NCBI GenBank assembly: GCA_000002445.1
Contig: AL929603.2
Span: forward strand, 480,001 to 544,000
Origin: Trypanosoma brucei
Taxonomy: Eukaryota
Length of the DNA: 64,000 nucleotides
Reading direction: 5' to 3'
The notes below the pieces were generated by a model. That model saw only the letters and a program-made list of their open reading frames with translations, searched no databases and had not been told where the DNA came from. A program made the position numbers and the translations under genes. Below are positions 1 through 64,000 of the stretch, in pieces. Position 1 is the stretch's first letter; every line of letters starts with the position of its first letter.

Positions 1-147
1 AAACCGCGAAAACGTCTCATCAGTCGCCGTAGGAACCGCCTGTGGTATGAAAACGCACTCGCTGATGCGAAAATAGTCCGGAGTCCGCTATGGGAACACC
101 TTGACGATTCCGACGATGCGGCAGTTTTTGAGGGGTGGAACTCAAAA

Positions 148-1677
148 ATGCGGAGGCCCCGGAAGAATTTTTTCTACCACGGGGCCGGGCAAAGTTTCGA
201 TGGTGCTGAAGTGATTGATTCCCTATTCATGTTGGCGTGGATGGAAGAGCAGATGGGGAGAAGGAAGAAACAGGAGGGAACTCAAGGTGATGGAAACGCA
301 ACTATTTTTCGAGGCGGGTCCGCGGAGAATAACGTTGACCGCAAGGCTAATAATGTAAAAGGGAAAGAACAACAGCAGCAACTGGTCAATGAGGAGTCGA
401 AACGCCACGAAACTCATCCCACCGTGAGGGAAGATGAAACAGACCACAACCCCGTGGAGTGTCAAGGGTATAATAGGAGTAGGACCGGTGAAAGTCTTGA
501 GTTGACGCCGAATTCGTGTGATATATCGTTCAAAAGCATGTTTAGCACCAGATCGAGGAAACGTAGCGGACGTGGGGATCGCCTACGGTTTTCATGCGCC
601 AGTTTGTACAAGGAGTATAGCAACATCAACACTGAGGAATGCGAAGAGAAAGGGGTTGGTGAGATCCGTGTGATGGAATGCGCGCGACAGCTTGGAAAGG
701 CTGCTGAGGAGCAATTACAGGAGGGAAGCCGTGGGAGCCGCCGTGTTATGGACTCCACTTCTTGCGGTATTCGTGAACTTCATTCCATTCAATTAGCAGA
801 ACTACCCGATAGTGTTGTGAAATGCCCCTCGGGAAGGCGACAGAGCGGAGAGCATATGTTACCCAAACTTGTAAAGGGGCGTGGGGAAACAATCCACAAC
901 ACCAGCGAGGGAACGGCACCCCTCTCCGTTCTTCGTAAAAAGCTGACCCACACCAGGGGACATAAGACTTCGGTATCTGACAAAACCTATCCACAGAATG
1001 CTCCGTTCATAACTAAGGGACAAAAGTCTGCCACACTTCGGAACAAGGAAGGGGGAGGAGATGTGAGCACAACGAATCAACCAGATAGTTCATTAGGTGT
1101 TACGACCCAACGGCAGGGCAAAGGCAGAAATGTAAGCAGCAAATCCACTCACGGGAACGCTTCAACGTTTACGTTGAGCAACATATTTGTCAACCATATG
1201 GGATCATTTTCATCCTCAGTGTCACCACTAGCCCCTCATCTCCGGAAAAAGGAACTTTCCACGGGAACTCAGCAACGTAGCGGTCGTTCCAAAAACGATA
1301 CGCACTGCGAAGGCTCGGTTCGGTCACGAGCTCCCCAGAAACTGAAACGTATCGTGTACCCCGAGTTCTTAAATGCACAAAGTGGTGGTGAACACCGGGA
1401 AGACAACCATATCACCACGATTCAAACGCCCCGTTCATGTGGGAGTGGCTATTTTGTGAATTGTGAAGGCATGAGGTCCACCTCCGTTTCATGTAGTCGT
1501 CATATGGGAGGCGGCGCTAAAGACTCCAGCATTTCCACTTTTGAAGATACATTTTGCTGCAGAGGCAGTTCTCTCCTGCAAGTGATGTGCAACACAGACA
1601 AAAATTACGCTACAGATCGGGAGCAGACAAACTCCACTGGCAATTTATGCTCTAGTGTGAACCCATATTACTTTTAA
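148..1677 (+). CDS. hypothetical protein, low-complexity Ser/Arg/Lys/Thr-rich; may be truncated or extend upstream of the window
   Basis: 509-aa ORF on the same strand as the downstream polycistron. No recognisable domain and biased composition. The start sits near the window edge, so the true N-terminus is unknown. Confidence 0.3.
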   Translation: MRRPRKNFFYHGAGQSFDGAEVIDSLFMLAWMEEQMGRRKKQEGTQGDGNATIFRGGSAENNVDRKANNVKGKEQQQQLVNEESKRHETHPTVREDETDHNPVECQGYNRSRTGESLELTPNSCDISFKSMFSTRSRKRSGRGDRLRFSCASLYKEYSNINTEECEEKGVGEIRVMECARQLGKAAEEQLQEGSRGSRRVMDSTSCGIRELHSIQLAELPDSVVKCPSGRRQSGEHMLPKLVKGRGETIHNTSEGTAPLSVLRKKLTHTRGHKTSVSDKTYPQNAPFITKGQKSATLRNKEGGGDVSTTNQPDSSLGVTTQRQGKGRNVSSKSTHGNASTFTLSNIFVNHMGSFSSSVSPLAPHLRKKELSTGTQQRSGRSKNDTHCEGSVRSRAPQKLKRIVYPEFLNAQSGGEHREDNHITTIQTPRSCGSGYFVNCEGMRSTSVSCSRHMGGGAKDSSISTFEDTFCCRGSSLLQVMCNTDKNYATDREQTNSTGNLCSSVNPYYF

Positions 1678-4095
1678 GCGTGCTGCGGCGCAACTTCATG
1701 AATCAAGTCACGGGAGCAACGAAATAAGAATATCAAAAGTCTTAAAAATGAGGAAAACAAGAAGTGATCAAACGACGTTTACGATTGCTTATGCTAATTG
1801 GCTTTGAAAGGAAGAATTATCGCCATAGAAGAGAGAGAGAGAGAGAGAGAGTAAGGATGTCACTAACCCTATTTTCCTTTACAGTCGCTCAGTTTTGCTG
1901 TTTCTTCTTATATTCCCTTACAAATTTCCCTAGCTTTTTTTTATTTCCTTGTTCGCACGTATTCAGATTTGTTCTTTTCTTCTTTACTTCGTTTGTTGCT
2001 TGTGTTTTATTTTTTTTTCGTCATTTACAAGTTCTGTACTTTTTATTGTCGTTGTTGCCATTTGCTCGTTCCCACATGAGCGCTGCTAAAATCCCTTCTC
2101 CGCTTCTTCACTCCGGACTTACTTTTAGCTGCCATCCTTTTCATTGTTTGTTTGATGTTCCCCCCCCCCCCACGTGTTATCGCTCCGCATTTCATTTATT
2201 TATTTATTACAAAAATATATGAACAAACAAAGATATGCGCACGCATGTGTTTGAGGGCATTTGTATATTTGTGAATACGTCCCTTGAAATGTGCCACTGA
2301 ACCGCCCTATTTTCAAAAACAGATCGGTCGTCGTATTATTGCTATTTATTTCCATTTTTTTTTTTCATAAAACCAGGTACACCAAAAAAAAAATTGAAAG
2401 AATTGTTGGACGAACTTGCGCTTATGAGCTCACTTAGTTAGCGGGTACAAAATGAATAAAATAAATAAATAACTTTTTTTTTTAAAGTGCGGGGATAAAT
2501 AAAAAATAACACAAACAGCTGAACTTCTAGAAGAGGTGTCTTGACCACTTTTTTTTTTATTCACTTCGTTTTGTTCCCATACCTTAATCTCGTTCGCCTT
2601 TTTCAATCATTAAATAAGCTTCCATTATTACGATTGAGAGTTTTCGCTTTATTTATTTTCCCGTAAATATATATATATATATATATTAGAAGTGAAAGAA
2701 CGAATAAATAAATAGTGAGGTGCTCCCTTAACGGAGTGAATTCTGTTATGTTATGTTTTTTGTTAACTCTTCTCTTCATTTTTTTTTCGCGCGGTTAAGA
2801 ATGGAGCTCCGCTCGAATTGCATTTGAGTACTGAGCTTTCCTGCTGAAAGTGAGGGAACTGCTTTCGAAGTAACATACGGATAAATTTGCCGTTTGTTTG
2901 AAAATTTACTAATTTATTTGTATTTTAATTTTTTATCTATTTCCTTTGTGTCCTCATTCCTGCTACATTTTTTTTTATAAGTATTGAGTTGCAGAGCTTA
3001 GGAGGAATAAACACGTAGTTTTTTTTTTTACTGCATCATTTTTGTTTGTTTGAGACCTCCGGAAGTTCCTGGTTTTCTCCCTTTTTATTTATTTTGTTTC
3101 ATTTGTGTTTGATCATATGTATTCGCTTATTAATATTTTTGATTCATCTGCCTGTGTGCATTACTAGTGATTTTATAGTGGGTGGGCATCGGAGTAGTGA
3201 ATTGTTTGTTTGTTTTACCCTCAATTCCGCACTATATATATATATATATTTATTTATTTATTTACTGTGTTGTTTGTGTTGTTAACATTGCGATCGCCGT
3301 TTGCTACTGTTTGCTCGCAGTTTTAACACATAGTTTATTTAATTATGTGTTTGAGTTTATTGATGTTTATGATATTTGTGTTTCGGATGTATTTTTGTTC
3401 GCAGTGGGGCACCGCTGGACGCTTTCGCGCAAAAAATAAATATACGTTAATTTTGAAAGCGCTGGGAGGTTAGGTGTTGCGGAGAAGCCGCATAATTTTT
3501 TTGATACCTTTTCGCGTGTTGGTGTTGTTGTTTTTTGACGTGCCGCAGCCGCAGCTTTAATTTCTAAGGAACTCAATGAGTTTACAAAAAAAGGAGGTAG
3601 GGCGCCTTCGGGTGGACATTTTGTTGGTTCTCAAACGTCATTTTTTTTTTTAATAAATAAATAAATATATATATATATATATAATGTACTGCCAAATCTG
3701 TTGTTTCACCATCTCGTCATCACTACCACCGCTGCTTTGCTTAAGCAAGCGGCTGATGATATGTTCAAGTGTTCCCTCTCATTCCCGTTATTTCTTCCCT
3801 TTGCACGTGGCACAAGCACATCAGGGGACGGTGAAGAGGGAACCGAAGAATTCTTACAAAAAGAAAAAGACGTCGTAGTTCGCAATCAACTCCACAAGAA
3901 ATATATATATATATATATTTAAATATATAACTATTTAGGGAAGGGGAAAGGAAATAATAGAACGGAATCGTGAAAAACATACTATTGCTGCATGCTTGTG
4001 CGGGCGATAGTTCGGTGCTTGTCAACTTGCTATAGTTCCTATTAGGAGCTCAGTTCCCGGCGTTGGTATTCCCTCCGCCACCAGTGAAATTATCA

Positions 4096-4140
4096 TATTT
4101 GTTGTTGTATTGTTTTATTTTTTTGTTTATCTTGAAATTT
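4096..4140 (+). promoter_or_regulatory. polypyrimidine tract (candidate trans-splicing signal) upstream of the 4190 ATG
   Basis: T/C-rich run (ttgttgttgtattgttttatttttttgtttatctt) about 50-90 nt upstream of the ATG, followed by AG dinucleotides. This is the typical kinetoplastid splice-acceptor context. Confidence 0.5.
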
Positions 4141-4189
4141 ACGACGGCCAACTGCGGGAAAAAGAGGAGGTAACTACGGAGCAGCGCAA

Positions 4190-7100
4190 ATGAATGAATC
4201 CCACATGTGTCATCAAAGGCCTGTTTGCCTCAACGCCTTCACAAAACAACCCGCTTCGTCACTGGCGTTGGCGCCAACAGCCGCAGTTACGCATAAGGTG
4301 AACAGTATGAAAGTGCAACCAACGGCGGATGCACTAAAAAGCAAAATTACGCTCAATGAGGGACTGACATGTATTGATTTCCAACCGGGACGTCACCTCC
4401 TAGCTATTGGGTGCACGAAAGTTGTTCATATTTTGGAAGTGAAGCAACTGGCAGAGGGGAACCAGTCTTTCACTCCAACGCGTAGTGATAGCGGAAAGAG
4501 AGGAGGTGCGGAGAGTGAAGCTTTCCAGTCATCACATCTGCCTCATTCCTCCGGTCACATGGGACTCCGGCAGTGTGGTACGTTTTGTAATATTTCAAAG
4601 GTGGAAGCAGTTGCTTGGTACCCGGATACAGGTGAAGATGTGCTTGCCTTTGTGCAGCGAAATCGTAACATCACGATATTGTTCGACACTATCTCTGTCA
4701 AATCTAACAGACGCGTAACCAAACAGTGGATCCACAAGGCTTCAGATCGATGTCTTATCTCTTCCATGGAGGCGGGGAGTTCTCTGTCAAGTACAGCGGT
4801 GGTAAATGCTTTGAATGCCACCTGCACGCCCATCTTCGGTGGGTCAGCACCAGAGGTACCGCATCCTACTTTCCATGCGAAGCGTGACCGTGAGGGGCGT
4901 GGTATGGTTGAAGTGATTATCCCGACCGGTCACAACCACGTGGAGCGCATCGCCTGGGACCCACACAACGCATACACGTTGGCTCTGGCAGCTGATGCGA
5001 CTCATTTCGAGCTATGGCATATCCCAGTCGTTGATGATCATGTTCACATGCCGCGCCTCATCCTAAGGCCACCAGCTCATGACGAGCGTTCCACGACGCG
5101 GAGCGTCGCCTTTTCCCCTTCTAACCCTAATCTCATTGTCGTAGCGGTGCAGCTGACCAACGCGGGAAAGGTTATGATATATGATCGCCGTCATGTAGAG
5201 GTTCCACGCTGCGTGACGACGATGGGACCGTGTTTTGCCGCCTCATTCCACCCCGTTTACTGTGATTTACTTGCCGTATGCTGTCGAAAAACGAAAGCGA
5301 AGACGGATTCTCGAGTGCAGTTCTTTCGTGTGATGGATGAAATGCGCCCAGTGGGAGTGTTGAAACTACCCGCTCCCGCAAGTGTTGACAGTGGCGCTAC
5401 CACTTTCCATTCCACAGGAGCCAACTCCGCGTGGCCTGTGACGGAGCAGAATATCCTTCCACCCATCGACACTGTTGACCCTCTTAATAGACTTCGCTGG
5501 CGCCCTGCTGTGAAGGGATCTCAGGGAACAGCAGTGGATGTCACCGTCGACTCTGCAGAGGCAATAATTGACAAAATATCCTCGCAGTTGTGGTTTGCCA
5601 CGACATCGATTAATGGTCAAGAGGTCAGTGTATGGGATGCATCCAACGTCTTTTGTCCAATCTTTTCCATCAAAAGTATATCTAACAGGCGGAATGTGTC
5701 ACAACGTGAGCGCACCTTACGGGAGCCGACGGATTGTGTTTGGGTAAACGCGTTGACGCTGGTATGCGTGTTTAAAGATGGGGAAGTGGAGCTTATCTCA
5801 CTATTTGATGAGGCGACAGAAAGCAATGAGACGCTATTTCGTTGCGCGAGTGAGACGACTACCACTAGTGACCCAAGTAGCGACACTACCATCAACAAGA
5901 TGGTGGATCCGGGTACATTCAGCCTTGCGGCCGTACTTCCCACCGCTGCTATAGTGCCAGATTTTTTTGGTCAATGTTTGGTTGTACGCAACTCTTCTTC
6001 AGCGCTGCGCGAGTACTATGCCAATGCGATACGTGCAGACAAGGGTAAAATACTGGAACTAATGTTGTTAGAATACGGCGCGGAGTGGGGCAGCAGCATC
6101 AGCGGAGACGGAATCACTTCATCCAGTGCCGCTTCGTTTCCAATATCAGGCACCTCCTCAAGTACAGGACTGGGAGCGGTGTCACGTGGTCTTAGGGGTA
6201 CTACTCGTATAGCCCCCGTCGCACAAACACCAGCAGACCGAAGCCAGTCGTCTCAAATAAACGCAACATTTCGCCACAGCCATACGCGACCGTTATTACC
6301 GAACTCGGGGTCATCTGTTGATCGTTCGCGCAGTCCGTTCGTTCTCGGGGCAGAGACCCCGGGAGTAGCAACCGCCGGCGTCGCGTCGGCAGCGGGAAGG
6401 CGGCACGAGTCGCTATTCCCATTTCTGATCTCCCTTGCTTTGCAGGCACAAACAACGAGCACGCCGAGAGATAACCTCCCTACTACCAGTGCTCCAGCGG
6501 CCTCAAGTGGAGATGTGCTAGAATTAGCACCTGACCGAGAAAAGCAACAGGAAGAACCTCATCGAACAACCGCAAGTCATGTCATCACGGCTCCGCCGCG
6601 GCGAAGTAATTCGACATCCCACAACGGCTGCGCTGATATATGTTATGAAAAGAGCCCAGATGGGAACGCGCGGACAGTTGGGATGCGACCGAGTCACAAC
6701 GCATTTTTGAGGCAAGAACGTCAGCAGATGCCCGCTATGTCTCCCTCTACACCCAAAATACCCTGTGCGGACATACTTGAGTTAGTGCTCCCTGCAGTAC
6801 TGTGTCCGAACAGCGCCTCCATTATAAGCCCCCTTTCACTTATGGGATCAGGAAGCGACTACAGCCGGTGCATGTTACCAAACGCTGGTGTCGCTCCTGG
6901 CAGTTGCAAGAGTAGTGAAGTCTTGAACTCCCCACTCAGTGATTTGCCATATACGCGGGGGGTACCGTACTCCTTCAGAGAATACGGTGCCAGTGGTCGA
7001 AGCACCAGCCCCCGTTCGTCCGCTGTGGCGTCACCAACTGGCTTACCAAAGCATTCTTTAGCACAACCACTACTACTGGGAGTGAAGTCACATGTGAATC

Positions 7101-8521
7101 CAGTGATTGAACATCACATCATCTCCTCCGACATGCCCAATCTTACTTATGTCGAGCGCCTGTCAGAGCACGACGCGTTTGTACGCTATGCTAGGGAGTG
7201 GGATGTTGGGTATGATGTTGCCCGAAAGATGATAAGCGACCGCTATTCCGTCAGATGCTCAACGGATAATACAGAATACGAAGAGCGTAAAGAGGGCCAA
7301 TATTTAGCCAACAAACGCCACGTAGACAGACGCTTTGCGAGACTTATGGCACACAACGCAAAAGTTTGTTTTATTCACGAACGTACTATGCGTCTAAAAG
7401 TTGGCGCCTACTCAAGGGAGGGAATAGCGAATAGTAGTTGTGAAACAGAGGAAAGAGGACTGTGCAACGACCTCAACAGTTTTGCAGGGCAGTCAGCCGA
7501 TATTCGTGGGTCTTTATGGGCATCCGCCAAGGAAATATGGCGTAACCACAACGTGCCATACATCGCTTCACACGTGGCTTTACTTTTAGACTACGCATCA
7601 CTAACTGGTGACGTCCAGTTCTGTACAGTACTGTACCTTCTGTTCTGTTTATGGTGGGAGCAACGACACGGGTCCATGCTTAGCCACCCCTGTCCATTTC
7701 TTCCCAGTGCTAACGCTAATGCGAGAGAAGGCCACAACAGGAAATCAAGCCAGTCTGCAGTCACAACTTCTGAGGTTGGTGGATGCTCCCCACAACGTTG
7801 GCGGTTGCGAGCACTCCAATGGGTGGAGCAGTATGCATCACGCCTGTATGCAATGAAGTTATACGTCCCTATTAACGAGTTGTTGCTAGTTGTTCCCCAT
7901 GTATTAGGAGACTCCAACTCAGGTTTACCGCGGTCAGAAGAAATTGCGCAGAAGCTATTTACGTATTTGTATTGTGGAGTGTGTAGGAAAACCGAGATCG
8001 TGCCACATCACACGATGAGAGAGAAACTAGGATATCTACCGTCAAGTTTGTCGGAACAGTTATCGCTTGGAAGGAGTGGAGGGGAAGACGACAGGCAGGC
8101 AAAAACTGATCACAGTAGTGATGAATGCACAGAAACGTGTGATTCCAGCGGCGATTCGACACCACTGTCAAGCATGCGTTCTTCGTCAAGCTCTCTTTCT
8201 GCGCTTGATGGAAAAGACACGCTGGGAAGTGTTGTCGGCAGTGAAGTTATAGCTTCAGAAAGGATGAAACCAACGAGTGCTGCTTCATACGCCGGAAACG
8301 AGCCTTCAATTTGTGGGCCCGTCACATATCGTAATGCTGTTTGTAGGAGTTGTACCAGTAACTCCCTCATGACTTGTATGATATGTGAGGAAGAAGTGGA
8401 GGGGATGTATATGTGGCTGCGTTGCTGTGGCCACGGTGGGCATGTGCAGCACATCGAGGAGTGGCTTTCGATAAGCAATGAGTGCCCCCTATGCGGCGTG
8501 CCTATTATGATGAAAGAGTGA
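4190..8521 (+). CDS. large WD40-like N-terminal / C-terminal RING-H2-like zinc-finger protein (HOPS/CORVET Vps-class or SEA/GATOR2-like architecture; family not resolved)
   Basis: 1443-aa ORF. The N-terminal third has several WD-repeat-like blocks (IAWDPHNAYTLALAAD, VAFSPSNPNLIVVAV, ASFHPVYCDLLAVCC). The extreme C-terminus has a RING-H2-like spacing, CMICEEEV...WLRCCGHGGHVQHIEEWLSISNECPLCGVP (C-x2-C ... C-x-H-x2-H-x2-H ... C-x2-C), and a Ser-rich linker sits in the middle. Confidence 0.85.
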   Translation: MNESHMCHQRPVCLNAFTKQPASSLALAPTAAVTHKVNSMKVQPTADALKSKITLNEGLTCIDFQPGRHLLAIGCTKVVHILEVKQLAEGNQSFTPTRSDSGKRGGAESEAFQSSHLPHSSGHMGLRQCGTFCNISKVEAVAWYPDTGEDVLAFVQRNRNITILFDTISVKSNRRVTKQWIHKASDRCLISSMEAGSSLSSTAVVNALNATCTPIFGGSAPEVPHPTFHAKRDREGRGMVEVIIPTGHNHVERIAWDPHNAYTLALAADATHFELWHIPVVDDHVHMPRLILRPPAHDERSTTRSVAFSPSNPNLIVVAVQLTNAGKVMIYDRRHVEVPRCVTTMGPCFAASFHPVYCDLLAVCCRKTKAKTDSRVQFFRVMDEMRPVGVLKLPAPASVDSGATTFHSTGANSAWPVTEQNILPPIDTVDPLNRLRWRPAVKGSQGTAVDVTVDSAEAIIDKISSQLWFATTSINGQEVSVWDASNVFCPIFSIKSISNRRNVSQRERTLREPTDCVWVNALTLVCVFKDGEVELISLFDEATESNETLFRCASETTTTSDPSSDTTINKMVDPGTFSLAAVLPTAAIVPDFFGQCLVVRNSSSALREYYANAIRADKGKILELMLLEYGAEWGSSISGDGITSSSAASFPISGTSSSTGLGAVSRGLRGTTRIAPVAQTPADRSQSSQINATFRHSHTRPLLPNSGSSVDRSRSPFVLGAETPGVATAGVASAAGRRHESLFPFLISLALQAQTTSTPRDNLPTTSAPAASSGDVLELAPDREKQQEEPHRTTASHVITAPPRRSNSTSHNGCADICYEKSPDGNARTVGMRPSHNAFLRQERQQMPAMSPSTPKIPCADILELVLPAVLCPNSASIISPLSLMGSGSDYSRCMLPNAGVAPGSCKSSEVLNSPLSDLPYTRGVPYSFREYGASGRSTSPRSSAVASPTGLPKHSLAQPLLLGVKSHVNPVIEHHIISSDMPNLTYVERLSEHDAFVRYAREWDVGYDVARKMISDRYSVRCSTDNTEYEERKEGQYLANKRHVDRRFARLMAHNAKVCFIHERTMRLKVGAYSREGIANSSCETEERGLCNDLNSFAGQSADIRGSLWASAKEIWRNHNVPYIASHVALLLDYASLTGDVQFCTVLYLLFCLWWEQRHGSMLSHPCPFLPSANANAREGHNRKSSQSAVTTSEVGGCSPQRWRLRALQWVEQYASRLYAMKLYVPINELLLVVPHVLGDSNSGLPRSEEIAQKLFTYLYCGVCRKTEIVPHHTMREKLGYLPSSLSEQLSLGRSGGEDDRQAKTDHSSDECTETCDSSGDSTPLSSMRSSSSSLSALDGKDTLGSVVGSEVIASERMKPTSAASYAGNEPSICGPVTYRNAVCRSCTSNSLMTCMICEEEVEGMYMWLRCCGHGGHVQHIEEWLSISNECPLCGVPIMMKE

Positions 8522-8975
8522 ACTGTTTGCGTAGACGTGGTTTGTCTGTAGAGTTATCGGCGTCCACCGAGACAACTCTACCTGGTAAGTTCCTTCATCT
8601 ACATCAAGGGTGCATTTGAATGACCATATACACTTTCTTCCGTCGTTATGGCCCCAATCTCATTGACTTAGGAAAAGGAGAAAACAAGGGAAATAGGGGT
8701 TTTTTAGTTGCTTTTCATACAGAGCGTGTTTTAAGTTTCTGTGCAAACAAAGCCGAACAACTTTCTTCCCACGCGCGGACGTCCGCCAACTCTACAGTTT
8801 GGCGTGAAGAGCATGTATTTTTCCTCAACTGAGACTAAGCTACCAAACGATTACGCTTCCCTTAGCTTTGTTTTTTCCTGTCCTATCATTGTTCTACGTC
8901 CAATATACTTGCTTTATGTTTTCTAACCCTTGTAACGCTGTGCGCGAGTGGAGTGGGGCGAACACAAACAGCACG

Positions 8976-8997
8976 TATATATATATATATATATATA
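8976..8997. repeat. (TA)n microsatellite
   Basis: tatatatatatatatatatata immediately upstream of the 9019 ATG, in intergenic DNA. Confidence 0.9.
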
Positions 8998-9018
8998 CAG
9001 ATATAGACACATAGAAGG

Positions 9019-10245
9019 ATGCCGTCGCCCAAACTCCTGTATTCGGTGGGTTTACCTGAATTTTATGCTGATGGCTTTGCGTTAGCCGTACCACCCCCGC
9101 CACCGGCAGACATGCCTTCACCCTTCCTTGCACGTCGGCAGGAAGGGAGTAGTGAAGAACAAGGTAAAGAGGAAGAAAGCGTGGGATTTACTCCGAGAAA
9201 CTTCCTAGTGGCACCCCATGTGTCACAGGCCACTCCTACCCCAAGCACCACATTGACGTCCAGCGATCCATGCACAGTTTCCGCCCCTCATGTGCACGTC
9301 TCGGAAACCTTGTCAGATCACCTAGGGCCATGCACCTCATCCACGCAGAGTTTTCAGACTCCGAACAATGCGACAGCAGGCACCTCTAGCACAACGCCGA
9401 CCTACGAGCTGGCACAGCTGTTGTGTGATGCCGTGATGAAGTGTTACAGACGGGAGGATGAGCTTCGGCAACAACTGCGAAGGGTGGATGAGGAGAAAGA
9501 GGACGGTGGGTGGCGTGCATATAACAGTAAATTGAACAGCAAGGAAGTGGCACCTCGTTCAGGGGCATTTCCACGTATGGTTGATAGCATCCACTCGCTG
9601 AAGTGCAGGCGCCGCCAGCAGGTGCAGTTGAACGAAAATCACATGCTAAACGTGACGCGGGTGAGGGAGACACCCCAACTGGTGAGGGATGCAGTGCAAT
9701 ATGCTCAACAGCTTATCGAATGGCGCTCTAACAGCGACGACAACTCTAACATCAGCGTTGATCCAATCTCGTCTAACACGGAGTTCCCAAACACAGAAAA
9801 AAGACATCAGCACGGACGCGCGGAGCCGCCAACTCAGCCAAACCACCCATGTGGTGAGGGTCGTGATTCTAGTCATATGCTTTATGCAAAGTATCCACCT
9901 CCACTATTCCATACAACATCATTCGCCGACGGTGTTACACGGCTCCTGAGGTGGATTCGAACATGGCAGCGATCATCCTCGGCAGCTGAGGCCGCCGAAC
10001 GGGCCCCCAATGGGAGAAGAAACTTGAAGAGAAAGAGAAACACTACGACGGAAACGGAGTCCAAGAAAAGAGCAATCTCTTCAACGGGGTTTCCAGCTTC
10101 CAACGAGGTGGATCTGAAGGGGCGTAAGCAAGGGGCAAGAGGCGGAGTGGTAGGAGTAGGTAGCACGGCAAATGCGAGCGTTGAAAGCAGAAGCTCCAGC
10201 AGCAGTTCGTCCAGCAGCAGTAGCAGCTCGAGCAGTAGTAGTTCT

Positions 10246-10278
<33 letters not shown>

Positions 10279-12543
10279 TCGAGTAGTAGTAGCAGTAGTA
10301 GTTGCAGTGATGCTTCTCAAGAAGCGCAGCAGCAACAAAAAGAGCAGCGGACATCTCTCCAACGTTACTACGACACTTGGCTACATGTAGCCGACACATT
10401 GGCCAGTGGATGCGTCAATAGTACCCTTGAAAGTGGTTTAGCAATGGATCACATGGCCCACCCGGGACTCCCTCCAGAGTTGTGCCGCAAGGCGGATCGT
10501 GGACTCTTGAGTGACCAAATTATGTATGACGAGCACGGAAACAGAATGCGTAGTATGCGTCTCGCTCGCAAGATGGCGAAGGAGCGCGCAAAGCAAGAAA
10601 AGAGGCGTCGTGTGCTGGAGCGGCGTCGCGGTTATTTTGCACGTGACGAGGAGGAAAATAATATGACCGCGTTGAACGTGTTACTGTCTGACAACATTCG
10701 GGTAGACGACAAGGGCAATATGTGGAAGCATGACGTCGAAGACGACGTGACCAGTATTGCTATGATATATGGGCCGTGTGGAGTGGGGAAAACGGCCATT
10801 GTTTATCTAGCAGCGGCCGTGCTCGGTTATCGTGTGGTGGAAATGAATACTGCGGTGCGGCGATGCCCGAAAAATATTGACCGACTTTTATCGGAACTGA
10901 CACGCAGTCACAGACTCAGTGGTTTGGCGAGTTGCAAGCCGTTGATGTCAATTGAGGAGGAATTAAAAAAACTGAAGACGGAACAAGCGAACGAGGCCGA
11001 GTTAAGAAAATCAGCTGCCAAATCGACACCGGTGAAGAATAAAAAGGGAAATGCTATTTCTGCTAAAGCGGTGGCAGCTTTTTTCAAGAAAAATGTTCCG
11101 GAAAATGTGGTGGATGTCCACACAGAAGGGATTGTGGAAATTGCGGTATCGACTGAGAATGACAACCGTGCACGTGAAAAGGAAAAAGAGGCGGCAGCGA
11201 GTGCAGCCCAGCCGTCCACGACAACGCCAAACGCTACCTTGGATGAAACGACGCGCACCATATTATTGATTGAAGATGTAGACGTTATTCTCGGTGACGA
11301 GAGCATGCGGACTTTCTACACGGCGGTGAAGGATTTGGCTCAGCGCAGTAAAGTTCCGATCGTCCTCACAGCCTCTTCCCCCCCTTCCACCACCATAGGG
11401 GGTTCAACCGGGCGCCCTACAAAAGTGGTTGCGGCGGGTAACGACCCTGTCCAAATGATTCCCATGAGTGCAGTTCAAGCAGAGCAATACTTTGGGAGGC
11501 GGACACCATTCACGCGCATCGGCCCAATGTCACGTAGTGAACTGTTCGCACAGATGGTTGTTGTTGCTGCTGCGGAGCGCGGATTACTATCGCTGCGCGA
11601 GGACACGGTGCCTTGCCCGCCCAAGAAAAAGTCACGAAGGCGACGGAGGGGGAAAAGAAAGGCAAACTCTACCGAAGGAGAGACAAAGCCTAAGAAGGAG
11701 AAGCTGATCTCGTTCACAACGGTTGTTGTGAATGACGTGGCGATGTTTGAAAGCCTTGCTGATGCACTACGAGAGGAGGTTTACGGAAATGTCGAGGATA
11801 TCGAACAGTGCCACACATTGAATGACCAGACGGATGTTCGGAGGTGGCTTAATCGTCTGCAGTATCTGCTCTTGCGTGAGTTCTGGCCAATGAACTGCTC
11901 CACATTTACTGATGACATCACATCTCTCCCACTAACAATCATCGAGGGGCCACCAACGTCTAAGATACATCCAGATACAGACGACACTGAGGTTTCTAGG
12001 AGCGAATGGGATGCGCGGCTCGGCCGCATGTTACGCGAATCTCCCAACGCCGTCCGCTCTACAATTGCATCCTGCTGGGAATGGAACCATTTTCAATATA
12101 GTGAGGAGGCAGCCTCTGTAGCGATACATTCGACAACACCAGCGGTTACGCAGTTTTCCGCCCCGGGGCCAGGCGGTACCACAGGTGACGTTACAGATGA
12201 TGGGGGCGCGGATGTGCCCCCATGTGAAGCTCGTGGAAGCAACATTATTCTCAGCTCGCAATGTCCCTGTGGCGAATGCGACGCCTCCTTCATGCCCTCT
12301 GTTGATATGCGCGATCTCTTCGGTTTTCGAACACTGCTAAATGGTCTTCCTTCACCTGAGCACGCACGGAACTGCATCACGACTAACGATCGCATGAATG
12401 CCTTCGGCTCATGGTGGCGCCGCACAAAGAAAAAGGAAGCAGCGAAGCTTTTCGTGGCAGGTTGCAGTGAGAAATCGTACATGGACGTTATCGGGTTCAG
12501 CTGTCTGCTTCAGCAGTCTACTGTTGTTTTACATATAGATTAG
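9019..12543 (+). CDS. AAA+ / P-loop NTPase, RFC-large-subunit-like (Elg1/ATAD5/Ctf18-type clamp-loader-like) with long low-complexity N-terminal region
   Basis: 1174-aa ORF. Walker A is GPCGVGKTAIVYLAAAVLGYRVVEMN (compare GPPGxGKT of RFC1/ATAD5/Ctf18). Walker B is ILLIEDVDVILGDE. There are basic KRRR stretches and an internal run of about 37 Ser. Confidence 0.85.
10190..10306 (+). repeat. (AGC/AGT)n trinucleotide microsatellite encoding a ~37-residue poly-Ser tract inside the 9019..12543 CDS
   Basis: agcagcagtagcagctcgagcagtagtagttctagcagcagcagcagc... The other frames give poly-Ala and poly-Gln ORFs (10081..10362 -, 10172..10390 +), which are frame artefacts. Confidence 0.9.
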
Positions 12544-13785
12544 ATTAGGTGTCACATTTGCGTACTCGTTTGTTTGTTGCGTCGAATATTACTACTATTA
12601 TTAATATAACTTTCGCTTATCGCTATTTGCTGTGCTGTTGTATCATTCGCGTGTATGTTGTCCTCTCAGGGTACCTTTCATTCGGTTCCCTCTCTCCACA
12701 CACACATTTCTTTCCATTCGTTCACACATGCGGACCCTTTATTATCCGATAACAAAAAAATGGGCGCAGCCTGATGCTAATCTTTAAGAAAATCTTCAAA
12801 ACCGTTTAAAAGCAGGGGGAAGAAAAGAGGGAGATATGCGGGAACATAAAATAGTGTTCTTGTTACTTCACAACCGACGCCTGTTTGCCGCTTAGGCGCT
12901 GAGACAATGAGAACAACAACAACAACAATATGGACAATGAGAAAAGAAGCGGATAGAAGGGTGAAATGAAACAAAACGGAAACAAAGGGTGCCGTAAGTT
13001 GAAGGGCGAAACGGTGCCGACCAGGGGCTGACGAAGGACGTGGGAACGAAAAAAAATAAGGCAGTTATGACAACACATAGGAGAAGCAACAGCAACCCTC
13101 CTTTGTTTGTTTTATATTGGTACGAGTGGAAGTATACAGATAAGTAGACGCAATATACACTAGATACAATTTCTATCCTTTCCACTTCACCTTCCTTTGC
13201 CATTCAATACATTACAGAAACTGGTGAACAGGATTTCGCCCCTTCCCTTGTTTTCAACTCTGCTTGCCTGTTGTCCCTCGTATTCCGGAAACTTTTTTCT
13301 CGCACCACTTCGTTTTATTTTGTTTTTCGTATTTTTTCCTCTGAAAACTCTCCACTGCGTCACGCTATTAGCTCTGTTTTTCACGTACACACACGTAACA
13401 GCCCCTTCTACTCTCCTTGTTGCTTTTTTTTTCATTTTATATGTCGATCTCTTACTTCGGTAACGGGAGGTCGCATCCTTTGTCGGTCACGGGCGTGCGG
13501 AACGATACAAACGAAAACAAAGAAAAAAGGCATAACCGCAACACGATTGCGCGTCCATCAACCCCTTGTACGGCGGTGGTGATCGTCAGCATTTGTGTGT
13601 GGTGGAATAGCTGTGAACAAAAAGGAAAAGGTAGTTGTGACTACGGCAGTGTAAACCACATCGTTAACCATTTCAATTTGTCACGTACGTTAGCCTCAGT
13701 TCCCCCCCCCCCTAAGTCAGGATTTATTCCACACGCACCCTGAAAGGGAAAGGAGACCCCCCTTTCCTATACGTATCGCCCCCGA

Positions 13786-16700
13786 GTGAAAGTAACCTTT
13801 ATGTTACCATCCTCTCAGGACCAACTACCGAGTGAGAAAACGAGTAGAACAACGGCGGATGCGGTGCGACGAGTGGCCGCTTATCCCATAGACTTCAACA
13901 CGGCGCAAAGCAGCACCATAACACATCAACAACAACAGCAGCTTAAAAGCTGTGCCGGTATTGATTTGAACCTCCATCCGTTATGCCAACAGCATTTTTA
14001 CACAGGAGAAATGATGCGCGGAGGGGAAGGGAGTAGAGGCGCTCTGATCCCCCACGGGAAGGGGACTTTACTGTGGGTGTTGTATGCTACAGCCCCAGAT
14101 ATTTCCTTCACGGATCCCTCAGGGTCCGTGGGATTACCATACGAATTGCTAGTCCGTGAGTTCGGGGAGGTGAACACACTGCGTGATGCTGTGCTGCTTG
14201 CCCTTTGCGTGTACTCGGGTTCATTCAACTCTGGCAAGAAATGGGGCGGTGGTAGCCTCACCATCTACCCCCAGTGCGTGAAGTTAGACTGCTGTTGGGA
14301 GGATGGCAAACCCATGTTGAAAAGAAACTACTGTGTGCTGTATTACCCGGCCTCGTCACAGGCAGCGTCGTGCGGCGATAGTGCTGGGAGTAACTCCGGT
14401 AGGAGCGGTGGCAGTTCCGATTCTACTGCCAGTTTGGGAACACTACTGAGAAGCGGGCTGACACGCGCTGGGAAAGCGGCAACTGCATCGACGGCTAATC
14501 ATCAGTATATTGGTATGCTTACCATGACGACTGTTGCCGGGAAGGCACAATGCTCCCTCACAGCGGGGCTGGCTTGGTCGCAACACGTGCAGTTTATGCC
14601 GGATGGTATAGGAGAGATGTGTTACCAGGGAGGCGTACGCTACTGTGGTGAGTGGAAGTCTGGCAGACAGCATGGTTTTGGCGTGGAATTTGACCCAAAC
14701 GGCTTTGGGAGTATGGTATACATTGGTAGATTTGAAAACAACCGTCGGTGTGGTACGGGTACCTTGTACAATTGCAAAGCAGGAGTGGTAGTTAGTGGTA
14801 CGTGGAGTGAAGGAAAGTTGTGTAGTGCAGTAGATGTAGGACTACCAAGTTGGCCCTTCGTGCTTCGCAACGCCCAGTGGACGAACGTTGATGAATGGTC
14901 GTTCGAAAAGGCTTCCCTAGTGCACTCGGATACTTCACTGAATGGTACATGGGAACCTTTGTTCTCAGACTTTGATAGCGCACTCACGGACCCCGCAGAT
15001 CTTGAAAAGGAAGAAATGTTGTTGCAGAAAGGTACCAACGGGGGTAGAGACTCAGATGCTGATGGTGGCGCCGACGAATGGGAACGGTCTAGTGTCATCA
15101 TGCTGCTTCGATCTTTCCTGCAGCGAACGGAACTCAAGGCGACTCTCATGCTCTTCCAGCGCTGCTTTTATTTCTTGTACAAACCGTGTGCGGGGGGAGC
15201 GCGGTGGCTTGATGCAGAGATGTTGACACCCCTGAGGAAGTCGAAACAGCAGCAGAATGATGGCGAGCCGGCAACAGTGGGGTCTTCTGGAGCCTCCCTT
15301 CCAGTGTTCGCAAAGCTCCGTGATCTTGGTCGGACTGACTGTGGAATTTCATTTTTCTCAGACCGTGGGCGCCACTGGTGCGCCCCGTCGTGGTGTAACG
15401 AGATGGGTTTAGGTAGTGGAGGGGGGAATAGTACAGGTGGGGATGGTTACGTTGGTTATGGTTGCTTTCACACGGCAAGCACTGCAGAGGGTCTCGCGGC
15501 ACGTCTGCCTCCTGAGGCACTCTTCAAATGGGCTGCTCGTGACCTTGCTTTCGTTGTGTCATCGGTTAGATTGCGTTTGCTGTCGTGTATTGCTTCACAT
15601 CCGGCAGCGGGTAGCCTGGTGGGGAGCAGGCACGTCCTCGCAGTTTGTTGGGATACAGTGTACTCTTTAGTGGCACCGGTCATGCATGATCTTGCGAGTG
15701 CCGTGGAAATAAAAGCGTACTTGGAAACTTCTATGGCATTAAAGCGATGCATAAACCTCTGTCCTTCAGGTTTTGTTTGCTCCACTCACTTGTCAGAAGC
15801 TAGCTCTGCAGCGGTGAGCAATGATGAAATCCAAGGAGTGATAAGGCGATGTGGTTTCGTCTTCTCCTCACCCTCCCGTCACTGGCGCCGTCGTGCAACG
15901 GAAACAAATAACGGTAAACTTCTGCAGTTCGGACCGTATGTTAGTAACGAAATAGATTGTACTAGTGAGGAAGCTGTAACTTATGCGACACCATCTACTC
16001 TGCTCGCCGCTTTCGCCACTCTCCGTTGCTATGCCGATCGTCTTTTCCCACGGAATGAACTTCTGCGAGAACGATGGATGAGTGGTAGCATTGCCAACGC
16101 CTTCACGAAGGCCGCGGAAGTGCATCCGCAACTGGCGATGAGTCCTCCTGCCGTACTTCGCGTGCTGGCCACCCTCGCTACAGAGGTCAACCCAGCTTAT
16201 CCCTTCGCCATGGAAGACGTACTCGGCATAGATGAGCAGCGGGGCGTGACGCTCAGTTCAACTCGCATCGATAGTGGCGACAGAGATGCGAGTATAACGG
16301 ATGTGATGTCATTACTTCTAGCTGCGCACGAAAGCGCTGTACGTTTGCGGCATGCTTACCCTAATATTCGTCATGTGGTGAGTTATGTGGTTTCCTCTGG
16401 ATCAGGAACGCACAATGCACACAGATTCGATGCCGTTTACCCTCTTGATGAATTAGCTGTCCGTACCCGTTTTGTGCTTCTTGGGGTTGCCGCTGAAGTT
16501 GTCCAGCAGCAGCACATGTGGTTCGGGCGTTTGGTTAGTAGGGATAACGTCAGGAGTGGTAACGGGGAATGCAACAATAGTTACCTATACTGTTCTGATG
16601 AGGATGTGGCTCATCCCCAAGTGATGAGTAATGATGCCTCCGGTGATGAGCTGGCCCAAATGAAGGAGCGCGCTGAGCGTGTTTTACGGCTGCCTGTGTG

Positions 16701-17577
16701 GGTGATGCAAGAGCAAATTAGTAAGCGGTGTGCAGATCAGCACACGCCAGTGGGAAAAGGTGAGAGAAAGCTGCAAACGCAAACTCCGTCAACGGAGGTA
16801 TTGCGGTGGGTAATGAAGTGCGTTGGATCCATATTAGAACTACCGAATGTTTCCAAAGTACAGGGCCAGTCGACGCAGCAGGCGAAAGCATCAAGACAGC
16901 GGTCGCTCGACTCTTCGGTAAGGGTAACACAAGACCTTTGGCAAGCGGACCCGGTTCTGGCTGTTAGCAGTGAGTGTAACGACGAAGATTGTGGTCGTAG
17001 GGAATCCCTAAGTGACAGTGGTCTGCTGGGTCAGTCGTTTAAGTGGAAGCATTTCCTTCCCAGTATTCCTCCTTTCACTGTTGCTGCTGCTGACGCCCGC
17101 AGGCACACCGTAGCTGTCGAACTCGCCGCAACACAGTTTATCACGGGAACGCAACCAGACGCGCTGCTAACAAGTGGTGAAATTCTCAATTTTGCACTGA
17201 TTCAAAAACTTTTGGCAGACGTAGGTGTTACTGCGAAACTTTGCATGCGCTTCTGTTACGACAACGAGGAGGACTCCCTCTTCAGTCCGCAGTTAGGTGC
17301 TACTCGTGGTAACGGTGAGGACTTAACTCTTTCGTTCAATTCGTTAAATGCTGCCGCCAACGAGGAGGAAAGCGACACTCCGGCCTCCGTGAGTTGCGTG
17401 GGGCGTGAAGCAGAATTTACACTTCATATGGGGTCGGACTTTATCGGATCGTTGTGTTGGGATGTTTTGGCGGATGCGTGGATGGCGGCTTTGACGTCCC
17501 TGCGTACTGAAACAATGGATGTCCAAAGGCTAGCAAAATTGACAGTTGTTCGTCAATCTGATACCGGAGATGTTTGA
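13786..17577 (+). CDS. MORN-repeat-containing large hypothetical protein
   Basis: 1263-aa ORF. It carries MORN-type repeats, YQGGVRYCGEWKSGRQHGFGVEFDPNGFGSMVYIGRFENNRRCGTGTLY...GTWSEGKL (Y-x-G-x-W-x-x-G-x-x-H-G-x-G pattern). The rest has no recognisable domain. Confidence 0.85.
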   Translation: MKVTFMLPSSQDQLPSEKTSRTTADAVRRVAAYPIDFNTAQSSTITHQQQQQLKSCAGIDLNLHPLCQQHFYTGEMMRGGEGSRGALIPHGKGTLLWVLYATAPDISFTDPSGSVGLPYELLVREFGEVNTLRDAVLLALCVYSGSFNSGKKWGGGSLTIYPQCVKLDCCWEDGKPMLKRNYCVLYYPASSQAASCGDSAGSNSGRSGGSSDSTASLGTLLRSGLTRAGKAATASTANHQYIGMLTMTTVAGKAQCSLTAGLAWSQHVQFMPDGIGEMCYQGGVRYCGEWKSGRQHGFGVEFDPNGFGSMVYIGRFENNRRCGTGTLYNCKAGVVVSGTWSEGKLCSAVDVGLPSWPFVLRNAQWTNVDEWSFEKASLVHSDTSLNGTWEPLFSDFDSALTDPADLEKEEMLLQKGTNGGRDSDADGGADEWERSSVIMLLRSFLQRTELKATLMLFQRCFYFLYKPCAGGARWLDAEMLTPLRKSKQQQNDGEPATVGSSGASLPVFAKLRDLGRTDCGISFFSDRGRHWCAPSWCNEMGLGSGGGNSTGGDGYVGYGCFHTASTAEGLAARLPPEALFKWAARDLAFVVSSVRLRLLSCIASHPAAGSLVGSRHVLAVCWDTVYSLVAPVMHDLASAVEIKAYLETSMALKRCINLCPSGFVCSTHLSEASSAAVSNDEIQGVIRRCGFVFSSPSRHWRRRATETNNGKLLQFGPYVSNEIDCTSEEAVTYATPSTLLAAFATLRCYADRLFPRNELLRERWMSGSIANAFTKAAEVHPQLAMSPPAVLRVLATLATEVNPAYPFAMEDVLGIDEQRGVTLSSTRIDSGDRDASITDVMSLLLAAHESAVRLRHAYPNIRHVVSYVVSSGSGTHNAHRFDAVYPLDELAVRTRFVLLGVAAEVVQQQHMWFGRLVSRDNVRSGNGECNNSYLYCSDEDVAHPQVMSNDASGDELAQMKERAERVLRLPVWVMQEQISKRCADQHTPVGKGERKLQTQTPSTEVLRWVMKCVGSILELPNVSKVQGQSTQQAKASRQRSLDSSVRVTQDLWQADPVLAVSSECNDEDCGRRESLSDSGLLGQSFKWKHFLPSIPPFTVAAADARRHTVAVELAATQFITGTQPDALLTSGEILNFALIQKLLADVGVTAKLCMRFCYDNEEDSLFSPQLGATRGNGEDLTLSFNSLNAAANEEESDTPASVSCVGREAEFTLHMGSDFIGSLCWDVLADAWMAALTSLRTETMDVQRLAKLTVVRQSDTGDV

Positions 17578-18193
17578 TGTCAGGTGCTGCAGTTTGCTGA
17601 TGAGCGGAGCTCTACGACTTCATTAATATGTCATCTCTTCTTTTTTATTGTTGGTGTGTTTCTTTTTTTTTTTTTCGGTGGAACTACCGATGGCCCTAGT
17701 TGGCGATGCAGTCCCCACCAACACCACAACGGTGTTATGTACGAATATATCAATATGTGTGTTCGTATATGCATATATACTTGCTTTACGTCTAGCGACT
17801 GGAGGAAGAAGTTAGCTGCCTCTCGTGTTACGCAGGGAAAGCTAATGCTTGACGTGGAAAAAAAAAGGGAAAAGAAAGGAGCGGAAAAAAGTGTATGAAT
17901 TAAATGAGAAAGACATGGCTCCACGTAAGTGGCCTCTTTCGTGCTGTGTCAGTACTACTGCACATCTTACTGTGTGTGTGTGTGTGCATCTGCACTAGTC
18001 CTGTATCATGCAGCAGAAGGTTAATGGTGTTTGGATTTACGTGTAAATTAACAATTTTTACCGTCTTTTCTCTCCTCTCCTCCCTCTTCTCTCGAAGCTG
18101 CTGGTCGTCCTTACATTTGACCACAACTACAAAAATACATTCAAGAAAATTTCCCTTACTCTGTTCCAAGTAAGAAAGGAGGGAAAAAAGGCG

Positions 18194-19519
18194 ATGAAGG
18201 GATGTACGCTCCAGAATAACTTCAATCATACAGCACCATTTTGCGGTGAATGGAACAGCACGATACTGAGTGGCTCACTGCCACCCAACAGTGGCGGCAG
18301 TAGCTGCGTTATTAACCTCATAAAGGACGAAGTTCACACTGTTAACGGTAACACACCGCGTGGCATCACCATCACCAGTGACACCACAAAAGATGGCGTT
18401 TTTTGTACGATGGATGCCAACGGCTGTCCATTTGCAGTTGATCGGGAAATAGAGAGAGGTGTAAATAGAATGAAGGCAATCACGAAACACGGAACATGCC
18501 ACATGGCGTATGCAACCAGCGGCGGTCGGACGTGTGACGACTCATACGACCGCAGCACACGGAATTATCACGATGAGGAAGATGAGGAATGGTACGAAGA
18601 GGATGAAGAGGAAGGGGAGGACTCACCTCGCATTCACATCATCGATGAGCACCGTGACGGGCGGCTGTTGGGTAATATATTATGTGGCATGTCTAGAGCG
18701 GGGGAGCGGATATCACAAGGGTTAGATATGTTATCGCCACTAGAAAAACGAAAATCCGGTAGGTGCGCGGCTATAGAATCCGTAGACTATAATAATACGC
18801 GGAGACGCGGCGGTGGTGGTGCAGAAACCCAGAAGGGGTTGTTTCAGAACTATTACAATACGGGAAGGGGAAGGTGGGCAAGTAGAAACCATTGCCGCAC
18901 CAACGGTTGGGATGAGTCCGTTTCCGTGGAGTCTTGTTTCTCCCACACATATAACCAGCAGTGGAGGGGCCGCGAGCCGGACTACGCCATGATGGAAGCC
19001 CATGCGGCTCTGGACGGTCGTTCGTTTTGTGAGGGCACTTATCTATCAAGTACAAAGCTATCGGAAAGAAAAAAAAGAGTTGCCTTATCAGGGTCCCGTG
19101 TTTGCCGGGATGCTGGAAAGGTAATTGTGCAAGACAACTGCCCATATGACCACAAAAAACGGCACAAGGGAAGACGCCAGTGTCAGTCGCCTTTCGGTGA
19201 AGAGAAAATAAGGGCGAATGATCCCTTTGATTCACCTAAAAATGCGATCACCCACATAAAGAAGGCAGGAAGTGCTGGTAGTGATGACAACGACAGCTGC
19301 AACCCGCATAGCAAAAGCCCGGGTTTAACTGGAAGTGGAAGCAGGTGCAGCCAAAAGGAAACAGCGGGAAGGAGCGCAGAGCAGAGGAATGGAAGTGGTA
19401 AGGCGGCCTCACCCAAAACAAGTCCACATAAAGACGAACTGAAGGAGAAGGAAAGTACTGTCGTCAAGAAGGAAAAAGTCTCGTGTGGTTGTTTCGGTGG
19501 ATCGCGTGAAAAGCGTTAG
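18194..19519 (+). CDS. hypothetical protein with acidic D/E tract and Lys/Ser-rich C-terminus
   Basis: 441-aa ORF co-directional with its neighbours. It has an acidic stretch HDEEDEEWYEEDEEEGED and no recognised domain. Confidence 0.5.
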   Translation: MKGCTLQNNFNHTAPFCGEWNSTILSGSLPPNSGGSSCVINLIKDEVHTVNGNTPRGITITSDTTKDGVFCTMDANGCPFAVDREIERGVNRMKAITKHGTCHMAYATSGGRTCDDSYDRSTRNYHDEEDEEWYEEDEEEGEDSPRIHIIDEHRDGRLLGNILCGMSRAGERISQGLDMLSPLEKRKSGRCAAIESVDYNNTRRRGGGGAETQKGLFQNYYNTGRGRWASRNHCRTNGWDESVSVESCFSHTYNQQWRGREPDYAMMEAHAALDGRSFCEGTYLSSTKLSERKKRVALSGSRVCRDAGKVIVQDNCPYDHKKRHKGRRQCQSPFGEEKIRANDPFDSPKNAITHIKKAGSAGSDDNDSCNPHSKSPGLTGSGSRCSQKETAGRSAEQRNGSGKAASPKTSPHKDELKEKESTVVKKEKVSCGCFGGSREKR

Positions 19520-20705
19520 ATATGAGTCGAACTCGCCTTTGGCTCACATACGTCATTGTTCAAGCACACAAGTTTTACGAACTCATGGGGCAGGGAGGGG
19601 GACGGTACCGGTAGCGGTGGCTCCCCTATATACAACATTGTGATACGCGTATGCAGCTACGAAATATTGTGGGTAAGAGCATATAAGCAGGTGTATATGT
19701 GTATGTATTTTGTAGGGTTATAGATTTTTTTCTCGTATATTGTTTTGGGTAACTGTGACGGACATGGGGGGGGGGGTTTACATTATCAGGGAATCGAATG
19801 GAAGCAATACCATTCTCCGCCGTAGTGTCCACTAGCGTTTCCCAATTTCCCTGACAGCGTTAGCGAAGCTGGCCTCAAATAGAAAAAAACGGTATGAAAC
19901 CGTAAGCAAGTTGGTGTATACATGTACACTCCTCTACATGAATATAAGTGATCATATGGTAAGGATCGTTTCACTACAGCCACTCCTTTTCTTTGCTACC
20001 GTCACTATCATTAACATTGTTGTGAAAAAAAAACTCTAGAGAAGAGCATGGGAGAAAGTATTCACCGATTGTTTTTTGTTTTATTTATTTCTGTGTCGGC
20101 TTCATCGTCTCAAAATATTCATATGCGAAGTTATTGGTAGTAGTTTTGTTGCGGAAGCACCACAAACGAATGGCGTGCACACCTCAGATTATTAATAAAA
20201 GAGTTAAATCATCCCTTCTAGACACTGTTTTGTGTCTTCTACCTTCCTTGCAACCTACTTACTTCCTTTCTTTTTTTTTGTCGTGCACACGCACAGAAGA
20301 ACACATGCACTTGTGGGATTTCCTGCTCTTTTCTCATTCTTTCACTATTCATTCCCTGAAAGCTTACTGGCTTCTAAATGTGGTTGCCAAGTAGGGAAAT
20401 AGCACTGGAAAGGACAAGGGAAAGTGTGGTGGGAAGGAAAGGGAAGTGAAGTGAAGTGATGAAGTTGGACCCAAAAGATGTCTCATTCCTTCTTTAAATA
20501 TATCCCCTCTGTTTTCACCTCCTCCTTTGGGAGTTGATTTATCACTATTTTACCTCCTTGCGTGGATGAGCGCATGCTTTTGTGCTTCATTGTTAACTTC
20601 TTATGACCGTGCGCTATTGTGTGCGCATTCAAGTGAGAGGCGCCTTAACGGCTATCATTTACATCCATACATCCGTCACGTGCTTCGTGTTGTATGTGCC
20701 CGCGT

Positions 20706-20880
20706 TCTTGTGGTGATGTAATTCCTTTTTTGTTTTTTTCTTCCTTCGCCTCCCTCTCCCACTTGCCTCGCATATAAAATTGTCATTTTCTTCTGCCCTC
20801 CTCCTCGTTACTGAAGTTTCTCCACCTGTTTCACACTACCATTTTCGCTCCCGCTCCCCTTCTCGACATTTCTTTATAGG
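20706..20880 (+). promoter_or_regulatory. long polypyrimidine tract about 0.7 kb upstream of the TOR-family ORF (candidate splice-acceptor region; implies a long 5' UTR)
   Basis: ttccttttttgtttttttcttccttcgcctccctctcccacttgcctcg...ctcccgctccccttctcgacatttcttta. The DNA between this tract and the 21553 ATG is A/C-rich rather than pyrimidine-rich. Confidence 0.4.
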
Positions 20881-20893
20881 CTCTGTGGGTAGG

Positions 20894-20917
20894 ATATATA
20901 TATATATATATATATAC
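20894..20917. repeat. (TA)n microsatellite
   Basis: atatatatatatatatatatatat in intergenic DNA. Confidence 0.9.
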
Positions 20918-21552
20918 AATTGCACACAGAGCAATATTCGGGAGGATTAGCAACGAAAGAAGAAAGGGAGGTGTAAAGGCACAAAAAGTGGCAAAATATC
21001 ATCCCGACGGGAGTGCCAGAAAGTTTTACAAACGAGGACGTGAATTCCTTTCGAGGAAAGGACAAGGAAAGAAGACTGATACGCAGTGAAGTGAAGAAGT
21101 GAAAGCAAGTGATTGCACAACCAAACAAACCAAAAGGAAGTTCGTACGCAAGAAGTCACGGAAGCGGAAAAAGTGGAGGAGTACAGCACGGAGAAAGAAA
21201 GGAAGAAGAGGATAGGCACCTTGTGGTGTTGGCCCCGCTCAACGGTGTTCCGCGGGTAGTTATACGTTTCGAGGAGGAAAGCAGCTTTGTGCTCCCCCTC
21301 TGAAAACCACACACCATCTCATACACATACACACATAAAGCAGTGTACGCTTTTCTTAACATATACCACACGAGGCGAGAGTGTAGTAGCCGGTACCCAG
21401 CACGGCATTAGGCGCGGGAAGGAAAAGCAAAGGGGAGAGAAAGTATATTTATTTATATAGTTGTACGGAAAGAAGAGAAAAGTTGCAAGGTGTTCAGCGG
21501 ATTACACGAATTTGTAATCTCCCTGCCTCGCAGCGGTAGGTAGGGGGTTTCA

Positions 21553-24500
21553 ATGCCGCGTTACACCGCCATGCGACGTCTCGGTCCAGTGGGCCATAGC
21601 GGTGGAATAAGTTCAAACGGTGTCACCACTGTTGGTGCCGTCACCGCGAGTAATGTCGGTAACGGCGTTGTCAACATCGGCGGAGATGGATCTCAGGGCG
21701 TTGCAATGGGCCCCGGTGCAACGGATGTGGCTTCGGCTCGCCCGCTTCTTATTGTACCAAACACAACCTCCGCTGCTGGAGGCTCCGCAGACGTTAGTGA
21801 CGAGGAGGTTGATCAGTTATTAAGGGAGCTTGAACGCTCTGTCGATAGTCCACAGGCAGCTGCGGTTATGCGTGACGCTGTGTGGGCTATTGAGCGACGT
21901 GCATTTTCTAGTTGTGACCCCCATAGTCGTGATTATTTCCTCGAGAGTCGTGTTCGGATTATCCTGATGAGCCTGTCGACGACAAGTGACGTAAAGCAGC
22001 TTCTGCTGGCCGTGGACTTCATTGAGGCCCTACTCGCTGTACCGTACACCAACCTGCAACACCGATTCACAAGGCTATGTAGGAGTCTAATGAACATACT
22101 GCGCTGTGGTATTGAGGAACCGGCAAGGGAAGCGCAGCGTGTTTTAAAGCGCATGCTGGTGACTGATTCGCAGTTCGGTGCTTATCACACCCCGTTGAGA
22201 TCATTCATTACAAAGGAACTCCGCGACAACTGCAAGGTGGCGCTCATGCGGTTATATGGTAGGGCACAGCAAGCCAACGTGTCCTTCACGCCTGATTTTC
22301 TCTCTACCATGCTAGCAGCGGAGGCAACGGCAGAGATCAGTCCACGGTTCATCACGGGGACGCTTCGGCAGCAGGTTCTGGAACTGGCAAGTATGCTAGC
22401 AGGTTTCTCTGATCTGTTGCTCCGTCGTGCCGCCTATCGGTGTATGGTGGTATTGTTCAAAAACACAAGCGCAATGCGACGCAAGGAGGTAGTGCTTGAG
22501 AACCGCCGAATAATAAACGAGGCGATCCGTTCGCTTAATTTGAGCCACAATAGTGAGTCGAGCATCATCTCCACACTTGAGACGCTTCGCGCCCTCCTTA
22601 GCAGCAGAGGGGTGCACTGCATGGACAAGCAAGTGAATACGCTTCCTCAATTATGTGTACTTGTCACTGAGCAACACAGAATTTCGAAGACAACAGCAGT
22701 GCGCAACGCAGTTTGTGACCTCGTGCCTGTTATTGCTGAAACCGACATCAGCTCTGCTGCTCGGCGTACAACATATTGCGCCATTATCATGGAGCCCGTA
22801 AAAAACGTCCGCGACGATTCTAACAAAGACCTGGAGCTGCGAAATCTAGCGATATTCATACAAAATGTAGGTTACGAGGTGTTGGACTCAACTAACAGGG
22901 TAAACTTAGACTCCATTATCCAGCGCTACATTACGCGACGTGGGACAGAGGAGGAGTGTTGGCACATTCTTGCGGCCATCTGCAGCTCACGGGCGAGACC
23001 GGAGACGCAGCGTACTCACATGTGTAGCAAAACAAGTTATATAGCCATGTCCTCCTCCTCCGCAATGCAGAAGGGCTGCGAAACGATCCAGGGGCACCAA
23101 AGTGGGGGCGAGATTAGCTTATCCGCGCAAGAACTTCGTTCGGCCAGCGCTGAGGCCCATTCAGTTTGCCAGTTGGTGGCCGGAGAATCCCAAAACAGTT
23201 GTAATAGTCACGAGCTCATGCAACCTGTTGAGGCTCTTGTTCGGCGGTGTCTTCCCCACATGGTCCACGCCGTTCTTTCTGATGAATTTGTGCGTTACAT
23301 CACCATCATACAAGATCACCTTCCGTCGTTGAGCTCGGACCTGCAGACGTATCTCGACCAACTAGTAAATCGTACACTGAGGAACGATAAGCGTAAATAT
23401 TGTGGCGGTGAAGTGGAGGACGGCGCTCTCGTCGCTCAGGTATTTGCTGGGGACCGCCTATCGACGGAACTGGGGAACTCTCAGCCACAGGAAGACATCA
23501 TACAGTCATCCACATTAGCCTATGTCACCGCGATGGGGCGTTTAGCGCAATACTTACTACCTACCACCCTACCTGAAGGAGGTGCCATAAACTGGCAGCA
23601 GAGTCAAGGAGCAACAAGTACGACTGCCACTGATGGCAATGGTCAAGGTTATAGCTTAGGATCAGTGGAAACCTTTTGCAAAAGTGTGGTGGCTGGGCAA
23701 CCACAATTGGTATCGCCTGAAAGTACACTTAGTAGTGCCGCAGGAGCCACAACAGCCGAGGTTTGCAGTGGGGCAGCACCCGACTCTGTGGGTGCCTCAG
23801 AGCTCAAAATAGCGCTGGAGGTCTTTTCAAAGCGACAGATAACATCGAGCGATCAGCTAAGGGAAGTGAGTGACATTATCATTCAATACCAGCGACATCC
23901 GGACAAGCGGGTACGGCAGCAATGTTGTACAACCGTTATCGAGGCACTCAAGTGCTGGGCACGGTACTCACAAAGCGACCGAACATCAGCTTATTCAAGC
24001 CTGGTGCCGGATCTACTAGAAGTGTACTTGAAAAATGTCGCCATGGAGTTGGATCCGAAGGTGCGGCTTGTGGAAGTGACACTGCTAGCCGACGCTGTGG
24101 AGTTGCGAATGTTTCTTAGGGAAAAACGCATTATCGATACATTGATAAGTTTTCTGCACGATATATCGCATGTGCGTGAAAAGACCATGGAGCTGCTGGT
24201 GACGCTCGCGCAAGACAACCACACCGGTCCTTCGGTGGAGACAGTGCAGTATAGTCTACTCATTGTGGTGGAGTCTTCCGTGGCGGCGTTAGAGTACTCG
24301 AGCGATCCCCGCATTCTCATTCGACACATGTCAGACCTGCAAACGGTGGCTAAATTCAGTCTTAGGCCGCTAATGGGGCATCTGGATCGTACGTTTGTCG
24401 CCTGTCGCCGGCGCCTTGTGGAAGAGGTAGTACCTGACACCATTGCGTTGTCTACGCTCAAAACGTTGCGAACTATACTGGAGGCCATAAAGCGAGAGGA

Positions 24501-27500
24501 AGCTGTGCTTCTGAAATACAAGGACGTTGCATTGGAGTTGTATGCGCCGGTGGCAGTGGCTCTCCGCGCAAGTACCGCCTCGCCTCTCAGTCACGCAGCA
24601 ATCGGTGTTTTAGTGTGTATGCATGAAATCGGGGCATCACCGTTGAACTGGGATGCTCGTCAGTTGCATGAATTGTTGCAGTCCGTCACCGCAGTATACA
24701 TCGAGGCGGCAAACAGCACGGAGGAGGAACTGGGGCGGGCACTCACACTCTTTGGGCAAATTGGTGCGGTAGACCCGGCCACAAAACCTGATACAGCCGC
24801 GATGAAAAAGAAAGATGATGAGGCGGCGATTCAAGATGAAGCGGACCTTGAGCTTACCTATGACTATACAAAGATTGTTTACCGCAACCTAAGTCGCATG
24901 CTAGACCTGAGCTTGTCGGAAAGCGTGTGTGTGCAGTCGATGTGCACATTATTGCATCTTGTGAGGCTCACTACCGACCGAAAGGAACTGATTGGTGGAA
25001 TGCACGCCATAAAGGCGATTCTTCAAATTGCCAGACGCGCCAATGATGCTCCTTTGCTTCGGATTGAAGCGCTCCACATACTAGCAGCCATAACTTCGCT
25101 GAGGCACGAGAAGGTGTGCAAAACGCTTTTGCCGGAGCTGGTTACGCTGTTCGAGCAGCTGTGGTATCCCCAAGACCATGCACTCTTTCGCGCAGTTCTC
25201 AACCTCGTTAGCGCGCTGAAACCAGGAAACCTGACAGGAAAAGAGCAATCGGAGGTTTGGCCGTGGTTGTACCCGCGCCTTGTGGACGTTGCCCTCCAGG
25301 ACCATACGGAAACCCGCGAGTTCTGCCTTCGTGTGGTGGGAATCATCCAGCACGCCAAGTATATCCCACCTCACTGTATTCCTATCGTGTTTCCTATGCT
25401 CACGCAGTTTGTTCAGCAAATGGATCAGTTGGCGGAGCTGCGCTCTCTTTCGCTCTGTGCGGCAATCCGAATCGTATGCAACCTTCAGGCAGTGCAGCAC
25501 CTACCCTCGCTGATGCACACTATCTGCACCCTTACGCGTCACTGTGACCTTACTGAGAACCTCGGGCCCCGCCTCTCCACACCGACGCTACATAGGTCGT
25601 TGAGGCTCCTTTCGAACACACATCCGAACGGTGAAGCGGATGTCAACGCACTGTGTGAGCGGTTGTGTGCCACAGGGAGTGAGGGAAGTGCGGATGCAGG
25701 TGGTTGTTTCACGAATGAAGGAGGCGAGACCTTGCCGACGTCAACACAGCCAAACTCGTCTTTCCATTGTGGTAACGGTGATTACGCGTCTGCACCATAT
25801 CTTGGGCAGTACACTCAAAAATGCCAGCAGCAACAGCAAGGGGGGACATATTTAGACCCCAACGACGACGAAGCGTACGATACGCTGCCGCAGGGTCAGC
25901 AGGACATAACGGCATTTATGAAGCATGTAGAATTTGGGCTCCGAGCAAAGGATAACAAGTGGCGCGAATGGTTCGCAGAGTTTCAGAAGAACATGATAGT
26001 TGCCTCTCCGCACCCCGTCTTCCGTATTATGGTAGACCTCTTTGATAAGCACGAACCATTGAGGCGAAAGCTGTTCCATCCATCCTTTAAGTGTTTCTAC
26101 GAGTCGCTGAATGCCGAGCATATGAAGAAGGTGAAAGATGTTCTCAACCTTGCCCTCAGGTCAAGTGATACCGAGGTTGTGTCCAAGTGCATTGGGCTTG
26201 CGGACTACCTCGACCATAACCCACCGAACATAAGTGAGTCCGTGCTACAACAACTGCGTCATCTGGAGGGCAATGAGCCTATGGATGTGGGTAAGTTCAC
26301 TAAACATAGCAATTTGCACGTCGGCAACGTGATTGCTGGAAGTAGAAGTCCAACACCCGCCTGTCGTCACGAACCTGGGGGGTATTACGCCTCCCACCAC
26401 GGCCAGCTTTACAGAAATATCAGTGATAACTATAATTTTGAGTCTGTGTTGCACTCACTCAATTCACCCAAAACAGAAGGGCCCGTTTTCAACGAAGGCG
26501 TACGTCCGCCTTCTCATAAGGTTCAGGATGTGGGTAACGGAGAGCATGAAGTCACTGACAACGGGGGGACCGACAGTGGATGTGGCGTTGAGCGGAATGG
26601 TAAGGAAGGTAGAAGTGAGAGTGAAAGTGGTGACGTCAATGGAAGCGCTCGCCGCCAGACCATGTTACCTGTGGCCAAGTCAATTGAGGGTGATACCAAC
26701 GAGGGTCTAAGTTTTCTCGCTGGGCCAGTCGCGAGGCGCATAACGGTATCCGCACATCACACCACAAACGTTAATGCATCCGATGGCACTTGCCCCAACA
26801 CCGGCGATGCAGAGGTTCACATTCGTGCCACAGCCATACCCAGCACAGTCAACCCACTGTTTACAAACGATAGCCTCGTAGAGGCTGCCCTTCGGACGCG
26901 GATGCCTGACAAGGCTATGAGTTATCTTGAGAACAAGTTACTCCCAGTTATGCAGAAGTATCGCTACGCCCACAGCGTACCTAAGGAGGCTGTGCAGGCA
27001 GTCGTCCTCCCACTCGCCTCTCTCTACAGTCGGCTCGAAATGCAGGACTCAGTGGTCGGGCTTTTCCACGCGATGCGTTACAAAAGCGATAATGAAGACG
27101 GGTTTGCCTATGAGTTATTGCAGTGGTGGGATGTGGCACAAGGCGTGTATGCAACCAAGGTACATGATTGCTGTGGAAGTTCGGCTCGTGATATTGATGG
27201 TTACGTGAGGATGCTTTGTCTGTGTGGAGAGTGGGAGCGCGCTCTGCAGGTCGTGAAGGACACCTACAAATCCCTCGACCAACCATCGTCCACCATTGCG
27301 CAGTCGGGTGCGATGGCAGCGTGGATCCTTGGTAAATGGGATGACGTGAAAATGTTGATAGAGCGGCTTCCAAACAAAGAGAAGGGAAATATTACGCTTC
27401 GACACTTCTTTCAAAACGCCACGCTTTTCCACCAAGAGTTCGGTTGCCGGGCACAATGGGATTGTGGGGTTCAGGACGGGCAGAGGCGCTTGGAGACTTC

Positions 27501-30264
27501 GCCCCAGGTAGAAGCCCTCCGCGCGTCTATCATGCGGGCGAAGATGGAGGTAGATGAGAGCCTTAAAACGTTGTTGCCACTCAGTTACGCGCACGCATAC
27601 GAAAATCTCACCATGTTGCAGCACTTCACCGAAATGGAGGAGCACATTGCCTACATGGAGTCGCGAACGGAGGAGTTTCGGGGCCAACTTCGGGAGCGTT
27701 GGAACCGTCGCTTCGCTGCACTGAAGCCGGATTCGCTTATGCCCAACCTACGCTCCCTTATGCTCCACTCGCTTGTGCTAAATGCGAGTGAAATGTCCGT
27801 GATGGTTGTCAACTTCTGTGAGCGGACTGGGACGAATTACCCTCAACTGTCAAAATGGGCTATGGAGTGGCTTAAGCAAGGCAAGTTTCCTCGTGCCAAT
27901 CATTTAAGTCAGTCGTGTCACGTACTCCCTGCTACTCCGGTCAGTTTAGAGCCGTGTGTGGCCATAACATACATTGGCCAAGTGTGGAGTGGCGGTCAGC
28001 GGCAAAAGGCAGTGCAACTGATGGAGAATTTCCTGGAGGAAACGCATTCTACACTGGAAGAGCAGCAGCCAGCTGCCTATGGTGTCGCGCAACTTCGTTT
28101 AGGTATGTGGAAGCAGGAGATGTTTGCAGATTCTTTTTGGAAGGTTGAACACCGCCAGGAAGTTTTACGGCACTTCCATGAGGCGGTACGCGCCGTGCCC
28201 GGAAGCTGTGAGGCGTGGCATAGTTGGGGGTTAATGAACTACCGAGTGCAGCAACGCGATTGCTCACTATCTCGTTATGAGCAGCGCCTCTTCGTCGAAG
28301 CCGCGCATCAGGGGTTTGTTGCGGCTATCTGCCGCAGTGCAAGTCCCTCTACTGCTCTTCCTGGCGTGATGCGTCTGCTTCAGTTGTGGGTTTTCCATAA
28401 TGGAATGTCATTACTGAAGGAATCGGTGGCAGACAGCGTCGCCCGAATCCCCACTGATTATTGGGTACAGGCAATTCCGCAGCTGATCGGTCACTTGCGC
28501 AGCGCAAGCCACGATGTACGTGACGTTGTGAGTATGATTCTTCAACGACTGTGTGTTGCACATTCCCAAGCTGTTGTTTTTCCGCTGTTAGTTGTGCTTA
28601 TGTCCGCTGATGGCGGTGGAGGGGAGACGCACTCTCGTCGGAAGGAGTTGGCGCGATCCATCATTAACAATCTTCCGAAGCGCATCCGCGCTGAGGCGGA
28701 GTTAGTAGCCACCCTCTTAATTAATGCATCGGCGACTCCCATTGAACGGATAGGGGAAAGTCTCAGTGCGGTGGCGACGGCATGGAACCCGAACGCAGAG
28801 TACGAAGAAGACAAGGAAGAGGTACGACGAAAACTAAGATATGTGCTTGATGTGTTCAATACTAACCGGCGTCAGCTGCTCTACAACGTGGGTGATATTG
28901 GCCAGTATGTGAGGATTGTCATGGAAGAGGACGCGTGCGGCCGCAGGGAGAAGGCAAGTGGCATTCTCACCCAACTAGTGGAAGAAATCACGAAGCACAT
29001 TTCGGAGAAACTGGGAAAAGAGCCTCAGAAGGCGATGGAACCGCTACTGAACCTCCGCAATCTTTCAATAGCAGTGTTTGGAGAGTATGATATTCAGTAC
29101 ACCAACTTTCCTACTATCGCGTCGTTTAGTTCAAAGCTTGATGTTATTCCCTCTAAGAAGCGTCCACGCCGCATCCGCCTCAGCGGCTCTAACGGTTGCA
29201 TGTACACATATTGCCTGAAGGGAAATGAAGATATACGTATGGATGAACGGGTCATGCAACTGTTTGGTATGGTGAATGTTCTATTAAGTGATGCCAAAAC
29301 CGCGAAGAGTGCATTCATACACCGCTTCCCAGTAATCCCCATCAGTGATAACGTTGGCCTGCTCGGTTGGGTAGAGCACGCGAACACCATCAACAATACC
29401 ATCTGTACTCACCGCAACACCATTTCAAAGGTACGAACGCATCATGAGTCCAACACCCTTAGGGCCTATGTTGAAACCATCGGGAGTTGGGAGAAACTCA
29501 GCATGATACGTCGCACAGAAATACTGGACTACGTCATGTCGCAGAAGGATTGTGAAGCAGTGGATGTTGCGCGTGCCATGTGGCATCGGTCAAATACAGC
29601 GGAGCAATGGTTGGAGCGCCGCACGGCCTTCACGCAGTCGTTGGCCACCATGTCGATGGTTGGTTACGTGCTTGGGCTTGGGGATCGTCATCTGGGCAAC
29701 ATTCTCCTTTCGATGTCCACTGGAAAAATCGTACACATCGACTTTGGTGACAGCTTTGATGTCGGTCGGTTGCGCCATGTACTTCCAGAAACCGTTCCAT
29801 TCCGGCTCACGCGCATGCTAACGAATGCAATGGAAGTGTTTGGTGTGGACGGTGTTTTCCGCGCCTCATGCAACCGCACACAGTCAACGCTGCACAAGAA
29901 CGCAGACAGTATCATGGCGCTTCTCACCGCTTTCGTACACGACCCCATTGTTCAGCACAAGGGGAAAATGCGGAACATGATGGAGAAGAGCCGCACCCCG
30001 CAGAACATTGTAGAGCGCATACGTAACAAACTTCGTGGGACGGAAATGGCGGTGAGGAATGCTGATACGGTGATATTTAACACGGTACTGGAGAGTTCAC
30101 GAAGGCCGGACCTTCTCTACATGTCACATGCCTTCAATGATGTTGCGAAGCGGACGGTGGTGAATGGACGGACAACAGAGGAGCAGGTGTCGATGTTAAT
30201 TGATGAGGCGACGCGATTGGAGAATTACGCCGCGCTCTACTTTGGATGGGGACCGCTGTGGTGA
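21553..30264 (+). CDS. TOR4: TOR-family phosphatidylinositol-3-kinase-related kinase (PIKK); most consistent with trypanosome TOR4 (TOR-like 2)
   Basis: 2903-aa ORF with a PI3K/PI4K-type catalytic domain near the C-terminus. It contains the TOR-like LKGNEDIRMDERVMQLFGMVNVLL motif, the catalytic loop GLGDRHLGNILL, the DFG motif HIDFGDSF, and a FATC-type tail ending ...LENYAALYFGWGPLW. A HEAT/FAT-like helical N-terminal region runs about 2300 aa. The TOR4 call follows from size and neighbourhood (chromosome-1-like calpain array downstream) and is inference. Confidence 0.95.
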   Translation: MPRYTAMRRLGPVGHSGGISSNGVTTVGAVTASNVGNGVVNIGGDGSQGVAMGPGATDVASARPLLIVPNTTSAAGGSADVSDEEVDQLLRELERSVDSPQAAAVMRDAVWAIERRAFSSCDPHSRDYFLESRVRIILMSLSTTSDVKQLLLAVDFIEALLAVPYTNLQHRFTRLCRSLMNILRCGIEEPAREAQRVLKRMLVTDSQFGAYHTPLRSFITKELRDNCKVALMRLYGRAQQANVSFTPDFLSTMLAAEATAEISPRFITGTLRQQVLELASMLAGFSDLLLRRAAYRCMVVLFKNTSAMRRKEVVLENRRIINEAIRSLNLSHNSESSIISTLETLRALLSSRGVHCMDKQVNTLPQLCVLVTEQHRISKTTAVRNAVCDLVPVIAETDISSAARRTTYCAIIMEPVKNVRDDSNKDLELRNLAIFIQNVGYEVLDSTNRVNLDSIIQRYITRRGTEEECWHILAAICSSRARPETQRTHMCSKTSYIAMSSSSAMQKGCETIQGHQSGGEISLSAQELRSASAEAHSVCQLVAGESQNSCNSHELMQPVEALVRRCLPHMVHAVLSDEFVRYITIIQDHLPSLSSDLQTYLDQLVNRTLRNDKRKYCGGEVEDGALVAQVFAGDRLSTELGNSQPQEDIIQSSTLAYVTAMGRLAQYLLPTTLPEGGAINWQQSQGATSTTATDGNGQGYSLGSVETFCKSVVAGQPQLVSPESTLSSAAGATTAEVCSGAAPDSVGASELKIALEVFSKRQITSSDQLREVSDIIIQYQRHPDKRVRQQCCTTVIEALKCWARYSQSDRTSAYSSLVPDLLEVYLKNVAMELDPKVRLVEVTLLADAVELRMFLREKRIIDTLISFLHDISHVREKTMELLVTLAQDNHTGPSVETVQYSLLIVVESSVAALEYSSDPRILIRHMSDLQTVAKFSLRPLMGHLDRTFVACRRRLVEEVVPDTIALSTLKTLRTILEAIKREEAVLLKYKDVALELYAPVAVALRASTASPLSHAAIGVLVCMHEIGASPLNWDARQLHELLQSVTAVYIEAANSTEEELGRALTLFGQIGAVDPATKPDTAAMKKKDDEAAIQDEADLELTYDYTKIVYRNLSRMLDLSLSESVCVQSMCTLLHLVRLTTDRKELIGGMHAIKAILQIARRANDAPLLRIEALHILAAITSLRHEKVCKTLLPELVTLFEQLWYPQDHALFRAVLNLVSALKPGNLTGKEQSEVWPWLYPRLVDVALQDHTETREFCLRVVGIIQHAKYIPPHCIPIVFPMLTQFVQQMDQLAELRSLSLCAAIRIVCNLQAVQHLPSLMHTICTLTRHCDLTENLGPRLSTPTLHRSLRLLSNTHPNGEADVNALCERLCATGSEGSADAGGCFTNEGGETLPTSTQPNSSFHCGNGDYASAPYLGQYTQKCQQQQQGGTYLDPNDDEAYDTLPQGQQDITAFMKHVEFGLRAKDNKWREWFAEFQKNMIVASPHPVFRIMVDLFDKHEPLRRKLFHPSFKCFYESLNAEHMKKVKDVLNLALRSSDTEVVSKCIGLADYLDHNPPNISESVLQQLRHLEGNEPMDVGKFTKHSNLHVGNVIAGSRSPTPACRHEPGGYYASHHGQLYRNISDNYNFESVLHSLNSPKTEGPVFNEGVRPPSHKVQDVGNGEHEVTDNGGTDSGCGVERNGKEGRSESESGDVNGSARRQTMLPVAKSIEGDTNEGLSFLAGPVARRITVSAHHTTNVNASDGTCPNTGDAEVHIRATAIPSTVNPLFTNDSLVEAALRTRMPDKAMSYLENKLLPVMQKYRYAHSVPKEAVQAVVLPLASLYSRLEMQDSVVGLFHAMRYKSDNEDGFAYELLQWWDVAQGVYATKVHDCCGSSARDIDGYVRMLCLCGEWERALQVVKDTYKSLDQPSSTIAQSGAMAAWILGKWDDVKMLIERLPNKEKGNITLRHFFQNATLFHQEFGCRAQWDCGVQDGQRRLETSPQVEALRASIMRAKMEVDESLKTLLPLSYAHAYENLTMLQHFTEMEEHIAYMESRTEEFRGQLRERWNRRFAALKPDSLMPNLRSLMLHSLVLNASEMSVMVVNFCERTGTNYPQLSKWAMEWLKQGKFPRANHLSQSCHVLPATPVSLEPCVAITYIGQVWSGGQRQKAVQLMENFLEETHSTLEEQQPAAYGVAQLRLGMWKQEMFADSFWKVEHRQEVLRHFHEAVRAVPGSCEAWHSWGLMNYRVQQRDCSLSRYEQRLFVEAAHQGFVAAICRSASPSTALPGVMRLLQLWVFHNGMSLLKESVADSVARIPTDYWVQAIPQLIGHLRSASHDVRDVVSMILQRLCVAHSQAVVFPLLVVLMSADGGGGETHSRRKELARSIINNLPKRIRAEAELVATLLINASATPIERIGESLSAVATAWNPNAEYEEDKEEVRRKLRYVLDVFNTNRRQLLYNVGDIGQYVRIVMEEDACGRREKASGILTQLVEEITKHISEKLGKEPQKAMEPLLNLRNLSIAVFGEYDIQYTNFPTIASFSSKLDVIPSKKRPRRIRLSGSNGCMYTYCLKGNEDIRMDERVMQLFGMVNVLLSDAKTAKSAFIHRFPVIPISDNVGLLGWVEHANTINNTICTHRNTISKVRTHHESNTLRAYVETIGSWEKLSMIRRTEILDYVMSQKDCEAVDVARAMWHRSNTAEQWLERRTAFTQSLATMSMVGYVLGLGDRHLGNILLSMSTGKIVHIDFGDSFDVGRLRHVLPETVPFRLTRMLTNAMEVFGVDGVFRASCNRTQSTLHKNADSIMALLTAFVHDPIVQHKGKMRNMMEKSRTPQNIVERIRNKLRGTEMAVRNADTVIFNTVLESSRRPDLLYMSHAFNDVAKRTVVNGRTTEEQVSMLIDEATRLENYAALYFGWGPLW

Positions 30265-30705
30265 AGGGGACCTTGCTGCAACTATGTGCACACTTATATT
30301 ATTTCACTTAGTGTAAATATATATATATATATTTATTTATTTATTTGTATACCTCAGTGCTTATTTCGTGCCCTTATCCTGCTCCCTTACGGTCACCTTA
30401 CAGAGAAAAATAAAATTAAAATAAACCAATGATCCAATAAACAATAACAAAACGCATTAGTTACCCCCTCTTTCCCGCTTCGATTTTCGCTGTTTCTTTT
30501 TTTTTCCTTTTGTTTTTTGGGGGTTTTGGGGGTTTTTTCATCACCCCCAACCCCTATCTTCCTGTATTTCATTATTATTACTATCACTGCAGTTCATGAA
30601 GTGTTTGTGGGCGCTGTTATCATTATGGTCCTTTTTTGTTTGTTTGTTTGATTGTTGTTGTCGCTGATGGTGTTCCTCATGTTGATTGAAACTCGCCCCT
30701 GTGCA

Positions 30706-30762
30706 TGTGTGTGTGTGTGTGTGTGTGTGTGTTTGTTTGTTTGTTTGTTTGTTTGTTTTTTT
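30706..30762. repeat. compound (GT)n-(GTTT)n microsatellite
   Basis: gtgtgtgtgtgtgtgtgtgtgtgtgtttgtttgtttgtttgtttgtttg in the 3' flank of the TOR gene. Confidence 0.9.
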
Positions 30763-32990
30763 TAACCTCATCCAATTTCCCCACTACTGATGCTGCTGTT
30801 GCTAATAATAATAACAATAACAGTAATAATATCATCATTATTATTAAGAAATTATTCCTCTTTTTTCCCCTCCTTTTTGAGTCTTATTTTCTTTTCTATG
30901 AAGGAGAAAAGAAGAGAGACTTTTTTTGGAGTTACGGCAGAGGTAAAGTAAGTGGATGATTGAAGTGGGAAGGAGGGGTTGTTATTGACCTTTTTCTTTT
31001 TTTAAAAAAAAAAAAGACGAGAAAAAAAATATATATATATATATATATGTCACCGTTGTTCTTCAACCTTTGTTTTGTTACAAATCCTTCTTGTTTTCTT
31101 TTTGTTACCTCTTTCTTTATTTCTCTCCCTCTCTCTTCCTTCTCCCTAACGCGCGAACACAAACAGTTCTCAAACCTTCTGTTCCTTCCCTTTATCTCAT
31201 TACCCTTCTTTCTTTTTCTTTTTGTTTTGTATTTTGTTTTATTTTTATTCTCCCCTTAACTGTCTACCCTTTCTTGTTTTGATTCCATTTTATATATCAC
31301 AGCGCTCATATATTTACACCCAATACACGCAACTCTGCGCATTTCTCATACACGTACGTAGATATATTAAGGGAGAAAAAGTAAAAATAAAAATAAAAAA
31401 GAGAAAGACAAAGACAAAGAAGGGGACGAAGGGACTACTTTAAAAAAAAAAAAAGTAATAATAACAAAAACGAAATTAAGAAGATGAAGACGATGAAAAT
31501 GAAAATGAGCGAAACGTAATTCCTCCAAACGGGACCACTAACGCCAGGGAATACACGCAATAAAAACAACAACAAAAAAACAAAAACGAAAATACAAAGT
31601 CAAAACTCAACTCAGGTGCATGCGGACGCGGAAGGGTCAAAAAAAAAAAAGGCAAATCAAATCAAATCAAAATGGTGAAAAAGTGGTACGAGAGCACTTC
31701 GGAAAATTTGCTGCCGATGATTTATTTATATTTCCCCTCAGACAAGGAAGGAAAAAGAAATTAAGGAGTAGAATGAAGTGGAATGGAATGCTGGAAGTGT
31801 CGGACTTCATTTTTTCTTTAAAAAAAAAACAAAACAACTTAGCAAAACAAACGAACAAACAAAATCAGAAATATGCTCCAATAAATATAAGAGCGTCTAC
31901 AAGCAAAAAAAAAAAGAAAGAAAGAAATGGAAAGCAGTTAAGCGGAACCCCCAAAAATTGTTAGGTAAAATTTTTTAAAAAAAATAGGAAAAGCAATGAG
32001 AGAAATGGAATTGCGAATGGGGAGGACTAACATTCCACTGCGATCCATCCGGTGTTTCTTTCGTGGAGAAGTGGTGGTGGGAAACGAACAGCACAAAAAG
32101 AAAAGAGAAAAAGGAAAGGAAAGGAAAGGAAAACATAAGGGGGAGGCTTATCCCTTTTTTAATTTTTTTTTTTTAGTTTTGGTGTTTGGTTCCTTTGCTT
32201 CTTCTCCTTCTTTGTTTCGTTCTCCTTCTTAGCTTTCAAATATTACATATTTCACTTGTATTTGCAATGATTTTGTTTCTTTATTTCGCCCACGTGACTT
32301 TGTTCCCGTTTGCTTTTTTCCTTTGGGAGTTGGTTTGTTTGTTTGTTTTTCCCCGCGCTGCTGCGAATAAATTGTCCATTCCTCCGCTCCTTCACCCGAA
32401 TTCAGTCAATTATGATGTTTTGATTTTTATTTTTTGATTGTCGTTAATTTGTTGTTGCTCTTATTTTCTTATCGTCTTTTTTTTTGTTGTTATTATTGGT
32501 TTGTTCATTCGTTTGTTTGCTGGCGTAATGGAGGTGAGACAACAGTTACAGATTTTTCCCCCTCTTAATTTAGCATTCCGAAGTAAAATGTTTATAATGT
32601 TACTTATAGTTAATGCTCAGATATTATTATTATTATTATTGTCAGTATTTTGTATGTATTTTGTGTGACTATTGTTTTGTTGGTGTTGGTGCTCCCCTTT
32701 TATTGGTTGGTTATGAACGATATTCTTTCCATATTCAATGGAAAATCGTTAGGTTCCCTTTAAATTTATTTATTATTATTATTACATGGTATGTCTTGTT
32801 TTAATATATTCTTTTTTTTTATTTCCTTTTGTCTTTTCGTGTGTGTGTGTGTGTGTTTGTGTCTGTTTGTATTTAAATTAATATAATTGACGACACGGGT
32901 GGGAGGAGGACTTATAGAAGGAAGCAGGGGGTTTTTCAGATTTGTGTTTATGGTGGCAGCTTGGGGGAAAAAAGAGAGAGGGAGGGAGGG

Positions 32991-33007
32991 AGAGAGAGAG
33001 AGAGAGA
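32991..33007. repeat. (GA)n microsatellite with adjacent (GGGA) motifs
   Basis: gggagggagggagagagagagagagagaagg. Confidence 0.8.
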
Positions 33008-34038
33008 AGGAATAAGAAAAAAAAAATTTAATTTTAAAAAAGAAAAGAAAAGGGGTCGTACAATTTATTAGTCAGGGAATGGATGTGCAGGGAAACAAGA
33101 TGTAATAAAGGTCAAGGAAAATTAAAAAAGGAAAAGAAAAAATAAATGATTGTTCAATGATTGTTGGCGTCCTTATTATCATCATCACGTATTTCTTTTT
33201 TCCCTTTACTTCTCCTTCACCGATTTTGTTGATTTATGTATTCATTCCCATATTAACCCACGACAATATTGTGAAAGAACCAGTGATAATGCGGTATTAT
33301 GCATAGTAAAATCCCGACAAAAGGAAAGTGAGGAAAAAAAAGGAAGCAGAAAATTAAAGTAACGATTGAAATGACGTTTTTGGAATGGAAAGGAAGAGAA
33401 GGAAAGAGAAAAAAATATGAGCAAGATGGAAAAAAGCGAGGTTGGGGGAGGGAAAAAAAGGAAGAAAAAGTGAAATAAAATAAAATAAAATGGGAAACTG
33501 GCACAGTTTGTTTAGTAGGGTGTGAAGAAATGAATGTGCATGCCTCTCTCACTTTGCGTGCGTATATGCTTTTTTTTTCCTGTTTAGCGTCAATGGCTCA
33601 AGGTATGTAGAAGATCCTCAGCAGTGGTTCAGTCAGGTAAAGTAAAACAAAAAAAAAAAATAGAGGACAGTACAGGGAATCACGAATAAGAAAAAAAAAC
33701 TAGCAAGTATAGTTGACATCAAATATGTTTTGTTAGTTGCTTCCGATTTACCATTGTCATCATTATCATCTTGTTCTATATCGGAGTCTCCTCATTTTTT
33801 GCGGGGTGCCATCGCATTACGTTCATTCTTCCACATATTTCACTGCACACACGTACACTGCATCCGCTGCCTTCAAGAGAGAGGGGAAAAGAGGGAGAGC
33901 ACCAAAGTGCCTTGGACGGGAAGCGAAAATAAGTAATAAGGAACATTAATAATCATAATAACAATAACGATAAAAGTTAGACGACGAAGAACAAAAAAAA
34001 AAGAAATAAAAAACACAAAAAGATAACAGAAACAGGAG

Positions 34039-36015
34039 ATGATAGTACTTCCCACTTTTGATTTCCCGCAGCTGGAGGATGGTCACGAACCACTGACATT
34101 ACGGCAACAGCAGCAGCAGCCACCTCGTGGGGAACTGGTTAATTTGGTCCACGTGTTACCGTTTGGTCTTGCGATACAGCAACGGGCCCTCCTCACCGCT
34201 CGGCTCCTAATGGAAGAGCGACAAAAACCATCACGACGGCACGAGGACCCGAATGCTGCGGGTGCCTCCGATGGTGAAGACGACAGTGAGGGCGATGGTG
34301 ATGGCAGTGGCGAATATGGAAGAGGAGGAGGGGGAAGCTTTCAGCAACAGCAATCGTACGCATCGCGACGCAAGAAGTTTGTGAAACTGACAGAAGAGGA
34401 TTTGCAGGTTGACTGGTATGAGATACTTGGCTTAGAGCAGAGCGGAGGTGCGACCGATGAACAAATTCGCACCGCCTACCGACGACGTTGCCTTGAAACA
34501 CATCCAGACAAGCAGAAAGATCGATCAGATGCGGCCTTCAAGAAGGTGCAGCGTGCCCTTGACATCCTCGGTGACCCCGAAACGCGATTGACATACGATT
34601 CCTCACGCCCTTTCGATGACACAATACCGGCAGAAACTCTACCAACAGGAGCCGACTTCTACGCAATATTTGGTCCTGTATTCGAACGCAACAAAAGGTG
34701 GAGCACGGACCCTAGTCTCCCTTCTATTGGGAATGACAAAACAAGTTTGGAGGAAGTTAATAGGTTTTATGACCGCTGGGTGCGTTTTCAGAGCTGGCGC
34801 GACTTCTCACACATGGTAGAGCTTGATGAAATTGATGATAGCATGTGCCGCGAAGAAAAACGGTATTATATGCGTGAAAATGAGCGGCAACTTAACTGTT
34901 TACGCCGTGAGGAGCAACAGCGGTTGCGTACGTTAGTTGAGCGAGCCCGCAAAAATGATCCGCGGCTACGGCGCAAGCGTGAGGAGGACGAGGCGAAAAG
35001 GCAACGCGAGCAGAAGGAACGGGAGGACCGACGACGTCAAGCGCGTGAGGAGGGGGAGCGGCGGCGTGCAGAGGAAATGGAGCGCGAGCGTCAGAAACGG
35101 GAGGAGGAGAAGCGGAAGATAACAGACACAAAGAATGCCATTCGTCAGGCAAAAGATGATCTGATTGTCTTCCTGGAGGAGCACGGCCTTCTAGACGAGA
35201 CGGCAACGAACAAACTTTTGCGACATGCAGTGCGGCGGCCTAACATAGGGTGGATATTTTCGAAAATTAACACTGCCGAGGAGGCTGCGGGTGTTGTCTC
35301 TGAGGTGAAAAACAAGGATACGACACGCCGCGCGACGAGCACAAAAAGCGGTACGTCCAGCAACGTGGCCTCTCGCACTACCGACGAAAGTGAAGAAGAT
35401 ACTGAAGTTGAAGCCGTCATTTGCTTTAACGAACTAGTTGAGGAAAAGGAGCGCCAAATCGGTCTGACCCGGTATGGTGAAGCTGTCAAAGCCAGGCCCG
35501 AACCCAAACCACAGGAGGCAAAAAAGAAGACCGTTCCTGAATCAGTGAACAAACACGCAAAGGAGTGGGATGAGGAGGACTTGACGCGCCTGCAAAAGGC
35601 GACGGCCAAGTTTCCCCCGGGTACAGTGGAACGCTGGAGTAAAATCGCTGAGCAGTTGCGCGGTAAGTTTACCGAGGAAGAGGCAATGCAGAAGGTGAAT
35701 GAAATAACTGCGGGTCTCCATCGCAGTGGCGGTCAAACGGGAGTCGCCTCCGCCAAGCAACCGACGAGTGCAGTTGAGGGAAACGGTGCAACCGCAGCAG
35801 CGGCGCCATCAGCAGGAGGGGCCAACTCTCAGGTCGCTTCCGTGGAGGATTGGACGGTGAAGCAACAAAAGATGCTGGAGTTGGGTTTACGGGATTTAAA
35901 GGATTACAAGGAAAAGGATAAGTTTCAGAAGATTGCGGCGATGGTTGATGGAAAAAATGCCAGGGAATGCTTCGAGCGGTTTAAGTATCTCTGTGCTATG
36001 AATAAGCGCAAGTAG
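34039..36015 (+). CDS. zuotin / DnaJC2 (MPP11)-type ribosome-associated J-protein: J-domain plus two C-terminal SANT/Myb-like domains
   Basis: 658-aa ORF. The J-domain is DWYEILGLEQSGGATDEQIRTAYRRRCLETHPDKQKD...AFKKVQRALDILGDPETRLTYD, including the HPD tripeptide. A charged R/E/K-rich coiled-coil region follows (RRQAREEGERRRAEEMERERQKREEEKRK). Two SANT-like units are WDEEDLTRLQKATAKFPPGTVERWSKIAEQL and WTVKQQKMLELGLRDLKDYKEKDKFQKIAAMVDGKNARECFERFKYL. Confidence 0.92.
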   Translation: MIVLPTFDFPQLEDGHEPLTLRQQQQQPPRGELVNLVHVLPFGLAIQQRALLTARLLMEERQKPSRRHEDPNAAGASDGEDDSEGDGDGSGEYGRGGGGSFQQQQSYASRRKKFVKLTEEDLQVDWYEILGLEQSGGATDEQIRTAYRRRCLETHPDKQKDRSDAAFKKVQRALDILGDPETRLTYDSSRPFDDTIPAETLPTGADFYAIFGPVFERNKRWSTDPSLPSIGNDKTSLEEVNRFYDRWVRFQSWRDFSHMVELDEIDDSMCREEKRYYMRENERQLNCLRREEQQRLRTLVERARKNDPRLRRKREEDEAKRQREQKEREDRRRQAREEGERRRAEEMERERQKREEEKRKITDTKNAIRQAKDDLIVFLEEHGLLDETATNKLLRHAVRRPNIGWIFSKINTAEEAAGVVSEVKNKDTTRRATSTKSGTSSNVASRTTDESEEDTEVEAVICFNELVEEKERQIGLTRYGEAVKARPEPKPQEAKKKTVPESVNKHAKEWDEEDLTRLQKATAKFPPGTVERWSKIAEQLRGKFTEEEAMQKVNEITAGLHRSGGQTGVASAKQPTSAVEGNGATAAAAPSAGGANSQVASVEDWTVKQQKMLELGLRDLKDYKEKDKFQKIAAMVDGKNARECFERFKYLCAMNKRK

Positions 36016-36245
36016 CAATTTTTTTTTTCGCTATTTTTTTTTTTTACTCGCCTCCCTATAAAACATACATGGTCACGGTGCACGATACTCTTTCTCACCT
36101 TAAAAGTAAGTGTACGTGAGGTTAACAGTGGTATCGGCGCGCTGGGCGTCGCCACCGGGCATGCGGTTGCAGCACCCCTTCCAAAGTAAATATCGTACAG
36201 TCACAAAGCTGGAAGTTCAAACTCCGGATTTTCTTCTTTTTTTGG

Positions 36246-36263
36246 GTGTGTGTGTGTGTGTGG
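36246..36263. repeat. (GT)n microsatellite, with a (CA)n microsatellite at 36378..36397
   Basis: gtgtgtgtgtgtgtgtgg and acacacacacacacacacaa in the intergenic DNA between the J-protein and YIF1-like genes. Confidence 0.85.
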
Positions 36264-36569
36264 TGTTGCGGTTTTCTTCGACAGAACTGCACGATTTGAT
36301 TCTGTGTTGCCGTCTGTCCCAAGCCCTACACAATTGCAAAAAAAAAAAAGCTTTCCCACCTTTCTTGCCATTCACTCAACACACACACACACACACAACA
36401 AACAAACAGCTCCTGTCACGCGTTTTTGTCCATTGGGAAAATAGGGTTGGGAGCAAACTGGAGGTTGTAAAGGAGAAGGGAGGGAAAAAGGAAACAAGGG
36501 GGCGGCGACGTGCTCCCAGAAAAAATAAATAAATAAAATAGGTAACAGTAACGTGGTTACAATTCGTGT

Positions 36570-37472
36570 ATGGACTCCTTTGGAAACCAGAAACATCCGA
36601 TGAGGCAACAACAACAACAACAGTCGCCTGGGTACCCTGACCAATCTTCATGGGGAGGAACGCAACAGAATGCGATGCTAGAGATCGGGATGCAATACGG
36701 GCAGAATGTCCTTCAAGAAAAAAGTCAAGGTTTTATGAGCTACATATCCGTCGTCACGGGATTCCGCCGTTATTTTCGTGTAGATAACCAGTACGTCAAA
36801 CGCAAGCTCACTATGTTGCTATTCCCTTTTCTATTCAGCATGAAAAAAACAGAGGGTTATAGCAACAACGACTATGAGGAAAGGCGGTATCCTTCAGGAT
36901 TTGGGGGCGATTCGCCTCCTCCGATGCAAGGCGGCAGTTGGTCACCGACATCAACACAAAGCACGGAACAGGTGCCTCCACCAACTGAAGACGTACATGC
37001 ATTTGACTTATATGTGCCACTGATGGGTGCTATAACGTACGTAATCCTTTCTGGTTTCCTCTATGGACTACATCACAACAGCGTGCCGAATGAACAACTT
37101 GTAGGGCCCGCTTGGTCGCTGCTATTTTGGCTTCAAGTGGAAGTTTTCATTCTGAAGCTCGTGTGTCACCTTCTTCGCACCACACCGGCATCAACCATAC
37201 TCGAGCTCACCGCACTATGTTCCTACAAATACATCACGATTTGCCTTGCTGTGTTGCTGAGAGAGGTTTTGCGTTTGGAAGGTGAAACTGTGTATACTTG
37301 GGCAATACTTTTATATGTTGTGCTTGCCAATGCCACATTTGCCGCCAAAACTTTGATGCGCTCGCACCAACGAGAGCAACGCGTTCCGTACAACGCAAAG
37401 GTTTTTGCATATGTTACTGCACTTCTGCAGGCACCCATGACTCTTTGGCTCGCGATACGGCCCTTTCAGTAG
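36570..37472 (+). CDS. YIF1: YIF1 (Yip1-interacting factor / Hrf1) family Golgi membrane protein
   Basis: 300-aa ORF with a Gln-rich N-terminus. The YIF1 signature FRRYFRVDNQYVKRKLTMLLFPF (compare YF-VD--YV--KL--LLFPF) is present. The C-terminal half has multiple hydrophobic predicted TM segments. Confidence 0.8.
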   Translation: MDSFGNQKHPMRQQQQQQSPGYPDQSSWGGTQQNAMLEIGMQYGQNVLQEKSQGFMSYISVVTGFRRYFRVDNQYVKRKLTMLLFPFLFSMKKTEGYSNNDYEERRYPSGFGGDSPPPMQGGSWSPTSTQSTEQVPPPTEDVHAFDLYVPLMGAITYVILSGFLYGLHHNSVPNEQLVGPAWSLLFWLQVEVFILKLVCHLLRTTPASTILELTALCSYKYITICLAVLLREVLRLEGETVYTWAILLYVVLANATFAAKTLMRSHQREQRVPYNAKVFAYVTALLQAPMTLWLAIRPFQ

Positions 37473-37595
37473 GCACGTGCGACTGATAGTTACGTTCCCA
37501 TTCATGTGTGTTGTGCGTGCCAATTGATATTCCACATATGGAGGAACTGCAAGGAAGTTGGTTTGTCCCTTGCGCTGTTCCACACGCAGCTTTCA

Positions 37596-37711
37596 TTAGT
37601 GTTATTGGTGTTGCAATTGTTGTTGTTGTTGTTGTTGTTTTTTTATACAGTTGGTTTACCTGACACTTCCTTCCTCGACCTGAAACCTATCGCGGTGCCT
37701 TCTTTTGTGTT
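37596..37711 (+). promoter_or_regulatory. polypyrimidine tract / splice-acceptor region in the 240-bp spacer before the PRP38-like gene
   Basis: gttgttgttgttgttgtttttttatacagttggtttacctgacacttccttcctcgacc...cttcttttgtgttttgtgtgtttcc directly upstream of the 37712 ATG. Confidence 0.5.
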
Positions 37712-38431
37712 TTGTGTGTTTCCGCCGTATTCTTCAACCGGTACCTGTGCATAATGGCCACCGAAGCGGAGAAGGCGCAGGTAGGAACGCATCCCATCCA
37801 AGAAACAAATAAATTAATTAGTAGTTCGAACGTAATGAATAATGAGCGACCGGCGGCGTGGAACTTGAAGGGCCGCAGCGCAGTTGCCGCCTTCGATCCC
37901 GTTACACGCCACCGTATCCTCCAGTCCCAAACAATGGCCGCTTGCTTTCATCGTCCGCTAATGGCAACGATGGAGGACCTCATTTCCGTGTCGTACGTCG
38001 GCGGATTGAGTGGTCCACTGCGCAAACCTGAACCGTTTATTTGCCTTATTGCGAGGGTGCTGCAAATAACGCCAAACACCGCTATTGTGATGGCAATGCT
38101 TCGGCAGGACGTGCATAAATATTTGCGCGTTGCGGCACTCTTCATCATTAGGCTTATTGGAAATGGCACCGCGATGCGTGAGGCTCTTAGGATAGGATGG
38201 AATGACTACAGGAAAATACGCGTCTATGGAAGCAAAGATGATTGTACATGTGAAACTAAAAGCCAAGATGGTGAAAAAGCGGATACGAATGAAGTGGAGG
38301 GGGAGGCGCTGGTGGCGGCGCCAATTCACGCAATCATGTGCGTAGATGAAATCACGGATCGTTTGTTCAACACCGGGCGAGAGGGTTACAGCAGCACATG
38401 GTTAGGAGTTAACTTTTCTCCGCTCCTGTGA
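37712..38431 (+). CDS. PRP38: PRP38-family pre-mRNA splicing factor
   Basis: 239-aa ORF. The block SYVGGLSGPLRKPEPFICLIARVLQITPNTAIVMAMLRQDVHKYLRVAALFIIRLIGNGTAMREALRIGWNDYRKIRVY...AIMCVDEITDRLF aligns motif-for-motif with the conserved PRP38 N-terminal domain (FVGGVYGG-KPTPFLCL--KMLQIQP...KYVR-LGALY-RLTG...YNDYRKIK...HVDEFIDELL). Confidence 0.88.
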   Translation: MCVSAVFFNRYLCIMATEAEKAQVGTHPIQETNKLISSSNVMNNERPAAWNLKGRSAVAAFDPVTRHRILQSQTMAACFHRPLMATMEDLISVSYVGGLSGPLRKPEPFICLIARVLQITPNTAIVMAMLRQDVHKYLRVAALFIIRLIGNGTAMREALRIGWNDYRKIRVYGSKDDCTCETKSQDGEKADTNEVEGEALVAAPIHAIMCVDEITDRLFNTGREGYSSTWLGVNFSPLL

Positions 38432-40140
38432 AGCACCCTGTCGCCGCGTACAGTTGGGGATGCGATGGGTGCAATATGGAAGGAAAATTAACTGTGACGG
38501 GTGCGACGTCACCGGAATAGGGGGCATTTCTCCTGCAGAATCAGTCCCCGGAACGTAACCCCGTCCCCGTGCTCTCGATGTTTCTCCTCTCTTTCTTTTT
38601 TTTAAACTCGTGCGTGCAAGGAAATGAGAAAGGAGTAGGAAGTTCTCCCTTCGGTTTGTTTCCACATCCCAGGATTCCGTTCAGATATTTTCACGGTACC
38701 GGTGCCGGGATCTGCGCCCGTGTTTTGCGATAGGAGTTCGACGCGGATGTGGTGGTAAACAGACATTGAGGAAAGGGAAGCCTTCAACACAAATGGAAAG
38801 CGCTGACGGAAGGAATCACACGAAGCAGGAATGAGGAGACGGTTCGACACATCGGCCGGATGCGCAACGTAAGTAATAGGGATTTGGGGTTCCTAAAACC
38901 GACGAATAAATTTAAAGACGCCCAGTCTTCCAGCACCCGCTACACATTCCATGCGAATGTTTTGCGTCGTCTGGAGAGTCCGCGAGCAACAGGCTCCAAC
39001 GGCGGTTTACCTTCGATGGGGTGGCTGGCGCCACATCTCCTCATTCGTACGGGAGCGACTTATGTGTTGCCCTCCTGAGGAAATAACTGGAAGGGAGAAG
39101 CGGAGCGGCTCAACCCAATACTGGAAAGTTCACACAGGAAGCCGTTGGAGCGCAAGCACGTATGGTGGTATCACCACCTGAGTTTCGTGCTTTGGAGGGA
39201 AATTAAACAAACCCTAACTCATAAATGCCTCCGCCCGAGTGCTTCCTCTCCTCTTTGAATCACCCATCATCCGCATATGGTGGATGCGGGGATTTATTGT
39301 CATTATTATCGTTGGCGTTACTTGCGAGCAGCGGCCGCATTCGACTACTGGTCCCTCTCCTTTTTTAGTTAGCGGAAAGGGACGGTCGCAGGAGGGGAAG
39401 CGTTTAAAGTAATTTACAAATGTGAAGGTGGAGAATTCAGCACCGTGTCGCCGCGTGGTCCGCAATTCCCTTTCAGCAAGCACACGTGGGAGCCGGGGTT
39501 CCGTGAAGGTCTTCCAGACCACCCAACACCACGACTGGAGGAAAAGGCCCGCATTATGCCTTCATTTTCATATTTAAGGGCGAGGAATTTAAGAACAAAA
39601 ACAGATAAGAAAAACGAAAGACATGGCGCGGCACATTTGCAGCAACCGTGCGCGTACTCAGATTTATGGTGAGGTGGACTGTTCTAGATGTCAGTGGCAG
39701 CAAAGAAAAACAACTAGACCAGTAACAACCGCTAGCCGCATGGCGGAACGCGACGGCCGGCACCCACACATAACGGTGTCCGCAGCTAAGCGCACGTCAT
39801 TACTTACCGTGTAATGCAAATATCAACCCGGCAATCGTGAAGGAAGTTAACTAACCCATCCCTCCTTCAGGTGGCAAGACGACCCCGGTTTCCATTTGCA
39901 ATTCACTTAAGCCTCTGTCCCGGTTCCATTCAACATCCCCGCCAAATGCCAGCTCCAGTCAGTTAGCATCCTGCTTCCCCAACACGTAAAAAATAAATAC
40001 GGGATTGGTCCCGATGCTTCGTTTTCCCCTCTCCTCCACATCTTTGAATTATCGACGGGTTTAAGCGGCCCGTTTCTTCAGCACCGTAACACAATTAGCC
40101 GAGACTGCTCTCACCCCCATCCGAAGCAGCGATACAAACA
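38432..40140. promoter_or_regulatory. putative convergent strand-switch / transcription termination region
   Basis: The last plus-strand gene ends at 38431. From about 40.1 kb the plus strand becomes A/C-rich (so the minus strand is pyrimidine/GT-rich) and the next gene is on the minus strand. There are no long ORFs here. I found no tRNA-like A/B-box structure by eye. Confidence 0.4.
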
Positions 40141-40141
40141 G

Positions 40142-40295
40142 AACACAATGTACCACAACAAATACCAACACAAAATGTTCACAAATCACAGCACTCGTTA
40201 CCCACAATTCCGCGTACGAAAGCACACAGAGGAAAAATTGTACACTATTTCACACGGAGGCAGTGGGTGTCACAAATATCCAATCATCGCTGAAA
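40142..40295. repeat. copy A of an imperfect ~150-bp direct repeat (partner at 44288..44425) flanking the minus-strand surface-protein gene
   Basis: aacacaatgtaccacaacaaataccaacacaaaatgttcacaaatcacagcactcgttacccacaattcc...cggaggcagtgggtgtcacaaata versus aacacaacatgtcacaacaaatatcaacacgaaatattcactaatcacaacactcgttacccacaattcc...cggaagcagtgtgtgtcacaaatg. Hand alignment gives roughly 80 percent identity, same orientation. Confidence 0.65.
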
Positions 40296-41079
40296 ACAAA
40301 CATAAGCACGACAACGAATGTGAAGGAAATCCCAACCACATACACGTGTACCCAGGACTAAACACCATCAGGCTGGCACTTTGGATTGGAAGTCGAATCT
40401 ACGCAAAAGATAGTGTTCACCAAGAACCTTGCACAATTCCTCCTAGAACTTGAGAAACCCCTCATTCCCTTCCAACATGTACTTTCTTCATTCTGGAGGA
40501 ACACTCCACTCAAGGAGAGACTACATACAATGTTGCCTTCCGTATAAGTGGAAATTGTAACCCCTCGCCCCTGTACATTTGGATCGTAAAAAGGTATGTA
40601 GAAGTCTTGGGACCCCAAATACGGTATTACAGCCATAGCGAATGTTTGACAATTAAATTGTCAGTAACCCGCACTTGCCCCTTACAACTAGTTCCAACCT
40701 AACCTATACAAGTCATTAATAAGACAAATATAGTATTATCTGACACAGATAGTAACAAGCTAATAGCACACTCACAACAGAGCATAATATACAAAAAGAG
40801 TTACATAAAGTTTCTAGCTCCCTTGAGATGTCATGGCATCACCAGAGAGCTCTCCAAACAAACCACCGCTATCTTGATAACGGCACTCAGCATTGCTGGC
40901 AGTTACTGCTAAACAAAAAAAATGATACAACATTCATTATTCATCTTAACAAAACAAATTCATATGATATTACTTATACACTCACATATTTAAGAATTAA
41001 ACAATATGCACACGTGTACATGCACAAACCATTAAAAAAACAAGATGCTACGCAACAATGTTGGTAACGTAACAATAAA

Positions 41080-42462
41080 CTAAAACATACAAAAAAGGGA
41101 AAGAATTAATAGCATAACAACACCAGTTTTCACATCTATATAATAGAAACAATCATTATTTACCCCAGTATCATAACCTTCACTGTCACTTTCACCTTGA
41201 GCTCGGTTACTTTTCCATAGCCCAGCATCACCACCAAGTTTCACCTCAAGAAATATTTCCTCTGCCTCATGTTGGTATTCTTCCAATTCGTGAAGATGAC
41301 TGTCAGACTCTTTGGCATACTTTGCCATTTCTTGTAGTTGCTCGGTGGCGTTAGTAAGATGGTTGTACCAAGGAATCCCACCATTTTCAAGTGTGTGATT
41401 GTAACTGACACATGTGAATCCAGCAGTGTAACCCAGGCACGTGCTATTCTCGTTATGGTCTGTTCTCACGTAGCCAAGAATACCCTTTACCTGATGGCCA
41501 TTCTGTCCCAAATTCACTAATGCATCAAACTGAGCTAATGCACTCTTTAAGGTTTTCACATTAGATGCAACATTTTTGTATGCACAAGCCTTACTAATCA
41601 CATCCCAAGCCTCAGTATGGTTGTATTTTATTTTCTTAGGGTCGCACTTGCTGTTATCACCTTTACAAGAATCAGCCATCATAGTCCAACTACCATTTTC
41701 AGGTCTCCTTATTTCATCCTTGCAAGGACAGTTATATCCATTATATATATTGTCATCACTACTGTCTTCGACATCTGAATCATGGTGATGTGTCCCTCTC
41801 TCTTCTTTCTTAACAATGTCGATAGCCTCCCCAACACATAGGCAGAAGAAGTCATTAATTAGTGTCTTTCCAACTAGCTTGTCTCCAAAAGAACCGCAGC
41901 TCGTGGCTGCATTGTAGACACTATTGAACAGCAGTGATTTGTTTCCTCTCATGGCTTCCTCCAGAGTTTTATTCTCATTTCTTGCCACATCCACAGCGTC
42001 GCCATACACAGCTCTCAACATATTTTCCTCAGCAGAACGACTTGCATTTAGCGATCTTGTCCTATTCACTTCTATTTCTTCCTTAAGTTTTTTAGCCTTC
42101 TCAAATAGTTTCTTCATCTCCTGATATGCTGTCGTGCTGTTAGATGAATTGCTCGAGCCCTTATTGCCAGCAACAGTTTCTGCCTCACTGACCATTTCCT
42201 CCAACTTCTTCAGAATCTCTCCTTCCTTCTCACGATTCTTAAAGGAGGGTTGTGGGGCCTCTGCTTGCGTGATTCGGTAAATCCTGCACAGTGTCTCGAA
42301 TTCACCAACGTTGTGGTGCTTTTCTTCTTGATGGACATTATCCCTGATCGCCCTCCAATCAATCAACTCGGGGGTCCACTTGAAAGACCACATATCACCC
42401 TGAGAGGAAGGAGATAAGACAGCCGCAAGCAACGCAATGGCAAACACTGTTTCGCGCCTCAT
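41080..42462 (-). CDS. Cys-rich, heavily N-glycosylated surface glycoprotein with signal peptide and C-terminal GPI-type hydrophobic tail (VSG-like / VSG-related; family unresolved)
   Basis: The minus-strand ORF 41080..42543 encodes 487 aa. The most plausible start is the second ATG at 42462, giving MRRETVFAIALLAAVLSPSSQG, a classic signal peptide. There are many NxS/T sequons (NSS, NST, NRT, NAS, NKT, NKS, NGS, NHT, NAT) and about 16 Cys including paired CxC motifs (FFCLCVG, YNCPCKD). The N-terminal half is predicted helical with charged heptad-like stretches. The C-terminus, ...NNDCFYYIDVKTGVVMLLILSLFCMF, ends in a short hydrophobic tail typical of GPI-anchor signals. It is the only gene on this strand in the window. 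Confidence 0.75.
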   Translation of the reverse strand: MRRETVFAIALLAAVLSPSSQGDMWSFKWTPELIDWRAIRDNVHQEEKHHNVGEFETLCRIYRITQAEAPQPSFKNREKEGEILKKLEEMVSEAETVAGNKGSSNSSNSTTAYQEMKKLFEKAKKLKEEIEVNRTRSLNASRSAEENMLRAVYGDAVDVARNENKTLEEAMRGNKSLLFNSVYNAATSCGSFGDKLVGKTLINDFFCLCVGEAIDIVKKEERGTHHHDSDVEDSSDDNIYNGYNCPCKDEIRRPENGSWTMMADSCKGDNSKCDPKKIKYNHTEAWDVISKACAYKNVASNVKTLKSALAQFDALVNLGQNGHQVKGILGYVRTDHNENSTCLGYTAGFTCVSYNHTLENGGIPWYNHLTNATEQLQEMAKYAKESDSHLHELEEYQHEAEEIFLEVKLGGDAGLWKSNRAQGESDSEGYDTGVNNDCFYYIDVKTGVVMLLILSLFCMF

Positions 42463-44287
42463 CGTGATTTTGCCTCTACATTCATTAGTCAAAGAGAGGG
42501 ACAAAAGCTTATCATTACAGTCATTATTGTTATTGAGAGACACACCCAGTAAACAAATACATCAATATATCGAAGTTAATAAGTGCCTGGGACAAACCAG
42601 CTGCTGCAGCATCCAACAAAGGGGGAAACACACACCAATACACATATTTACATGGGTTCACCCTCCTAAGCTGCATATTAACATTAAACACCCTCACAGC
42701 TGTTTTCCCATTGATTATCTTACTCTTACATATATCTGCATACAATAAATCCACTTTCTTAAACACCATGCTAGATCCTCCACTTTCCCAAGTGGACTGT
42801 GCTCCAGCCTTTTTGATTTCCTCAACAAGCTTATCTATTCTCCTATCGAGCACCTGTACATTTATGTTAAAATTATCCAAATCCTCCATTGGCTTTATTA
42901 ACTTCGGCTGCTACCTTATTGCTTTATTCGCTAGCACATTGCGTACTTAATCCGGACACATGTGTTACCTTTATCCAATGAACACCACTTTGCCGTTAAG
43001 CTTTATTTAGCATATCATCCTTTCTTCATGCATGTGCTGACACAACACTCTTCGTTGCCCTCTCTGCGTGCATGCACAGCTCCTTGCCTTCCATTTTCTT
43101 AAATCACACACTCTTAAAGGTAACAGTTAAATTTTCAAAACGCTTTCATTAGACACTTGTTTTTATTGAAACGTTTCATAATACTGTGATATGATGGAAT
43201 ATTATGTTAGTTGCCAACACACAAAACAGTCCCAGAACAACAAGTGACCTTCCCCATCAGCATCCTCATTTATATTATTTGCGACATAAAAATAATCACC
43301 ATCCTCTCAGTTAACTCTTGCCATCCTCACACCATATGCAAAGAGCATTAACACACTCCACCACCCCAGAGGAAAAATAATGGAGGGGCAGCCTTATTTA
43401 TCATCACTCACGATTAAAATAACTCAAAACAGAAACACTCCAACGAAAGAAATTATAACCTACGACAAACATGTAAGCACACACATGCAAAGATATGTAT
43501 GTTTATCACTATTGTGGGGAGGAGGAGTTATTTATATGAATGCACTTCCTCATAGTAATACAACTAGTACTATTCACACTGCCAATAAGATTCGTGTCGA
43601 GTTGCAGTTAGGCAACATTTCTGTTTACTTCGCTAAAGCATGAAAGGGTGTAAAAAATATATCTGACATCAGCTGGAGGTAAACGGAAGACGATTATTCA
43701 GTAGCATCGAAAAACAATGATGAGAGAAGTGAAGATGTCATGCACTTCATTGACAGAAAGAAAACATTTACATTTCACTAAACAATTAAAGTCATTTACA
43801 GAGCCACTCATAAATAAATTATCCCGTGGAATGGGGCACCTGCTTATGCTTCCACTGACACAATCCCATAATGGACGATATTCGCCATATTGGGATACGG
43901 ACTTACCTATTTAATATCACCCCATACCGTGATAACTGTCTCCATAATAGCCGTGTAGTACGTATTTGCTTTCACAAGAGCATTATATCATATATTGCTT
44001 ACTTCCCTGACACATTCATTATCTTCAGCGAATAATACACCAGCCTTAGCTACAAGATATCCCATTACACTCCAATAAGATATATGTTATCCCTGTCAGT
44101 CACTTTCACTCTGACATCAAACATACAGGATGCTATTGTGTATACTTCCCCATTAACAAACAAGTCCTGCTCCTCACCCCTAACGTAAAGTTCTCTTCAG
44201 TTTATTCAAAAGTTAACTAACACAACATACAAACATAATTAGCTTATATTTTGGGAAATCATATACTGATCCGCTGATACATGCTGC

Positions 44288-44425
44288 AACACAACATGTC
44301 ACAACAAATATCAACACGAAATATTCACTAATCACAACACTCGTTACCCACAATTCCATATTCTAAAACACATACACTACTTTAAACGGAAGCAGTGTGT
44401 GTCACAAATGTATAATCTTAGTAGC
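44288..44425. repeat. copy B of the imperfect direct repeat (partner at 40142..40295)
   Basis: See copy A. It lies about 1.75 kb upstream (in gene orientation) of the surface-protein ATG, whereas copy A lies about 0.8 kb downstream of its stop. Confidence 0.65.
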
Positions 44426-44699
44426 AAAAAATGTTTTATGCAGTATAACACTGAATAACATAACCAACACTGCTACAAGGGATGTTAAACCCATTAGGAT
44501 ATGCTACTGCTTTTTCGTCCTTAAAACATTATTACCTATCATATATCCATCATCCACACTTCCCTTGCGTTTCCTTGCGCTCTCGCTGAAACGTTTACAG
44601 AGAATCAGGCTCTGGGATAACAATTCTTTCAATCTACTTTGATGCCCAGTAAAGGAAACAAAGATCAGCTCTACATCACCGTACTGTTTGGTAATACTC

Positions 44700-45300
44700 T
44701 CCTATCCGTTTCTAACCAAACTAGTTGCTGATAAGCTAGGGCACTATGTCACTGCACATTAGGGTGACAACACCATCCCTATGGTAGGTAACGAAACCTC
44801 CAGTAGTTCCCACTATGAAGGATCCAGCCCCTCCATTTGCAACATCTTCCGTACCCATGATCCAGCTTTCCATATTGTTATTGGCTGTGAATTCAACCAG
44901 TTAGTTGTATAATTATTTGTGTAACCAATATACCGTCATTTGGCATATCTTCAGTGAAGGACATACTACAGCTCATTGGAGACTCCACCGTGTCGTTCTA
45001 ATGGCCATTTACTCCACCACTCACAGATTCATTTCCCTCTTCTGAATAGACAGCTTTCTCCTTCACAAGACAACAACCATTTGCCTTAACATCTGTTTGT
45101 TCAAACACCATTACCAGATCCTTCAACACTTGTCCAATTGACAATGATGCATTCACAACATGATTAGACACTCTTACTTCGTTTAAATAACTTGCATCTA
45201 TTACCTGTCCAGGTTCATCTGTATTCTCCACTATCTTCCTCAACCCCTGCATTATTGTTTTCCCTTCCCTCCCCTTTATACCATTCTGACGTCACCACTC
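44700..45300 (-). other. degenerate minus-strand coding remnant (possible pseudogene fragment) upstream of the surface-protein gene
   Basis: An 84-aa minus-strand ORF (44998..45252: MQGLRKIVENTDEPGQVIDASYLNEVRVSNHVVNASLSIGQVLKDLVMVFEQTDVKANGCCLVKEKAVYSEE...) is followed by further open stretches in other frames. Its composition is unlike the surrounding A/C-rich DNA, and it has no start context or recognisable domain. Confidence 0.2.
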
Positions 45301-45699
45301 CTAAAATCCATTCAACATTCCCGTCGCCTCCGATTGTTATTTTCAAAAACACTAGCACTCACAACACTTAAGGAATAGCTGAGGTTACATAACCCCATGG
45401 TGATGCAGGCCACCCCAACTCACCGCCAGAGCCTGGTGCCGTACTCAGGTAAGAAAAGAAAAGCGACCGCAGCCTACTCCACTAGGATGAAGTTCAGACG
45501 GAAAGTCCAAGGCATCAATTCACAGTGGGGCACACACCAGATCCGTTACAGAACGGGAATTATTCCCAGAAACAACCTGTGTACGTGCAAGAAAAGAAAA
45601 GAGGCACATTTCGCTTCCTCTCTCTAGGGAGTTGTGGCCTCATTATAAATGTTTTTCGTAAACTCTTTTCATAACTTTAACTGGACTGTCGGGCACACT

Positions 45700-46600
45700 C
45701 TACGGAAGAGTGGTGTAGCGTTTTTATTTTAATATAACTTTTTTTTATGTTTTATGCATGCTTGCCATGAGAACAAATCTCAAATCGCAGGTAAGCGTAT
45801 TCACACCGAAGATAGGGATGTTCTCGCACCGTTGGCAGAGCTATTGTCACGACGTGCATCAGCCAATGTGGCGAAATGACCCTGAGGAGTGGCATGTCCT
45901 GCGCGGTGGGCATGGAAGAGCACGGTGTTACGAATGATAAATAATGAACCTTATTCTCCGCCGGAGAGCGTCCAGGGGAGAAGCGCTCTTTTGTTAGAAA
46001 ACGAGTCCCTGCCACTTGTGTATGCGACGCTCGTGGTATTCGCCAGTCATTGGAAAGGGGGAAAGTATCGTTTACACAATATTGCCGTAATGGTAGTCCC
46101 CCCCCCAAAAGTTTCAAGTCTTTGAATCGATCTTTCTTCTGTATCGATGCAGATGGTTACGTTGGCATAAGCGTCACGGTATTGTTCGCATCGTTGGGGA
46201 ATCGGGCTATGCGTTGGTGAGGGCGAGAGGACAACGGGAAGCAATGAACCGGAAACAGTTTGGATGTACAGACACGGTGCGGCGCCTCGTCCCTCTCCCC
46301 CTCTGATGTGTTGAGCGGCCGTTGCTCTTTTCGTGCAGCTGAGGGATTCGAGAGGCGGCGCCCCCCGGTCCAGTTCCCGACTCCCTTGTGGCGGGAAAAT
46401 TGCTGTCGCTTCTAATGGAAGTGCCCTTGATGTTGGAGGTGTTACAGCTGCCATTTCACGACCGGCGGGTATCCGTGCCGTGAGGCTGAAGGCGCATTCG
46501 GGGGGTTGTCCGGCGGTTGTTCGCCGCGGCGGTTCCGTCAGTGGCCACACTTCGCCTTTTACTTTAATACTTTAGTGGGGTTGTTGTGCTTTAATTATTT
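45700..46600. promoter_or_regulatory. putative divergent strand-switch region / RNA pol II transcription start region containing a GC-rich island (about 46140..46560)
   Basis: The strand composition flips here. The plus strand is A/C-rich to the left (genes on minus) and strongly G/T- and T-rich to the right (46560 onwards: ggggttgttgtgctttaattatttattttattttc...ggtctggggcgttatctatttttttttcgg), where all genes are on plus. In between lies an unusually GC-rich segment (ggcggcgccccccggtccagttcccgactcccttgtggcggg...gttgtccggcggttgttcgccgcggcggttccgtcagtggcc). Confidence 0.45.
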
Positions 46601-49005
46601 ATTTTATTTTCTTAAATGGTCCAATGTTGTCGGCTTGCGGAAGGGGTGGGCGTGTATTCTTTGTCGCCGGTCCTCTTCCTCCTTTTTTTCCTGCTGGGTA
46701 CGGGGCGCATTTGTTATGTGTTTTCGGTCTGGGGCGTTATCTATTTTTTTTTCGGTTCGAGCCGCGCAAATTTACATTCAAACCAGTAAAATACATGGGG
46801 TTGGGTCGGATCAATGTGGTAGAGAATTTTACACGAACGCGTCCGCTGTATGCATAGACGGGAAGAGGTGCATGGGGACATCCGTTTCTGTTGGATAAGT
46901 GGGTGCATCTGTGTATTTGTTTCTTTTGTTCCCCAACGGCGTCACCATTGAAATGTGTTTTTTCTTTGCTTTCAGAGGTGCAGTGGAGTATTTTGCCAAT
47001 ATTTGGTCGCGGCGCGTTTCTATCCGCTGTTAAGGCCAACTTCACGCGGTGTCTGTGTATTCGGTGAAGGTAAGCGCGGACATTGCCACCTGCTGGAATG
47101 AGGACCGTTTTATAGCATTAGTAGCGGCAACACTCTCCTGACATTGTGCTTCCTCACTACTTATTGGGATTTTTTTTTTTGGTGGCATACTTTCGGTGTA
47201 ATTGTTTTGAACGGTTGGGGTGCAATATCCGAAAGTGCTACCGATTGCGGCAGGCGCGGCTTATCTTTGAACATTTGTGTATAGTTGTTTTTTTTTTTTT
47301 CACGGTAGGTGTTAGCATTAAATGTCACTTTTGAGATATTTTTGATGTTTTTTTTTTTCTTAAATCCTAGCCGCTACTCGATTTCACAGCGGTCTACGTT
47401 ACAATTGGGTATTTTCGTTTAATTGCACCGAATCCGGACGGTATTAACTATAGAAACCACAGTGATGTTCTTCTATTCTCTATTTACGGCTGTCTCGTTG
47501 CAATTCCTGTTTGCTGTGTCGGTATGGCGATTAGTTCCCCCTTTTTTTTTGAATGTATGCAACATGTATATTTATAACCGTGTTGTTTGCAAGTTTTTTG
47601 TTAGGTAGGGCTGTTGGAAGAGTTAATGTTTACGGTATCCCTCTTCCAAAGCAATTGGCGAAGTTACTGACATGCCGAAGGATTAGCTCCCACTTTATTA
47701 TTTCGGCAACTTCCAGGGGGGAAGGGAGAAAACTAACCCTAGTCATATGAATCTCTTACGACAGCGGGTTGGCCGAACGGTCAATTTTCGCCGTCGGAGT
47801 CTTGAAGTATAATTTTCGTTCGATATGGATTAGATGTTGTAACTTCCTAATAATTTTGCGGTCATTTCTCGGTGTAGCAACAGATTTACGCGCCGCACCG
47901 GGATTACGTGCGTTTCCAAGGTCTTTAACATTTAAAGCATTGTCAACAACTGCTGTCGGATTTTTTTTTAAATGTGGAATTAGAAATTATTAAATAGCGT
48001 TTTGGTTACTCACAATAAGTAATTCTATGCCAACACGAAGTGACTTGGCTGGGCGCATTGCATATTTCGAATATGGAGTAATGAATATCTTTTTTATCGT
48101 TATGTTGGGATAAATACGAAAAATATTACGCTTGTTGTTTCTGTTCTACTTTGAAGTTATTGCATCATGTACGATGCAATAACGGAAGTTCTTCCAATAA
48201 TTTGGACAATGAAGCCCCGCACGCTTAATTTGTTTATATAAAGTGTGTTGTTGCTGATTCTTTTTGGAGTTTGTCTCTCTGTTCTTTTTTGTTTTTTTTT
48301 AAATATAAGTACCTGGGGGGAATGCGGAGCGAGAAAACGGATGTTGGAACTGTCGATTTAGCTTTCCTATTATTATTTCTGGCTAGGGACTCCAATGGTG
48401 GAATTAAGTTACTTCTAAATCATTTTTTTTCCAAAGGAAAGTAGTTACTCAGTATTGTAAAAGGTTTCGTCCGTTGTAGGTTTGTATTATCATGAAACAG
48501 GTAGTTGTAACGTATATACCATTCTTTTTTACTTTTATGCCATGCAAATTAATAATAGTAATAAGTGATGACCTGTAGCTTGATTTAAGCCGTGTTACTC
48601 GCAATTGTTTTTATTACTCTTTGAACTGTTGGCATGATCGTTACATTTTTTGAATTTTTGCGAAGAATGTACCCCTCGTGAGCTATTACTCTCTTGATAT
48701 GAATATTCAGTTGATTGAGTTGACTTCTTTCTTTGACTGTTTTTTTTTTTTAATCAGGGTTAATGCTCTTTCATTTTATTGATATCAGAACATGTGTATT
48801 ATATTGGTAAACTTTGTATCGATGCAAAAACTATCTTTTTTTTTTTTACCGTCAGAGGTTTGAATTTGCGTTTTACCCCATTTGAGGAGCATGCACAAGT
48901 TTTTGTTTTTTGTCTTTAGCTTTTGCTTGTGCAACTGTAAGCACTTGTTTATTATTATTATTATCTTATACTTAATTTCCTATGGTACAGTGACGTTATG
49001 ATCAT

Positions 49006-49025
49006 TATATATATATATATATATA
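49006..49025. repeat. (TA)n microsatellite
   Basis: tatatatatatatatatata in ORF-free T-rich DNA upstream of the calpain-like array. Confidence 0.9.
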
Positions 49026-51582
49026 CTTCTTATTGAATTGTAATGTAACGACCACATTTTCAGAGAGGCCGTGAAAAGAATACTCTAACCTTGCTTTCCT
49101 TTTTATATTAAATAAAACATGAAGTAGTTATTTCATAACTTTACTGACGCCCATAATAAGTTGTCTGTTTCTATTTCTTCTAAAGGGGGGAGGCACGTGG
49201 TCAGGTCGAAGGCGCATCCCCAATGTTATTTTCTTCATCTCCATGGGCAATGTCAATTAACGGTGCTTTCAATACCATTCCTTTTAATGATTTCCTTTAA
49301 TATATCAAATATTTTAAATGAGTCCTGCACCTTCGTTGTCGGATTTATACCGAACTGGGCACTGTGGTAAAGCTGGTTGAAAAAAAGATAGCGAAAACAA
49401 CAAAAACGGTCTTTGTTTTTTGCTGTTGATTTCACTCAGGACATGAAAACAATAAATTTGAGTATCTTAACTGTTAAATTGGTACATACATTGGTGAATC
49501 AAATGCGTTGTGGTGGTGATAACTGATTTAAAATATCGCACTCAATTTTTTTGATACGTTAGTTCTATCTGAGTGATTTGGATGTATTTCCTTTGACGAT
49601 ACGCTTGCTTTTCTAAAGAAACGTTATCACTAATGTTGTTGTTCCCTTCTTTATTGTATAGCTTGTTGCCAGTAGACACTTACTTTATTGGTTCTGCTTC
49701 ATGATATCTTCAAGCTAAAAATTTGTTGTAAACCTTGTTTCGTTGCATTCAATTTTGATCGGTTTCTTTCTCTTATCGGTTATGTTTTATTATAATTGTT
49801 TTGTCATCAGTATTTGTGTGAAGCAGGCACCAGTCTTCCTTCTCTGGAGAACTTTAAAGGCGGAGGAATTTTTTACCTCTCCCATAAAGTTGAACTTTAG
49901 CCTTTTCCATTATCTTTTTAAAAAATCTGACTAAATATCTTTGTGGGATAAGAAACTAGCAGTGCCTCATAGCATTGACATCCCGGTCACTCTTCTCTGC
50001 CCAGCACATGGTATTGTTAAAGAACACATGTATATGTTGCTGTTGTTTGTTTTTATATAAGCTTTTAAGTAACATCACAGATATTTTGGTTTATGAAGTT
50101 CACTCCTTTCGTCATCAATTGCTTGGAGTATGTGTGGTCTGCAACTGATTTTTTTTTGCCGTTTATTTGTTTTGTCCTTTCTTTTTTAAAAAGTGTCCCA
50201 CCAAAGGGCATGCCAATAATCTACCCTTCGTGGTCGCACGTCTTTCTTTTTTTTTTTTTGACATCCAATCTCATTTCCTCCATTACAGTGCCGTTGTAAG
50301 ATATGTTTTTTTTTTTAATTCTTTCGGACGGGGATTAATGACCAAAAGTACCAAAAAGGAGAGACGGAGGCGAGAAAAGAAAATGTGGCCGTTTTACCTA
50401 AATGTTAGTCTCTTCCCTTGTCTTCTCTTCCACAGCCTTTGAAGTTTTCAACCATCGTAGGTACTTTTTTATTCTTTTTTTTATTCGGTTAGAAATTTTT
50501 TTTATTGCTGTCAAGATCTTTTGTTTTAGTAATGTTTGTCCTCTTTTATTCTTGTGTAATTATGTAAACGCCCTTTTGTCTTGGGCTTGAGACTTTTTAT
50601 TCCATGACTGTTTATGGGAACTCGTGTGTTATACATTTGTTAGAGGCCCCTTTTCCGTGCTTTCTCTTTTTTGGGGGGAGGGGAGTTTGCGAAAGGGATT
50701 ACCAAGTTGCACCCCCAAAATTATTAATAATAATAATATACATTTGTTCTTAATGCGTATCAATAGCAAATAAATACCAGGGATTTGTCTTTTAGAAGCT
50801 CTCACCGCATCGCGCAGGAGACAAGTTCAGAAAAGTAGTAGCATTCTCTTATAGGCTTGTTCTTAACTTTGAAATATTTTATTTACTTTCCATTTGCTCT
50901 CTCTCTCTGTGAATGGGTTTGCTGCCTCACAAATTTTCAATACTCATTATGTATATCGTTTCTTTTCCCAACGCTTTCACACATTTGACATTGGGTAGGA
51001 TAAGTCAGTGACTTATCCGTTTTGTTTTCAATTAGACGTGGTGAAGTGAATTGAAGTGTGTCCCGTTGCTATGTAGGGGTGTTTGAAACACAGTGTAGGT
51101 GGGGAAGTAGTTGGTTAACTTTTCTCATGTGTGCACTTGTGTCGTGTGATAGGTAATTGCTTTCCTTTTTATTCATTTCCTAAAAAAACACTATGTGCCC
51201 TCCATACCCTGCGGAAAGATTAGTTGTGCTCTGATAAAGGGATGTGTTTTATATGTTCATGTGATGAGATTAAGTTATTCTGGCGCTGCGACGGATGGTA
51301 TGGCACTTTGTGATTTAAATGTACTTTCAGGAAGCTGTATTGTGCTATCGGTGGGTTTTGTGTGGTAATGCGCGCACTCGTTGTTTTAGCAGGCTTCGCT
51401 GCTGCTTTAGTTGTTGTGTGTTTGTTATCAGCGATTTATTTTTCCGATCCCTTATGCAGTGAATTGCATCGGTCCCTATATATACGTCCCCCCTTTTTTC
51501 ACACTGGTACACGGAGGATAGGGTTATTTGAGAATAAGCGAATCCAAGCATATCTCTTATCCTTAAGCATCAGGGGCAAGAT

Positions 51583-54500
51583 ATGTCGGAGTTCGAACTT
51601 ATGAGTGAACTGAGTGAAAGCGCAGCAAAGGGTGCGCTCAGCGAACAGGCAGAAGATGGTCATCGTACCTACTCTCCTGGGCCTGAAGAGGAAGAAAACC
51701 CTGATGCAGCAGGGCGTGAAGGCGCGGCAAAAGATGGATTGGATGCTCATGCTGAAGAGGCCTCCCCAGCGCCATCACCTGCAGGTGAATCGGATGAAAA
51801 GGCCAGCAAATCTGAGCATGAAAGTGAGGCAAAGGAAGGGTCGGATGGCCGTGCTGAAGAGGCCTCCCCAGCGCCATCACCTGCAGGTGAATCGGATGAA
51901 AAGGCCAGCAAATCTGAGCATGAAAGTGAAGTGAAGGAAGGGTCGGATGGCCGTGCTGAAGAGGCCTCCCCAGCGCCATCACCTGCAGGTGAATCGGATG
52001 AAAAGGCCAGCAAATCTGAGCATGAAAGTGAAGTGAAGGAAGGGTCGGATGGCCGTGCTGAGGAAGCTTCCCCAGCGCCATCACCTGCAGGTGAATCGGA
52101 TGAAAAGGCCAGCAAATCTGAGCATGAAAGTGAAGTGAAGGAAGGGTCGGATGGCCGTGCTGAAGAGGCCTCCCCAGCGCCATCACCTGCAGGTGAATCG
52201 GATGAAAAGGCCAGCAAATCTGAGCATGAAAGTGAAGTGAAGGAAGGGTCGGATGACCGTGCTGAGGAAGCTTCCCCAGCGCCATCACCTGCAGGTGAAT
52301 CGGATGAAAAGGCCAGCAAATCTGAGCATGAGAGTGAGGCAAAGGAAGGGTCGGATGGCCGTGCTGAGGAAGCTTCCCCAGCGCCATCACCTGCAGGTGA
52401 ATCGGATGAAAAGGCCAGCAAATCTGAGCGGGAAAGCGGGACCGCTGACGGGTCAAGCGGTCGTCCTGAAGAAGTTTCCCATGCGTTTTCACCTAATAGG
52501 GAATTGGAGGACAAGGCCAATAAATCGGGAGGCGAGAGTGTGACCAAGGGCTCGGATGGCCGCCCCGAAGATATTTCTCATCCGTTTTCACCTAATAGGG
52601 AATTGGAAGAAAAAGCCAATAAATCGGAAGGCGAGAGTGTAACCAAAGATGGATCGGATGGTCATGCTGAAGAAACGTCTCCAGTGCAGTCACCTGAAGG
52701 AGAGGTAGGCGAAAGGTCTGCCGGGGCAGGATCTGATCATGAGAAACAGAAAGGCGAATCATGTTTCGATGACCGTGACACTGGCAATGATCAAGCTGTT
52801 GACCGCAATGCTCACGATGCAGCGCCCCATTTGGACGACAAACACACCAATGGGGCCGCTGCAGATGCTACCGATGCACCACGCCACACTCAAGAGGTCA
52901 ACGACCTGTTCAAGCCTCGAATGACACCTTACAAACAGCCTGACCGTTGGGATCCCATTGAAACCTATCTGGGAGAGGATGTCAGTGATGAGTTGGAGAT
53001 CACCACGGCACGTAAGCCCGTTTTCACCGATGAGGAGAAAGCTGACGTGCCAACCTTTAAGAATGGCGAACCAGACTATGAGGGTGAGTACCTTTCATGT
53101 TTCGATGAGCCTAATCTGCTGTACCGTATTTACAATCGTGAGGAGAAGACGTGGGCCTTCTACAACGACACATACAGCTATGAGATGCATGTACGATTCA
53201 CCTTTGCTAAACTCTCAAAACTTCAGGCACTGGGGAACACGAAGATGTACACTCAAGAGACAGGTGAGCATATTGCGGAAGTCATTGTATATCCTCGGGA
53301 GACCGAGATGTTCGTCAAGGGAAATGCTAATGGCTTTACAAGCAAGCTTCGAGCAGTCCCTCTAACGGAGGAGTACTACGCCCGGCGGCAAGAATTGGCA
53401 AACAACAAGATTCAAGAAGAAATCGCTCGCGTCAAAAGTATCGTTGGCGATGTAACAGATTCGGAGCAGGTTCTCAAGGCCTGTGTTGAAAATGGCATCC
53501 CTTTTGTTGACCTTGAGTTTCCACCATGTCAAGACTCTTTGGCGACCGGTGCAAAAAAGCCGTTCAAACGCCTTCCATGGGTTCGTCCTTCGCAATGCCT
53601 CCCCGATTACATGGCTGATCAGGTGCGCCTCTTCCGAGGACCAATTCGACCTGGCCAGGTGGACCAAGGAGAACTGGGTGACAGTTGGGTCATGTGCTCT
53701 ATAGCGGTGCTGACGGAGCGACCAGACAAGGTCGTCAACATGTTTCGTCACCCAACTGACCCAGAATTGGGTAAGAAGGAGCGTTCTGTGGGCGGTTACC
53801 GCGTATCTCTCAACAAGAATGGGCAATGGCGCAGCGTGATTGTGGATGACTATCTTCCCATGTCTGGTGGCAGGCTAAAATATGCAAAAAGCAGATACGA
53901 CCTCGCGGAAATATGGCCATGCATTCTGGAGAAAGCCTTCGCCAAGCTGCATAATAGTTATGCCAATATCTGCTCCGGTGATCCTCTCCACGCCCTCCAA
54001 GATATGACTGGTTTCCCGACCTCCAGGTTTGACGACGCCTTTGCCAACGCTCCCTTGTCTGGGAAGGACGATCTGTTCCAGGACTGGGTGAGGTATGTGA
54101 AGGCACAGTACCAGATTATCTTAAGCACACCTGGAAAGAATCCAAGAGACAAAGCTTCCGGCGAATGCCACACAGCAAGGCGGTACACAAGCGTGGGTCT
54201 CCTTACAGGTCATGCGTATGTGGTTCTCGATGCAGCATTCTTCCCCGAGTATGAGTTACGTTTGGTAAAGCTGCGTAATGCCTGGGGTCGTGGGTCGGAG
54301 TGGAACGGCGACTGGTCTGACGGCGACGAAAAGTGGGAACGGTATCCAGATGTGGCGGTGAAGTGCGGTTACAGCAATGGTGAGAGCGATGGCACGTTCT
54401 GGATGGCGTGGGATGCATGCTTGCGCTACTTTAACGGCGGGGGCGTGTGCTTCACGAGGAACTCAATCAACGATTACCGTGTACCCTCCACGTTTGTAAA

Positions 54501-55023
54501 CTGTACGCCTTCCTGTGTCCTTGAAATAACTGTTGAGCAGCCCACGTGGATGTGCTTTATGCTCTCTCAGAAGGATAAACGCGGCTCCCCTGAGGCCCGT
54601 GAGTACAACCCCGTCATGATCAGCATCGCGCAACCCATTGGGGGCGGATTGTACAGGGTAGTGCAGAACAGCTCCGCTGACGCCTATCATCCGCTTAGCG
54701 ACAAGTGGACTTTCTACCAGGCTCGTGATATCAGCATCCTATACGAATTGTTGCCAGAATCCTCACCGTACATTGTGATACCCCGCTTAATGTTAGTGGA
54801 ATCGCAGCCTGATGAGGTACCTTACACATTGAGTTTCTCCTGCAAGCGTGCTGTTGGTCACGAAGGCGTGACTGTGCAGCTGAAGACCATCGATAAGGAC
54901 AACAAGGTTCTCTACAACTTCCCCAAGTTTGAGCCCGACCTCAGCTCTACTGATGTGGAGTACCAAGCACGGGTTGCTCACAAGCCGTTTCCTGAGCTGA
55001 AGGTGGACTCCTCCGTGTGCTGA
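51583..55023 (+). CDS. calpain-like cysteine peptidase family protein (kinetoplastid type, predicted catalytically inactive) with N-terminal 34-aa tandem-repeat region
   Basis: 1146-aa ORF. After the repeat region comes a kinetoplastid calpain N-terminal (DUF1935-like) domain, CFDEPNLLYRIYNREEKTWAFYNDTYSYEMHVRFTF...ALGNT. The calpain protease core then follows. The catalytic Cys motif reads QGELGDSWVMCSIAVL (Ser in place of Cys). The His motif GHAYVVLD and the Asn motif LRNAWGRGSEWNG are retained. C-terminal domain-III-like sequence follows. It resembles the chromosome-1 CALP1.x cluster of T. brucei (tentative). Confidence 0.93.
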   Translation: MSEFELMSELSESAAKGALSEQAEDGHRTYSPGPEEEENPDAAGREGAAKDGLDAHAEEASPAPSPAGESDEKASKSEHESEAKEGSDGRAEEASPAPSPAGESDEKASKSEHESEVKEGSDGRAEEASPAPSPAGESDEKASKSEHESEVKEGSDGRAEEASPAPSPAGESDEKASKSEHESEVKEGSDGRAEEASPAPSPAGESDEKASKSEHESEVKEGSDDRAEEASPAPSPAGESDEKASKSEHESEAKEGSDGRAEEASPAPSPAGESDEKASKSERESGTADGSSGRPEEVSHAFSPNRELEDKANKSGGESVTKGSDGRPEDISHPFSPNRELEEKANKSEGESVTKDGSDGHAEETSPVQSPEGEVGERSAGAGSDHEKQKGESCFDDRDTGNDQAVDRNAHDAAPHLDDKHTNGAAADATDAPRHTQEVNDLFKPRMTPYKQPDRWDPIETYLGEDVSDELEITTARKPVFTDEEKADVPTFKNGEPDYEGEYLSCFDEPNLLYRIYNREEKTWAFYNDTYSYEMHVRFTFAKLSKLQALGNTKMYTQETGEHIAEVIVYPRETEMFVKGNANGFTSKLRAVPLTEEYYARRQELANNKIQEEIARVKSIVGDVTDSEQVLKACVENGIPFVDLEFPPCQDSLATGAKKPFKRLPWVRPSQCLPDYMADQVRLFRGPIRPGQVDQGELGDSWVMCSIAVLTERPDKVVNMFRHPTDPELGKKERSVGGYRVSLNKNGQWRSVIVDDYLPMSGGRLKYAKSRYDLAEIWPCILEKAFAKLHNSYANICSGDPLHALQDMTGFPTSRFDDAFANAPLSGKDDLFQDWVRYVKAQYQIILSTPGKNPRDKASGECHTARRYTSVGLLTGHAYVVLDAAFFPEYELRLVKLRNAWGRGSEWNGDWSDGDEKWERYPDVAVKCGYSNGESDGTFWMAWDACLRYFNGGGVCFTRNSINDYRVPSTFVNCTPSCVLEITVEQPTWMCFMLSQKDKRGSPEAREYNPVMISIAQPIGGGLYRVVQNSSADAYHPLSDKWTFYQARDISILYELLPESSPYIVIPRLMLVESQPDEVPYTLSFSCKRAVGHEGVTVQLKTIDKDNKVLYNFPKFEPDLSSTDVEYQARVAHKPFPELKVDSSVC
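51751..52464 (+). repeat. 7 near-identical tandem copies of a 102-bp unit (34-aa repeat AEEASPAPSPAGESDEKASKSEHESE[V/A]KEGSDGR) in the N-terminus of the first calpain-like CDS; about 2.5 further degenerate units run to roughly 52720
   Basis: The exact period is visible in the sequence: gctgaagaggcctccccagcgccatcacctgcaggtgaatcggatgaaaaggccagcaaatctgagcatgaaagtgaagtgaaggaagggtcggatggccgt recurs at 51751, 51853, 51955, 52057, 52159, 52261 and 52363 with only a few substitutions. All three frames on both strands are open across it, which produces the artefactual ORFs 51614..51934 +, 51638..52492 - and 51747..52547 -. Confidence 0.95.
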
Positions 55024-56255
55024 GGTTGCCTTCTTTTGCTTACCGCTACTGTCAGATTCCCACCCATTTTTTTTAATCCCACCCGTTATTGTTTCATCAA
55101 CTGTTTTTTTTTGTTTGTTTTCCTTCATACGAAGGCATCATCAAGGTGTGCCTCATTTTATGTACAGATATATTCGTAGGATGATGTATATATTATACTT
55201 AACTGACGTACACCGTGACGAATCGTAGCGGTCGTTTACACAAAAGAGAAGGAGCAGGGGATAGTGATGTTGACACCACACGTCTCACTGTGTGCATTCA
55301 CCTTCACTTGATATACGCGTGTGAGGGAAGATTGGAGCGAATATGTCGTAAATGGAGAAAAGGAATAAGAGTTTGAGGTGGAGAGGAGGCGAGCAAGCGA
55401 AAAAATATATATATAAGCATATGTTAAAAGAAAGAAGGAAAACGGGAACGGGGGAAATGGGGAAGTTGGTGTAGCAGCAATAGATAACCTAATATATAAT
55501 CGTTGTTTTGTCAATATTATGTGTATACACTACACATAAGTGGGAGACGGTATGAAAACGAGCGTGAGGAAGGGGATATTGAGAAAAAAAAAAGCACACA
55601 TCGTTGTGTTTGTATCCATGCGCTTTGCGCGTGCGGGCCCCGCACGCACAGTTACGCCGTAACAAAATCTTCCCTACCCTGCGCCCATATATGTGAGCGG
55701 TGGGGAAGGCGTTGCCCTCCCACATCAGTGTACCCTTTCGTATTCCTTGATTTTAATAAATTATACCTTTTTGTTTTTTTACCACCCCCAATTCTCTCGC
55801 ACCCTTCGCCAACTCTGAAAGCAGTTCATTGTGTTATTCTCCCCCCCCCCTCGCGCCTGCTTAGGAAGTGGAGGGGGTTGCTTTCTCACCACTTGCGCTC
55901 ACACATGTGTGTGTCTGTGTGTGCTGAAATTAAATAACTTTCTTTATTTCCTTTTTTGTTTAACTTATCGTCACAAAATACGCTGTCACACAGCTTGACG
56001 CCACAATTGCCCACGAAAAAAAAAAAGAGGAAGAAGGTAGTTTTGATAAGAGGGACGAACAGGTCAAAAGAGCGAGTGTTAGAAGAACAAGAGAGCGCTG
56101 CATCGTCTTGACGGGTGTGTATTTTTGGGAACCCCAGGAAGCACGGCTCGACGCGGTCGGGAGAGGGCTTGAGTGGGAAGTGGGAGTCAAAAAACAAAAA
56201 AAAAAGAGAATAGTGTCCATCTCCTAACCCTCGTAACGAGCCTTCACAGCTGTTA

Positions 56256-58325
56256 TTGAAGGGAGATCTGCAAATAATGAGCTCGCGTAACGGCAGCCTC
56301 GCTGGATGCTACGTGGATGAATTCGATGAAGCCGCCACTACCAAACCTGAAACGAGCAGCATTTACCGCTACGGCCGACCCGTATACGAGGGGACGCCAA
56401 CTGCATGCTTCGAGGGCGGGTTGTTGTTTCGGATTGTGGAAGAAGGTAAGAACAACCGCTGGTCTTTTTACAATGACACGCCAAGCAACCAGATGCGCGT
56501 GGAGGTTATTTTTGGAGCAAATTCTGCTATTAAGGCCCTTGGCAACACAAGCCTAATAAAACTACCCGATGGTTCCTACAAGGGTACCGTAACGGTGTAC
56601 CCATTAGAGACAGAGGTGTTCGTTGAAGGTAAGTGTGACACTTACGAGAGCAACATCGTTGCGGAGGAGCTTTCAACGGAGTACTTGCAAGATGTAGCGG
56701 TACAGAATGCGAAGGTAATCGAAAAGGAAACGCAAGAAGTGAGCAAGTTGGGAGGGGAGAATTCCTCACCAGACGACACGCTAGCAGCGTGCATTGCAAA
56801 GAAGACAAAGTTTGTTGACTTAATTTTTCCACCCGGGCAGGAGTCCCTGCAAATCGGTACTCCGCACAAGCTGAAAGTGATACCGTGGGAACGACCAAGC
56901 ATGTACCTTTCCGATGAAAATGCCCTGCACGCGCGCTTATTTCGTAACAATATCCACCCGGGAAACATCGATGAAGGTGAGCTGGGAGATTCGTGGTTTA
57001 CGGGGGCTTTGGCTTGCATGGCCGAGTTCCCGGACCGGGTGCGCGATATGTTTCGTCACCCACGGAGCATCGAGGAGGGAAAGAATGAACGCGAAATAGG
57101 TGCGTACCGCGTCACCTTCAATAAGGATGGATGGTGGACCAACGTGATTATTGACGATTACTTACCATGCTCCGGTGGACATCCCATGTTCGCCCGGTCG
57201 TACGGGGATCCGATGGAGTTATGGGTCTCATTGGCACAAAAGGCCTACGCCAAGCTGCATGGTGGTTACGGTTTCCTCGTCGTAGGCGACCCACTCCGCG
57301 CGCTTCAGGACCTTACTGGCTTCCCCTGCTCGTCCTTTAACACCGCCTTTGAGAATGCCAAAATGAACGGAGGGGAGGAACTGTTTGTCCATTTATTGCA
57401 ATACGGACAGACGAGCTATCAGACAATACTGACCGTCCCCACAAGGGGAGCCTTGAAGCTGCAAGGAGCGAGTGTCGAGGCATATGAGGCCACTGGGCTT
57501 TTACCGGGGCATGTATACACAGTGTTAAGTGTAATGCCCTTTCCGGAATACAACCTTCGCCTGTTGCTGCTGCGCAATTCGTGGGCCAATCATTCGAAAC
57601 ACCGATGGAATGGGGCATGGAAAAGGGGTAGTGAGAAGTGGAAACAGTACCCAGGCGTGGCGGCAGCTTGTGCTGGGGCATGTGATGCAGATGGTGTTCT
57701 CTGCGTTGAGTGGTCAGAGGCTCTTGCTCTTTTTGCCGGGTGTGGTGTTTGCTTCGTACAAGACACCCCGTATGACTACCGTATTCGTGGGTGCTTCCAG
57801 AAAGCTATACCGAGTGTTTGCCTTGAGATCAGTGTCTCTGTACCCATTGTGCTGTGCCTTTCGCTAACCCAGGAGGGCTGCCATGGCACAGACAAGGCGG
57901 ATTACTCACCCATCATGCTCAGTGTTGCTCATGGTTCTGGCTGTAACCAAATTATGACTGTTGAAGCGAACAGTGGCTTCGACGCGGACCATCCCAATCC
58001 GGGTTTCACCTTCTTTGAAACACGTGAGGCGAACATGTTCTTTCATATGATACCGGAGAAGTCCCCTTACCTCATCATACCACGAACCATGACACCTTAC
58101 AAGGAATTGTCTTATGTGCTTAGTATTCACAGCCCAGTGGAGATCGGCACACCGGAAAGTGCCGTATTTGTCGCATTTCGGACACTGGCACCCGAATGTG
58201 GTGTCTTCGCCAACTGTAGGAACTTCCAAGTGCAAGGAAGCACCTGCCAGGCGGAGTTCCAGGCTCGCGGAACAGAACAGTTTTTCCCTGATATCTATCT
58301 TGGTAACTCTATTGAGCTGTCCTAA
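56256..58325 (+). CDS. calpain-like cysteine peptidase family protein (kinetoplastid type, predicted catalytically inactive)
   Basis: 689-aa ORF; the true start may be the MSSRNG Met 7 codons in. DUF1935-like N-terminal block: ACFEGGLLFRIVEEGKNNRWSFYNDTPSNQMRVEVIFG...ALGNT. Cys motif EGELGDSWFTGALACMA (Ser in place of Cys). His motif GHVYTVLS. Asn motif LRNSWANHSKHRWNG. It is collinear with the flanking paralogues. Confidence 0.93.
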   Translation: MKGDLQIMSSRNGSLAGCYVDEFDEAATTKPETSSIYRYGRPVYEGTPTACFEGGLLFRIVEEGKNNRWSFYNDTPSNQMRVEVIFGANSAIKALGNTSLIKLPDGSYKGTVTVYPLETEVFVEGKCDTYESNIVAEELSTEYLQDVAVQNAKVIEKETQEVSKLGGENSSPDDTLAACIAKKTKFVDLIFPPGQESLQIGTPHKLKVIPWERPSMYLSDENALHARLFRNNIHPGNIDEGELGDSWFTGALACMAEFPDRVRDMFRHPRSIEEGKNEREIGAYRVTFNKDGWWTNVIIDDYLPCSGGHPMFARSYGDPMELWVSLAQKAYAKLHGGYGFLVVGDPLRALQDLTGFPCSSFNTAFENAKMNGGEELFVHLLQYGQTSYQTILTVPTRGALKLQGASVEAYEATGLLPGHVYTVLSVMPFPEYNLRLLLLRNSWANHSKHRWNGAWKRGSEKWKQYPGVAAACAGACDADGVLCVEWSEALALFAGCGVCFVQDTPYDYRIRGCFQKAIPSVCLEISVSVPIVLCLSLTQEGCHGTDKADYSPIMLSVAHGSGCNQIMTVEANSGFDADHPNPGFTFFETREANMFFHMIPEKSPYLIIPRTMTPYKELSYVLSIHSPVEIGTPESAVFVAFRTLAPECGVFANCRNFQVQGSTCQAEFQARGTEQFFPDIYLGNSIELS

Positions 58326-60060
58326 ACAAAAGTGCGTGTTTGCTTATTATTTTATTTTTGTTTGTTTGTTAGGAGGGGTGGACAAAAGGGGATGAAAAAG
58401 AAGAGGGGGAAAAAATAACGAACAATTCGACGGAGACAATGCAGGGAGGAGGGGAGAGGGGGAGAAAAAAAAAAGAGCTTTGCAAAGGTAATGAGAGGCG
58501 CACGTGGATTTGCTTCTCTTTGTTTTTTTTTTTTGGTTTCTGCCGCGCAGGGCAAGAGGGTTTGTGGTGATGTTGCGTCGAGAACGTTAACGACGGAACG
58601 AGCGATGTTTCCCGCATATCCCTCACCATCGTTATGATCATTGTTTGTATGTATGTATTAATTTTATGTATTGTATTCCTTTAGCTATTTGTTTACTTTC
58701 TCTGGGTAGTGGTTTTGTAAGGCATGGGGTTGATGAAGGTTTCCCAAGAAGAAGAAGAGAATGGATGAGTGAGTGAGTGAGTGAGTCTGTGGAATTTTTT
58801 TTTTTTTTGAAAAGAAAAAGAAGAAATGAAAAGAGGAGTATTTGATGAAGATGGAATACCATCCGGTGTTATCCACAAAACATAGGAAAAATACAAGGGA
58901 GAGTGTGAAGTTGGTGTATATTCGTGCATGTATATGTGTTCGCGTCTGGTGTTTGTTCATCCACTTAGTTGAGAGATGGTCCATTCCCTACACGTGCACA
59001 CATATAAACCTTTTGGATGTAACCAACCTTTCTCCTCTCCCCTGTATTTATCTTCAAGAGACAAAACACACACACACACACTAAAGAAATAACTACCGAC
59101 CTTAACGTTTTATTTTTGATATTTATTGCATTATATATTATTATTATTATTACTACTGTTATTTTATTTTTTATTTTTTTTGCCCTGTATTCACCGTTTA
59201 ATTTTTATTCATTTCTTCCCTGCTTTTCACCCACATTTGTATGAAATGGACAATTTTGACAGCAGAAAGGGGGCTTGTGAAGAAGAGAGAGATTGAATTC
59301 GTCTCCTGTCTGTGTGTATGGAGCTGAAGAAGAAAAAATAAACAAGAGGAACCAATAGCAAAACGGTGGGTTTACATATTAGGTTTTATGTGGTGAGAAG
59401 AGGGGGAAAAGGATTGTGAGCGGGTGCCTAAAGTGTAATACACCACTCATTTCATTTATTACGCTTTCGATCACGGGTGCTTAACAGCGGTTTTTGGTTA
59501 GAGGAATTTTACTGCTTCCCATTGATGTGTGTGGCGTAAAAGTTATATGTTCTCCATCTCGTACGCGTGAATGTGTGCATTTGTGTGAGTGGAAGGAAAG
59601 GAAGAGTTTATACTACGTAGCAGTGTTCATGAGAAGGGCTCGTTCTTGTTTATTTATTTTATTATTTCATTGCATTTATTGGCCGTGTATCGTAAACTCT
59701 GCAAGGCAGTTGACACACTCCCCGGTTATTATTACTATTACCATTATTATTATTATTATCATCATCATTATCACTAATTAATTTCCCTTCCATCCCCTTC
59801 CTTTCTTTTACGTGTTTGTCTGGCGAATAGACAATAAGACGGTACTGTGACGCGTATTAGTTAACTCCTATTTCTTATTTTTCTACATCCCTTTCATTTG
59901 TATGCATGGGCGACCCCACAACTCCTAGCAGTGCAGCCGGTGTGCTCTTTCGTTCATTGTTTTTTTATCCCTGTTACGTGGCTTCCATAATGTCCTTCTT
60001 TATTGTCCTTCATATTTTGTTCGTCAATTCTGTTTATTTGTTTCATTTTCTTGACCACGT

Positions 60061-60076
60061 TCATATATATATATAT
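60061..60076. repeat. (TA)n microsatellite
   Basis: atatatatatatatat in the spacer between the second and third calpain-like genes. Confidence 0.85.
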
Positions 60077-60717
60077 ATTTATTTATATTTATTTGTGGGT
60101 AGTGCTGAAATCGCAATCCTGTCCTCTCTTTTCACTTTTACAACTGGGTTCAACCAATAGGGGATTTAATGCTCATGTGAAGAGGATGTGTGGTGCCCCT
60201 TGGCCGACATCCTCAACTTTTTTCCGTCCATTTTTTTTTTCTTCACCCACGTGTTTTACGCATTCGGGCTGTATACGCGTATTACACTCATTTGTTGCTT
60301 TTTTTTAAAAAAAACTGACTTGAGTTGCTTCTTATTATTATCTCTTTCTTTCTTTTTCTTTTTCTTTTTATTTTCATCACTTTTCGCTCGCTTATCGATA
60401 CTAAACCTTCTGCTAGAGCACTTCAAACTCTTATCGGAGATCCGACAAGTGGAAGCGATTGGAGAAAGTCAGCACCGTGAAGTATACTGTGTACACCTTT
60501 CTCCACAAAAATTTTCCCGCATCTGCTCCTGCAGTTGCTGCCGTGACAGGAAATAACTGAATCAAGTAGTAAACTCGCATTCCGTGTGTGTGTGCTGAAG
60601 AGGCGTAAGTGAATAGCGGCAGGTTTGGCGTGCACTTTCAAAAAGAATAGAAACTCTTACCTTATACTTTTTTTTGTGTCGGTGGACAAACTATTGGTGA
60701 ATAGAAGAATTATATAA

Positions 60718-62916
60718 ATGGGGTGTGGTGCGTCTTCTACTCAGTCAGAAGATGGCATGCACGAACCCATACCCCCTATGGAAATGGTGCGCAAGCAAAT
60801 TGCAGCCGCTCAACCAGAGCAAAACGGAGTTAAGGAGGGTCAATCGAGTAAAAAGAAAAGAAGTGGTGATGATCCCCCTGACGAGTTTGAGGAACTGACA
60901 GTAACCGCACTTCCACAGCGGTGGCAACGGGACTCGACCTACAAGTGCGGGTATCCCATGATCACGGGCGACGAAGTGAAACCATGCTTTGAAAAGGGTT
61001 TATTATACCGTATTGTGAAGGGTGACACATGGGCATTCTACAATGATACGCGCACGTACGAGATGTGTGTTTCCTTCACCTTCGGAAGGGATTCGACGGT
61101 GCGTGGTATGGGCAACACTGTCATCACCAACCTGGAAGGCGGGGAAATCCTTGCAGAGGCCTCAATATACCCCTGTGAGACGGCCATATTTGTGAGAGGG
61201 AGATTCAGCGGATTCCGGAGTAAGATAAAGGCACAGCCTCTCTCTGACGAGATTCTGAAGGCAAAGGTTAAACAATACGACAAGTACATACAAGAAGATT
61301 TGGCGAGGGTTAATGCTATGATCAATGAGAATGATACCGATGACGCTATTCTTGCGAAGTGTGTTGAAGGACCCACACCTTTCATTGACATTAGGTTTCC
61401 CCCCAACCAAACTTCCATTGAGCGCGGTGCCGTGTTGCCCATCATGACGATTCCATGGGCTCGTCCCGACATGTACCTCCCTTTAGGTTTTCCTCCCCAA
61501 GTCCGCCTATTCCGCAGTGCAATCAGTACTGTGAACATTGAACAGGGAGATCTTGGGGACTACTGGATTATGTGCGCAATCGCCTCCCTTGAGGATGATA
61601 CGGAACGGTTGCGTGGGATGTTCAGACATCCTGTCTCATGTGAAAAAACGGCTAAAGAGCGCGCGGTAGGGGCTTATCGCGTCACGCTTAACAAAAGTGG
61701 ATGGTGGCATTCCGTAATTGTGGACGATTATCTTCCCGTAGTTGGAAACAGACCGAAGTTTGCGCAGTCCCTGAGTGACCCGTGTGAGGTGTGGGTTTCT
61801 ATTCTTCAAAAGGCCTACGCAAAGGTGCATGGAAGCTACGTGAATATTGTTGCAGGTGATCCACTACACGCGTTGCAGGATTTCACAGGCTACATATCGT
61901 CGAGGTATGACTACATACTTGATCCGGAACCGGGCCTCGAAGAGAATGAAATATTAGAGCGGTTAGAGAAGTATGACCAGCAAGGTTTCAAAATTATCCT
62001 TAGTACCCACAATGCAAAGACAGATAACCCAAATGTGGATGAAACATACAGGGAGGTGGGCCTGCTGGCAGGTCACGCATACCCGGTAAAAGCCGTTCGT
62101 TACTTCGCTAGTGAAAATATTGCCCTGCTGCAGATACGCAATCCGTGGTGTCGCGAAACCGAGTGGAAGGGTGAGTGGGCCAATGGCAACGCGGAGTGGA
62201 AGTCCCACCCAGAAATAGCAAAAGCCTGTGAAATAAATGCGCAGGACGGTAGTTCCTTTTGGATGTCCTGGGGGGATGTACAGAAGTACTTCAATGGATG
62301 TGGTGTTCTTTTCCGCTACCCGAGGAGCGTTGACTATCGTGTTCGTGGTGTCTTCCGAGGCGACATTCCCAGTGTGTCCATCCTCATCAGCGTAAACAAA
62401 ACAATATCATTAGTCTGCTCTCTCACTCAAGAGGACCGCCGAGGAACGAAGATGGCGGACGATTATCCCCCAATTATGTTAAGTTTGTGTGGTGGTGATC
62501 GCCTCTCCGACGATATGGAGGTGGAAAAGAGCACCACTACGGAAGCGGACTACCCCGGCGAAGACTTAACTTTCGTCCACAGCCGTGATGTTGGTATGAT
62601 GTGCACGCTTACGCCCTTCAAGTCACCGTATTTATTGGTGCCACGCATCATTACAGGACGTGATGAGGAGCACCCGTATGTTATCGGACTGTTGTCTGAA
62701 GCGGAATTTGGTGCAGACCTGAAAGCAGAGTTCTTCAGCGTCCCAGCGAACTGCGAGGTCTTCCGGAACGCCAAGTCGTTTGCCTTCCAAGGAGATGTGG
62801 TGGAGGCGAAATTCCAAGTGCGCACGCCGGATTGTCGTTTTCCCACGGAGTATAACAGCACTGTGATAGTAAAGGCCAAGAAGGGCGACTGGTATGTGGA
62901 AAATAAAAAAAAGTAA
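60718..62916 (+). CDS. calpain-like cysteine peptidase family protein (kinetoplastid type, predicted catalytically inactive) with N-terminal dual-acylation motif
   Basis: 732-aa ORF beginning MGCGASS. Gly2 is a candidate N-myristoylation site and Cys3 a palmitoylation site, as in the cytoskeleton-associated calpain-like protein CAP5.5. DUF1935-like block: KPCFEKGLLYRIVKGDTWAFYNDTRTYEMCVSFTFG...GMGNT. Cys motif QGDLGDYWIMCAIASL (Tyr in place of Cys). His motif GHAYPVKA. Asn motif IRNPWCRETEWKG. Confidence 0.93.
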   Translation: MGCGASSTQSEDGMHEPIPPMEMVRKQIAAAQPEQNGVKEGQSSKKKRSGDDPPDEFEELTVTALPQRWQRDSTYKCGYPMITGDEVKPCFEKGLLYRIVKGDTWAFYNDTRTYEMCVSFTFGRDSTVRGMGNTVITNLEGGEILAEASIYPCETAIFVRGRFSGFRSKIKAQPLSDEILKAKVKQYDKYIQEDLARVNAMINENDTDDAILAKCVEGPTPFIDIRFPPNQTSIERGAVLPIMTIPWARPDMYLPLGFPPQVRLFRSAISTVNIEQGDLGDYWIMCAIASLEDDTERLRGMFRHPVSCEKTAKERAVGAYRVTLNKSGWWHSVIVDDYLPVVGNRPKFAQSLSDPCEVWVSILQKAYAKVHGSYVNIVAGDPLHALQDFTGYISSRYDYILDPEPGLEENEILERLEKYDQQGFKIILSTHNAKTDNPNVDETYREVGLLAGHAYPVKAVRYFASENIALLQIRNPWCRETEWKGEWANGNAEWKSHPEIAKACEINAQDGSSFWMSWGDVQKYFNGCGVLFRYPRSVDYRVRGVFRGDIPSVSILISVNKTISLVCSLTQEDRRGTKMADDYPPIMLSLCGGDRLSDDMEVEKSTTTEADYPGEDLTFVHSRDVGMMCTLTPFKSPYLLVPRIITGRDEEHPYVIGLLSEAEFGADLKAEFFSVPANCEVFRNAKSFAFQGDVVEAKFQVRTPDCRFPTEYNSTVIVKAKKGDWYVENKKK

Positions 62917-64000
62917 TAGCAGTATCGATACATGGGAGCAATATCTGACTGACCTGTGGGATTACCGAGAAAAAAAAAAGCGGGAGGGGGGAGGGAGGAG
63001 GCTCCTCTTCACTTCTCAATCCTCCAGGAAGGGCGAGTCGGAAAGTGATGCAACGACATGAAGCAAAAAAAGAAAGAAAGAGGGAGAGAGAGAGAGAGGG
63101 AGAGAAACCCCAAATGGTGGCCGAAATGCACTTAGATGTGTGCTTTTGTGCCCCCGGTTGGTGCCTCAAAAGGGGTCAGTAATGGTGATGGGGAATTTCA
63201 AGAGTTTTTACTGCACATCCGCATGCTTGAGGGGCATTTGTACAAGCGGGCCCCCGCCATATGTGCGAGCCCATGCGGTTCCTACTGGGCTGAATCTTCC
63301 AAATGACATGTAGAAATCATAATGTAGAAAAAGGAAAACAAAAAAAGAGAGAAGAATGTTACTAAATTTAACGAATGAAAGAGGGAAGAGGTGGGTGAGT
63401 CGCCATATAAGAGGAAAAATGAGGGATCCACGATATCCGTATGCGAGTAAAAGGTGAAGAAGAAAGAAAAAAAGATATATATATATAGAGAGAGAGAAAG
63501 AGAAAGAGAAAGACGAACGAAGAGGGTCTGATAAGTATAATGTAGATGATAGAATTAGAAGAAGGAAGGAAAAGAAAAGAAAAAGAAATAAGAAAACTTA
63601 GCCGGGGTGTGAGTAGCGGATGTCTTGTGTGCTCGTGTTGGTGCATACGCTTGCAGTGCGGGCTCTAACGTTATTTGTTTCCCTTTGTGTTAGTTGATTT
63701 TGAGCGCACAATATATACGATATAGGTATGAACGTTTGTTTGTTTGTTATGTTTTGTTTCGTTTCGTTCCTCTTCTCCAGTGGATTGAGCAAGAGGACCA
63801 ATTGAGGTTGAGGAAGAAGATGTCAAGGAAACGTGTATATGTTGATTTATTTACATAATATAACCAGGTGAAAGGAGCTAAAGTGGTGTAGTTGCGTTAT
63901 TATTGTTGTTGTTACCATCATTATTATTACTATTACTTCCTTCTTCTTACATCCGTATTTCCCTCGGTTGCCGTGTTCTTTTTCTCTCTCCTCATTCCGT

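What the first reader, a model, noticed from the sequence alone, without database searches (positions are those of the whole stretch)
51751..52720. Near-perfect 7x 102-bp tandem array (34-aa acidic Ser/Pro/Glu-rich unit) inside the first calpain-like gene
Seven consecutive 102-bp units are almost identical at the nucleotide level, followed by 2-3 decayed copies. Unit-to-unit identity this high implies recent expansion or ongoing concerted evolution, so copy number is probably polymorphic between strains. The assembled length could be collapsed or expanded relative to the real locus. The unit (AEEASPAPSPAGESDEKASKSEHESEVKEGSDGR) is very acidic and carries SP/SPAG motifs. That is a plausible phospho-regulated or immunodominant repetitive epitope, as tandem-repeat proteins in trypanosomatids frequently are B-cell antigens. 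All six frames are open across the array, which explains the spurious overlapping ORFs in the track.
Basis: seen in the sequence. Interest (0 to 1): 0.55.

Follow-up and report, generated by a model that had tools for sequence, protein, structure and literature searches.

The report
Coding tandem repeat in trypanosome calpain-like gene
A real 102-bp in-frame tandem repeat sits near the start of the known Trypanosoma brucei calpain-like gene Tb927.1.2100 (CALP1.1); it encodes an acidic, probably unstructured tail with published phosphorylation sites, and assemblies disagree on its copy number, which is ordinary for trypanosome repeat proteins.

Summary
The array is real. The window is T. brucei brucei TREU927 chromosome 1, and the ORF 51583-55023 is exactly XP_001218910.1, which is Tb927.1.2100 or TbCALP1.1.

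The anatomy differs slightly from the finding:
- Six 102-bp units are 93-100% identical.
- A seventh unit is 80% identical and diverges in its last third.
- Two diverged units and one decayed copy follow, and one decayed copy lies upstream.
- About 1.1 kb is repeat-derived.
- Only three of the six frames are open, not all six.

Other assemblies show fast turnover. T. b. gambiense DAL972 and T. equiperdum IVM-t1 carry five units, with different interior variants. The rest of the gene differs by only 0.16-0.39%. An Illumina assembly of T. equiperdum OVI breaks inside the array. Edge units are conserved by position while interior units turn over, which fits unequal recombination with homogenisation.

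At the protein level, variation among units is mostly synonymous. All four published phosphosites of the protein (S81, S95, T365, S366) map to repeat-derived units. T. congolense and T. vivax orthologues carry unrelated 99-bp and 96-bp arrays at the same place.

The antigen idea is untested. Overall this is an ordinary coding minisatellite in a known gene, of low interest.

The parts
51583..55023 (+). CDS of Tb927.1.2100 / TbCALP1.1, a calpain-like protein of 1146 aa (end includes the stop). It is the host gene of the array.
   Evidence: The ORF comes and its translation. The sequence exactly matches XP_001218910.1/CAJ16288.1 on a 1,064,672-bp contig. Pfam finds DUF1935 and Peptidase_C2.
51649..51750 (+). 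Decayed repeat copy upstream of unit 1, encoding ...EEEENPDAAGREGAAKDGLDAH.
   Evidence: It is 58/102 identical in register to unit 1. Shuffles give a mean of 27, sd 4.4 and a maximum of 42 in 2000.
51751..52362 (+). Six near-identical 102-bp units, each 34 aa (AEEASPAPSPAGESDEKASKSEHESE[A/V]KEGSD[G/D]R). This is the homogenised core of the array.
   Evidence: Pairwise identity is 94-102/102, and units 2 and 3 are identical.
52363..52464 (+). Terminal seventh 102-bp unit. Its first two thirds are canonical and its last third is diverged (SERESGTADGSSGR). It is conserved by position in all three assemblies.
   Evidence: It is 82/102 identical to unit 2. It differs by 2 nt from the last unit of DAL972 and of IVM-t1.
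52465..52665 (+). Two diverged units of 33 aa and 34 aa (PEEVSHAFSPNRELEDKANKSGGESVTKGSDGR and PEDISHPFSPNRELEEKANKSEGESVTKDGSDGH).
   Evidence: Tandem Repeats Finder reports period 99 and 88% matches. They are homologous to the 34-aa unit, with z = 8.8-9.6.
52666..52776 (+). Last decayed copy (AEETSPVQSPEGEVGERSAGAGSDHEKQKGESCFDDR). It carries the published phosphosites T365 and S366.
   Evidence: Alignment z = 5.8 against the 34-aa unit. Phosphosite mapping is, using PMC4621835.
51823..51825 (+). Codon of S81, a published phosphosite in SEHES*EAK of unit 1. The same peptide also occurs in unit 6.
51865..51867 (+). Codon of S95, a published phosphosite at AEEAS*P in unit 2. One search counts 6 copies of the tryptic peptide AEEASPAPSPAGESDEK and all seven units contain the sequence, so the unit cannot be assigned.
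53056..53364 (+). DUF1935, the kinetoplastid calpain domain I(K), at residues 492-594. It is the first folded domain after the repeat-bearing extension.
   Evidence: Pfam E = 1.4e-34.
53503..54450 (+). Calpain protease-like domain (Peptidase_C2) at residues 641-956. The catalytic Cys position holds Ser (LGDSW).
   Evidence: Pfam E = 3.4e-57.
51638..52547 (-). Two overlapping antisense ORFs, 51638-52492 and 51747-52547. They are by-products of repeating a unit that has no stop in two antisense frames, and are not genes.

Best explanation
This is an in-frame 102-bp coding minisatellite in the 5' part of Tb927.1.2100 (TbCALP1.1).

DNA level (shown):
- A core of near-identical units is flanked on both sides by progressively decayed copies.
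- The first, penultimate and last units are conserved by position between Trypanozoon assemblies. Interior units are gained, lost and homogenised.
- This pattern is what unequal sister-chromatid or allelic recombination, replication slippage and gene conversion produce. The mechanism itself is inferred from the pattern.

Protein level:
- The array makes up most of a roughly 490-aa extension ahead of domain I(K). The extension is acidic (pI 4.4, 27% D+E), rich in Ser/Pro/Glu and poor in hydrophobic residues (8%), so it is most probably intrinsically disordered.
- The host protein is a catalytically altered calpain-like scaffold, with Ser in place of the catalytic Cys.
- Each unit supplies the same phospho-acceptor serines (AEEAS-P and HES-E).

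Most likely function (inferred): the array is a multivalent, phosphorylation-tuned acidic tail. Its charge changes during the stumpy-to-procyclic transition, and its number of sites scales with copy number. The host-protein interactions it would affect are not known.
For: Identity of the gene: exact match to XP_001218910.1.

Array anatomy.

Turnover between assemblies:
- Copy number is 7, 5 and 5 units.
- 927_1 differs from EQ_1 by 2 nt. 927_6 is identical to EQ_4. The last units differ by 2 nt.
- 927_2 and 927_3 are identical, and 927_5 differs from them by 1 nt. These carry an E-V variant seen only in TREU927.
- The 2559 nt downstream differ by only 0.16-0.39%, and the 168 nt upstream are identical.

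Constraint on the peptide: among 14 interior units there are 11 synonymous and 6 nonsynonymous changes, over 23.3 and 78.7 sites. The ratio is 0.16, with binomial p = 3e-4.

Phosphorylation: PMC4621835 reports S81 +4.25, S366 +3.23, T365 +2.72 and S95 +2.64 (log2) during differentiation. All four positions are S or T in this translation and lie in repeat-derived units. S95 and S366 occupy homologous positions.

Disorder: composition. The AlphaFold2 model has no secondary structure in residues 1-511 and pLDDT of 25-42 there.

The extension is a conserved feature and a repeat hot spot. All 11 orthologues have an acidic N-terminal extension (pI 4.05-5.1). T. congolense has 99 bp x 3.5 at 97% and T. 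vivax has 96 bp x 2.5 at 90%, at the same position.
Against: - No experiment links the repeats to any function.
- The unit sequence is not conserved outside Trypanozoon. Amino-acid z-scores against the T. congolense and T. vivax units are 2.4 or less, and DNA z is about 0. Copy number seems free to vary. Both points fit a merely tolerated expansion.
- The synonymous excess rests on 17 changes, and many are GAA/GAG transitions.
- The AlphaFold2 model is poor everywhere (mean pLDDT 41 from a 12-sequence alignment), so it is weak evidence for disorder.
- Phosphosite numbers within identical units cannot be assigned to a unit, and I could not see the underlying spectra.
- The 5-unit counts come from one Sanger assembly and one hybrid assembly (MiSeq plus about 7,500 PacBio reads). 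Either could be collapsed.
Confidence: 0.65

Rival explanations
1. Neutral, tolerated expansion. The N-terminal extension only has to be long, acidic and disordered. Repeats arise there by slippage or unequal exchange and drift in number. The unit sequence and its phosphorylation have no specific role, and the phosphorylation is opportunistic modification of exposed SP and acidic serines.
For: [quoted passage not shown]
- Non-salivarian orthologues have acidic extensions without tandem arrays.
- Copy number differs between closely related subspecies.
- No protein among 1.84 billion representatives carries a related unit.
Against: - The synonymous excess among units gives a ratio of 0.16, p = 3e-4.
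- The phospho-acceptor Ser-Pro is retained even in the decayed copy, and is phosphorylated there.
- Phosphorylation changes 6- to 19-fold during differentiation while protein abundance changes by only +0.36 log2.
Confidence: 0.25
2. Immunodominant repetitive B-cell epitope. The array is a T-independent or 'smokescreen' antigen, or a useful diagnostic antigen, like the GM6 repeats of another T. brucei calpain-like protein. This does not exclude the other explanations.
For: - Tandem-repeat proteins of trypanosomatids are often B-cell antigens (Goto et al., as cited in PMC3808341 and PMC12921242).
- GM6 lies in a calpain-superfamily protein.
- Tb927.1.2100 was among 12 peptidases detected by mass spectrometry in the released proteome of bloodstream and differentiating forms (PMC9184580).
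Against: - No serological data for this protein turned up. Only 6 papers hold the gene ID, none of them about antigenicity.
- Peptide strings of the unit occur in no searchable paper.
- The protein has no signal peptide or surface anchor that I could see, and it begins MSEFEL.
- This claim rests on analogy only.
Confidence: 0.12
3. Assembly artefact. The array, or its copy number of 7, comes from mis-assembly of a shorter or longer locus.
For: - Short-read assembly fails here. The T. equiperdum OVI contig ends at the last unit.
- Exact repeats of up to 187 bp at lag 204 lie inside the array.
- Counts differ between assemblies.
Against: - Three independent assemblies all contain an array at this place, with the same edge units and different interior variant mosaics. 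A pure artefact would not reproduce that.
- The 714-bp core carries unit-specific variants that anchor an assembly.
- From my own knowledge, not checked here, TREU927 chromosome 1 was clone-based, finished Sanger sequence.
- Existence of the array is therefore safe. Only the exact number is open.
Confidence: 0.05

Closest known systems
GM6 antigen repeats of T. brucei ClpGM6 (Tb927.11.1090) and the H49 repeats of T. cruzi H49/calpains
   Same: Both are tandem amino-acid repeats inside catalytically altered kinetoplastid calpain-like proteins. Both show changing phosphorylation in the same differentiation dataset (PMC4621835). The repeats are non-catalytic additions to a calpain scaffold.
   Different: GM6 and H49 units are 68 aa (204 bp), lie centrally in very large group-4 proteins, are partly conserved between species and are proven antigens located at the flagellum attachment zone (PMC4181241, PMC3808341). 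Here the unit is 34 aa, N-terminal, in a group-1-type architecture (I(K)-II-III) and restricted to Trypanozoon. Nothing similar came up in a search of 1.84 billion representatives. Antigenicity is unknown.
N-terminal arrays of the CALP1.1 orthologues in T. congolense IL3000 (P0002) and T. vivax (P0005)
   Same: Same gene and same position just after the start codon. The periods are similar (99 bp/33 aa and 96 bp/32 aa), the composition is acidic, and nucleotide identity between units is high at 97% and 90%.
   Different: There is no significant unit similarity to the T. brucei unit. They have fewer copies (3.5 and 2.5). The T. vivax unit has almost no Ser and no SP motif.
Trypanosomatid tandem-repeat proteins as a class (MARP, Leishmania K39-type antigens and others) and coding minisatellites in general
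   Same: Head-to-tail, in-frame units with near-identical DNA, decayed edges, copy-number differences between strains, and hydrophilic charged composition.
   Different: Members of that class are defined by sero-reactivity, which was not tested here. This array is short (7 units) compared with many of them.

Membership tests
Kinetoplastid calpain-like proteins (CALPs), group 1 of Ersfeld et al. 2005 as summarised in PMC4181241 | N-terminal kinetoplastid-specific domain I(K) (Pfam DUF1935) | tested here: met
   PF09149 matches with E = 1.4e-34 at residues 492-594.
Kinetoplastid calpain-like proteins (CALPs), group 1 of Ersfeld et al. 2005 as summarised in PMC4181241 | Calpain protease-like domain II (Peptidase_C2) | tested here: met
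   PF00648 matches with E = 3.4e-57 at residues 641-956. PDB calpain cores match with E down to 2.7e-34.
Catalytically active classical calpains | Cys-His-Asn catalytic triad | tested here: not met
   The Cys position holds Ser (LGDSW). It aligns to the LGD[C]W motif of calpain-3, whose crystal construct is itself a C-to-S mutant. Ser is the consensus of the 12 orthologues. D700 and W702 are invariant, the His of GHAY (H877) is nearly invariant and the Asn of RNAWG (N899) is invariant.
Coding minisatellite / variable-number tandem repeat | Head-to-tail units of tens of bp, in frame, with high unit identity | tested here: met
   Period 102, 96% matches, no indels, phase 0 relative to the ORF.
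Coding minisatellite / variable-number tandem repeat | Copy number differs between individuals or strains | tested here: inconclusive
   There are 7 units in TREU927 against 5 in DAL972 and 5 in IVM-t1, each with its own variants. These are assemblies, not sized alleles, and collapse cannot be excluded.
Trypanosomatid tandem-repeat B-cell antigens (Goto et al.) | Recognition of the repeat by sera of infected hosts | not testable with these tools
   No serological report was found. Goto 2011 could not be read.
GM6/H49-type calpain repeats (group 4 CALPs) | 68-aa (204-bp) repeat units in the central part of the protein, between calpain domains | tested here: not met
   Here the unit is 34 aa and N-terminal to domain I(K). 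No related repeat protein was found by an exhaustive phmmer search. I did not make a direct alignment to a GM6 unit.
Dually acylated CALPs/SKCRPs (such as CAP5.5) | N-terminal Met-Gly-Cys myristoylation/palmitoylation motif | tested here: not met
   The protein starts MSEFEL, and the orthologues also start MS.

The most novel reading that the evidence does not exclude
All three salivarian orthologues examined (T. brucei, T. congolense, T. vivax) keep a homogenised array of 32-34-aa units at the same N-terminal position of CALP1.1, although the unit sequences are unrelated. This could mean selection acts on the periodic, multivalent acidic and phosphorylatable architecture rather than on the sequence. 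Copy number would then tune a differentiation-linked property of this released pseudo-protease, such as its release, its partner binding, or its visibility to host antibody.
Probability: 0.1. Interest if true: 0.5.

Novelty: new member of a known kind. Interest (0 to 1): 0.2.

Why it matters
The practical value is modest.

1. Anyone mapping short reads, designing RNAi, CRISPR or tagging constructs, or quantifying peptides and phosphosites for Tb927.1.2100 should know three things:
 - About 1.1 kb of the 5' coding region is repeat-derived.
 - Site numbers such as S95 cannot be assigned to one unit, because all seven units contain the peptide.
 - Gene models in short-read assemblies are truncated here (700 aa in T. 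equiperdum OVI).

2. The array is a candidate VNTR marker for Trypanozoon strain typing.

3. If the repeat turned out to be sero-reactive, it would be a Trypanozoon-specific antigen candidate from a protein that parasites release.

None of this changes current understanding. Repeat-bearing calpain-like proteins and fast-evolving coding repeats are well known in trypanosomatids.

Tried and rejected
- The search for homologous proteins with the repeat region alone returned nothing, not even the gene's own cluster. This is probably due to word-candidate saturation and composition filtering.
- The search of protein representatives with residues 57-394 gave only 8 weak hits (best E = 4.3e-7). The three hits inspected are unrelated repeat proteins, so I treated the hits as chance.
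- AlphaFold2 on a 12-sequence alignment gave a poor model (mean pLDDT 41). I used it only as weak support for disorder and did not run a fold search.
- Homology between the T. brucei unit and the T. congolense or T. vivax units was tested at protein and DNA level and rejected.
- Key papers could not be read: Liu et al. 2010, Ersfeld et al. 2005, Goto et al. 2011 and Urbaniak 2013. No supplements are held for the JCB phosphoproteome. The TrypTag supplements held as text do not list the gene.
- Searching papers for the unit's tryptic peptides found nothing.
- The phage, plasmid, E. coli and prokaryote-genome collections are irrelevant to a trypanosome locus and were not used.
- I rejected the idea that the antisense ORFs are genes. 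They exist only because the unit lacks stops in two antisense frames.
Full report
**What and where.** The window is Trypanosoma brucei brucei TREU927 chromosome 1. The ORF 51583-55023 (+), 1146 aa, is an exact match to XP_001218910.1/CAJ16288.1 on a 1,064,672-bp contig. The same cluster holds 'Calpain-like protein 1.1' of T. b. equiperdum. Papers call the gene Tb927.1.2100 or CALP1.1. Pfam finds DUF1935 (domain I(K), residues 492-594) and Peptidase_C2 (641-956). The next two + strand ORFs (56256-58325 and 60718-62916) have the same two domains, so 'first calpain-like gene' is correct.

**Checking the observation.**
- Tandem Repeats Finder reports a 102-bp period at 51750-52436, with 6.7 copies, 96% matches, no indels and score 1241. 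It also reports a 99-bp-period pair at 52468-52646.
- In the ORF's frame the units read AEEASPAPSPAGESDEKASKSEHESE[A/V]KEGSDGR.
- Units 1-6 are 95-102/102 identical to unit 2.
- Unit 7 is 82/102. It is canonical for about 68 nt and then diverges.
- A 33-aa unit, a 34-aa unit and one decayed copy follow. All are demonstrably homologous to the 34-aa unit, with z = 5.8-9.6 against shuffles.
- There is also a decayed copy upstream at 51649-51750. It is 58/102 identical in register, against a chance value of 27 +/- 4.4.
- In total about 1.1 kb (51649-52776, roughly 11 units) is repeat-derived.
- The claim that all six frames are open is wrong. Only the coding frame and two antisense frames lack stops, and the others have 4, 42 and 8 stops. 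The two open antisense frames explain the ORFs 51638-52492(-) and 51747-52547(-).

**Turnover between strains.**
- The T. b. gambiense DAL972 and T. equiperdum IVM-t1 proteins are both 1078 aa, which is exactly 68 aa (two units) shorter.
- At the DNA level (loci L001 and L002) each has five 102-bp units.
- The first unit differs by 2-3 nt between strains, and the terminal hybrid unit by 2 nt. The penultimate unit of TREU927 is identical to that of IVM-t1.
- Interior units differ between strains. TREU927 units 2, 3 and 5 carry a GAAGTG (E-V) variant seen in no other assembly and are identical or 1 nt apart, which indicates recent duplication.
- By contrast, the 2559 nt downstream of the array differ by only 0.16-0.39% between the three assemblies, and the 168 nt upstream are identical.
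- The Illumina-based T. equiperdum OVI contig ends exactly at the start of the last unit, and its gene model is truncated to 700 aa. This shows directly that the array breaks short-read assemblies.
- A homogenised interior, stable edges and decayed flanks form the classical signature of unequal exchange, slippage and gene conversion. That mechanism is inferred from the pattern and was not observed.
- A caveat applies to the counts. The IVM-t1 assembly is a hybrid of 300-bp MiSeq reads and only about 7,500 PacBio reads. The 5-unit counts are therefore assembly results, not sized alleles.

**The encoded peptide.**
- The region ahead of domain I(K) is 491 aa, with pI 4.39, 27% D+E, 26% S+T+P, 8% FILMVWY and GRAVY -1.41.
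- Each unit has 10 acidic and 4 basic residues.
- An AlphaFold2 run on 12 orthologues predicts no secondary structure at all for residues 1-511, with pLDDT of 25-42. The model is poor overall (mean 41), so this only agrees with disorder and does not prove it.
- Among the 14 interior units of the three assemblies, variation is mostly synonymous. There are 11 synonymous and 6 nonsynonymous changes over 23.3 and 78.7 sites, giving a ratio of 0.16 and binomial p = 3e-4.
- This suggests the peptide is under purifying selection. The numbers are small, however, and many of the changes are GAA/GAG transitions.

**Phosphorylation.**
- Domingo-Sananes et al. (PMC4621835) list Tb927.1.2100 with 'S81 +4.25; S366 +3.23; T365 +2.72; S95 +2.64' (log2) during commitment to differentiation. 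Protein level changes by only +0.36.
- In this translation all four positions are Ser or Thr.
- S81 is in SEHES*EAK of unit 1, and S95 is the Ser of AEEAS*P in unit 2.
- T365 and S366 are in AEET*S*P of the decayed copy. S366 is the position homologous to S95.
- All seven units contain the peptide AEEASPAPSPAGESDEK, of which one search counts six tryptic copies, so 'S95' cannot be assigned to one unit.

**Host protein.**
- The catalytic Cys position holds Ser (LGDSW), while His (GHAY) and Asn (RNAWG) are kept. The protein is therefore unlikely to be a conventional cysteine protease.
- There is no N-terminal acylation motif, since the protein starts MSEFEL.
- Literature reports CALP1.1 in several contexts:
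  - procyclic lipid-raft and flagellar proteomes (PMC5617996);
  - higher in early than in late procyclics (PMC5879877);
  - up-regulated in bloodstream forms according to a review (PMC4181241);
  - expressed in pre-metacyclic clusters (PMC7007551);
- Its localisation is reported inconsistently.

**Comparison across species.**
- All 11 orthologues have an acidic N-terminal extension of 151-423 aa, against 491 aa in TREU927, with pI 4.05-5.1.
- T. congolense has a 99-bp x 3.5 array at 97% identity, and T. vivax a 96-bp x 2.5 array at 90%. Both lie at the same place just after the start codon.
- Their units show no significant similarity to the T. brucei unit at protein level (z of 2.4 or less) or DNA level (z about 0).
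- The stercorarian orthologues (T. cruzi, T. theileri, T. melophagium, T. conorhini) have no clear tandem period.
- The paralogue CALP1.3 aligns only from residue 491 onward, at 38% identity.
- An exhaustive phmmer search of 1.84 billion representatives with the repeat region found only weak hits; the three inspected are unrelated repeat proteins.
- The extension is thus a conserved feature and a recurrent repeat hot spot. The T. brucei unit itself is an orphan restricted to Trypanozoon.

**Interpretation.**
- Best supported: a coding minisatellite that encodes a multivalent, phosphorylated, acidic and disordered tail of a pseudo-protease scaffold, and that turns over by unequal recombination.
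- Main rival: the repeats are merely tolerated in a region that only needs to be long and acidic.
- The B-cell-antigen idea rests on analogy with GM6 and H49 and on the protein's release. No serology was found.
- The array cannot be a pure assembly artefact, because three assemblies share it with different variant mosaics. The exact copy number in TREU927 could not be verified without reads.

**Verdict.** This is a real and correctly located feature of a known, annotated gene, and an ordinary example of a well-known kind (trypanosomatid tandem-repeat proteins and VNTRs in coding sequence). Interest is low, at 0.2. The only mildly unusual point is that homogenised arrays of 32-34 aa with unrelated sequences occur in parallel in all three salivarian orthologues examined.

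Noticed in passing
window 41080-42543 (-), within 38500-51500: A 487-aa minus-strand ORF hits the Pfam trypanosomal VSG_B domain (E = 3.9e-25). It sits in a roughly 13-kb stretch with no long + strand ORF and with negative GC skew at 40-46 kb. This looks like a chromosome-internal VSG-like gene or pseudogene island, or a strand-switch region, just upstream of the calpain cluster.
   Followed up: partly
window 51583-55023, 56256-58325, 60718-62916: Three tandem calpain-like paralogues share the DUF1935 + Peptidase_C2 architecture. The catalytic Cys position holds Ser in the first (LGDSW) and Tyr in the third (LGDYW). The best PDB match of the first is a calpain-3 chain with Ser at this position (I take it to be a C-to-S mutant construct), which mimics the natural Ser.
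   Followed up: partly
window 10212-10308: An AGC/CAG-type microsatellite (periods 3, 9 and 12, up to 10.7 perfect AGC copies) lies inside the 1174-aa ORF 9019-12543, which has a weak AAA ATPase hit. It is a second coding repeat in the window.
   Followed up: no
L005 2-975 (T. vivax contig SOPI01000360.1): A 20-bp unit repeated about 50 times (88% matches) lies immediately upstream of the T. vivax CALP1.1 orthologue.
   Followed up: no
L003 1-562 (T. equiperdum OVI contig CZPT02001916.1): The contig ends exactly at the start of the last 102-bp unit, and the deposited gene model (SCU72837.1, 700 aa) is N-terminally truncated as a result. This annotation artefact has propagated into UniRef.
   Followed up: yes
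window 21553-30264 (+): A 2903-aa ORF carries FAT, PI3_PI4_kinase and FATC domains plus a weak ATR-like HEAT match, so it is a PIKK-family kinase gene. The long AT-rich gap downstream (30-34 kb, GC about 0.35) holds several short simple repeats.
   Followed up: no
literature on Tb927.1.2100: Reports of CALP1.1 localisation conflict. The text of PMC5617996 calls it a soluble flagellar protein enriched at the tip, but that paper's own supplement says 'none shown'. PMC6027212 assigns tip enrichment to CALP1.3.
   Followed up: partly
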